NCBI GenBank assembly: GCA_965232005.1
Contig: OZ246950.1
Coordinates: 4,294,311 to 4,326,310, forward strand
Origin: Longimicrobiales bacterium
Lineage (GTDB): Bacteria; Gemmatimonadota; Gemmatimonadetes; Longimicrobiales; Gaopeijiaceae
DNA: 32,000 nt
Reading direction: 5' to 3'
Both the position numbers and the translations under genes were made by a program. Below the pieces are notes generated by a model, which was not told where the DNA came from, did not search any database, and saw only the letters and a program-made list of their open reading frames with translations. This document shows positions 1 to 32,000 of the stretch, piece after piece. Every line of letters begins with the position of its first letter. The first letter of the stretch is position 1.

Positions 1-1
1 A

Positions 2-82
2 GGCGCACTTACCAAGCTTGGCGAGCAGGCAACCGGCTTCGAACGCGACTTGCAGGAAGCGGCCGGTCACGCGGCACGATGA
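2..82 (+). CDS. 3' end of an unidentified upstream CDS (partial, continues beyond the left edge)
   Basis: Frame 2 is open from the window edge and reads ...GALTKLGEQATGFERDLQEAAGHAAR*. Its TGA (80-82) overlaps the ATG at 79 in an ATGA junction, which is typical of translational coupling. It is too short to assign a function. Confidence 0.35.
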   Translation, partial: GALTKLGEQATGFERDLQEAAGHAAR

Positions 83-1581
83 ACGAGAGTACGCGGATTC
101 AAGCTGAGCGAGCGGCCCTCGTTCAGCGGTTCCAACTGGAAGCTCTGAATCGCGCCCTTCAATCGCTGGAAGCCCATCTCGCCACCCTGGAATCGGAAAC
201 CGACCGGCAGCGCAACGAACTGTTACGTCTGGACCGGATGATCGCGCAACTTCGCGCCAAGGCCGGCCTTCCCCGCACCTCCAGCCTGCCGGCCCCCGAC
301 ACCCCGGAGCCAGCCGACAACAAGGCGCTGAAGCACCAACGGGCTTCCTCCCACGAGACGAGGGTCGCACCTCGACCATCGCCCGCTCCGCCCACCATTG
401 TCCCCCCGCTGGAGCTGGGCAAGAACTGGGATGAGTACACGCGCAACGTCGAGCGATACATCGCCGATCACGGGATCGAGGTGGCCCCTGATCCCCTCGC
501 GCAACTTCTGCCCCCGGATCGCGCGGCCAAGATCCGGAGCCGCTTCCACGCGGACTTCGGCCCGGCGCCGTGGGATCGGTGGGACTACGGCGTCGTCGCT
601 CTGGCGGTGATCGTCGGCGCGCTCACGGACTACCTGCTCGTCGCCACACCCGGGGGGAGCTTCAAGGGAAAGCCCCAGCGCGAAAGCCCGCTAACGGCCT
701 GGATGAAGGAACAGTCGAAGAAGCTGGCTCCGATGAAGGGCGCGGACGTAATCGAGCGCAACTCGTTCCAACAGTGGATCGCCGGTCTGACCACCGCCGC
801 GGAAAAATGGGCCAAGGTGCCCTACGATGTGGTCAGCCCAAAGCTCGGCCTCACGCCGAACGTCCACCGCCTCGCCTCGCTCGGCCACGATCCTCTCCTC
901 GGCCTCGTGTTCGGGGTAGGTGACATCCTGTCCGGAACCTGCACATTCATCGACAAGTCGGGCACGTGGCGTGTCATCGACAATCCCAGATTCGAAGGCA
1001 CAGGGAACCCCCTCCAAGCGCTCGTCAAGGTGGTCGTCCACGGATTCTCGGACGTCTTCACCGCCCAAGGCCTCCCACCACCCTTCATGGCGCTATTCCA
1101 GCTCGTCGACGCAAAGCCCGGATTCACCCTGAAGGAACGGGGTGACCCGGTGGCAGTCCGCGATGTCGTGCGGTACATGTACGCCAATGGCTACGACCTC
1201 CGCCACTTCATGACCACAAAGATCTCGCCCGCGATCGCCGAGGTCATTCTCAGGGCGTACCACGGCGTACGGGCCTGCGCGGAAAGGCCGGAGCCCGGCG
1301 AGCTCAGCATCCCGGAGAGACTGAAGCGAGAACAGATGCTGGTCCTCACCCACGGACTGCTGTCCTCCGCAAACATCCTGAAGACAGCGCTATACGGTTG
1401 GAACCCGATGGCGATCAACCTTGCCCAATTCCAGACCCTGATGAAGCGGATGCTGTCCCTGATAAAGCTCGCCGCCGAACGCGACCGGCAGTTGCAGCGG
1501 GTACTGGATGACGGCTGGGAGGAACTGCTCGCCGACGCAAAGCCCTCGGGAACCTTCTCTGCGCCAACTGGCCGTCAATGA
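79..1581 (+). CDS. Hypothetical protein: N-terminal coiled coil, Pro-rich linker, one predicted TM helix, C-terminal domain of unknown function
   Basis: 500-aa ORF. Heptad-like N-terminus (QAERAALVQRFQLEALNRALQSLEAHLATLESETDRQRNELLRLDRMIAQLRA). Pro-rich stretch (LPAPDTPEPA...APRPSPAPPTIVPP). Hydrophobic segment WDYGVVALAVIVGALTDYLLVA. I recognise no family motif. It is coupled to the upstream ORF by ATGA and lies 17 nt from the amidase gene, with a GAGGAA Shine-Dalgarno-like sequence in the gap. Confidence 0.6.
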   Translation: MNESTRIQAERAALVQRFQLEALNRALQSLEAHLATLESETDRQRNELLRLDRMIAQLRAKAGLPRTSSLPAPDTPEPADNKALKHQRASSHETRVAPRPSPAPPTIVPPLELGKNWDEYTRNVERYIADHGIEVAPDPLAQLLPPDRAAKIRSRFHADFGPAPWDRWDYGVVALAVIVGALTDYLLVATPGGSFKGKPQRESPLTAWMKEQSKKLAPMKGADVIERNSFQQWIAGLTTAAEKWAKVPYDVVSPKLGLTPNVHRLASLGHDPLLGLVFGVGDILSGTCTFIDKSGTWRVIDNPRFEGTGNPLQALVKVVVHGFSDVFTAQGLPPPFMALFQLVDAKPGFTLKERGDPVAVRDVVRYMYANGYDLRHFMTTKISPAIAEVILRAYHGVRACAERPEPGELSIPERLKREQMLVLTHGLLSSANILKTALYGWNPMAINLAQFQTLMKRMLSLIKLAAERDRQLQRVLDDGWEELLADAKPSGTFSAPTGRQ

Positions 1582-1598
1582 CCTGAGGAATCCAAACG

Positions 1599-3236
1599 AT
1601 GCCTACCCTTACGCTTCCCCTCCCACGCCGACTCACGCGGCCCCTGTCCCTGACGACATGCCTACTCCTTCTCCTGGCACTCGGCTCCACGCGGACCCAG
1701 GCCCAGGCGCCCGCAGAGCCGAGTGGCCTCGGATGGGCCTCCATCGAGGACCTGAATGCGGCCTTCGATTCCGGGCAACTCACCTCGGAGCGACTCGTCG
1801 AGATGAGCCTGGCGCGAATCGAGGCCTACGATCAGGCCGGCCCCGAACTCCACGCCATGATCTGGGTGAACGAAAACGCCCTTGAGCGGGCGCGGGAGCT
1901 CGATGAGGAGCGGCGGCGCAGCGGTCCGCGGTCCCCGCTGCACGGCATCCCCGTGGTCCTGAAGGACAACGTCGACACGGGGGACATGCCCACCACGGGC
2001 GGATCAGCCCTTCTCGCGGGCTCGATCCCCCCTGACGACGCCTTCATCGTGAAGAAGCTGCGGGAGGCCGGTGCGATCATGCTGGCCAAGACCGCGTTGA
2101 GCGAGCTCGCCTCCGGCGGCATCCTCAGCTCGTTGGGCAACTTCTTCCCGAAGAACCCCCACGACCCCGCGCATACACCTTCGGGATCCTCGACGGGGGC
2201 CGGTATCGCCGTCGCCGCGTCCATGGCCCAACTGGGCGTAGGCACCGACACCGGCGGCTCCATCCGGGGACCCGCTACGGACAATGGCATCGTCGCGCTC
2301 CGTCCGACGCACGGCCTACTGAGTCACGATGGTGTCATTCCGCTGTCCATCACGCTCGACATGGCCGGCCCGATGGGGCGCCACGTGTACGATGTCGCGG
2401 CGATGCTCGGGGTCATGACCGGCGTCGATCCCGCGGATCCCACAACGCAGAAGAGCGAGGGCCGCTTCGAGACCGACTACACGCAGTTCCTGGACGCCGG
2501 CGCGCTCGAGGGCGCCCGCATCGGGATCGCGCGCGACCTGATTGGCGACGACGAATCCGTTACCTGGATCGTCGAGACGGCGCTCGCGACCATGCGCGGG
2601 GAGGGAGCGACCATCGTCGACGTGCGCTATCCGCCGTGGCTCCTGGCGGTGAAGGGCGACTGGTACACAACGGTGCGCTATCCGGAGTTCCGGTCCCAGA
2701 TCGAGGACTATCTCGCCACCCTCGCGCCCAGGTATCCGAAAACGCTACGGGAAATGATCGCGAGATCGGACGAGATCGTGGCGCCCATGCCGGACGGATC
2801 CCGCCCGAACCCGGTCCGCTGGAACATCTTCAGGGACGAGGAAGCCAGCGGCGAACTGACCCGCTTCGAGTACATGGCGATGCGGGAACACGGCTTCCCG
2901 ATGGTTCAGGCGATCGTGCACGGGATGATGGACGCCCACGATCTCGACGCCATCGTCTATCCTCCCTCGGCCAACCCCCCTGTTCTGCGCTCCGAGGTCA
3001 ATCACTTCGGCGGCATGCTGGGCACCCACATCGCGAGTATCGCTGGCGTACCCGATCTCATCGTGCCGGCGGGGTTCACTCCCACGGGTCTGCCCGTCGG
3101 GCTTTCCTTCCTCGGCCGGGCCTTCAGCGAACCCCGACTGTTCGCGCTCGGATACGCCTTCGAGCAGGCCACGCACGCGCGCCGGGATCCGGTGTACACG
3201 CCACCGCTGCCGGGTGAGGAAGTGCCGCGGCCGTGA
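1599..3236 (+). CDS. Secreted amidase-signature (AS) family amidase
   Basis: 545 aa. N-terminal signal-like segment (LSLTTCLLLLLALGSTRTQAQA). AS hallmark region GIPVVLKDNVD ... PSGSSTGAGIAVAASMAQLGVGTDTGGSIRGPA, consistent with the Lys / cis-Ser / Ser triad context. Confidence 0.9.
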   Translation: MPTLTLPLPRRLTRPLSLTTCLLLLLALGSTRTQAQAPAEPSGLGWASIEDLNAAFDSGQLTSERLVEMSLARIEAYDQAGPELHAMIWVNENALERARELDEERRRSGPRSPLHGIPVVLKDNVDTGDMPTTGGSALLAGSIPPDDAFIVKKLREAGAIMLAKTALSELASGGILSSLGNFFPKNPHDPAHTPSGSSTGAGIAVAASMAQLGVGTDTGGSIRGPATDNGIVALRPTHGLLSHDGVIPLSITLDMAGPMGRHVYDVAAMLGVMTGVDPADPTTQKSEGRFETDYTQFLDAGALEGARIGIARDLIGDDESVTWIVETALATMRGEGATIVDVRYPPWLLAVKGDWYTTVRYPEFRSQIEDYLATLAPRYPKTLREMIARSDEIVAPMPDGSRPNPVRWNIFRDEEASGELTRFEYMAMREHGFPMVQAIVHGMMDAHDLDAIVYPPSANPPVLRSEVNHFGGMLGTHIASIAGVPDLIVPAGFTPTGLPVGLSFLGRAFSEPRLFALGYAFEQATHARRDPVYTPPLPGEEVPRP

Positions 3237-3445
3237 CAGCCTATGTCGCAACTGCGGCATAGAGGACGTTCACTCCCCACCGGCTGTCGGCACGCCAGCG
3301 TCGCGTTTGCGCGTCCCGCCCGTCCCATTCCGCCATTCCAACGCCCCCGTCCCGGTGCGAACATCTTGGGCAACTGCGGGCACGCGGCTCTACCGGGAAT
3401 CGGAGTCACCAACCCGCGAGAACCCACTTCGGCCGGAGATTCTCG

Positions 3446-4453
3446 TTGTCTCGTAGACACGATCAGTCCTACAAGCTCCTTTTCTCCCTGCCACTGGCCA
3501 TCGAACACATGATCCGTGACTTCATCAACGGCGACCTCGCCAGCGAGCTTGACTTCGAGAGAGCGGAAAACCTGGCCACTGAACGGACGACCCCTGGCTT
3601 GGTTCGCTCCCAGGCCGACATGTTGTGGAAGATCCACTTCCGCGGAAGCACGCGGCACCTGCTTCTTCCGGTGGAGTTCCAGTCGGCCTCCGATCGCTAC
3701 ATGTCCGTGCGGGCCCTGTGCTACATCGCCCTCGCCTACAATGCTCTCGTCAGTGCGAGGGGACGCCGTAGGAAGCTGGCACCCGGAGGGCTGCTCCCGC
3801 CCACGCTCGCGGTGACGATCTACAACGGCCGCGACCGCTGGACCGCCCCGGACGACATCTTCGACGTCATCGAGCCGGTACGCGGGTGGCTCGCCGAGCG
3901 CCAACCGAAGTTTCGGCACCAGCTGCTTGACCTGCGGGCGTTGGCGCGCGAACCTCACACCACAGCCGAGCCGAACGTGGTGGCGTGGATCGCGAGTATG
4001 GAACTCGACTCCTCAGCCGGGAACGTGTCGCGGGTCGTAGACGAAGTGCTAGATGCATACCCCGGGCCAGAGTACGCGAGGCTCCGTGAGGCGTTCCGGG
4101 AATGGGTCCTGGGAGCAGCCGAATCGTGGGGAATCGGAGAAGAGGTGCTGGAACAGGTGAAGTCGCTAAAGGAGGCGGGAATGGTCTACGCGGGTGTGGA
4201 GGAGCTTAAGGAGCAGGCGCTCCGGGAGCTTGGGAAGGCGCGCATGGAAGGACGTGCCGAGGGGCGCGCCGAGGGGCGTGCCACCCTGATCTGCCGACTC
4301 GCAAGCCAGAAGTTCGGCGCACGGACGGCCGAGCGGCTGGCCAGGCTGCTGGACGACATCACAGACCCGGACGCAATCGCCCGCATCGGCGACCGGATCA
4401 TCGAATGCGAGACGGGGGAGGAACTGCTGGCCCGGGCCAGGGAGGCTGAGTAG
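3446..4453 (+). CDS. Rpn/YhgA-like recombination-promoting nuclease / putative transposase (PD-(D/E)XK) with a DUF4351-like C-terminal domain
   Basis: TTG start. The N-terminus HDQSYKLLFSLPLAIEHMIRDF, then ADMLWKIHFRGSTRHLLLPVEFQS...YMSVRALCYIAL, is the pattern I associate with the Rpn/transposase_31 family. The C-terminus has an EGRAEGRAEGRA repeat followed by LICRLASQKFG...LARLLDDITDPDAIARIGDRIIECETGEELL, which looks DUF4351-like. Confidence 0.75.
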   Translation: MSRRHDQSYKLLFSLPLAIEHMIRDFINGDLASELDFERAENLATERTTPGLVRSQADMLWKIHFRGSTRHLLLPVEFQSASDRYMSVRALCYIALAYNALVSARGRRRKLAPGGLLPPTLAVTIYNGRDRWTAPDDIFDVIEPVRGWLAERQPKFRHQLLDLRALAREPHTTAEPNVVAWIASMELDSSAGNVSRVVDEVLDAYPGPEYARLREAFREWVLGAAESWGIGEEVLEQVKSLKEAGMVYAGVEELKEQALRELGKARMEGRAEGRAEGRATLICRLASQKFGARTAERLARLLDDITDPDAIARIGDRIIECETGEELLARAREAE

Positions 4454-4479
4454 CGGTAGGGCGCCGGACTACGCCGATC

Positions 4480-4798
4480 TCCAGCCAGGTCCTGAAGCGG
4501 GAGAAGGACTGGATGACCTACCTGTACGACTTCGGCGACTCCTGGGAGCACAAGGTGCCGCTGCAGAAGATCCTCCCCTACGACCCCGCCGTCCGTTTGC
4601 CCGCCTGCATCAGCGGCAGGAGGCGGTGTCCGCCGGAGGACTGCGGCGGAGTCTGGGGCTACTACGAGATGCTCGAAACCCTCAAGGACCCAACGCGAGG
4701 GACCACGAGCACATGAAGGAGTGGATCGGCGAGCTCTTCGACCCCGAGGCGTTCAGCCCCCAGGCCGTCGACATGATAGTCGGAAGGATGAGATGGTG
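4480..4798 (+). pseudogene. pRiA4b ORF-3-like (PF07929-type) gene remnant, N-terminally truncated and frameshifted
   Basis: The ORF 4513-4716 carries the family core YLYDFGDSWEHKV...CISGRRRCPPEDCGGVWGYYEML. It stops prematurely (DPTRGTTST*), but the next frame continues with the expected tail (DP)NARDHEHMKEWIGELFDPEAFSPQAVD...*, ending at the TGA at 4796-4798. This implies a 1-nt indel near 4688-4692. The first ~100 aa expected for the family are absent: the frame is closed by a TGA at 4447-4449, inside the end of the Rpn gene. Confidence 0.65.
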
Positions 4799-4898
4799 AC
4801 GAAACGCCGCGAAATGACAACCGCGCTTTACATAGTGTAAAACGATCTTGACATTTCCGACTCTCGTGGAGACCGCTCCGAGAACCGGATGTTACGCC

Positions 4899-5303
4899 CT
4901 ACAAACGCTTCCATCGTGCCGAACGTCCGCGGCCAGTGAGCGCGACCAGCCCTTGATCCCTCAGCGCGGCAAGATCGCCAAGCAACGTACGCCGGCTGGC
5001 TCGCGTACCCAGCCGATCGCTGATCTCCCCGATCGCTAGGGGTCGATCAACCAGCACAGCGAGAATCGCCGCCCTCCGCTCCTGCGGATCTCCACTCCCA
5101 ACCTGAGGTGCCGCGTACCGATTGTTCCGGAAGCGCACCGTTACGCAGTTGGCGGCGTCTGAGATTCGGTCAGCTGTCATACGCACCTCTATGAGCGATT
5201 CCCCGGATTCCAGCTTACGAAGCACCGTTTCCGAGTGGAAGGCCTCTGGCTCCTTGTCGAGGTTCATTGGTTCACCGGAATGAAGGTGTCCCTGGAATCC
5301 CAC
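4899..5303 (-). pseudogene. Probable gene fragment: C-terminal end of an AlbA_2/HATPase_c_4-type putative regulator with a winged-helix domain
   Basis: The 134-aa ORF contains only ...NCVTVRFRNN... followed by a wHTH-like tail, ERRAAILAVLVDRPLAIGEISDRLGTRASRRTLLGDLAALRDQGLVALTGRGRSARWKRL. Full-length proteins with this tail are several hundred aa long. It might still be expressed from the internal Met at 5267 (MNLDKEPE...). Confidence 0.4.
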
Positions 5304-5465
5304 GGGATCTTCCTAGTTGCCGAATCTCCCGGAATCTCCCGGAATCACGCAGAATCACGCAGAATCACGCAGAAATGTGCCAAGTCTCCCAGAATCGATC
5401 GGAATCGTGCCAAATCGTGCGGTGCCGTGCGCGATAGTGCGCGAATCATCCTTCGGGAATCGACT
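5291..5465. repeat. Array of degenerate tandem 10-bp repeats (consensus roughly RGAATCNNGC), 10 GAATC + 1 GACTC in ~175 bp
   Basis: Read in 10-nt register from 5321: cgaatctccc / ggaatctccc / ggaatcacgc / agaatcacgc / agaatcacgc / agaaatgtgc / caagtctccc / agaatcgatc / ggaatcgtgc / caaatcgtgc / ggtgccgtgc / gcgatagtgc / gcgaatcatc. Further GAATC sites lie at 5295 and 5457. A 10-nt period is not a multiple of 3, so this is not a coding repeat. Confidence 0.85.
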
Positions 5466-5613
5466 CTTTGTTAACGAACCGGGCAAGGGGTGGGCCCGAC
5501 CCGCTACGGGGCGTCGGTGCTCCCCGTCGTCCCGGATCCCACTACTCTATTGGTGGCGCCCGCTCGCCCGCCGGCGCCCGAGAACAAGCAACCTCACCCC
5601 CACCCCCCTTCCC

Positions 5614-5937
5614 ATGACCGATCGCCTACCCGACGGGCTCGTGCCAGGCGGCGCGTCCCCAGCCTTTACGCAGGACACTCTGCCCTACGCTCTGCAGGCG
5701 GAGCACACTCTGGGGCCTGGGCACTGGGCGGTGCTGAACGTGCTCGAGGGCAGTCTGCGGTTCGTGAACATCGAGCGCGGCGAGGAGCGGGTGATCCCGG
5801 CGCCGGATTGCGTCACGATCCGTCCCGGGATGCCTCACCGGGTGGCGATCGAGGGGCCGTTGCGCTGCAGGATCGACTTTTTTCGGGAGGCGCCGGTCCA
5901 GGGAGCGACCACGGCGCCGCCGCTGGGCGGAAAGTGA
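5614..5937 (+). CDS. DUF1971 (YeaR / TehB N-terminal-like) small cupin-type protein
   Basis: 107 aa from the ATG at 5614: MTDRLPDGLVPGGASPAFTQDTLPYALQAEHTLGPGHWAVLNVLEGSLRFV...IRPGMPHRVAIEGPLRCRIDFF. This matches the YeaR-like pattern as I remember it. The longer ORF from 5317 is rejected because it reads through the 10-bp repeat array. Confidence 0.8.
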   Translation: MTDRLPDGLVPGGASPAFTQDTLPYALQAEHTLGPGHWAVLNVLEGSLRFVNIERGEERVIPAPDCVTIRPGMPHRVAIEGPLRCRIDFFREAPVQGATTAPPLGGK

Positions 5938-5939
5938 CC

Positions 5940-7235
5940 TCACCCGACGTCCTGAAGCCTCCGCTGAATCCATTCGACCATCTCTCCCGGCACACCAGCC
6001 GCACGGGCTTGTTCCCGCCACCCCGCCACCACTTCCACCACCTCTGCGACAATCTCCCTGCCACCCCCGGGGACATCGAACATCTCTCCCACCTCGAGCA
6101 GATCGCGGCGGGTGATCTCTCGGAACTTCCCGTTCACCGACATCTGGTGTTGGCGTGTCCAGGCGTCGTTCTCGGCGTAGGTCACGTCGTAGGCGGGTGC
6201 GAGACGCCACCTGCCCGCCGGATTCATCAGGAAGCCGAAGTTCTTGACGTGGTCGTCGAAGTTGACCGTGGCCACGGCAAAGACCATGCGCCGGAACGCT
6301 TCGTTCACCGATCGCTGTCCGAGCCCGATGGCCCGTATCGTGTCGAACCAGCCTTCGTAGCTGAAGACGTACTGGTCGTTGAAGTCGATGTGCTGGATCC
6401 CTCCCAGGCTGTGGAAGTGGAAGCGCCGGAGGATTCCCGGCGCCTCGTCCGACGCACGGTCGAAGCGCCGCACCATGAAATGCGCGAGGTCCCCGTCGCG
6501 GAGCAGGTGCGTCTCGGGCATTTCGATTCCCGCGCTCTTCGCCATCTTCGAGTAGGCGTATTCGATCCGGCCCCAGGGGCCTGGACTTCCGGCGGCGCGC
6601 ATGCCCTGTCCCGCCGACTCGCTCGTGACCCCGTCGAACTTGATGAGCCACGCCTCCTCGCCTGGCTCGGGACGCGCGAACCCCGACCGCACACGGTTGG
6701 CTCCGCGATCCCACAGAATGAGCGCCTTCGGCCGGGCTCCGCCGGCACTGCCGCCGACCTGCATGATCTCCGGCACACCGACCGATACATCCCCCTCGAC
6801 CACTCTGCGGGCCTGGTCGACCAGCCCCCTGACCTCCAGCGCCTCCTCGGTACCCGGTCCGGGATCCAGGGGAGGGCGGAATTCCAACGCTCCCATGGCG
6901 CGGTCTCCGATGTACAGGAGGCGTTGCAAGGGCGACATGGCGTCACCCGGCCGTCCACGTTGCTCGAAGTAGCGACGGATGACGGCGTTGCCGAACTGGT
7001 CCGGCAGGGCATCGGCAAAGACGCCTGGGAGGCCCAGAAACGCTGGCTTCCGTGTCAACTCCGGGAAGGAAGCCGGACCGAGCCGGGCCGTTGGCAGATG
7101 GATCGGTGAGATTTCGAGGCCGGAGGTCAGGAACCCGGGGTGGTATTCGAAAGTGATCCGCCCTTCCGGCCCCTCCCGGAGCATTCCGACCTCACGCCCC
7201 CATATTCCCACCCGCACCCTCACATCACCATTCAC
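5940..7235 (-). CDS. hipA: HipA-family serine/threonine kinase toxin (type II TA)
   Basis: 431 aa, GTG start. N-terminal coupling domain (VGIWGREVGMLRE...ITFEYHPGFL...ISPIHLP). Kinase core with GGARPKALI and the catalytic-loop-like NFDDHVKNFGFLM...LAPAYDV. It overlaps the upstream HTH gene by 11 nt. Confidence 0.9.
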   Translation of the reverse strand: MNGDVRVRVGIWGREVGMLREGPEGRITFEYHPGFLTSGLEISPIHLPTARLGPASFPELTRKPAFLGLPGVFADALPDQFGNAVIRRYFEQRGRPGDAMSPLQRLLYIGDRAMGALEFRPPLDPGPGTEEALEVRGLVDQARRVVEGDVSVGVPEIMQVGGSAGGARPKALILWDRGANRVRSGFARPEPGEEAWLIKFDGVTSESAGQGMRAAGSPGPWGRIEYAYSKMAKSAGIEMPETHLLRDGDLAHFMVRRFDRASDEAPGILRRFHFHSLGGIQHIDFNDQYVFSYEGWFDTIRAIGLGQRSVNEAFRRMVFAVATVNFDDHVKNFGFLMNPAGRWRLAPAYDVTYAENDAWTRQHQMSVNGKFREITRRDLLEVGEMFDVPGGGREIVAEVVEVVAGWREQARAAGVPGEMVEWIQRRLQDVG

Positions 7236-7542
7236 GACTCCTCCTCGACGCGCGGCGTCTTGTCTTCCCCCTCAATTTCTCGACATCGTATGGCGATACT
7301 TCGGGCACGGGGATGAACGTCTCGAACGCCTGCAGCCGCCCGAGCGCACGCATGACGCGCACCAGATTATCCGTCCCGACGCTGTTCCCCGCCTCGAGGC
7401 GGTTGATGGTGCGTGGGCTGACCCCGGAGTGGGCGGCGAGGTCGCTGACCCGGCGATTCTGTTGAAGACGAAGCGCCTTCAGCCGCGCACCCACTTCGCG
7501 GAGCACATCCGGGGTTCGGCTTGTGGCGACGATGGCTCCCAT
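7225..7542 (-). CDS. hipB: XRE-family HTH antitoxin (HipB-like)
   Basis: HTH region LREVGARLKALRLQQNRRVSDLAAHSGVSPRTINRLEAGNSVGTDNLVRVMRALG. I prefer the ATG at 7542 because AGAGGAGG sits about 8-10 nt upstream of it. The longer form starting at 7605 begins inside the AT-rich promoter region. Confidence 0.8.
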   Translation of the reverse strand: MGAIVATSRTPDVLREVGARLKALRLQQNRRVSDLAAHSGVSPRTINRLEAGNSVGTDNLVRVMRALGRLQAFETFIPVPEVSPYDVEKLRGKTRRRASRRSREW

Positions 7543-7590
7543 GGAACGGGCACCTCCTCTCGGCACCAGGATAACAGAGTCATGTGATTG

Positions 7591-7619
7591 AGTATATACT
7601 GCCATATACGACGTTGCAA
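7591..7619 (-). promoter_or_regulatory. Sigma70-like promoter candidate for hipBA (TTGCAA - 17 nt - TATACT on the minus strand)
   Basis: Minus-strand reading: ttgcaa cgtcgtatatggcagta tatact. TTGCAA = 7614-7619, and TATACT is the complement of 7591-7596. It lies in a ~100-bp AT-rich island (7560-7660) within otherwise GC-rich DNA. AGTATATACT (7591-7600) is itself a perfect 10-bp palindrome. Confidence 0.45.
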
Positions 7620-7641
7620 TGTTATAATATGAGTATAATAG

Positions 7642-7653
7642 GTCATATATGAC
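7642..7653. promoter_or_regulatory. Perfect 12-bp palindrome GTCATATATGAC, candidate HipB operator
   Basis: Self-complementary by inspection. It sits just upstream of the candidate -35 element and shares an ATATA core with the 10-bp palindrome at 7591-7600. Confidence 0.35.
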
Positions 7654-7833
7654 ATATTGTCGTTATCGACCGCGCAACCCAGCCCCACCCCATCCGCCGG
7701 CAGGCCGCCGTGCTCCTCGTCGAGGGCAGCTTGCACATGGTGCGTAACCCCAGCCCGTTGAGTATTCTACGAGGGTGTGCGCCGTAGTGTCCTGAAAACA
7801 CGAATCCGTTCAGACCGAGGCTGACCCGGTACG

Positions 7834-10800
7834 ATGAGTCGCAATCCACGCAGTCACGGAGAAGCTCCCGGACCCATCGCCTACATGGCGAGCAACAGCG
7901 TCGCGGCCAACCTGTTGATGTTCGGCATCATCGTCGCGGGCGTGGCGTCGTTTTCCGGGCTCGAGCTGGAAGCCTGGCCCACCGTACCCTTCAACCAGGT
8001 CGAGGTCTCCGTCGCCTATCCGGGCGCCACCCCCGAGGAGGTGGAGGAGTCCATCGTCGCCAAGATCGAGGACGAGGTCAAAGGGCTGGGCAACGTGAAG
8101 GCGGTGAAGTCCGTGGCGGCCCCGGGCATGGCGTCGGTCAGGGTGGAAATGCGGTCGGGCACGGACATGAACGATGCCGTGGCCGAGGTGGAAGCGGCGG
8201 TCGGCCGAATCCAGACGTTCCCGGGAGAAACCGAGCGGCCCCAGATCAGGGAGATGACCAACGCCGAGAGCATCATGCGCCTGGTCATCTACGGCGATGT
8301 CCCCGAGCGGACGTTGAAGGAGCTTGCCTACCGGATCGAGGATGAACTCGCCGCGCTGCCTTCCGTCTCCCAGGTAGAGACGAGCGGCATCCGCAACTAT
8401 GAGATCTCGATCGAAGTGCCGCTGCAGCGGCTCAGAGCGCTTGGACTCACGCTCCCGGAAATCGCCAACACGGTTCGCCGCAGTTCGCTGGATCTGTCCG
8501 CCGGCAGCATCGACACCGAGCAGTCCCAGGTGCGGGTGCGCACCCTGGGACAGAGCTACGATCAGCAGGACTTCGAGGAGATCGTCCTGCTCAGCCGCGG
8601 GGACGGCACGGTGGTACGACTGGGCGACATCGCCGAGGTGCGCGACGGCTTCCAGGACGTGGACCTGATCGTCCGGCACAATGGTCTGCCGGCCGTCTTC
8701 GTCGAGGTATCGAGGGCCGAGGGCGAGAAGGTGATGAATGTGGCGGGCGCCGTTCGGCAGCACGTCGCCGACGAGGTGGCCCCGTCACTCCCGGACGGCG
8801 TGGGCGTCACCATCTTGAACGATTCATCCGATGCCTTCGAGGAGCGCGCCGCCATCCTCATGAAGAATGGTCTTCTCGGGCTGCTGCTGGTGCTGTTGGC
8901 TTTGGGACTGTTTCTCGAACTCCGGCTTGCCTTCTGGGTAGCCGTCGGCCTCGGGGTGTCCGGCGTCGGCGCCCTGGCCGCCATGATGGCGTTCGACCTC
9001 GCCATCCACGCGGTCTCCCTCTTCTCGTTCGTGCTCGCCATCGGAATCGTCGTGGACGATGCGATCGTCGTCTCCGAGTACATCCATCTGGAACGCATGC
9101 GGGGAACGCCGGGCGTCGTCGCGGCGATACGCGGGGCCCGGCGAATCAAGGTGCCTCTCATCTTCGCGGTGCTGACCACGATCGCCGCGTTCTCTCCTCT
9201 GCTCTTCATTCCCGGAGGGGTAGGAGAGACCTGGAAAGCGCTGCCGACCATCGTCATCGCGATGCTGGTGATTTCGATGATCGAATCGCTGCTGGTGTTG
9301 CCCAACCACCTCTCTCACCACCTCCACGGACCGGAGTGGGCGCCCCGAACGCGCCTTGAGCGATTCGTATCCCGGATTCAGGGTCAGGTCGATCTGCAGT
9401 TGGGCAGATTCGTGCAGGGCCCCCTGCACCGCGGCGTGAGTTTCGCGACCGATCGACCCGGAGTGACGCTCTCGTCAGCCATCGCCCTGCTCATCCTGTG
9501 CTTTGCCATGCTGCCGGCGGGCATCGTCCCATTCGTCTTTTCCACGGAGGTCGAAGGCGATTTCGCAACGGCCACCCTGGAGATGCCGGACGGGACGACG
9601 GCCCAGCGAACCTACGAGGTGGCGCGCGAGTTGGAGGCGGCCGGCCACCGGGTCATCGAGCGGATCTCCGCAGACAGGCCCGCCGATGCGCCGCCCCTGC
9701 TGTCCGGGGTAACGGTTACCGTCGGTCAACGGCCGCGAGTAGATGGAGGGGGGCTCAGTCCCAACCTCACCCTGAACCCGGAGCCCAATGTCGCCACCAT
9801 ATCGTTCAAGCTGCTGGACGCGCAGCACCGGCGGATTCCCACGGGAGATGTCGTGCAGGCGTGGCGCGAGGAACTGGGTGTCCTGCCCCATGTGCGCGCA
9901 CTCACCATCAGCGGCACAATCTACGACTTGGGCAACCCCGTCGAGGCCGTGCTAGCGCATCCGGATCCCGACCGCCTCCCGGGGATCGCAACCGCGGTCG
10001 TCAATGACCTGCGCGAAGTGGGAGGTATCCACGACATTCGCTCCGATCACACTCCCGGCATCCCTGAGATCCAGCTGGGACTGCTGCCCGAAGCGCGAAC
10101 TCTCGGTCTCACCCTCGAGGATCTCGCCTGGCAGACGCGGTCCGCGTTCTTCGGCGCGGAAGCGCTCAGGGTGCAGCGCGGCCGCGAAGAGGTTCGGGTG
10201 TACGTGCGGCTGCCCGAGGAGCAGCGCAACTCGATCACCGACATCGAAAGGTCGCTGGTTCGGACGGCCGGCGGCGCCGAGGTCCCGGTGAGCCGTGTGG
10301 CTTCGCTGAGCTCGGGCATGTCGCCGCCCGCCATCCATCGCCAGGACGGCCAGCGCATCGTCAGGGTCACTGCGGATGTGGATCCGGCGGTGATATCCGG
10401 CGGGCGCGCCAACCGCATTCTGGAAGACGACATCCTCGCGGCGATCGTCGCCGAGGACCCGGAACTGACCTACACCTTCGGAGGTGAACCGCAGCAGCAG
10501 CTGGAATCCCTGAACGCGCTGGGACCCGGCTTCGGGATCGCCATGATCCTGATCTTCGCGCTGCTCGCGATTCCGCTGCGCTCGTATACCAAGCCGTTCA
10601 TCATTATGGCTATCATCCCGTTCGGGTTGATCGGGGTGATTCTGGGCCACTGGGTCCTGGGCGTCGCACTCAGCTCCCAGTCCTTCATCGGGGTCTTCGG
10701 CCTCGCCGGCGTGGTGGTGAACGACTCCCTGGTCATGATCGACTTTATCGACCAGGAGCTCGAGGAAGGCCTTCCGGCACGAGAAGCGATCATCGAGGGC

Positions 10801-11067
10801 GCCAAGGGGCGTTTCCGCCCGATCATGCTGACGTCGCTGACCACCTTCCTCGGCTTCATGCCCCTCATCCTCGAAGACGCGACTCAGGCCCAGTTCTTCG
10901 TGCCCTTCTCCGCCTCGATCGGCTGCGGCATCCTCTTCACCACGGTCCTGCTGATGTTGCTCGTGCCGGCGCTTACCTCGCTCCACCAGGGCTGGCTTGC
11001 GCGGCGGGCACGGGCGCGTGGCCGCTCGGATGTCCGCCCTGCGATGCCGGAGCCGACTTCGGCGTAA
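7834..11067 (+). CDS. RND-family efflux transporter permease (AcrB/HAE-like)
   Basis: 1077 aa. The N-terminus GPIAYMASNSVAANLLMFGIIVAGV resembles RND permease starts. There are two large periplasmic loops and two TM bundles (e.g. AIGIVVDDAIVVSEYI and GLAGVVVNDSLVMIDFI, containing the conserved TM4/TM10-type acidic residues). Confidence 0.9.
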   Translation: MSRNPRSHGEAPGPIAYMASNSVAANLLMFGIIVAGVASFSGLELEAWPTVPFNQVEVSVAYPGATPEEVEESIVAKIEDEVKGLGNVKAVKSVAAPGMASVRVEMRSGTDMNDAVAEVEAAVGRIQTFPGETERPQIREMTNAESIMRLVIYGDVPERTLKELAYRIEDELAALPSVSQVETSGIRNYEISIEVPLQRLRALGLTLPEIANTVRRSSLDLSAGSIDTEQSQVRVRTLGQSYDQQDFEEIVLLSRGDGTVVRLGDIAEVRDGFQDVDLIVRHNGLPAVFVEVSRAEGEKVMNVAGAVRQHVADEVAPSLPDGVGVTILNDSSDAFEERAAILMKNGLLGLLLVLLALGLFLELRLAFWVAVGLGVSGVGALAAMMAFDLAIHAVSLFSFVLAIGIVVDDAIVVSEYIHLERMRGTPGVVAAIRGARRIKVPLIFAVLTTIAAFSPLLFIPGGVGETWKALPTIVIAMLVISMIESLLVLPNHLSHHLHGPEWAPRTRLERFVSRIQGQVDLQLGRFVQGPLHRGVSFATDRPGVTLSSAIALLILCFAMLPAGIVPFVFSTEVEGDFATATLEMPDGTTAQRTYEVARELEAAGHRVIERISADRPADAPPLLSGVTVTVGQRPRVDGGGLSPNLTLNPEPNVATISFKLLDAQHRRIPTGDVVQAWREELGVLPHVRALTISGTIYDLGNPVEAVLAHPDPDRLPGIATAVVNDLREVGGIHDIRSDHTPGIPEIQLGLLPEARTLGLTLEDLAWQTRSAFFGAEALRVQRGREEVRVYVRLPEEQRNSITDIERSLVRTAGGAEVPVSRVASLSSGMSPPAIHRQDGQRIVRVTADVDPAVISGGRANRILEDDILAAIVAEDPELTYTFGGEPQQQLESLNALGPGFGIAMILIFALLAIPLRSYTKPFIIMAIIPFGLIGVILGHWVLGVALSSQSFIGVFGLAGVVVNDSLVMIDFIDQELEEGLPAREAIIEGAKGRFRPIMLTSLTTFLGFMPLILEDATQAQFFVPFSASIGCGILFTTVLLMLLVPALTSLHQGWLARRARARGRSDVRPAMPEPTSA

Positions 11068-11111
11068 CCGTTTCGCGGGACAGCTCTTCGGGAAACGTCA
11101 TCTTGCTTTTT

Positions 11112-12179
11112 TCAGCCTATGCGGCGGGTTGATCCCACTTGTGAGCGCAGCTCCGGATAGAACTGACGACAATACAGGCGGTACTTCCCGATCGGGCCGT
11201 CGGCCCGGGAGAGTCGCGGCGGAACCCTGTACCGTTTGCGGTTCCAGATGACAATATCCTGCAGGACGAACCGCCTCTCCTCCGACAGGAAAAAGCGACT
11301 CATCAGCCTGTGGCGCAGCGGCACGGGCAGGAACCCGAGGCCCGCGAAGAATCGCCCCGGCTTGCGGATTTCCCGTACCTGGGTGACCAGGGTCAGCTCA
11401 ATCTGCATCTCCGCCACGGGCGTCCCGAGGACCCACATTCTCGCGTCCATACCGATTGTCTTTTCGTGGATTTCGACAAACGAGAACCCCAACCCGTGAA
11501 CGTGGGTGACGGCCGAGATCTCGGAGCGGATGTTGATCATGCGCGCAAACGTGCGGATGTTCTTGAAGTCGAAGCAGCTCTTCAGGTAGGCGCCGTCGAT
11601 TGTGACCGGAGCGGTCGGTTCTACATCGTAATAGCCGTGCGTGTAGTCCAGGTGCTCCAGGTCCACGGAGTTCTCCGCGGTTTCCTGCGGATGGCCCCGG
11701 AACCGCAGCGTCGTGGAACGCAGGCTGCTCCAGTCCGTGCCGGTGGGCGGCTCCTCGGGAAGGTGCCACTGCGGTGCACGGCCGCCGCTCCCCCACCAGG
11801 CGAAGACCATCCCGAGGATCTCGGTGGTCTCGTAGACCTCCAGCTTCGCGGCTTTGGGGGCAGGGGCATGGGGAACGGCCACGCATTGTCCGGTCGCGTC
11901 GAACTCGAAGCCGTGGAAAGGACACACGAGACAGCCATCTCGCACCATGCCCCCGACAGTCGGTCCCATGTGCGACCCCAGGTGCGGACAGTATGCGCCG
12001 GCCACGCAGATGCGGCCATCCTCGTCGCACCACGCGACGATGTCCTCGCCCATCCAGGTCTTCTCGATCAGCCGTTTGTCGAGAAGGGTCTTGCGGTGCA
12101 CGACGAAGTACCACCCCTCGGGGTACGGCGGCAGTTCATCTATGGCATGGAGCCTGGGCTCATTCGGTTTCGGAATCAT
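11112..12179 (-). CDS. Rieske [2Fe-2S] non-heme iron oxygenase, KshA/Neverland-like
   Basis: 355 aa. Rieske motif CPHLGSHMG...CPFHGFEF (nt ~11913-11990). Mononuclear iron motif ENSVDLEHLDYTH (nt ~11637-11675). C-terminal QDIVIWNRKRY...DGPIGKYRLYCRQFY resembles the KshA/DAF-36-type tail as I remember it. Confidence 0.85.
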   Translation of the reverse strand: MIPKPNEPRLHAIDELPPYPEGWYFVVHRKTLLDKRLIEKTWMGEDIVAWCDEDGRICVAGAYCPHLGSHMGPTVGGMVRDGCLVCPFHGFEFDATGQCVAVPHAPAPKAAKLEVYETTEILGMVFAWWGSGGRAPQWHLPEEPPTGTDWSSLRSTTLRFRGHPQETAENSVDLEHLDYTHGYYDVEPTAPVTIDGAYLKSCFDFKNIRTFARMINIRSEISAVTHVHGLGFSFVEIHEKTIGMDARMWVLGTPVAEMQIELTLVTQVREIRKPGRFFAGLGFLPVPLRHRLMSRFFLSEERRFVLQDIVIWNRKRYRVPPRLSRADGPIGKYRLYCRQFYPELRSQVGSTRRIG

Positions 12180-12320
12180 TCCGGGATTCCTTTCAAAGCC
12201 GCGCCCCGTGGGCCAACGGCTCCTGCCGTTGTGGGGCCCGGTTACAATGGTCCTTCAAATCAAGCTCGGGTGTTTCGGCCCGGCGTGTACACAAACTAAG
12301 CGCGTTTCGCAGCATTGGCA

Positions 12321-12722
12321 CTAACCCGCCCATATCGCCACATCCCGAGCAGCTGTCAGAATCGACCGGTCGACCGTGGCAAGCGGGACACCCAACTCCC
12401 GCGCCAGCACCACGAACTCGGCGTCGGCCGCGGTTATGCCGCACTCGAGCGCGGCATCGAGCGCGCGGTCGGACGACACGGTCACGATCCTCGGGCCCAG
12501 CACCCTGGCCGCGTCGTCGCACATGGCCCTGGCCTGATCGAGGATCAGCGATCCCTGGTACACGAGACCGAGCAACACGTTCCTGAGTTCGCTGAGCAGG
12601 ACGGGGGGCGCGGCCCACTCCGGGTCTCGCAGCAGAAGCCGCGCCGCGCCATCTCCGTCGGGACCGCCGACGACGAGCCGCAGCATCGCGCTGGTGTCGG
12701 CGACGATCACGGCCGCCAGCAC
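12321..12722 (-). CDS. vapC: PIN-domain ribonuclease toxin (VapC-like)
   Basis: 133 aa, GTG start. The VIVADTSAM start carries the first PIN acidic residue. Later come SELRNVL and ITAADAEFVVLARELGVPLATVD. It lies downstream of an RHH antitoxin gene on the same strand. Confidence 0.85.
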   Translation of the reverse strand: MLAAVIVADTSAMLRLVVGGPDGDGAARLLLRDPEWAAPPVLLSELRNVLLGLVYQGSLILDQARAMCDDAARVLGPRIVTVSSDRALDAALECGITAADAEFVVLARELGVPLATVDRSILTAARDVAIWAG

Positions 12723-12759
12723 CTGGCCGTGCCGTTTCGACGGCCCCCTCCACGGGTCG

Positions 12760-13035
12760 TCACTCGCCGCCCCGCCATTGGCGCCGCGCTTCCTCGCCGG
12801 GCTTTTCGGTGCGAAGACGCCGCAACGCGACCTCGTCCAGGTCGAGGGGACCCAGCGTCCGGTGGCGGCGGCCGATGCGATCGAGCAGCCCGACGGCGTC
12901 GACCGGCTCCGGGCGGAGCGAGGCGGCCAGCCGGGCCAGAATCTCCCCGTTGAGGCTGCGGTGGTTTCTCTTCGCCGCCGCCTTGAGCTCGCGATGCAGG
13001 GAATCTGGGACCCCCCGCAGGGCTACGTCGGCCAT
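12760..13035 (-). CDS. vapB: Ribbon-helix-helix (Arc/FitA-like) antitoxin (VapB-like)
   Basis: 91 aa. MADVALRGVPDSLHRELKAAAKRNHRSLNGEILARL is a typical RHH N-terminus. AGGAGG sits immediately upstream of the ATG. Confidence 0.75.
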   Translation of the reverse strand: MADVALRGVPDSLHRELKAAAKRNHRSLNGEILARLAASLRPEPVDAVGLLDRIGRRHRTLGPLDLDEVALRRLRTEKPGEEARRQWRGGE

Positions 13036-13120
13036 CCTCCTACCTCTGCCGTGTGGGTGCTGGCACGCCCGGGGACGGGAGCGCGTCTGTAGATGGCGGC
13101 ACGCTCGGGGACGACGGCGC

Positions 13121-13165
13121 TCCTATAGATGATAGCATAGTCATATCATAATAGTATCATTCTCT
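13121..13165. promoter_or_regulatory. AT-rich island with ATGATA/TATCAT repeats in the divergent vapB / lipoprotein intergenic region
   Basis: tcctatagATGATAgcatagtcaTATCATaatagTATCATtc. There is an inverted repeat ATGATA (13129-13134) / TATCAT (13144-13149) and a direct TATCAT at 13155-13160. It is the only AT-rich patch between the divergent starts at 13035 and 13274. I cannot say which gene it serves. Confidence 0.35.
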
Positions 13166-13273
13166 TGCCCGTGTCACCAGTGCATACCCCCGCTGAGGCC
13201 AGTGGATCCGGTTGCGCGCCCGCAGTTCGCTCGCGGGATGGACGGAGGCGGACCCGGCCCGTAGCTTCGCCGG

Positions 13274-14512
13274 ATGACGAGACGCCATTCCGGGGCGCGT
13301 GCCGCCTTGGCCCGGTACTGCATGTCGGTCGCGCTCTGGGCATTCCTTCAGGCCTGCGCCCCGCCCGACGATGGTCCGCCGACTTCGGTCGTGCGCGACA
13401 GCGCGGGCATCTCGATCGTCGAGTCGTTCCGACCCGCCTGGGAGGATCCCGCGTGGGCGGACTCGGCCACGTGGCGGATCGATCCCGAGCCCCTCCTCGA
13501 CCTCGCCCGCTCCGGCACGGGCGACGCTCACACCTTCTACTCCGTCCGCGGCATGAAGCGGCTCTCCGGCGGCTCCCTCGTCATCCTCAACGCGGGCTCC
13601 GATGAGATCAGGCAGTTCTCGTCCGACGGGCGGTTTCTGGGCTCGTTCGGCGGAGCCGGCGAGGGGCCCGGGGAATTCACCAACCCCCGGCAACTGGAAT
13701 TGGCCGGCGACACGATCCTGGTGCTCGACTGGGATTCCATGCTGAGCATATTCGGTCCCGGCCCGGAGTTCATTCGCGACGTGCGCCTGCACCCGCGCAC
13801 CCGCGCCGTTCACAGCCTCGGAGGCGGCGGCCTCGTCGTGCGCGCCATCACCTCGCTTCCGCCGATCGGCGGTCTGGTCCGCATCCCCGAGGCTCTGCTC
13901 ACGTACCGGCTGGACGGAAGCGGCGGCGACAGCATCGGCTGGACCAAGGGGTACGAGGACTACACTCTCGGCGACATGGGCCAGGTACCCTTTTTCATGA
14001 AGGATGCCGTCGTGGACAGCCGCGGCGAACGGATCTTCACCGGATCTTCCGACCTGATGCAGGTGGAGGAGATGACGGCAAGCGGCGACACGGTAAGGAT
14101 TCTGCGCATACCGGAGTATCCCCTGGCGCTGACGGCCGCGCAGGCCGCGGCCGAGCGGGACAACCGGCTCGACATCCCCCTGCTGCAGCAGACGCCGCTG
14201 CCGCCACGAGTCCAACAGCTTCGCGAATTCATCGAGAACATGCCGCTGCCCACGACCCGGCCCGCCTACGCCGACATGATCGTGGACCCCTCGGGCGCCG
14301 TCTGGCTGCGGCCCTTCCGGGGCGACCACGAGCAGGTCGGACCGGAGTCCTGGCTGGTGCTGGATCCCGGTGGCCGCTGGCTCGGCAGCGTGGAAGTGCC
14401 CGAGGACTTCCGCGTCTGGGACATCGGCATGGACGAAGTGCTGGGCGTGTGGCGTGACGAACTGGACGTGCAGCATCCACAGGTGCTGCGCCTGCAAAGG
14501 GACAGCCAATGA
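13274..14512 (+). CDS. Lipoprotein, NHL-like / 6-bladed beta-propeller family (paralog 1)
   Basis: 412 aa. Signal plus lipobox-like WAFLQAC. Motifs such as GSFGGAGEGPGEFTNPRQLEL are typical of NHL/6-bladed propeller blades. It is collinear with the next gene over its whole length. Confidence 0.75.
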   Translation: MTRRHSGARAALARYCMSVALWAFLQACAPPDDGPPTSVVRDSAGISIVESFRPAWEDPAWADSATWRIDPEPLLDLARSGTGDAHTFYSVRGMKRLSGGSLVILNAGSDEIRQFSSDGRFLGSFGGAGEGPGEFTNPRQLELAGDTILVLDWDSMLSIFGPGPEFIRDVRLHPRTRAVHSLGGGGLVVRAITSLPPIGGLVRIPEALLTYRLDGSGGDSIGWTKGYEDYTLGDMGQVPFFMKDAVVDSRGERIFTGSSDLMQVEEMTASGDTVRILRIPEYPLALTAAQAAAERDNRLDIPLLQQTPLPPRVQQLREFIENMPLPTTRPAYADMIVDPSGAVWLRPFRGDHEQVGPESWLVLDPGGRWLGSVEVPEDFRVWDIGMDEVLGVWRDELDVQHPQVLRLQRDSQ

Positions 14513-15678
14513 AGATCGTCCTCCCGGCGCTCGCCGCGCTCCTCGCCTCCTCCTGCGCCCCCGCCGACGACGCTCCACCGCTCGCCGTCCAGCGCGACAG
14601 CGCCGGCATCGCAATCGTCGAGTCCTTCGCGCCCGCCTGGGGCGATTCGGCGCGCTGGCGGATCGGCCCGGAGCCCCTGCTCGACCTGGCGGAATCCGGC
14701 ACGGGCGACGCGCACGACTTCTACCGGGTCCGGAACGTGACGCGGCTCCCCGACGGTGGCATCGCGGTCGTGAACCGAGGCTCCGCGGAGATCCGGAAGT
14801 TCTCGGCCGACGGAAGGTTGGTCGGCTCGGTCGGAGGCTACGGCGAGGGGCCGGGCGAGTTCTCGAACGTGCAGCAGGCGGAAGTCGTCGGCGATTCCCT
14901 GCTCGTGCGGGACGTTCACCGCGTCGCGCTCTTCGGTCCCGATCTGCGGCACGTCCGCACCCTGCAACTGCACCCCGGTGTCAGGAGTATGCACTATCTG
15001 GGCAACGGCACTATGGTCGCGCCGGTGATTGTGGACTACCCCGAGGAATACGGTCTCGTGCGGGCTTCGGAAGCGCTCCTGGTGTACGATCTGGAAGGCA
15101 TGCGCCGCGACAGCATCGGCCGGACCCCAGGTTCGGAAGAGTACGTGGCCGAGGCGCTCATGGGGTCTCCCCTCTTCGGCAAGACCTCCGTGCTCGACAA
15201 CCACGGCGACAGGATCTTCCTGGGCTCTTCGGACCACATGCAGGTCGAGGAGATCGACACAAGCGGCGACACCGTTCGAATTCTCCGAATCCCCGACTAC
15301 CCGCTGGCGCTCAGCCCGGAACAGGTACAGGCAGAACGGAACCTCCGCCTCAACCCTCCGCTGCCACCGGGGGTGACGTCTCTTCCCCCACCCTTCGTCG
15401 AGGCCGTGGAGGCGATGCCGTCTCCGGAGACCCGACCGGCATACGCGGACATGCTTGTCGACCCGACCGGCGCGGTCTGGCTTCGCCCCTTCCGCGGAAG
15501 CAGCGAACAGGGCGGCCCGGAGCACTGGTTGGTGCTCGGCCCCGACGGAGCCTGGCTCGGAAACGTCGAAATGCCCGGGAACTTCGTGGTGAGGGAAATT
15601 GGTGTGGACGAGATCCTCGGGGTCTGGACCAGTGAGCTCGACGTACAGCATCCGCAGGTGTGGCGGTTGAACCGGTAG
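14509..15678 (+). CDS. Lipoprotein, NHL-like / 6-bladed beta-propeller family (paralog 2)
   Basis: 389 aa. MKIVLPALAALLASSC lipobox. GSVGGYGEGPGEFSNVQQAEV. Long identical blocks shared with paralog 1 (RDSAGI.IVESF.PAW, GPEPLLDLA.SGTGDAH, SGDTVRILRIP.YPLAL, RPAYADM.VDP.GAVWLRPFRG, ELDVQHPQV.RL). An ATGA overlap joins it to the upstream gene. Confidence 0.85.
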   Translation: MKIVLPALAALLASSCAPADDAPPLAVQRDSAGIAIVESFAPAWGDSARWRIGPEPLLDLAESGTGDAHDFYRVRNVTRLPDGGIAVVNRGSAEIRKFSADGRLVGSVGGYGEGPGEFSNVQQAEVVGDSLLVRDVHRVALFGPDLRHVRTLQLHPGVRSMHYLGNGTMVAPVIVDYPEEYGLVRASEALLVYDLEGMRRDSIGRTPGSEEYVAEALMGSPLFGKTSVLDNHGDRIFLGSSDHMQVEEIDTSGDTVRILRIPDYPLALSPEQVQAERNLRLNPPLPPGVTSLPPPFVEAVEAMPSPETRPAYADMLVDPTGAVWLRPFRGSSEQGGPEHWLVLGPDGAWLGNVEMPGNFVVREIGVDEILGVWTSELDVQHPQVWRLNR

Positions 15679-15732
15679 GGGAATTGCGCGAAAGTTGGCG
15701 GTCGTACCCATTGACTTAATCGAGGAGTTGAA

Positions 15733-15918
15733 GTGTTTGCAATCGGATTTGGTGAGGTGCTGCTGGTCTTGATCGTTCTCGGGATCTTGGCAGGCACAGG
15801 CTATTCGGTCTATCGGCTTGCCGGTGGCGGTCGAGCACGCGAACTGGAGGCAGCCAAGCGGGACTTCGAGCGCGAGATCGAAAAGACGAACCGCAGGGAG
15901 CGGCTGCCGAGGGGGTAG
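15733..15918 (+). CDS. Small single-pass membrane protein (paralog A), unknown function
   Basis: 61 aa, GTG start. FAIGFGEVLLVLIVLGILAGTGY TM segment followed by a charged helix, RARELEAAKRDFEREIEKTNRRER. The main support is that it aligns end to end with the next small ORF. Confidence 0.5.
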   Translation: MFAIGFGEVLLVLIVLGILAGTGYSVYRLAGGGRARELEAAKRDFEREIEKTNRRERLPRG

Positions 15919-16083
15919 TGGCCTGCTGCTCGCAGAGGGAATCCGGACCGCTGCCGGCGCACCAGCGACGCCGCCGCGTACTACCCGAAGCACCCGGGAT
16001 CCACGGGTGCGGCACTTGAGCTCCGGTGAGGTGTAACTCCTGTACCCATTCGGGATGAAGACCCTGAAGCACGAGTACGGGAA

Positions 16084-16284
16084 ATGACTTTTCATATTGA
16101 CACCGGTGATGTTCTGATGTTTCTGGCGAGCCTCGCGCTCGTGGTCGCAGGAGTCTGGCTGAGTATCCGATTCGTCAGTCGGTCCGTCAGCAGGGGCGGC
16201 GTGCGGGAACTCGAGGCGGCGAAGAGGGCACTCGAATTCGAGATCGTCCGCGTTAGACAACGCGAGGAGCCACCCGGCGGGTAG
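16084..16284 (+). CDS. Small single-pass membrane protein (paralog B), unknown function
   Basis: 66 aa. TGDVLMFLASLALVVAGVWLSI TM segment followed by GGVRELEAAKRALEFEIVRVRQREE. It shares the RELEAAKR..E.EI motif and overall architecture with 15733-15918. Confidence 0.5.
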   Translation: MTFHIDTGDVLMFLASLALVVAGVWLSIRFVSRSVSRGGVRELEAAKRALEFEIVRVRQREEPPGG

Positions 16285-16360
16285 TCGTGCGGTGGGGAGC
16301 GCTGTGACCGTACCTTGTCGCAGCGAATCGTAATCACCACGGGCCCGAGGCCACCACCGG

Positions 16361-19114
16361 ATGAAATCTCCCCCCTCCCCCCGCCCCGCCGCCCGCCCTA
16401 CGCCGGCGCTGGCCCGACACTCGCTCTCGGCGACCATCTTCGCGCTTGTCCACCTCCCCTCCCCGGCGCTGGCCCGACTCTCGCTCGCGGCCACCATCCT
16501 CGCGCTCCTCCACCTCCCCACCCCCACCGTAGCCCAGCGCCTCCCCGACCCCTCGCCCGGCGACCTCGCCACGCTCTCCGTCCCGCGCTTCGAGATCGCG
16601 CCGTCGCCCATCGAGCTGACCGGTCCCGTGCGACCGGGCGAGTACCTCGGCGTCACCGGACCGCGCGCGGCATGGCTGGGGGTCGAGACCGGCGAGGCGG
16701 AGCTGTGGGTGCATCCGCTCAAGGTGGGCAGCGGCTTCCGGCTCTCGTTTTCGACGCCTGGCTACGGCTCGCCCATTCCCGGCGACCGGATCGCGCGCAC
16801 GGTGCACGTCCGGCCCGAGATCACCACGATCACGTACAGCCACGCGGCCTTCCAGGTGCGCCAGCACATTCTTGCGCCCCGCGACACGGCCGCGTCCGGT
16901 CTCCTCGTTCTGCTCGAGGTCGACAGCCCGGATCCGATGGAGATCGTCGTCGAGTTCCACCCGGTCCTCAACTACATGTGGCCGGGTTCGCTGGGCGGGC
17001 AGTATGCGTACTGGGACGGGGAGCGGCGCGTCTTCGTGCTCTCCGAGAGCCTGCAGACGCGCAATGCGGTGGTGGGCTCGCCGTGGGCGACGAACTCGGT
17101 CGAGCATCCGGCGCATCAGCTCGGCGAGGCGCCGCGCACGATGGTGATTCCGGTCGACCCGGAGCGCGCGCGCGGCGAGTTCATTCCGATCGCGGTGGCG
17201 GCGGGAACCGTCCCGCGCGACACTGTTTTCGCCCGCTATGCGCGGCTGATTTCGGGCGCCGGCATGCTCTATCGGGACACCCGGGCATGGGCTGATTCGG
17301 TGCTGGCCACCACGGCCTCCGTCGAGACACCCGACCCCCAGCTCGACGTGGCCCTGGAGTGGGCGAAGATCAACCTCGAGGAGCAGCGCGTCTGCAACCC
17401 GGACCTGGGGTGCGGGTTCGTGGCCGGCTGGGGTCTGTCGGGCGCCGGCGGGCGGCCCGGCTTCGGCTGGTTTTTCGGCGGCGACGCGATGATCAACACC
17501 TATGCCATGGACGCGCTCGGGCAGTGGGAGCTGGTGGCCGAGGAGCTCGCATTCCTCGCGGGCTACCAGCGCGACGACGGCAAGATCACGCACGAGATCT
17601 CGCAGGCGGCCGCGCATATCGACTGGTTCGACACCTATCCCTACGCCTACTACCACGCCGACACGACCCCCCACTGGATGTCCGCGTTGCACCACTACTG
17701 GCGCGCGAGCGGCGACGACGACCTGGTGCGCGAGCTGTGGCCGGCCTACCGGCGCGCGTGGGCGTGGTGCCTGAGCGCCGAGACCGACGGCGACGGGATC
17801 ATCGAGAACACGGTGGGCGGGCTCGGCGCTGTCGAGGTCGGCGGGCTCGGCGAGGCGCTCCACCAGGACATCTACCTGGCCGGCGTCTGGGTGGCGGCGA
17901 TCGAGGGCACGCTGGCCATGGCGGAGGAGATGGGCGACGGCGAGCTTGCCGCCCAGGCCCGCGAGATCGCCCCCATCGCCCGCGCGACCCTCAACGACGA
18001 CTACTGGCGGCCGGACGAAGGGCATCACGCGTTCGGGATCCTCGCCGGCGGCGGCACCAACGACAACCTGACCGTGTGGCCGGCCACCGCCGCCGCCTTC
18101 GGCCTGCTCGACGACGCCCGCGCCCGCTCCACCCTGACCCTCATGGCCGGCGACCGCGTGTCGTCGGATTGGGGCGCCCACATGCTCTCGACGGACAGCG
18201 ACCTCTACGACCCGCTCCAGTACAACATGGGGACCGTTTGGCCCTTCGTGACCGGATTCGCGTCGTGGGCGCAGTACCGCTACCGCCGCCCCTGGGCCGG
18301 ATTCCACCTCATGGACGCGGTCAAGCAGATGACCTTCGACTGGAGCCTCGGCCGCCACGGCGAGCTCTTCTCGGGCAGTTTCTACCAGCCCCTCGACCAG
18401 ACCGTCCCGCACCAGTTCTTCGCCACCTCGATGCTCGTCACCCCCCTGCTCCGCGGCGTCTTCGGGTGGGATCCGGACGCGCCGAACAGCCGCGCGCGCC
18501 TGGCGCCGCAGCTGCCGCCGGACTGGCCGCGGGCGGCGGTGCGGGGGCTGCGTGTGGGCGATACCATGCTCGATGTGGTGATCGAGCAGCAGTGGACGAC
18601 GACCGGCGGGCAGCAACGTGTGGAGATCACCAGCCGGGGCCCGGCGGTCGAGATCGACTTGGTGCCGGATGTGGCCTTGGGCGCGACCGGCGTGACCGTC
18701 AGCCAGGCCGGCAGGGGCGGCGCGATCATGCCCCCGGGCGCGCTCGCCGACCGGACTCGTGGCCAAGTCCCGCCCCTCCGCGTCGCGCTGAGCACCGGCG
18801 AACCCGCCGAGATCGCCGTGACCTGGAACGGAGGCCTCGCGGTCGCCCCTCCCCGCATCGATTTGAAGCCCGGCCAGCGGAGCGCCGGGCTGCGGGTGCT
18901 GAATCTCGAGGTGGACGGCGACGGGTGGCTGCTCGACCTGGAGGGCACGGCGGGGCGCGAGTACGGAGTCGGGCTCTTCGGCCCGCCAGTGGACTTTGCG
19001 GCAACCGACCGCGGGGCGACGGTGTCGATGCGGTCGGACGGCACCCTCCGGGTCCGGTTCGCCGAAGGCGAGGGCCGCGCAACCGTGTCGATCCGCCTGA
19101 CGCCGAGCGGGTGA
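16361..19114 (+). CDS. Secreted (alpha/alpha)6 six-hairpin glycosidase, amylo-alpha-1,6-glucosidase (GDE_C)-like
   Basis: 917 aa. The central region GFVAGWGLSG...GWFFGGDAMINTYAMDALGQWELVAEELAFLAGYQRDDGKITHEIS...YYHADTTPHWMSALHHYWRASGDDDLVRELWPAYRRAWAW matches the GDE_C/six-hairpin pattern as I remember it. The N-terminus is Pro/Ala-rich and signal-like. Confidence 0.75.
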   Translation: MKSPPSPRPAARPTPALARHSLSATIFALVHLPSPALARLSLAATILALLHLPTPTVAQRLPDPSPGDLATLSVPRFEIAPSPIELTGPVRPGEYLGVTGPRAAWLGVETGEAELWVHPLKVGSGFRLSFSTPGYGSPIPGDRIARTVHVRPEITTITYSHAAFQVRQHILAPRDTAASGLLVLLEVDSPDPMEIVVEFHPVLNYMWPGSLGGQYAYWDGERRVFVLSESLQTRNAVVGSPWATNSVEHPAHQLGEAPRTMVIPVDPERARGEFIPIAVAAGTVPRDTVFARYARLISGAGMLYRDTRAWADSVLATTASVETPDPQLDVALEWAKINLEEQRVCNPDLGCGFVAGWGLSGAGGRPGFGWFFGGDAMINTYAMDALGQWELVAEELAFLAGYQRDDGKITHEISQAAAHIDWFDTYPYAYYHADTTPHWMSALHHYWRASGDDDLVRELWPAYRRAWAWCLSAETDGDGIIENTVGGLGAVEVGGLGEALHQDIYLAGVWVAAIEGTLAMAEEMGDGELAAQAREIAPIARATLNDDYWRPDEGHHAFGILAGGGTNDNLTVWPATAAAFGLLDDARARSTLTLMAGDRVSSDWGAHMLSTDSDLYDPLQYNMGTVWPFVTGFASWAQYRYRRPWAGFHLMDAVKQMTFDWSLGRHGELFSGSFYQPLDQTVPHQFFATSMLVTPLLRGVFGWDPDAPNSRARLAPQLPPDWPRAAVRGLRVGDTMLDVVIEQQWTTTGGQQRVEITSRGPAVEIDLVPDVALGATGVTVSQAGRGGAIMPPGALADRTRGQVPPLRVALSTGEPAEIAVTWNGGLAVAPPRIDLKPGQRSAGLRVLNLEVDGDGWLLDLEGTAGREYGVGLFGPPVDFAATDRGATVSMRSDGTLRVRFAEGEGRATVSIRLTPSG
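16405..16524 (+). repeat. In-frame 60-bp tandem duplication (2 copies, 53/60 identical) within the N-terminal signal-like region of the glycosidase gene
   Basis: Copy 1 (16405-16464) and copy 2 (16465-16524) differ at 7 positions by hand alignment. They encode ALARHSLSATIFALVHLPSP / ALARLSLAATILALLHLPTP. Confidence 0.9.
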
Positions 19115-19281
19115 GGCGAGCTGGCTCGGTCGCTCGGTTGCGGCGTTCTTTCTGTCACGGCTATTCTTGTGATGGTTGTTGCGGTGCAATACACACCCTG
19201 CGTCTGCGTCTGATGCGCTCGCGGCGCCGTTCCGGCACGCGTGCCGCGTAGTGTATCTCGGCTGCGGAGAGACGAGAACCG

Positions 19282-21333
19282 ATGACTGACACGGCGAAAA
19301 CGGCGGAGACGGCGGAGAGTTCGACGGCTGAATCCCTGAGCCTGGTTGACGAACTCATCCTGATGCTTCTCGACGAGAAGGGCGGCTACTTCCACCAGGT
19401 ACCCGGCTGGCAACTGAACTGCGCCATCGTCGGCGGAGTGCTGGCGGAACTCTCCTTCCGGTCGCGGCTCGACTCGGACTTGACATCCCTGTTCGTCGTG
19501 GACCCGGCCGAAACGGGCGATCCCGTCCTGGACCCCATCCTGAGGGAAATCGTGGACGCACCGGACCAACGCACTGCCCGGTACTGGATCGAACGGCTCG
19601 CCTCCCGTGCGGAGTCGGTCATCGATGTTACTCTGGCGCGCCTGGTTGAACGGGATATCCTCCAACACCACGAAGGCGAATTCTGGACACTGTCTCCCAC
19701 CGTCCTGCATGGGCAACAGTACGGGATGTCTGCGGAAGGCACGCCCGACCAGTTCATCAAGGCGCGCATCGGCAAGTTTCTCTTCACCGACGAGATTCCC
19801 GACCCCAGAGACGTCGTCATCGTGTGCCTCGTCAATACGTGCGACGTCTTTCGCCTGATTTTTGAACTCGATGAGAAGGCGGAGCAGCGCATCAAGTACA
19901 TCTGCCAGATGGACTTGATCGGCCGGTCCATTGCCGATGCAGTTTCTCGGAACTTGGTCGGCCCGATTCGTAGACATTCCGCTCTTTCCAAGAAGATTCC
20001 GACGGTTCCGCTGCGGAAGCTGCTGGCCAATCCCCATATCCGAGACGGCAACCTGAACGCCTTGTTCGGGCACCTCGCGGAGGAGTACGGCCCGGTGTTC
20101 CGTGTCCGCCCTCCCTTCTCGGAGCCCATGACCTTCCTGGCCGGACTCGAGACGAACCGCTGGGTGCACAAGCAGGGGCGAGCGTACCTGAGAACCAGGG
20201 ACTACTTCAGCGACTTCGAGAAGGTGTACGGTGCGACCGGCGTCCTCCCCGCCCTGGACGGCGCCGATCACTTCCGGCTTCGCAAGTTCCTGGCGCCGGC
20301 CTATTCCCAGGCGAGGCTGGCAGGGCAGATGGATCAGCTCTACACCAAGGGCCGCGCGTACATGGCGGGCTTGAAGGTTGGGGACTCCTACCGCGCCACG
20401 TCCATGAGCCGGGCGCTGGTCAACGCCCAGCTTTCACCGCTGTTCATCGGCGTCGATACGCAAGATCTCATGGACGACCTGATGGTGTACAAGGAACGGG
20501 CCCTCAGCGTGCATATCGCCCAACTCCTGCCCAAGTTCACGCTGAATACCCCGGGCATGAAACGCCGGGCGAGAGTCCTCGACACATTGATGGAACGGGT
20601 GTTGCAAGTCAACACGCCCGGCCAACGGGCGGACGGCCCGCGGAACCTGGTGGACGATTATCTCAGCCTGCACGCGAGCGACCCGCAGTTTCTCCCGGAG
20701 TCCAACCTGCTCTTCTCTTTTTCCGCAGCCTTGATTGCCAGCGTATACCTCGGCGATACGTTCAGCCTCATGGTCTACGCCATGGCGTCTCAGCCGGACC
20801 TGTACGCCAGGATCCAATCCGAAGCGGATGCCCTGTTCGCCAACGGCGACCCCGGGAAGGAGAACTTCACCCCCGCCAACATCGACGTGACGCACCGCTT
20901 CCTCATGGAGTGCCTGCGCATGTACCCGATCGTGACCATGTCGGTTCGCAACGTGATGAATACCTGCGTGGTCGAGAACCACGAGCTGCCCCTGGGGGAA
21001 CGGATCCACATCGCCATGACCGCCACGCATTACATGAGCGACGTCTTTCCCGAACCCCACAAGTTCGACATCGACCGCTTCCTGCCGTCGCGCAAGAAGT
21101 ATGACAGCCTCGGGTTCGCCCCGTACGGGCTGGGCACGCACAGGTGTCTCGGTACCCGGTGGATGGAGTTGCACCTGGCGGTCAACCTGCTGATGCTGGC
21201 GCATCACTTCACGATTGAGGTGTCGCCGGCGAAGTACGTGCGGAAGCTCCAATTCAATCCGTTTCCGTCGATGAAGCCCAGCAAGAAGCTGAAATTCCGC
21301 ATCCTGGAGCAGCGGCGCGAGTTGCCCGCTTGA
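19282..21333 (+). CDS. Fusion protein: N-terminal GPP34/GOLPH3-family domain + C-terminal cytochrome P450
   Basis: 683 aa. The N-terminal ~230 aa are LSLVDELILMLLDEKGGYF...AIVGGVLAELSF...ETGDPVLDPILREI...IPDPRDVVIVCLVNTCDVF, a GPP34-like pattern. The C-terminal ~430 aa carry the P450 ExxR (ECLRMYP) and the heme-thiolate loop FAPYGLGTHRCLGTRW (Cys codon 21145-21147, in frame). Confidence 0.85.
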   Translation: MTDTAKTAETAESSTAESLSLVDELILMLLDEKGGYFHQVPGWQLNCAIVGGVLAELSFRSRLDSDLTSLFVVDPAETGDPVLDPILREIVDAPDQRTARYWIERLASRAESVIDVTLARLVERDILQHHEGEFWTLSPTVLHGQQYGMSAEGTPDQFIKARIGKFLFTDEIPDPRDVVIVCLVNTCDVFRLIFELDEKAEQRIKYICQMDLIGRSIADAVSRNLVGPIRRHSALSKKIPTVPLRKLLANPHIRDGNLNALFGHLAEEYGPVFRVRPPFSEPMTFLAGLETNRWVHKQGRAYLRTRDYFSDFEKVYGATGVLPALDGADHFRLRKFLAPAYSQARLAGQMDQLYTKGRAYMAGLKVGDSYRATSMSRALVNAQLSPLFIGVDTQDLMDDLMVYKERALSVHIAQLLPKFTLNTPGMKRRARVLDTLMERVLQVNTPGQRADGPRNLVDDYLSLHASDPQFLPESNLLFSFSAALIASVYLGDTFSLMVYAMASQPDLYARIQSEADALFANGDPGKENFTPANIDVTHRFLMECLRMYPIVTMSVRNVMNTCVVENHELPLGERIHIAMTATHYMSDVFPEPHKFDIDRFLPSRKKYDSLGFAPYGLGTHRCLGTRWMELHLAVNLLMLAHHFTIEVSPAKYVRKLQFNPFPSMKPSKKLKFRILEQRRELPA

Positions 21334-22379
21334 GGCGCCACCAGATCCGGGTGGGCGAACTGTCGAAAGCGCTGAGGGATGCGTACCGCGGATCGGGCGT
21401 CGCGCGTCGCGTGCGCCACTTCAACAGCTGGGTCGACCGGGCGGTGCCGGACGCCGGAGGCGGGGGCGGCTACGACCACGCGGAAACGGTCAGGGAATAC
21501 TACGCGCTTTGCAACGGCTTCATGGTGTGGGGTTGGGGTGAATCCCTGCATTTCGCGCCCCTTACGCCTCATGAAAGTCTGGAGGAGTCCAAGGTCCGGC
21601 ACCAGCGCGCGATGATCGCCGAGCTGGAGTTGGAACAGGGCATGACGGTGGTCGACGTTGGTTGCGGGGTCGGTGGCCCCATGCGCCGCGTCGTCCGCGA
21701 GACCGGCAGCAGGGTCGTGGGTATCAACATCAATGAGGTCCAGCTGGCGCAAGCGAAGAAGTTGAACGCCGAGGCGGGGCTCGATCACCTGGTGGACCTG
21801 AAACGGTGCAGCTTCATGGACATGAGCGCCATCGAGGACAACACCTTCGACCGGGGTTACGCCATAGAGTCGACGTGCCATGCGCAGGACAAGCAACGCG
21901 CCTTCGCGGAGATATTCCGCGTGCTGAAACCGGGTGCCCTGTTCTGGGGTCAGGAAATGTGTCTTACGGACCGGTTCGATCCGAACGACGGTCGGCACCG
22001 TGCCGTCAAGCAGGATCTCATGCGCGGTATCGCGCTGCACGACATCGCCACGTTCGGAGAAGTGAATCACGCGCTCGAAGCCGCGGGATTTCAAGTCATT
22101 GAAGGAAGGGACTGGGACGTCCAGGAGGGACCCTCCACGCCTTGGTATCAACCCATGGAAAGTCGCCACGGGACGTTGGGGAACGCCTTGATAAGGCTTC
22201 CGTGGGGCCGCAAGGCGATCATCGCAGGATCGAAGCTGGCCGAGCTGCTGCGGCTCTTTCCGAATGGCTCGGCGGAAGTCGTTCGGCTCCTCGATCGGAC
22301 CGCGGAGGCGTATGTCGCGGGCGGCAAGACGGGTATCTTCACGCCGCTGTACTGTTTTCTGGCACGTAAACCCGTTTAG
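21330..22379 (+). CDS. Sterol C-24 methyltransferase (ERG6/SMT)-like SAM-dependent methyltransferase
   Basis: ~349 aa. YYALCNGFMVWGWGESLHFAP (family region I, cf. Y-E-Y-GWG-x-S-FHF). SAM motif VVDVGCGVGGP. NTFDRGYAIESTCHA, FRVLKPGALF, and the C-terminal AYVAGGKTGIFTPLYCFLARKP (sterol-MT C-terminal domain pattern). By eye it is collinear with yeast ERG6 as I recall it. Candidate TTG start at 21330 overlaps the P450 stop (21331-21333); an alternative GTG lies at 21351. Confidence 0.88.
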   Translation: MRRHQIRVGELSKALRDAYRGSGVARRVRHFNSWVDRAVPDAGGGGGYDHAETVREYYALCNGFMVWGWGESLHFAPLTPHESLEESKVRHQRAMIAELELEQGMTVVDVGCGVGGPMRRVVRETGSRVVGININEVQLAQAKKLNAEAGLDHLVDLKRCSFMDMSAIEDNTFDRGYAIESTCHAQDKQRAFAEIFRVLKPGALFWGQEMCLTDRFDPNDGRHRAVKQDLMRGIALHDIATFGEVNHALEAAGFQVIEGRDWDVQEGPSTPWYQPMESRHGTLGNALIRLPWGRKAIIAGSKLAELLRLFPNGSAEVVRLLDRTAEAYVAGGKTGIFTPLYCFLARKPV

Positions 22380-22421
22380 GTCCGAAAACAACGCTCATCG
22401 CCCGGTCATGAGGTCTGCCCC

Positions 22422-24506
22422 ATGCACGTAGGCGCCCTCGAAGCACGCAACTGGGCCGGCCTGGTCTTCACCGATGGCCCTGACGACGGAATCGCGGTGC
22501 GCCTCGCCTTCACCACCCCGGCAGGCGATCGTCGCCATCACGGCGACTGGTACTGGATGGTCTCGCGCGTCGGCACGCACGCGCCGGACGGCTCCTACGC
22601 ACGCGTCGAGTTCGACCTGGACGCCGAGCCGTCGCCATCGTCTGCCCCGGCGGCGGGCACCCTGATCCTGGAGTGGTCACGCCGCGCGGATGCCGTCGCA
22701 CTCAGCGCCACCGTGACGGCGCCCGGCCGTCTGGAGCTGGTCGGGGATGCACCGTGGGGATGGAGCGCGCGCTGGGTCGAGGTGGTGGGGGATGAGAGGG
22801 CGGAGATGGCGGGCGAGGCCGGAGATCCCGGCGCGGACGGCTGGCGGGCCGCGCTCGAAACGAGGGAGATTGCGGCCGTGTTCTCGGCGGGGACGGGGAC
22901 GGGCGACGATGTCCACCCCGCGCGCACCCTCGATGTCGCCCCGGGGGCCACCGGGCGCGTGGCCATGGTAGCCGCGTGGGGCGGAGACCCGCTCGCCCGG
23001 GCCCACAAGCTCCTCCCCGACGCGGACACCTGGATCGAAGAGGCGCGGACGGGTGTGGCCCGCCGCGGGCTCCGCGCGACCACCCGGCCGGGCCAGGGCG
23101 CGGCCGGCTCCGCCAAGGCGCGGCCTTCGCTGGCGGGTCCGCCGCACGCCACCCATTCCGAACTGCTCGAGAGCATCGCCGACAACCTGATGTGGACCGT
23201 CCTCCTCCAGCCTGAAACCGGCAGGCTCTACACCCCTGCCGGCCGCCGCTGGATCTTCCCGAGACCCACCGGGAGACACCGGGCACCGAAGCCGCGCGAT
23301 CCCGGTTCCGGCCCCGGCACCCAGTCGGGTTCCGCCGCGACCTCGGACCTGTCGCCGCACCTTCCCGAGCCCGATGACTGGACCATCTTCGGATGGGACA
23401 CCTTCTTCAACGCCCTCCTGCTCGCGAACGTCTCGGGCGAGCTGGCCTGGTCGACCCTCCTCGCCGGCGTCGAAGCGCGCTACCCGAACGGCAACATTCC
23501 CAACTGGCGGAGCCGCCGGGGCGGCACCCCCGACCGCTCCCAGCCCCCCGTCGGCTCCTTCGCGGCGTTGAAGCTGCACCGCATCCATCCCGACCACGCT
23601 TCCCTGGCCGCCGCCTGGCCCGGGCTCCTTGCCTGGTCCGACTGGTGGGTCGCCGACAAGAATGGGCGGCCGCGCCGTGAAGGCCTCACTCCGGGCCTGC
23701 TCTCGTGGGGATCGGACACGGCGCTGGTGCCGGGCCCCGAGCAGGTCCCGGAGTGGGAAGTCGGCGCGAGCGGCCACCAGCGCGCGGCCTGGGAGTCGGG
23801 CCAGGACGACCTCCCGCTTTGGGACGAGGCCGAGTGGGATGCCGAGCGGGAAGTCCTCGCCATGTCTGCGGTGGATCTGTGCAGCTACCGCGCGCTCGAC
23901 CTCGAGTGCCTGGCGCGCATCGCGCGCATCCTGGGGGACGGGCCGGCCGCGCGGCGCCTGGACGCCAGTCGGCAGCGCCTCGCCGAGACGATGAACCGGA
24001 CCCTCTGGTCCGAGGCCGCCGGCCTCTACCTCGACGAACTGCCCTCGGGACGGTCGCCGCGCGTGGCAGCGTCGCACTTCCTCCCCCTGCTCGCGGGCAT
24101 TCCTTCACAGCAGCGTGCCCGGCGCATGGTCGACGTGCTGCGCGACCCGGCCCGGTTCTGGGGCGACTGGGTGCTTCCCACGATCTCGCGCGACGATCCC
24201 GCGTTCGGCGACCAGCAGTACTGGCGCGGCTCGATCTGGCCGCCGATGAACTACCTCGTTCTGCAGGGTTTGCGGCGGTACGGATTCGACGACCTCGCGG
24301 CGGAGCTCGCGTGGAAGGGGGCCGACATGTTTCTGGCGGACCGGCGCCGCACGGGGTTCTGCCGCGAGAACTTCGATGCGCGCACGGGGCGCGGGCAGGG
24401 GCGGCGGTTTCAGAGTTGGGGGCCGCTGTTTGCGCTGGGGGGTCTGGAGGAGTTGGGCATCGACGCCGGAGCAGGCGGACTGGCGGCTCGGCCCCGGACT
24501 GTCTAG
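22422..24506 (+). CDS. (alpha/alpha)6 glycoside hydrolase, GH63 / MGH1 / trehalase-like
   Basis: 694 aa. DDWTIFGWDTFFNALLLANVSGELAWSTLLAGVEARYPNGNIPNW...SQPPVGSFAALKL and the C-terminal QQYWRGSIWPPMNYLVLQGLRRYG are patterns I associate with GH63-like/MGH-like hydrolases. It starts 42 nt after the methyltransferase gene on the same strand. Confidence 0.7.
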   Translation: MHVGALEARNWAGLVFTDGPDDGIAVRLAFTTPAGDRRHHGDWYWMVSRVGTHAPDGSYARVEFDLDAEPSPSSAPAAGTLILEWSRRADAVALSATVTAPGRLELVGDAPWGWSARWVEVVGDERAEMAGEAGDPGADGWRAALETREIAAVFSAGTGTGDDVHPARTLDVAPGATGRVAMVAAWGGDPLARAHKLLPDADTWIEEARTGVARRGLRATTRPGQGAAGSAKARPSLAGPPHATHSELLESIADNLMWTVLLQPETGRLYTPAGRRWIFPRPTGRHRAPKPRDPGSGPGTQSGSAATSDLSPHLPEPDDWTIFGWDTFFNALLLANVSGELAWSTLLAGVEARYPNGNIPNWRSRRGGTPDRSQPPVGSFAALKLHRIHPDHASLAAAWPGLLAWSDWWVADKNGRPRREGLTPGLLSWGSDTALVPGPEQVPEWEVGASGHQRAAWESGQDDLPLWDEAEWDAEREVLAMSAVDLCSYRALDLECLARIARILGDGPAARRLDASRQRLAETMNRTLWSEAAGLYLDELPSGRSPRVAASHFLPLLAGIPSQQRARRMVDVLRDPARFWGDWVLPTISRDDPAFGDQQYWRGSIWPPMNYLVLQGLRRYGFDDLAAELAWKGADMFLADRRRTGFCRENFDARTGRGQGRRFQSWGPLFALGGLEELGIDAGAGGLAARPRTV

Positions 24507-24847
24507 AGCCCCAGAACCAGTCGAAGCCCCGTTTCCACCTGTGTCATGAGGCTCCGGGAGATTTGCCCGCAGCGCTCGCAGAGGTGGTCTTCATCGAGGG
24601 TAACAAGCTGGGTCACGTTGGCGACGGAGTTTCTCGGCAACCCTGTCCCGGACGCGGCTAACAGCACGTTACCGGGTGCGTCGAGGTATCGCGTGTTCGA
24701 CGTAAGCGCTACGCCGATCACCGTTCGCAGCCGGCTTCGGTTGAAGGCATCGGCCTGCACCACAAGGATCGGCCTCCGGAAGCCCGGCTCCGATGCACAC
24801 GGTTCCTCCAGGTCAGCCCACCATACCTCCCGCCGCGCGACTACCAC
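24503..24847 (-). CDS. mazF: MazF/PemK-family endoribonuclease toxin
   Basis: 114 aa, GTG start. REVWWADLEEP...GFRRPILVVQADAFN...VIGVALTSN......VANVTQLVTLD is the classic PemK/MazF pattern. It overlaps the upstream antitoxin gene by 7 nt. Confidence 0.9.
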   Translation of the reverse strand: MVVARREVWWADLEEPCASEPGFRRPILVVQADAFNRSRLRTVIGVALTSNTRYLDAPGNVLLAASGTGLPRNSVANVTQLVTLDEDHLCERCGQISRSLMTQVETGLRLVLGL

Positions 24848-25074
24848 TCTTCAGAGATCGATCGAGCCTGGGCCCGGCGCAGTGCGGGTTCCATTCCACT
24901 CGGCAAGTCCGAGTAGACGGAGTTCAGTCTGCAGGTGATGTGCTCGTCCTGGTGCTTGGCCACGTATTCGGCGAGGGCTGTCGCATAGAGTTCGCTGCGC
25001 GAGACCTTGAGCCGCTCCGCCAGCGAGTCGGCGGTGGCAAATAGTTCGTCCGGTAGTGAAATCGCTGTTTTCAT
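24841..25074 (-). CDS. Ribbon-helix-helix (CopG-like) antitoxin partner of MazF
   Basis: 77 aa from the ATG at 25074: MKTAISLPDELFATADSLAERLKVSRSELYATALAEYV is an RHH fold pattern. The longer form from 25134 is rejected because it would start inside the promoter-like AT-rich segment. Confidence 0.75.
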   Translation of the reverse strand: MKTAISLPDELFATADSLAERLKVSRSELYATALAEYVAKHQDEHITCRLNSVYSDLPSGMEPALRRAQARSISEEW

Positions 25075-25080
25075 ACTGTA

Positions 25081-25109
25081 GTTATAGTTTAGTATGACCG
25101 CTGAATCAA
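25081..25109 (-). promoter_or_regulatory. Sigma70-like promoter candidate for the mazEF-like operon (TTGATT - 17 nt - TATAAC)
   Basis: Minus strand: ttgatt cagcggtcatactaaac tataac tacagt ATG. This would give a very short or absent leader. A flanking inverted repeat CATACT...AGTATG (25072-25096) is a possible operator. Confidence 0.4.
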
Positions 25110-25166
25110 GTTCCGCGGGTCCTGGTTTGGACAACCGTGCTCAGCCGGCGGCCCGCAGGATTGACG

Positions 25167-25187
25167 CCGGTCGCTCGGGGCGACCGG
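25167..25187 (-). terminator. GC-rich hairpin immediately downstream of lysJ (8-bp stem, 5-nt loop), possible terminator
   Basis: ccggtcgc tcggg gcgaccgg, 10 nt after the lysJ stop codon (25197-25199). No U-tract follows on the minus strand, so the call is weak. Confidence 0.3.
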
Positions 25188-25196
25188 GACCGATGC

Positions 25197-26396
25197 TTAC
25201 CCCAACACCCCCACCAGCGCCTCCACCACCTCGTCGATGTGCTCCTCGGTGATCACCAGCGGCGGCAGCAGCCGGATGACCGTGGTGCCCGCCGGCAGCG
25301 TGAGCACGCCGGCGTCCGCGAGGGCGTCGATGTAGGGCCGGCAGCGCTCCTTCAGCTCGACGCCGATCATGAGGCCCAGTTGGCGCAAGGCGCGCACTCG
25401 CGCGGGAAGTCTCGGCTCGAATCGCTCCCGGAATCGTGCGCCCAGCCGTTCGGCGCGCGCCGCCAGTCCCTCTTCTTCCATGAACCGGATCGCGGCGAGC
25501 CCGGCCGCGCAGACGAGGGGGTTGCCGCCGAAGGTGGTGCCGTGTTTGCCGGGCGGCAGTTGGATGCCGTCGTTGGCAAGAACGGCACCCATGGGCACGC
25601 CTCCGGCGATCGCCTTGGCCAGGCAGAGCATGTCCGGGACGACTCCGTGGTGCTCGCAGGCGAACATTCTGCCGGTGCGGCAGAAGCCCGTCTGGATCTC
25701 GTCGAACACGAGCAGCGCGCCTGCGTCGTCGCACGCTTCGCGAGCCGCTTGCAGGAACTCGGCGGTGGCTGGCCGGACGCCTCCCTCGCCCTGCACCGGC
25801 TCGATGACGACGGCCGCGGTGTCCGGGCCTACGGCCTCGCGCAGCTTGGCGGGATTGTTGAACGGCACGAACGAGAAGCCCGGCACAAGCGGCTCGAAGG
25901 CTTCGCGGTACTGCTTCTTGTGGGTCGCGCTTAGGGCGCCGAGGGTGCGGCCGTGGAACCCGCGCATGGCGGAGACGACACCGGAGCGCCCGGTGGTCAG
26001 CCGCGCGAACTTGATCGCGGCCTCGATCGTCTCGGCTCCCGAGTTGCAGAAGAACCCGCGTGACAGCCCGGGCGGCGCGATCCCGGCGAGCTTCTCCAGC
26101 AGCCGGGCGCGCGCATCGTTGTAGAAGATGCCCGGACAGGCCACCAGCGTGCGCGCCTGCTCGGCCAGCGCCTCGGCCACGGCCTCGTTGGCGTGCCCGA
26201 TGTTCGCGACTCCGATCCCGGCCACGCAGTCGATGTAGCGGCGGCCCCCATCGTCCCAGACCACGGCTCCGCTGCCCTTCACCAGGGTGATGTCGCGCTT
26301 CGGAAATACCTCGAGCGCGTAACGGCGCTCGGTACGGTGTATCGGTCCGGCGTCCTGGGCGGTTCGGGCCCCGTGGGAGGGCTTCGGCATGGTCAT
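25197..26396 (-). CDS. lysJ: Class III PLP aminotransferase, [LysW]-aminoadipate semialdehyde / acetylornithine aminotransferase (LysJ/ArgD)
   Basis: 399 aa from the ATG at 26396 (MTMPKPSH...), whose ATGA overlaps the lysZ stop. Motifs [70 protein letters not shown] (PLP-lysine context). The longer 481-aa form is rejected. Confidence 0.9.
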
Positions 26397-27184
26397 GCGA
26401 TGACGGTGCCCTTTCCGGCCAGGGCATCCGAGATCGGGGTCTCGGTGCGCCCGTCGGCGATCAGCACCTTGGTCACTCCGGGCCGGACCATCCTGCAGAT
26501 CGACTTCATCTTCCGCATCATGCGGCTGCTTATCTGGTCTTCCCAGCGGGTCACCTGGTGCGGCGCGACGTGGTCGACCACCGTCGAGGGATCGTCCGGG
26601 TCCTCCAGCAACCCCGGCGCCTCGATCAGCTGGATCACCCAACTCGGGCGCAGCGCATGGGCGAGGAGGGTCACGATGTCGTCGTTCTCCGAGTTGATGG
26701 CGACGTTGCGCTCATCGATGACCGGGACGGTGATGACGGGGACGTACTCGTTCTCCAGGAGCAGCCCTAGCAGCTTGCGGTTCACTGCAACCGGCTTACC
26801 CGAGAGGTCGCGAATTATCCGCTTCTTGACCCCCTCTTGAACCCGGATGCCCTTGTTTCGCATTCCGCGCACCATTGCCCCGTCCAGCCCGGTCAGCCCG
26901 ATGGCGTTGACCCCGCTCTGTTGCAGCATTTCGACGAGGCGCTTGTTGCGCAGCCCCGCGTAGGCCATGAGCATCACGTCGACCATTTCCGTGTCCGAAT
27001 ACACGCTGGTGACCCCGGATACGGAAGTCAGAATGCGCTTCTCCACCCCGAGGCGCTCGGCCAGGGAGTCGCGCAGCGCGTTGGCCCCATGCACGATTAC
27101 GATCTGGTCTTCGAGTGCCTTGATGTCGCGCGCGACGCCGGCAAGGTTGATCGCCGCGCCTCCTCCAATCTTGATCAGCAGCAA
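26393..27184 (-). CDS. lysZ: Amino-acid kinase family, [LysW]-aminoadipate / acetylglutamate kinase (LysZ/ArgB)
   Basis: 263 aa. MLLIKIGGGAAINL...IVIVHGANALRD... fits the AAK fold pattern. It lies in the lysW cluster. Confidence 0.9.
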   Translation of the reverse strand: MLLIKIGGGAAINLAGVARDIKALEDQIVIVHGANALRDSLAERLGVEKRILTSVSGVTSVYSDTEMVDVMLMAYAGLRNKRLVEMLQQSGVNAIGLTGLDGAMVRGMRNKGIRVQEGVKKRIIRDLSGKPVAVNRKLLGLLLENEYVPVITVPVIDERNVAINSENDDIVTLLAHALRPSWVIQLIEAPGLLEDPDDPSTVVDHVAPHQVTRWEDQISSRMMRKMKSICRMVRPGVTKVLIADGRTETPISDALAGKGTVIA

Positions 27185-27223
27185 TGTTGGTGCCTCCCCA
27201 TTTCCGGCTGTGCGCCGGCTGTG

Positions 27224-27880
27224 TCAAAGAACGCCCGTCGACCCGTTTTCGACGGGAGTCCAGTCAATGCGCCCCATTGTGTCCGGGTAGGGTTTGGAAC
27301 AAAGGATGCGCGCGCCGTCAAAGTGTGCTGCATGCATCTGAAAGTAGCCGGGGTTCTCGCGGAAGCGGGAGGCGAAATGGACCCGGCACGCGGTGTCGGC
27401 AACGATGAGATTCATCGCGCGCATGTACCGCGTCCGCCGCTCGATCGCGTCGAGCCCTCGCTTCAGCGCATCTGCGAAATCCCCCCGGTCAAAGCGCTTC
27501 ACAAAGTTGAACACCTTCTCGGCCCCGATCCGCCCGCTCTCCTTGATGCGCACGCCGTGGAGTTCGCCGTTGAAGGCGAAGACGCGCTCACCATCGAAGA
27601 ACGGCATGTTGTTCTCCACACGGATCCCCTCGTCGCGAAACGCACTTCGGGCGTGGGCCAGAAGCAGCGTCGCGCGGCCGGTTGGTCTGGCTGTGTCGTC
27701 CCAGATCGGCGAAATATCGTGATGGAACCGCCATCCATACTGTTCGCTACCTTCCAGCCACGCGCAACCCCAGCCGTGTCCCTGGTATTCCCGGCTGTCG
27801 CGCGAGATGCGGGCGAGAGCCGCCAGGTGCTCCTCGATCTCGAAGCCCTCGGCACTGCGCACGCAGAGGAGGCGGCACAT
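27224..27880 (-). CDS. Stand-alone class II (Ntn) glutamine amidotransferase-like protein (YafJ/EgtC-like)
   Basis: 218 aa. The N-terminal Met-Cys (MCRLL) fits an Ntn nucleophile. LLLAHARSAF...VENNMPFF and FAFNGELHG are class II GATase patterns. There is no fused synthase domain. Confidence 0.75.
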   Translation of the reverse strand: MCRLLCVRSAEGFEIEEHLAALARISRDSREYQGHGWGCAWLEGSEQYGWRFHHDISPIWDDTARPTGRATLLLAHARSAFRDEGIRVENNMPFFDGERVFAFNGELHGVRIKESGRIGAEKVFNFVKRFDRGDFADALKRGLDAIERRTRYMRAMNLIVADTACRVHFASRFRENPGYFQMHAAHFDGARILCSKPYPDTMGRIDWTPVENGSTGVL

Positions 27881-27898
27881 GTCCCCGCGCCCCCGCGA

Positions 27899-28927
27899 TC
27901 AGGCCGGATGGAGGCCCGGGAACTCCAGCCCGCGCCTCTCCGGGAGCCCGTGCATGATGTTGAACGCCTGCACCGCCTGCCCCGACGCGCCCTTCATCAG
28001 GTTGTCGATCGCGCTCAGCACGACCACCCGGTTCGCGTGGGGGTCGGCCTCGAACCCGATGTCGCAGTAGTTCGAGCCGGCGAGTAGCTTCGGGTCGGGG
28101 TAGCGGTGAATCCCTGTGCGCTCCTTGACGATGCGGACGAAGGGCTCGTGCGCGTATGCGCGCCGGTAGATCTTCCAGAGCGCCTTGTCGTCGAGGCCGA
28201 GGTCGCGCTTCACGAAGACGTGGCAGGTGGCGAGGATCCCCCGCACCATCTCGACGGCGGTTGCCGAAAAGTGGACGCGCCCCCCCAGCACGGCCTGGAT
28301 CTCGGCCGCGTGGCGGTGTCCGGTGGGCTTGTAGGATCGCATCGCTCCGCTCCGCTCGGGGTGGTGGCTGCCCTCGGTCGCCCGGTTCCCGGCCTCGCTC
28401 GACCCGACCTTCACCTCGATGACCGCCGACTGCACCATCCCCTGGAGGTAGAGGGGGCGGAGCGCGAGGATCGAGGCCGTCGCGTTGCAGCCCGCGCAAG
28501 ACACGAGGTTGGCGGTGCGAAGGGCGTCCCGGTTCAGCTCCGCGATTCCGTAGACGAAGCGGCCGAGCAATTCGGGGCGCGGGTGCGGGCGCCGGTAGAA
28601 GCGCTCGTAGTCGGCGGGGTCGTCGAGGCGGAAGTCGGCGCCGAGATCGACGACGCGCTCGGCAGCGGCGCGGAAGTCGTCGATGTGGATGGCCGACGCG
28701 CCGTGTGGGAGGCACGAGAAGAGGACATCGCAGCGTGAGAGCTCGGCCAGGGGCGTGAATCGAAGCCGCGTGAGGCCGCGCAGGTTGGGGTGGGTGCGGT
28801 GTACGAACTTGCCGGCCAAGCGCTCGGAGGTGACCTGGACAACCTCGGCGTCGGGATGCCCCAGGAGCAGGCGCAGGAGTTCACCGCCGGCGTAGCCCGA
28901 AGCGCCCGCGATGGCGACGGTGATCAT
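27899..28927 (-). CDS. lysY: [LysW]-aminoadipyl-phosphate / N-acetyl-gamma-glutamyl-phosphate reductase (LysY/ArgC)
   Basis: 342 aa. The MITVAIAGASGYAGGELLRLL Rossmann start, active-site Cys context LVSCAGCNATA, and the C-terminal SAIDNLMKGASGQAVQ are typical of ArgC/LysY. Confidence 0.9.
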   Translation of the reverse strand: MITVAIAGASGYAGGELLRLLLGHPDAEVVQVTSERLAGKFVHRTHPNLRGLTRLRFTPLAELSRCDVLFSCLPHGASAIHIDDFRAAAERVVDLGADFRLDDPADYERFYRRPHPRPELLGRFVYGIAELNRDALRTANLVSCAGCNATASILALRPLYLQGMVQSAVIEVKVGSSEAGNRATEGSHHPERSGAMRSYKPTGHRHAAEIQAVLGGRVHFSATAVEMVRGILATCHVFVKRDLGLDDKALWKIYRRAYAHEPFVRIVKERTGIHRYPDPKLLAGSNYCDIGFEADPHANRVVVLSAIDNLMKGASGQAVQAFNIMHGLPERRGLEFPGLHPA

Positions 28928-28976
28928 CGGGCGACCCCTGTGGCGGCGCGCGCCCCGTTCGACCGGGCCGGCGGGC

Positions 28977-29813
28977 TCACCGCGCTACCTCGGTCAGATA
29001 CGCCACGACCCGCTCCGGGATGTTCACCCCGGTGACGTCGATGCTGTTCTTGAACTCCATCGTGTAGTTGACCTCGTTGACGAGCAGCTCGCCCCCCGCT
29101 TCGAAGAGATCGACCGCAAGGACGCCGCCGCCGACCGCATCGGCCGCCCTCAGCGAGATGTCCGCGATCGCCGGGGTGACCGGGCAGTTCGTGGCGCGGC
29201 CTCCCCGGGCGGTGTTGGTGATCCAGTGCTCCGAAGTCCGATAGATCGCCGCGATACACTCCTCGCCCACCACGAATGCGCGGATGTCCCTGCCCTTCTT
29301 CTCCACATACTGCTGCACGAAGAAAATGGAATGGTGATAACTGCCCAGGATCGACTTGTGCTCGAGAATGGTCTCGGCCGCGTCGCGGTCGTTGATCTTG
29401 GACAGCAGACGTCCCCACGACCCGACCGCGGGCTTGAGCACGGCCGGATACCCGAGCTCCTCGATTGCCGTCAGCGCGGACTCGGGCGTGAAGGCGACCC
29501 GCACATCCGGCTGCGGCACCCCGCTCTCGCGCAGGGAAGCCGCGGTGAGGATCTTGTCGCCGCACCGGCGCGCCACCTCGTAGGTGTTCACGCAGCGGGT
29601 GCCCACCCCTTCGAACAGACGCAGCGCATGCATGGCGCGCGAGTGGTTGATCGACCGCTCGAGCACCACGTCGACCTGCGGCCGCGCGTCCAGATCGAAC
29701 ACGAGCCGGCGGTCGTCCAGAAAGACCAGCTCCACGTCGCCGCGCTTGCGCAACTCGGCAATGAGGAGCTTTTCGTCCTTCCGGATCAGTGAATGGAGGA
29801 AGCCGACCCTCAT
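28977..29813 (-). CDS. lysX: ATP-grasp ligase LysX (alpha-aminoadipate/glutamate--LysW ligase; RimK family)
   Basis: 278 aa. It closely parallels Thermus LysX as I remember it: [69 protein letters not shown]...[15 protein letters not shown]. Its start abuts the lysW stop. Confidence 0.92.
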
Positions 29814-29978
29814 TCACTCACCCCAATCCTCCTCCATCTCAGGTGCCTCGCCCAGTGTGATGGGATCCAGGGCGAGGATTTCAAGTTCGGTGCCGCACTC
29901 CTCGCACTCCAGGAGCTCTCCTTCGACGGGGTCGTCCGAAATGGTGACCTCCGCCTCGCAAACAGGACATTCTGACAT
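29814..29978 (-). CDS. lysW: Amino-group carrier protein LysW
   Basis: 54 aa: MSECPVCEAEVTISDDPVEGELLECEECGTELEILALDPITLGEAPEMEEDWGE. It has a CxxC...CxxC zinc ribbon and the diagnostic acidic C-terminus ending EDWGE. In the ORF track it appears only as the tail of a spurious 606-aa ORF. Confidence 0.9.
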   Translation of the reverse strand: MSECPVCEAEVTISDDPVEGELLECEECGTELEILALDPITLGEAPEMEEDWGE

Positions 29979-30058
29979 GGGTGACAGCCTCGCGCACGGT
30001 TGATACACGGTGTCGGAAAAGGGTAATCTACCGGATCGCGGGCGCGGGGGTAGTCGGG

Positions 30059-31972
30059 TCAGCCTTCCCCTTCCGCCAGCGACGACGTTGGAATCTCGCG
30101 CGCCTCGACCGGATGGCCGTCGCGTGAGACGACGTACGCTTCCATCGCACGATACGCCGGCAATCCCAGGGACTTGAGCATGTCGGCCGTCTCCCGGTTG
30201 CGGTCCACCACCCGCTCCCAGAACTCGCGCGGGTCCGCACCCGGGAACGGCGCCGAGTCCTTCTGCGACTCGTGCCGGAAGATGGCCTGGACCTTTCTGC
30301 GCATCTCCCCGTCCGAGAGCGGCACGAGCACCGTGGCCTCGCCCACGCCCCACTCCTGCCAGGCGCCGCGGTACAGCCACACCCAGGGCGGCTCGCCGCT
30401 GTAACGCACCAGGCCGCCCTCGACCGCTTCGAGGCACATCCGGTGGGTGCCGTGGGGATCGGAGAGGTCGCCGGCGGCGAAGACCATCGTGGGCCTGGTC
30501 TCTTCCAGCACCTCGGTGACGATGTCCACATCGAGTCGGGAAATCGGGTTCTTGCGCACCTTGCCCGTCCGGTAGAAGGGCAGGTCGAGGAAACGCGCGC
30601 AGTCGGCGGCCAGGCCGAGCGTCTCGATTCCCGCCGTCGCCTCGCTCTCGCGGATGATGCGCTTGAGGTTCTGGACGACGGCCGGATCGACATCGCCGGG
30701 CTCCTTGCGGGCGAGATCCTTCTCCACCGACGCCACCACCGCCTCGACCTGCTCCGGGTCCCCGAGGTCGACGACGCGGGCCGCGCGTCGCATGAAATCG
30801 AGGTAGCGGCGGACCTCGTGGTCGAAGACGGCGATGTTCCCCGACGTCTGGTACGCCACCGTGACGCGGTTGCCATTCTCGACGAGCTTGCGCAGCAGCC
30901 CCCCCATCGAGATCACGTCGTCGTCCGGGTGCGGCGAGAAGACCAGGATGTCCTGGCCGCGGGGCAGCCGGCTCTTCCCCCGGATCTTCGAGATGAGGAC
31001 GTTGAACACCTGTCCATTGAGGGGCTCGGCCGATCCATGCCGCGACACCAGCGAGGCCAGGTGATGCTCGCGGTAGTCGTCGGTGGCCAGGTGGAGGATG
31101 GGCTTCCCCGTCTGCAGGCTCAGCCAGATGACGGCCTCGGTCTCGCTCTGCGCGGTCCACTCCACCTCCTGCACCAGCCACGGCGTGCGGACGCGCGTGA
31201 GCTGCTCCGCCGCAGCCGGGTCCAGGTAGACCGTGGCGGCGGGGTGTTGCTGGAGGAAGGTGGCGGCCACGTCGGCGTGCACGCCCCCCTCCACCGCGCG
31301 CAGGACGATTTCGGCCTTGTGCTCGCCCGTGGCCAGCAGAATCACTTCGCGCGCCTCCAGGATGGTCGCGACCCCCATGGTGATCGCTTGCGGCGGCACG
31401 TTCTCCTCGCCGAAGAAGTCCGCCGAGGCGTCCGAGCGCGTCACCGTGTCGAGATAGATGCGCCGTGTACGCGAATCCCGCACCGAGCCCGGCTCGTTGA
31501 ATCCGATGTGCCCGCTGCGACCGATCCCCAGCAGTTGCAGGTCGATGCCGCCCGCATCGCGGATGCGGCGCTCGAAGTCGAGGCAGTGGGCTTCGACCTC
31601 GTCCTCCGGCAGGTCGCCCCTGGGGATGTGACATCGCTCCGGGGGGATGTTGATGTGGTCGAAGAGGTTCTCCCGCATGTAGCGGTGGTAGCTGTGAATG
31701 CTGCCGGGCCGCATGGGGAAGTACTCGTCGAGGTTGAAGGTCACCACGTTGGAGAAGTCGAGCCCCTCCTCGTGATGGAGGCGAATCAGTTCCCGATAGA
31801 CACCGACGGGTGTGGACCCGGTGGCGAGGCCCAGCACGGCGCTGCGCCCCTCGCTGGCGCGCTCCCGGATCAGGGCCGCGATCCGCCCCGCCACCTCGGC
31901 CGCGATGCTGTCGTGGTCCGGCATGACGCGCACGGGGATCCGTTCGCGCCTCGCCGAGATGGATTCGTCCAT
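30059..31972 (-). CDS. nagB: Long-form glucosamine-6-phosphate deaminase (NagB) fused to a C-terminal LmbE/PIG-L-like deacetylase domain
   Basis: 637 aa. The N-terminus GLATGSTPVGVYRELI...VVTFNLDEYFPM...LGIGRSGHIGFNEPGS is NagB. The C-terminal half has VFSPHPDDDVISMGG (PIG-L/LmbE motif) and HRMC. Confidence 0.9.
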   Translation of the reverse strand: MDESISARRERIPVRVMPDHDSIAAEVAGRIAALIRERASEGRSAVLGLATGSTPVGVYRELIRLHHEEGLDFSNVVTFNLDEYFPMRPGSIHSYHRYMRENLFDHINIPPERCHIPRGDLPEDEVEAHCLDFERRIRDAGGIDLQLLGIGRSGHIGFNEPGSVRDSRTRRIYLDTVTRSDASADFFGEENVPPQAITMGVATILEAREVILLATGEHKAEIVLRAVEGGVHADVAATFLQQHPAATVYLDPAAAEQLTRVRTPWLVQEVEWTAQSETEAVIWLSLQTGKPILHLATDDYREHHLASLVSRHGSAEPLNGQVFNVLISKIRGKSRLPRGQDILVFSPHPDDDVISMGGLLRKLVENGNRVTVAYQTSGNIAVFDHEVRRYLDFMRRAARVVDLGDPEQVEAVVASVEKDLARKEPGDVDPAVVQNLKRIIRESEATAGIETLGLAADCARFLDLPFYRTGKVRKNPISRLDVDIVTEVLEETRPTMVFAAGDLSDPHGTHRMCLEAVEGGLVRYSGEPPWVWLYRGAWQEWGVGEATVLVPLSDGEMRRKVQAIFRHESQKDSAPFPGADPREFWERVVDRNRETADMLKSLGLPAYRAMEAYVVSRDGHPVEAREIPTSSLAEGEG

Positions 31973-32000
31973 GGCTCGTTACACCTCTTCAGTGCGGGCC

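Follow-up and report, generated by a model that had tools for sequence, protein, structure and literature searches.

A GPP34-cytochrome P450 fusion gene coupled to a divergent sterol methyltransferase homologue: a probable sterol-tailoring cassette of sponge-associated bacteria

Genes of the locus

The window, i.e. the whole 32-kb stretch of Longimicrobiales DNA that was analysed (32,000 nucleotides), contains four consecutive open reading frames on the plus strand, at 16361-19114, 19282-21333, 21330-22379 and 22422-24506, as the first-pass annotation had read them; the gaps of 167 and 42 nt that it gave also agree with the sequence. The inner two encode a GPP34::cytochrome P450 fusion and a methyltransferase, the outer two glycoside hydrolases. 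The product of 16361-19114 is of the (alpha/alpha)6 type, with weak Pfam matches to MGH1-like and GH116; that of 22422-24506 is GH63/MGH1-like (Pfam MGH1-like 4.7e-46, GH63 5.8e-18, trehalase), with PDB matches to YgjK and TTHA0978. The two glycosidases had been called unrelated, and they share no significant similarity (BLASTP E = 0.037). The intergenic region between the first glycosidase gene and the fusion gene (19115-19281, plus strand) carries a terminator-like hairpin at 19129-19144, in a region whose total of such sites does not exceed the shuffled control. In alignments with three related loci (L007, L010 and L023), homology ends just past the stop codon of the first glycosidase gene, and the region is read as the upstream junction of an insertion.

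The fusion protein (19282-21333, plus strand; 683 aa, “GPP34_L”) combines GPP34 (PF05719, 4.8e-29, aa about 21-221) and p450 (PF00067, 2.5e-34, match reaching residue 671, domain at aa about 253-673) in one reading frame, an N-terminal/C-terminal architecture common to its 120 closest database homologues. The P450 domain is intact, with the haem-ligand motif YGLGTHRCLG, the ExxR motif (ECLR) and the acid-alcohol pair in LGDT. No N-terminal signal peptide is visible in the translation, as judged by eye. In a low-identity alignment with human GOLPH3, the fusion clade keeps W81 of the PI4P-pocket positions, and R90 aligns with V/A, R171 with E and R174 with I. The AlphaFold model of the fusion is too poor for domain packing to be read.

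Identification of the P450 domain as CYP51 was considered and rejected. It shares 27% identity over just 103 aa with the CYP51 of a relative’s sterol cluster, and CYP51 structures in the PDB match only at about 1e-17, the same level as taxadiene hydroxylase and CYP120.

The fusion and methyltransferase genes overlap by four nucleotides (TTGA, 21330-21333, plus strand): the P450 stop codon TGA at 21331-21333 overlaps the methyltransferase TTG at 21330, in the junction ...GAG TTG CCC GCT TGA GG. Translational coupling, noted earlier from this arrangement, is real and conserved across related loci. Alignments with orthologues begin at residues 1-3 of the 349-aa methyltransferase, which has a TTG start. 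The closest relative (L082) has the identical 4-nt overlap, which occurs in five of the 82 related loci; the two genes lie on the same strand in 50 of the 82, mostly with gaps of at most about 140 nt.

The methyltransferase, here called SMT-2 (21330-22379, plus strand), is a member of the sterol methyltransferase (SMT) family, as the first-pass annotation had proposed by eye. This assignment draws on profile matches to Sterol_MT_C (PF08498; 2.4e-15, 56.8 bits against a cut-off of 21.7, residues 292-348) and Methyltransf_11 (8.2e-19), 35.3% identity to ERG6, and the conserved motifs, including those quoted earlier, which are all found in the translation. A neighbour-joining tree of 110 sequences, built without outgroup or support values, nests the SMT-2 clade within the family. 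Its nearest relatives outside the clade are SMT-domain proteins, namely a rice cycloartenol C-24 methyltransferase-like protein (43%) and an SMT of a sponge Acidimicrobiia (42%). The class I SAM-binding Region II motif DxGxGxxGP is present as VVDVGCGVGGP (D125, G127, G129, G132 and P133 kept); Region III retains the acidic residue E195 in YAIESTCHA (family YAIEATCHA), and the C-terminal sterol-methyltransferase domain keeps G333, L341, G352, F357 and P359. [quoted passage not shown]

Region I departs from this pattern. Residues G84, W85, G86, H90 and F91 are kept, and in place of the motif Y81-x-Y83-GWGxxFHF the protein has M81, W83 and GWGESLHF (L89), together with N78, a position that varies within the clade. 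The clade signature in ERG6 numbering is M81, W83, L89 and I249; the sterol-binding changes Y81M and F89L set this “second SMT” clade apart, and the M81/L89 pair runs through the entire clade and its sister sequences; among 90 further family representatives it hardly occurs. In a recent preprint, F89 is conserved in all functional SMTs tested and G249 is needed for propylation (Brown and Welander 2025, bioRxiv 10.64898/2025.12.19.695621). Since F89 is universal there and L89 stands here, SMT-2-type proteins are probably inactive on desmosterol and 24-methylenecholesterol. Because the sterol-binding Region I is altered, the substrate of SMT-2 would be one other than these two.

A conserved cassette beyond the four-gene block

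Two further genes of the window belong with the P450-methyltransferase pair, yet were absent from the first-pass annotation: an AcrB-type RND transporter gene (7834-11067, plus strand; Pfam ACR_tran 2.5e-161) and a KshA-type Rieske oxygenase gene (11112-12179, minus strand; Pfam Rieske 3.5e-16, KshA_C 4.9e-20). They lie 8 to 13 kb from the pair, and same-strand adjacency is a misleading guide to its partners here. The best PDB match of the Rieske protein is 3-ketosteroid 9alpha-hydroxylase (3.8e-21). No membrane-fusion or outer-membrane partner gene for the RND transporter is present in the window.

Two more specific identifications were discarded. The Rieske protein is not SdmA: it scores 40.9 bits against NCBIfam NF052579, compared with 414.7 bits for the canonical sdmA of a related locus (L036), and it carries KshA_C, whereas that sdmA product carries VanA_C. 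The transporter, being an AcrB-type pump, is not BstA.

Related loci, 82 in all and spread over more than 10 phyla, served to examine the association; most belong to metagenome-assembled genomes (MAGs) of sponge holobionts. Eighty of the loci are the most similar matches, so the counts given below hold for the close clade. GPP34::P450 occurs within 10 kb of SMT-2 in 77 of the 82 loci, a Rieske/KshA_C protein in 70, the RND transporter in 44 (at 70-97% identity) and an FAD amine-oxidase/CrtI-like oxidoreductase in about half (39/82). Gene order and orientation vary among loci, and in some variants transporters of the MMPL/sterol-sensing-domain kind occur, weakly similar to BstA and HpnN. The cassette contains neither a ferredoxin nor a reductase as a partner of the P450 or the Rieske enzyme. 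A 41%-identical sister of SMT-2 (L086) has GPP34::P450 directly downstream. In another locus (L083), a second GPP34::P450 gene is coupled to a sulfotransferase gene beside a sterol cluster, a possible sign that such modules form a family.

SMT-2 is 74-94% identical across MAGs of Gemmatimonadota, Latescibacterota, Nitrospirales, Dehalococcoidia, Acidobacteriota, Nitrospinota, Opitutales, Binatia, Rhodothermales and Actinomycetes, and its relatives are encoded in at least 557 stretches of species-representative genomes. The related loci come from MAGs with sponge-study isolate names and from Candidatus Palauibacter species, together with one coral-reef MAG contig.

The canonical sterol cluster (an oxidosqualene cyclase, OSC, often fused to squalene monooxygenase, SMO, plus CYP51 and ERG24) is absent from the 32-kb window. 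Pfam scans of large ORFs and tblastn with a relative’s SMO-OSC, CYP51, ERG24, sdmA and sdmB bear out the earlier statement that neither squalene epoxidase nor cyclase is encoded there. Canonical sterol genes are contiguous with the orthologous cassette in eight loci; in one of them (L036) the cassette adjoins ERG24, sdmA, sdmB and SMT-1. A 2.43-Mb contig of a close relative carries both a 91%-identical SMT-2 and a sdmB-sdmA-ERG24-CYP51-SMO/OSC-SMT-1 cluster. The two SMTs of L036 are 35.63% and 38.81% identical to ERG6, the exact values reported for genes 2682229270 and 2682229274 of a Nitrospira MAG (Brown et al. 2023, PMC10070321); gene 2682229270, which adjoins an SMO-OSC/CYP51/ERG24/sdmAB cluster, is thus the 78% orthologue of the window’s SMT-2. 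If the second Nitrospira SMT assayed by Brown and Welander (2025) is this gene, it was probably inactive on desmosterol and 24-methylenecholesterol.

Possible function and rival explanations

The best reading of these gene neighbourhoods is a sterol-tailoring role for the P450-methyltransferase pair. This part of the first-pass interpretation is upheld by the eight loci beside sterol clusters and by the same-contig cluster of the close relative, while the share it gave to glycosidases and steryl glycosides falls away. We consider it probable, at roughly two in three, that the P450 and SMT-2 genes are the core of a cassette for sterol tailoring and export, passed on horizontally between bacteria of sponges and some corals, with the glycosidases uninvolved.

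On this reading, the complete cassette comprises an RND (or MMPL/sterol-sensing-domain) transporter, GPP34::P450, SMT-2 and the KshA-type Rieske enzyme, joined in about half of the loci by the FAD oxidoreductase. In the Longimicrobiales window it is split: the RND and Rieske genes lie at 7.8-12.2 kb, and the P450-SMT pair has entered the gap between two glycosidase genes that were already neighbours. A mechanism can be proposed only tentatively, and the glycosidases have no part in it. Symbiont sterols would come from the canonical SMO-OSC/CYP51/ERG24/SdmAB/SMT-1 cluster elsewhere in the genome. SMT-2 would methylate a side-chain olefin from SAM, on a substrate unlike desmosterol or 24-methylenecholesterol, and oxidation or desaturation of the sterol would fall to the P450 and the Rieske enzyme. 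GPP34, as a peripheral module that binds membrane or lipid, might bring the soluble P450 to sterol embedded in the membrane, and the transporter would carry the product outward. A bolder reading, distinctly less likely than not, is that the pair, together with the Rieske enzyme, the FAD oxidoreductase and the transporter, makes and exports an as yet uncharacterised sterol with unconventional alkylation or oxidation, which sponge microbiomes of more than 10 phyla would have in common. SMT-2 would then have a new substrate preference or regiochemistry, and GPP34 would target sterol-tailoring enzymes to membranes instead of acting as the published phagocytosis effector. Against a tailoring role stand steroid catabolism as the best-known setting of the KshA-type Rieske fold, the lack of a redox partner gene in the cassette and the probable inactivity of SMT-2-type proteins on the two sterols named.

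The first-pass annotation had joined all four genes into an operon remodelling a steryl glycoside, with the glycosidases trimming the sugar and the P450 and methyltransferase modifying the aglycone. The common strand and the short gaps fit such an operon, as does the lack of a terminator-like site in the 42-nt gap, which makes read-through from the methyltransferase into the GH63-like gene possible; in L007, too, the methyltransferase gene stands between these glycosidase genes. Synteny has nonetheless largely refuted it. The glycosidase/P450/SMT/glycosidase order is not kept in related genomes: the first glycosidase lies near SMT-2 in just nine of the 82 loci and the second in five, all Gemmatimonadota, and glycosidases are missing from the cassette in every other phylum. 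Only 117-120 nt separate the two glycosidase genes in L010 and L023, where they adjoin each other directly and the cassette lies upstream; the P450-methyltransferase pair has therefore been inserted between them in the window. The hairpin after the first glycosidase gene, at its control-level site count, also speaks against the operon, the GH63/MGH1-like family is known for hydrolysis of alpha-glucosides and compatible solutes rather than steryl glycosides, and nothing in the analysis points to steryl glycosides. The glycosidases are local backbone neighbours outside the sterol cassette, and the operon is very improbable. Rather less so, if still unlikely, is an action on host-derived sterols, i.e. 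uptake, detoxification or early degradation of sponge sterols. It would suit a KshA-type enzyme in sterol-rich sponge tissue and a window without a cyclase, and a functional SMT has been found in a Chlamydiae MAG without sterol synthesis (Brown et al. 2023, PMC10070321). The conserved neighbours of SMT-2, however, include no KstD, Hsa or Mce4-type steroid-catabolic genes, AcrB-type RND pumps are exporters, and biosynthetic clusters lie beside the cassette or on the same contig in the relatives named above.

SMT-2 might also have left sterols altogether and methylate another olefinic lipid (a hopanoid, another triterpenoid or a fatty acyl chain), or be catalytically dead. Methylase-desaturase gene pairs occur in fatty-acid modification, and the frequent FAD amine-oxidase/CrtI-like neighbour would by analogy resemble them. 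The changes at 81, 83 and 89 of the side-chain-contacting Region I, with 78 variable, point the same way, and the clade could be inactive or act on a non-sterol substrate, given its probable inactivity on both standard sterols. Against this, most functional-SMT residues and the C-terminal sterol-methyltransferase domain are retained, the partners are of steroid type and linked to sterol clusters, and 74-94% identity across phyla argues against loss of activity, which makes both versions quite unlikely. Eukaryotic GOLPH3 binds PI4P, and this favours a role for the fusion in which the methyltransferase is incidental. GPP34 proteins, including the P450 fusion, are proposed to be secreted PI4P-binding effectors that halt phagosome maturation in sponge cells; they are enriched in sponge symbionts of many phyla, which alone have the fused form, and their expression in situ is on record (Ferreira et al. 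2025, PMC11706023). The fusion, on the other hand, has no signal peptide by eye, its P450 requires cytoplasmic redox partners, and the pocket arginines R90, R171 and R174 align with other residues, at low overall identity. Its gene is firmly linked to those of a sterol methyltransferase, a steroid-type Rieske enzyme and lipid transporters, and in places to a sterol-synthesis cluster. An effector function is accordingly improbable for this fusion; it could be reconciled with sterol tailoring if the sterol product of the cassette, not the protein, acts on the host.

Side-chain-alkylated steranes serve as fossils of early eukaryotes and sponges, and any bacterial route to unusual sterols therefore bears on that record. 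The cassette is very widespread in sponge symbionts and carries a second, divergent candidate sterol methyltransferase. If SMT-2 needs its P450, Rieske or oxidoreductase partners, or another substrate, the apparent inactivity of such enzymes in standard assays would be explained, and a place to look for new sterol chemistry would be indicated as well. Should the bolder reading above hold, SMT-2 may for example carry out side-chain methylations leading to sponge biomarker sterols.

Comparison with known systems

The gene combination had been thought undescribed. Its components are in fact published, namely bacterial SMTs of sponge symbionts (PMC10070321), steroid clusters of sponge MAGs (PMC9531527) and the GPP34-P450 fusion (PMC11706023); a conserved SMT/GPP34-P450 association was not found in the searched literature. 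The new element is the joining of two published stories, in which GPP34 and sterol genes have separately been presented as hallmarks of sponge symbiosis; this link suggests a concrete, directly testable biochemical role for GPP34.

Bacterial SMTs of sponge symbionts and environmental MAGs share family (Methyltransf_11 plus Sterol_MT_C) and habitat with the window’s SMT-2, and gene 2682229270 is already listed among them as an ERG6 homologue with 35.63% identity (Brown et al. 2023, PMC10070321). SMT-2 differs in being an ERG6-distant second copy, not the approximately 39-42% type inside the canonical cluster, and it lacks both the F89 of every functional SMT tested by Brown and Welander (2025) and the G249 needed for propylation. 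The GPP34::P450, KshA-type Rieske and RND partners are not described in these two papers, and a P450 goes unmentioned there.

Steroid gene clusters of the ERG24-CYP51-LSS type occur in MAGs of Ircinia and other sponges (Kelly et al. 2022, PMC9531527). Their sterol genes are horizontally transferred and under purifying selection in about 10 symbiont phyla, including Gemmatimonadota, and SMT1/ERG6 is enriched in the sponge microbiomes. These clusters hold core synthesis genes, none of which is in the window; the window has instead a satellite cassette for tailoring and transport, which lies next to the core cluster in some genomes and hundreds of kilobases from it in others.

The GPP34_L proteins of Ferreira et al. 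(2025, PMC11706023) have a two-domain architecture identical to that of the window’s fusion and a similar spread over many symbiont phyla. P450 genes also lie beside unfused GPP34 genes there, as in one locus here (L001), and metatranscriptomes of Aplysina aerophoba show expression of GPP34 genes with either architecture. The paper proposes a secreted anti-phagocytosis effector and never mentions sterols or methyltransferases, whereas the window’s fusion gene is coupled to a sterol methyltransferase gene within a steroid-type cassette.

The Methylococcus-type sterol pathway, with C-4 demethylation by SdmA/SdmB and Bst transporters, also brings sterol enzymes together with a Rieske oxygenase and a transporter of the RND superfamily. 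The cassette differs in both components: its Rieske enzyme is of the KshA_C type, not SdmA, and the window’s transporter is of the AcrB type, not BstA.

Organization of the gene block and identity of the methyltransferase

Four open reading frames on the forward strand had been read in the first-pass annotation as an operon tailoring a sterol-like lipid. They lie where that annotation placed them, at 16361–19114 (glycosidase 1), 19282–21333 (GPP34::P450 fusion), 21330–22379 (methyltransferase) and 22422–24506 (glycosidase 2), and its intergenic gaps of 167 and 42 nt are correct. The P450 stop codon at 21331–21333 overlaps the TTG at 21330, as it described (junction GAG TTG CCC GCT TGA GG). Orthologues align from residues 1–3 of the TTG-started 349-aa product, and the closest relative, locus L082, has an identical 4-nt overlap. 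The suggested Pfam search found Sterol_MT_C (2.4e-15) and Methyltransf_11 in the methyltransferase. The fusion gene encodes GPP34 (4.8e-29) and p450 (2.5e-34) in one polypeptide. Glycosidase 1 has weak MGH1-like and GH116 matches, glycosidase 2 has strong MGH1-like, GH63 and trehalase matches, and sequence comparison bears out the claim that the two are unrelated. As the annotation also stated, no cyclase or epoxidase gene was found within the 32-kb window.

A promoter scan found no sigma-70-like site, the P450–methyltransferase pair had no match in a plasmid collection, and an exact-sequence look-up of the methyltransferase returned no record. A foreign origin of the pair was considered from base composition (GC 61–63%, against 72–73% in the glycosidases); this signal is weak because third-position GC (0.78–0.83) overlaps that of other backbone genes. 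At the N-terminus of glycosidase 1 (16361–16530, +), a signal-peptide-like segment of ~20 residues is tandemly duplicated (ALARHSLSATIFALVHLPSP / ALARLSLAATILALLHLPTP), and the real start codon may lie further downstream than 16361.

By sequence, the methyltransferase is a member of the sterol methyltransferase (SMT) family. It belongs to a divergent second-SMT clade, SMT-2. Its nearest relatives outside that clade share its domain content; among them are a sponge Acidimicrobiia SMT (42%) and a cycloartenol C-24 methyltransferase-like protein of rice (43%). A phylogeny, also proposed in the first-pass annotation, nests the SMT-2 clade within the SMT family (neighbour-joining, 110 members, no outgroup or support values).

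Residues were compared with an ERG6 reference sequence, validated by the agreement to two decimals between the identities it gives for two Nitrospira genes and those given by Brown et al. (2023, PMC10070321). Of the 25 residues that functional SMTs are reported to conserve, the window methyltransferase retains 23 in this alignment, and it carries F89→L and T78→N together with M81, W83 and I249; the altered residues line the sterol side-chain pocket. M81 with L89 is a signature of the SMT-2 clade and its sisters, almost missing from the rest of the family. Propylation requires a glycine at position 249. Every functional SMT tested by Brown and Welander (2025, bioRxiv 10.64898/2025.12.19.695621) has F89, so that an L89 enzyme in their set was probably inactive on the standard substrates; we infer that an SMT of this L89 type would not act on desmosterol or 24-methylenecholesterol. 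The SMT-2 substrate may thus be a different compound from these two, perhaps the product of its partner oxidases.

Conservation of the cassette and its link to sterol synthesis

In a scan of species-representative genomes, methyltransferase relatives were encoded in at least 557 stretches, the best 80 loci being 74–94% identical to the window methyltransferase. Their source MAGs are labelled Longimicrobiales/Gemmatimonadota, Latescibacterota, Nitrospirales, Dehalococcoidia/Chloroflexota, Acidobacteriota, Nitrospinota, Opitutales, Binatia, Rhodothermales and Actinomycetes, and the isolate names of many point to sponge microbiome studies. Identity of 74–94% between phyla implies horizontal transfer.

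Window proteins were searched by tblastn against 82 loci, and neighbours were counted within 10 kb of the methyltransferase. GPP34::P450 was present in 77/82, the Rieske/KshA_C oxygenase in 70/82 and the RND transporter in 44/82. SMT-2, GPP34::P450, the Rieske oxygenase and a transporter form a conserved cassette. Clustering all ORFs of the loci added a FAD amine-oxidase/CrtI-like oxidoreductase (39 loci), membrane-fusion and outer-membrane efflux components and, in other phyla, MMPL transporters that carry a sterol-sensing domain. A search of the window found no FAD oxidoreductase, membrane-fusion protein or outer-membrane factor. P450 and methyltransferase are same-strand neighbours in 50/82 loci, and order and orientation differ elsewhere; this linkage, persisting despite rearrangement, indicates functional coupling. 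It extends to a distant sister methyltransferase (41% identity) at locus L086, with GPP34::P450 immediately downstream. No GPP34 or P450 gene was found within the 16 kb examined around sister sequence P0123 (50% identity), and the sponge Acidimicrobiia SMT (42% identity), whose Region I is canonical, has unrelated surroundings without GPP34.

In the window, the AcrB-type RND transporter lies at 7834–11067 (+) and the Rieske/KshA_C oxygenase at 11112–12179 (−). The pump is of the general AcrB type, with no adjoining partner genes within the window. The Rieske protein is KshA-like by sequence comparison, which rejected SdmA as its identity. In a 477-aa database protein, P0069 (SMT-2 80% identical), a complete SMT-2 is joined to the C-terminal part (~130 residues) of a Rieske protein of the KshA_C type; it may be a genuine fusion or a gene-calling artefact from adjoining same-strand genes. 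GPP34–Rieske fusions have been reported as rare (Ferreira et al. 2025, PMC11706023).

The cassette is physically linked to sterol-synthesis clusters in relatives, lying contiguous with canonical sterol genes in eight loci. On a 70,077-bp Nitrospirales contig (L036), the Pfam-based order is ERG24, sdmA, sdmB, SMT-1 (the SMT inside the canonical cluster), FAD oxidoreductase, outer-membrane beta-barrel protein, Rieske/KshA_C, SMT-2 and GPP34::P450. This SMT-2 is a 78% orthologue of the window methyltransferase. The two L036 SMTs share 35.63% and 38.81% identity with ERG6, and precisely these figures are given for SMT genes 2682229270 and 2682229274 of a coral reef Nitrospira sp. (Brown et al. 2023, PMC10070321). 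A 2.43-Mb contig found by an ERG24 search carries both parts ~800 kb apart: a cassette with a 91%-identical SMT-2 (L084) and an sdmB-sdmA-ERG24-CYP51-SMO/OSC-SMT-1 cluster (L083). Relatives with both therefore possess the early sterol pathway missing from the window. Such sterol clusters occur in sponge MAGs of ten phyla, Gemmatimonadota among them (Kelly et al. 2022, PMC9531527). The cassette is predicted to act on a sterol of the bacterium's own making, and its product would be exported.

A second GPP34::P450, only 30% identical, overlaps a Sulfotransfer_3 gene by 4 nt at L083:889-7243 (ena:ERZ25070915:contig_2). This pair adjoins sulfate-activation genes of the CysN/C and CysD types and lies immediately next to the sterol cluster, which suggests a sterol-sulfating module on the same GPP34::P450 theme. 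Sponge metabolites include sulfated sterols.

Glycosidases and rearrangement of the neighbourhood

The glycosidases are bystanders and are excluded from the cassette. By the same count, glycosidase 1 lies near SMT-2 in only 9/82 loci and glycosidase 2 in 5/82, all Gemmatimonadota. The four-gene neighbourhood, whose conservation in relatives the first-pass annotation proposed to check, is not conserved. L010 and L023 carry RND, P450, SMT, Rieske, two function-unknown paralogues, glycosidase 1 and glycosidase 2 in that order, and the glycosidase genes adjoin each other with 117–120 nt between them. The window has the RND and Rieske genes upstream as in these loci, but its P450–SMT pair sits inside the inter-glycosidase gap; homology to L010 and L023 is lost just past the glycosidase 1 stop and regained just before the glycosidase 2 start. 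In L007, the closest backbone relative, a methyltransferase occupies the same site, preceded by a GPP34::P450 remnant of ~20 codons (L007:9836-10010). Its start, ATGACTGAC..., is joined to the final codons, ...CTGCCCGCGTGA, and by its sequence the remnant is read as an internal deletion. L007 has another GPP34::P450 (41% identical) between its RND and Rieske genes. A terminator-like hairpin downstream of glycosidase 1 is weak evidence; the total of terminator-like sites did not exceed the shuffled control.

The two paralogues (13274–15678, +; 412 and 389 aa, 4-nt overlap) have no Pfam family match. Both N-termini are hydrophobic, the second has Cys at residue 16, and the genes are kept in four Longimicrobiales loci only. 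Further out lie an amidase (1599–3236, +), a YhgA-like transposase (3446–4453, +), a HipA toxin (5940–7235, −), a MazF-type toxin (24503–24847, −) and LysW-type lysine/arginine biosynthesis genes (25197 onward, −). The transposase and toxins, MazF with its upstream partner, occupy the flanks 3446–7235 and 24503–25134, and the MazF pair of L008 is found between glycosidase 1 and the RND gene, consistent with a neighbourhood prone to rearrangement. ORF 29814–31634 (−, 606 aa) matches Pfam only in a C-terminal LysW zinc ribbon. Its third-position GC is 0.47, against 0.76–0.92 in the other 14 window genes measured, and it is probably mostly non-coding in this frame.

The fusion protein and comparison with published systems

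With its haem-ligand motif YGLGTHRCLG, an ExxR motif and a D-T pair, the P450 domain looks catalytically intact. CYP51 as its identity was rejected by sequence comparison. No signal peptide was seen in the translation, as judged by eye. Three of four GOLPH3 PI4P-contact residues appear not to be conserved in the fusion, by a low-identity alignment with a GOLPH3 sequence whose numbering agrees with published residue positions. An AlphaFold2 model from 31 close homologues had mean pLDDT 56.9 and pTM 0.38, with the P450 domain poorly modelled. The GPP34 domain might anchor the P450, a soluble enzyme, at a membrane or lipid substrate. In some Longimicrobiales genomes (L001:7553-9612, −, and L006), GPP34 and P450 are separate adjacent genes, each ~40% identical to its fusion counterpart; they are divergently oriented and lie between SMT-2 and the RND gene.

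The first-pass annotation knew of no earlier description of its gene combination. The gene families, habitat and fusion protein are already published, and the glycosidases are not members. Neither the conserved linkage of a divergent second SMT with GPP34_L, transporters and a KshA-type oxygenase, nor the idea that these genes make up a satellite cassette for sterol tailoring, was found in the literature searched. The fusion architecture was named GPP34_L by Ferreira et al. (2025, PMC11706023), who counted 656 such proteins, all of them from sponge symbionts, and proposed a secreted PI4P-binding effector. The words "sterol" and "methyltransferase" are absent from the main text of that study, whereas here the fusion gene sits with a sterol methyltransferase.

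Follow-up and report, generated by a model that had tools for sequence, protein, structure and literature searches.

A bacterial protein that carries a GPP34 domain at the N terminus and a cytochrome P450 at the C terminus has been published as GPP34_L (Microbiome 2025, PMC11706023). That study counted 656 GPP34_L proteins, found them in 92.6% of sponge-associated Gemmatimonadota genomes, reported that only sponge symbionts carry the family while their free-living relatives lack it, and proposed that it acts as a secreted PI4P-binding effector. Sponge symbionts of these phyla also carry horizontally transferred sterol clusters and functional sterol methyltransferases (SMTs) (Kelly et al. 2022, PMC9531527; Brown et al. 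2023, PMC10070321). Both studies limited their annotation to genes homologous to known sterol genes and did not take up the GPP34-P450, the KshA-like Rieske oxygenase, or the FAD oxidoreductase that lie beside the "2 of 2" SMTs. The architecture is already known; in the searchable literature, we found neither a link of GPP34 to sterols nor sponge bacterial sterol clusters with a P450 and a Rieske enzyme.

The fusion gene and its family

In the window, the whole 32-kb stretch of DNA that we analyzed, the GPP34-P450 fusion gene occupies positions 19282–21333 of the + strand. The ORF listing gives a single, unbroken reading frame of 683 amino acids with an ATG start, which contains the peptides quoted in the initial annotation of this DNA. 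The codon-position GC content (GC3 0.83, GC2 0.40) is as expected for a genuine gene of a 65% GC genome. Pfam and NCBIfam searches returned GPP34 and p450 and nothing else. The protein is a clade A member of the GPP34_L family and shares with it the architecture (N-terminal GPP34, C-terminal P450, ∼670 amino acids), the hosts, and the phyla. There is no structural difference; what differs is the functional reading, a secreted effector in PMC11706023 versus sterol tailoring, as argued here from gene neighborhood and residues.

Full-length proteins with 92–95% identity to the window fusion are found in Gemmatimonadota MAGs, and identity to proteins of Candidatus Palauibacter and Longimicrobiales is 83–95%. 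The closest loci come from MAGs of Candidatus Palauibacter/Longimicrobiales, Latescibacterota, Nitrospirales, Chloroflexota, and others, whose isolate codes presumably point to Ircinia, Rhopaloeides, Coscinoderma, Aplysina, and Porites as hosts. A search for the same architecture in other genomes, as suggested in the initial annotation, retrieved >2,000 full-length relatives; 329 species genomes encode one. All matches are host-associated MAGs, and all named carriers are sponge or coral symbionts, from at least six phyla. Both Pfam domains are present in every listed relative except the truncated P0098; one relative, P0271, is 945 amino acids long. The fusion had been called unusual in the sense of new, which does not hold: the architecture is common and in print (PMC11706023), so that the window adds no new architecture.

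The two domains are connected by the linker SRNLVGPIRRHSALSKKIPTVPLRKLLAN (19945–20031, + strand; residues 222–250), which contains neither a stop codon nor a frameshift in the 76 independently assembled full-length orthologs recovered from 80 loci. All 76 share the unbroken fusion ORF and many are chromosome-level long-read MAGs, which rules out an assembly or frameshift artifact at the domain join and agrees with the initial reading of an uninterrupted frame. Pro-240 of the linker is invariant or nearly so across divergent fusions. The AlphaFold2 model of the protein (pLDDT 84.4, pTM 0.80) shows low confidence in the linker only at residues 226–233, and its pTM suggests a fixed arrangement of the two predicted domains.

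The GPP34 domain has lost most of the GOLPH3 PI4P pocket

The GPP34 (GOLPH3/Vps74-like) domain spans residues 21–221 (19342–19944, + strand) and matches Pfam PF05719 at profile positions 1–198 of 201 (E = 4.8e-29, 102 bits versus a cutoff of 29). Comparison with the PDB by phmmer was marginal for the N-terminal domain (E = 0.005), so that hhalign with a family profile was needed; it aligned residues 12–213 with residues 52–275 of human GOLPH3 at 97.4% probability. Both profile methods thus uphold the initial assignment of the N-terminal part to GPP34, as PF00067 does for the P450 part.

We take the PI4P pocket of human GOLPH3 to be formed by Trp-81, Arg-90, Arg-171, and Arg-174. The counterpart of Trp-81 is conserved as Trp-43 of the fusion, whereas the other three of these four residues are lost. 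Arg-90 is replaced by Val-50 (Val, Ala, or Ile across orthologs), Arg-171 by Ser-112 or Glu-111, and Arg-174 by Asp-115 or Ile-114, where the alignment of the latter two is uncertain by ±1 but neither register offers a basic residue. The positions of Arg-90, Arg-171, and Arg-174 are non-basic in all 76 window-type proteins. With the canonical pocket mostly lost, lipid binding by this domain, if any, would differ from that of GOLPH3. Like GOLPH3/Vps74 (PDB code 3KN1), the fusion model has an all-helical homologous domain with a β-hairpin (strands 127–130 and 134–137) and keeps the tryptophan. In contrast to GOLPH3/Vps74, it does not keep the PI4P/sulfate-coordinating arginines, and its GPP34 domain is bacterial, apparently cytoplasmic, and joined to an enzyme.

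No signal peptide or transmembrane segment was detected in the fusion, where the highest 19-residue hydropathy (1.9) falls in a core GPP34 helix. Together with the 4-nucleotide overlap with the downstream SMT gene, this makes the enzyme look cytoplasmic.

These features bear on the only functional proposal in print (PMC11706023), according to which GPP34 proteins are exported into the sponge cell, bind PI4P on the phagosome, and block phagolysosome maturation, with the P450 as an accessory. The domain is a true GOLPH3 homolog, the reported restriction to sponge symbionts is paralleled by the host-associated origin of all matches found here, and a P450 with a fold like that of eukaryotic microsomal P450s might conceivably draw on a host reductase. 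However, the loss of the coordinating residues, the lack of a signal peptide, the translational coupling to a methyltransferase gene, and the metabolic cluster setting (OSC, CYP51, SMT, Rieske enzymes, sulfotransferases, and lipid pumps) all speak against this proposal. PMC11706023 left out the binding residues, the flanks of GPP34_L, sterol genes, and methyltransferases. A secreted effector does not fit the evidence assembled here, and we consider it very unlikely.

The P450 domain has an atypical I-helix

The C-terminal part of the fusion (residues ∼251–683; 20032–21330, + strand) adopts a predicted microsomal/CYP51-like P450 fold and matches PF00067 with E = 2.5e-34 (119 bits versus a cutoff of 22.8). 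Among solved sequences, CYP725A4, Methylococcus CYP51 (McCYP51), and CYP120 come closest (E ∼1e-17 to 1e-18). Foldseek superposes the model with many P450s at TM scores of 0.76–0.82 (∼0.8 for CYP184A1, P450BM3, McCYP51, and CYP3A4), but the search with the full model is dominated by the P450 domain and does not discriminate among CYP184, CYP102, CYP51, and CYP3A. NCBIfam assigned no family and gave only far-sub-threshold P450 matches (ApyO, pentalenene oxygenase).

The heme-binding motifs are intact, and translation confirmed their coordinates and those of the I-helix core. The K-helix ExxR motif ECLR (20908–20919, + strand) contains Glu-543 and Arg-546, which are invariant in all alignments. 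The heme-thiolate loop FAPYGLGTHRCLG (21115–21153, + strand) provides the ligand Cys-622 and is invariant at Gly-616, Gly-618, His-620, and Cys-622. Its YGLGTHRCLG corresponds to the consensus FxxGxxxCxG and is, like the PERF-like motif FDIDRF, invariant in the 76 orthologs and across clades.

The I-helix core AALIASVYLGDTFS (20725–20766, + strand) lies within model helix 473–502 and departs from the typical (A/G)Gx(D/E)T pattern. The sequence reads A486-S487-V488-Y489-L490, which places Tyr-489 and Leu-490 at the position of the usual acid–alcohol pair (D/E-T). The initial annotation had noted a deviant I-helix; the deviation proves to be invariant, with Ala-486, Ser-487, Tyr-489, Leu-490, Gly-491, and Asp-492 unchanged in all 76 orthologs. 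The same columns read ASVYL in the window clade, AGHY[T/L] in clade B, and the canonical AGxD/E-T in the sulfotransferase-linked clade C. The acid–alcohol pair is typical of P450s, where it serves O2 activation, but is not universal. The invariant Tyr-Leu pair means that the chemistry may not be standard hydroxylation, and the P450 could carry out non-oxygenase chemistry or even have a non-catalytic binding role.

In an alternative that keeps the same sterol module, the P450 domain would have a function other than that of a monooxygenase. It might isomerize or dehydrate an oxygenated sterol, such as a Rieske-made hydroperoxide or epidioxide, in the manner of CYP74, CYP8A, and CYP5A, or serve mainly as a sterol-binding scaffold. 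P450s that lack the acid–alcohol pair are often peroxide-utilizing or rearranging enzymes, and both the clade distribution of the invariant Tyr-Leu pair and the absence of a conserved redox-partner gene nearby agree with such a role. On the other hand, EryF and CYP51 (His-Thr) are true monooxygenases without the threonine or the acid, the heme-binding and ExxR motifs are fully canonical, and nothing here points to a peroxide substrate. We regard this alternative as unlikely.

CYP51, including the Methylococcus CYP51-ferredoxin fusion (PDB codes 6MCW and 7SNM), is among the nearest characterized P450 families by sequence and fold. The fusion shares with CYP51 a histidine two residues before the cysteine ligand, and both occur in sterol clusters. 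However, the fusions reach only E ∼1e-17 to 5e-29, and the window clade is joined to GPP34, not to ferredoxin. Membership in CYP51 was rejected, in keeping with the initial failure to find CYP51 signatures: against McCYP51, the window P450 scores E = 7.6e-18 versus 2.7e-73 for a genuine CYP51 of a related cluster that also contains a clade B fusion, and its I-helix reads ASVYLG, not AG(Q/H)HTS. The AGHYT of clade B fusions resembles the CYP51 motif AGHHTS.

A fusion to a redox partner was likewise rejected, since Pfam and NCBIfam detect no flavodoxin/FMN, FAD/NADPH reductase, or ferredoxin domain. P450BM3/CYP102 and CYP116B also combine a bacterial P450 and an extra domain on one chain, and the heme-domain fold of BM3 is close (TM ∼0.78). 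In the GPP34 fusion, however, the extra domain is N-terminal, matches no FMN, FAD, or Fe-S family, and cannot supply electrons. By functional analogy only, the GPP34 domain may be compared with the N-terminal anchor of eukaryotic microsomal P450s: it, too, extends a microsomal-type P450 at the N terminus and is proposed to place the enzyme on the membrane. Whereas microsomal P450s reach membrane-resident lipids through a transmembrane helix anchor, the fusion has a globular domain of ∼200 residues that is putatively peripheral.

The coupled methyltransferase and the edge of the cassette

The fusion gene is translationally coupled to a gene for a divergent SMT paralog of 349 amino acids (21330–22379, + strand), whose TTG start overlaps the fusion stop codon by 4 nucleotides (TTGA). 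The protein contains Methyltransf_11 (E = 8e-19) and Sterol_MT_C (E = 2.4e-15, 56.8 bits versus a cutoff of 21.7) domains and belongs to a distinct clade with an 8-residue insert and only 40–42% identity to canonical cluster SMTs. At the site of the SMT region I motif, YE(Y/F)GWG, it reads FMVWGWG (Glu to Val), in contrast to F(Y/F)EFGWG in the canonical SMTs of the clusters. Synteny makes it an ortholog of the "2 of 2" SMTs of Brown et al. (PMC10070321), which we suspect to be among those inactive on desmosterol.

Upstream of the fusion gene, the intergenic region (19115–19281, + strand) adjoins the end of the preceding glycoside hydrolase gene and forms the left edge of a relocated fusion-SMT cassette; homology to relatives begins at 19093 or 19129. 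A terminator-like hairpin (19129–19144) lies behind the glycoside hydrolase gene, a GGAGAG is located 10 nucleotides before the fusion ATG, and a promoter scan of the region upstream of the fusion gene found none. At 19–22 kb the GC content dips, mainly through lower GC1 and GC2, that is, protein composition, with GC3 only slightly lower. We dropped this dip as a sign of foreign origin, since it mainly reflects protein composition; the mosaic nucleotide identity is better evidence for mobility.

A conserved gene neighborhood around clade A fusions

We compared 80 clade A loci. As all of them go back to a single transferred block, they do not count as separate observations; what independence there is comes from rearrangements and from the few paralog loci that we looked at (five). 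A window-type SMT is present in 67 of the 80 loci and adjacent to the fusion (≤300 bp) in 64, on the same strand in 35 and on the opposite strand in 29, so that the adjacency survives rearrangement.

A Rieske non-heme iron oxygenase homolog is found in 65 of the 80 loci. In the window, this partner, a putative KshA-type enzyme, is displaced 7 kb upstream (11112–12179, − strand); it matches PF00355 (E = 3.5e-16) and PF19298 (KshA_C, E = 4.9e-20), and its nearest solved protein is 3-ketosteroid 9α-hydroxylase KshA (E = 3.8e-21). An FAD oxidoreductase of the amine-oxidase/phytoene-desaturase type was detected by tblastn in 43 loci (42 among the 80 and, in addition, L081) and is not present in the 32-kb window.

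Transporters complete the neighborhood. An AcrB-type RND transporter, a conserved partner in Gram-negative phyla, occurs in 37 loci and lies directly upstream of the fusion in relatives. The window copy (7834–11067, + strand; ACR_tran, E = 2.5e-161) is 96.6% identical at the nucleotide level to those of two loci (L001 and L003) where the RND gene abuts the fusion gene. MMPL proteins with sterol-sensing-domain matches occur in 31 loci. No ferredoxin or reductase gene is conserved near the fusion, the small ORFs near the module yielding only a PIN-domain protein, and there are no squalene, OSC, or CYP51 genes within the 32-kb window.

In four Nitrospirales loci (L040, L046, L060, and L078), the clade A fusion block runs on into sterol-pathway genes. 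These include a second SMT (L040 and L060), a 3β-HSD (sdmB-like; L040, L046, and L078), an sdmA-like Rieske gene (L040 and L046), and a squalene epoxidase-OSC fusion together with a CYP51-like P450 (L060). Brown et al. 2023 (PMC10070321) described sterol clusters with a matching gene order. The clusters of Brown et al. and Kelly et al. (PMC9531527) come from the same organisms, have the same order around two SMTs, SE-OSC, CYP51, ERG24, and sdmA/B, and were likewise reported to have been transferred across phyla. They differ from the Gemmatimonadota module, which stands apart from the core sterol pathway and beside an RND pump.

The presence of a KshA relative also raises the possibility that the P450 (like CYP125/CYP142), the KshA-like oxygenase, and a KstD-like flavoenzyme degrade host sterols for carbon. 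The host tissue is rich in sterol, the nearest solved homolog of the Rieske partner belongs to steroid degradation, and ChsH2-like and thiolase-like genes occur near one paralog. However, the tightest linkage is to an anabolic SAM-dependent SMT, in several phyla the block directly joins genes of sterol biosynthesis (OSC, CYP51, and sdmA/B-like), and exporters, not uptake systems, are conserved. Moreover, the conserved set contains no β-oxidation, HsaA-D, or KstD-type genes, and the flavoenzyme is not of the KstD type. Sterol catabolism thus appears highly improbable.

Paralogous fusions occur in similar settings

More distant fusions, from independent paralogous clades, show the same theme. 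P0276 (42% identity) is located between genes for a KshA-like Rieske enzyme, an FAD oxidase, a 3β-HSD, an SdmA-like Rieske enzyme, an SMT, a true CYP51, and an SE-OSC fusion. The genes of P0331 and P0352 (32%) overlap one for a squalene/oxidosqualene-type cyclase and have a sulfotransferase gene downstream, and P0273 (34%) is followed by two sulfotransferases and an APS kinase. The cyclase beside the clade C fusions is only 26–31% identical to OSC and may be a hopene cyclase, in which case the substrate range of the family may extend beyond sterols.

Proposed role in sterol tailoring

We propose that the fusion is probably a cytoplasmic heme-thiolate enzyme that tailors a sterol or closely related cyclic triterpenoid within a horizontally mobile module by which sponge and coral symbionts modify and export sterols. 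This reading builds on the conserved linkage to SMT, Rieske, FAD oxidoreductase, and RND/MMPL genes across at least six phyla, on the continuation of the Nitrospirales block into the sterol pathway and the same theme in paralog clades, and on the nearest relatives, which are CYP51 and sterol/terpenoid clans for the P450 and KshA for the Rieske partner. The conserved neighborhoods also lend strong backing to the initial suggestion that the fusion and the coupled methyltransferase have a sterol or lipid substrate in common. The protein is most likely a membrane-peripheral, cytoplasmic sterol-tailoring P450.

The module would comprise the GPP34-P450 fusion, its dedicated divergent SMT paralog (coupled here), and the KshA-like Rieske oxygenase, usually together with an FAD amine-oxidase-type oxidoreductase and a lipid exporter, which would be a tripartite RND pump in diderm phyla and an MMPL/sterol-sensing-domain protein in Chloroflexota. 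A sterol intermediate in the cytoplasmic membrane, supplied by the squalene epoxidase/oxidosqualene cyclase/CYP51 pathway of the symbiont or by the host, would be the substrate of the P450 domain. The GPP34 domain would hold the enzyme at the membrane or feed it substrate, serving, by analogy, as the N-terminal anchor does in eukaryotic microsomal P450s. The adjoining methyltransferase, Rieske oxygenase, and flavoenzyme could then work on the same scaffold, and we infer that the RND/MMPL pump would carry the product outward.

Implications for symbiont and sponge sterols

The family appears to be a hallmark of horizontally transferred sterol/triterpenoid tailoring clusters in sponge and coral symbionts, paired with its own SMT paralog and lipid exporters. 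If this is true, these are unannotated bacterial sterol enzymes, and the published symbiont clusters hold at least three additional conserved genes. We know of no earlier bacterial P450 whose fusion partner is a lipid- or membrane-targeting domain instead of a redox protein, and the fusion would be the first such bacterial case.

A more far-reaching and rather doubtful idea is that the cassette (Tyr-Leu GPP34-P450, atypical SMT, KshA-like Rieske enzyme, FAD desaturase/reductase-type enzyme, and RND/MMPL) is a mobile sterol-remodeling and export system that makes the unconventional sterols of sponges or converts host sterols into them. The divergent SMT would then methylate a position or substrate beyond those of canonical SMTs, a candidate being the C-26 methylation behind aplysterol and 26-methylstigmastane, and would act only after the P450 or the flavoenzyme has prepared the side chain; GPP34 would represent a novel type of module, one that presents sterol or membrane to a bacterial P450. 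The sterol-tailoring role proposed above, if true, provides concrete candidates for experiments on who makes sponge-specific sterols, the question behind the dispute over 24-isopropyl- and 26-methyl-steranes as the oldest animal biomarkers. Remodeling of sponge sterols by such a cassette, if true, would bear directly on the animal versus bacterial origin of "sponge biomarker" steranes.

Fusion Gene and Domain Organization

The fusion gene is a single unbroken open reading frame of 683 amino acids (window 19282–21333, + strand; ORF listing), and its codon-position GC follows the pattern of a genuine gene. Pfam assigned residues 21–221 to GPP34 (PF05719, E = 4.8e-29) and the C-terminal part to p450 (PF00067, E = 2.5e-34), both far over the curated thresholds, and the family profile aligns with human GOLPH3 at a probability of 97.4%. 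The initial annotation had proposed that one ORF joins the two domains and had quoted two P450 motifs; both statements are borne out, with ECLR located at 20908–20919 and FAPYGLGTHRCLG at 21115–21153. A SAM methyltransferase gene with a Sterol_MT_C domain (Pfam; 21330–22379) overlaps the stop codon of the fusion by 4 nt.

The fusion gene is real, yet proteins built in this way are abundant and have been described before. The view that the fusion is unusual in the sense of new is not supported, as relatives occur in 329 genomes (scan with one genome per species) and the architecture has been published as GPP34_L. The published GPP34_L has exactly the architecture of the window protein and is reported to comprise 656 proteins, found in sponge symbionts only, with 92.6% of symbiotic Gemmatimonadota genomes carrying it (Microbiome 2025, PMC11706023).

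Among 5.8 billion proteins searched, >120 are full-length two-domain relatives with 68–92% identity, annotated only as “cytochrome P450”. The best 80 loci from the 329 genomes belong to Gemmatimonadota (Longimicrobiales, Candidatus Palauibacter), Latescibacterota, Nitrospirales, Chloroflexota/Dehalococcoidia, Opitutales, and others. Judging by their isolate codes, we take these best 80 loci to be from sponge and coral MAGs. Every one shows at least 65% identity over the full length, and identity this high between phyla implies that the fusion gene has spread between them by horizontal transfer. The fusion proteins of two loci labeled Rhodothermales (L002) and Vicinamibacteria (L004) are 88–92% identical to the Gemmatimonadota protein, reflecting either a very recent inter-phylum transfer or mislabeled MAGs. 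An exhaustive representative search and a profile search yielded many more fusions of ∼660–690 residues with 25–44% identity, so that the GPP34–P450 architecture is old and diversified.

P450 Domain

The solved sequences closest to the window P450 are taxadiene 5α-hydroxylase, Methylococcus CYP51, and CYP120 (E ∼1e-17 to 1e-18), and the AlphaFold2 model of the fusion (pLDDT 84.4, pTM 0.80) superposes on CYP184A1, P450BM3, McCYP51, and CYP3A4 with a TM-score of ∼0.8. Therefore, the P450 is microsomal/CYP51-clan-like. An identity as CYP51 itself was rejected: the window protein matches Methylococcus CYP51 with E = 8e-18, against 3e-73 for a genuine CYP51 of a related cluster. For the P450 of the paralogous clade B, the top match is CYP51 (E = 5e-29).

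The heme motifs of the fusion P450 are canonical and invariant. At the center of the I-helix (model helix 473–502), Tyr-489 and Leu-490 take the place of the acid–alcohol pair, and Ala-486, Ser-487, Tyr-489, Leu-490, Gly-491, and Asp-492 do not vary among the 76 orthologs, which come from all phyla. Clade B carries AGHY(T/L), and clade C, which is linked to sulfotransferases, shows AGx(D/E/H)T, the canonical form. The I-helix type thus correlates with clade and with sulfotransferase linkage: the motif of clade C fits ordinary hydroxylases that feed sulfotransferases, whereas clades A (the window-type fusions) and B may catalyze a different, possibly non-standard reaction.

GPP34 Domain

The window protein retains Trp-81 of GOLPH3 as Trp-43. 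In contrast, Arg-90 is replaced by Val or Ala, Arg-171 by Ser or Glu, and Arg-174 by Asp or Ile in every window-type protein; only clade C retains an arginine at the position of Arg-174. Neither a signal peptide nor a transmembrane segment was found in the fusion protein.

GPP34 proteins have been proposed to be secreted effectors that bind PI4P and keep phagosomes from maturing, in a study that mentions neither sterols nor methyltransferases, did not analyze the binding residues, and confined its flank analysis to the short GPP34 form (PMC11706023). For the window-type fusion, the loss of these pocket residues, the lack of a signal peptide or transmembrane segment, and the operon-like coupling to metabolic enzymes argue against such an effector. 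The high pTM of the model suggests that the GPP34 domain has a fixed packing against the P450. In its simplest role, the domain would keep a P450 of microsomal type at the cytoplasmic membrane or bring a lipid substrate to it. The membrane tether suggested in the initial annotation is plausible.

Mosaic Ancestry of the Window

The RND gene (7811–11141 in this comparison) and the fusion–SMT cassette (19093–22404) share 94–97% nucleotide identity with locus L001 and 92–97% with locus L003, and are contiguous in both. The intervening stretch (11146–19124; Rieske, unknown, and glycoside hydrolase genes) is merely 75–78% identical to these two loci and 83–87% identical to L008 and L017. This nucleotide mosaic indicates that the 3.3-kb fusion–SMT unit was relocated in the window and probably also exchanged by recombination. 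The unit now lies between two large genes for GH63/MGH1-like glycoside hydrolases (mannosylglycerate/glucosylglycerate hydrolase-type; 16361–19114 and 22422–24506, both + strand), whose GC3 is very high (0.87–0.92) compared with 0.78–0.83 in the cassette.

The stretch also contains tandem duplicates (13274–14512 and 14509–15678, + strand) encoding proteins of 412 and 389 residues that are 58% identical and match no Pfam family; at this site, L008 and L017 carry just one copy each. Near the module are mobile-element and toxin genes, which encode a YhgA-like transposase (3446–4453, +), a HipA-family kinase toxin (5940–7235, −), and a PIN-domain protein (12321–12722, −). Farther along, a LysW/LysX-type amino acid biosynthesis cluster (25197–29813, −) encodes a class III aminotransferase, an amino acid kinase, a semialdehyde dehydrogenase, and a RimK/LysX ATP-grasp protein, and an unusual single ORF (30059–31972, −) combines glucosamine-6-phosphate isomerase/6-phosphogluconolactonase-type and PIG-L de-N-acetylase domains.

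Sterol-Pathway Context

Neighbors were counted by tblastn over the 80 clade A loci unless stated otherwise. The window-type SMT is present in 67 of the 80 and lies ≤300 bp from the fusion in 64 (35 on the same strand, 29 on the opposite one); among the 13 loci missing it, the contig stops just past the fusion in five. A KshA-like Rieske oxygenase, homologous to the product of window 11112–12179, accompanies 65 of the 80; among solved proteins, KshA, a steroid hydroxylase, is closest to it. ORF clustering detected an FAD amine-oxidase-type protein of ∼459 residues in 37 loci and tblastn in 43, of which 42 belong to the 80 and the other is L081; the window itself lacks an FAD oxidoreductase. Further neighbors are an AcrB-type RND pump (37 loci), in many cases accompanied by HlyD and OEP partners, and an MMPL protein with sterol-sensing-domain matches (31 loci, Chloroflexota). 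The window RND gene (7834–11067) and the Rieske gene lie 7 kb upstream of the fusion.

At Nitrospirales loci, the clade A block is continued by more genes of the sterol pathway. L040 and L060 have a second SMT; L040, L046, and L078 a 3β-HSD (sdmB-like) gene; L040 and L046 an sdmA-like Rieske gene; and L060 a squalene epoxidase–OSC (SE-OSC) fusion and a CYP51-like P450. This order matches gene for gene an A. aerophoba contig (genes 9–16) and a Nitrospira MAG (2682229270–279) of Brown et al. (2023). By this synteny, the SMTs that they call “2 of 2”, with ∼35% identity to ERG6, are the counterpart of the window SMT type; their 24-isopropyl-forming “1 of 2” enzyme represents the other type, the canonical SMT.

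Symbiont sterol clusters hold the two sharply distinct SMT paralogs together (L060, 10074–12997; L040, 10147–16241; window type, 21330–22379). The two types share no more than 40–42% identity. In region I, the window SMT reads FMVWGWG and the canonical one FYEFGWG; the SMT that accompanies clade A fusions has FMV(W/Y/F)GWG and an 8-residue insert, whereas the other paralog has F(Y/F)EFGWG. Squalene epoxidase and oxidosqualene cyclase are joined in one protein of >1,100 residues (L081, 15778–18007; L060, 13129–15345), as also noted by Brown et al.

Paralogous Fusion Clades

The clade B fusion P0276 (42% identity) is encoded between a KshA-like Rieske gene and an FAD oxidase gene, followed by 3β-HSD, SdmA-like Rieske, and SMT genes. 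Nearby are an SE-OSC fusion and a CYP51 that is genuine by its match to Methylococcus CYP51 (E = 3e-73). Clade C fusion genes (31–34% identity) overlap a squalene/oxidosqualene-type cyclase gene, followed by a sulfotransferase gene; others have two sulfotransferases and APS kinase downstream, and another an APH/EcKL-type kinase and an MFS pump.

The coupling of distant fusions with a canonical I-helix to triterpene cyclase and sulfotransferases (L082, L083, and L086, 6016–11172; L084, 8001–12843, with an additional APS kinase) suggests that Acidobacteriota and other symbionts produce sulfated triterpenoids or sterols. At L085 (8001–13142), genes for an APH/ecdysteroid-kinase-like (EcKL) kinase and a TRI12-type MFS exporter lie downstream of P0282, another distant fusion, an arrangement that hints at a route of hydroxylation, phosphorylation, and export.

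Four points are added here that were not found in the searchable literature: the sterol-module context is conserved, the fusion has a dedicated SMT paralog, its I-helix is clade-specific, and the PI4P pocket is lost. Comparative genomics gives good support to the earlier suggestion that the P450 and the coupled methyltransferase share a sterol substrate, and the neighborhoods of clades B and C indicate that, across the family, the fusion would go with the synthesis and decoration of cyclic triterpenoids.
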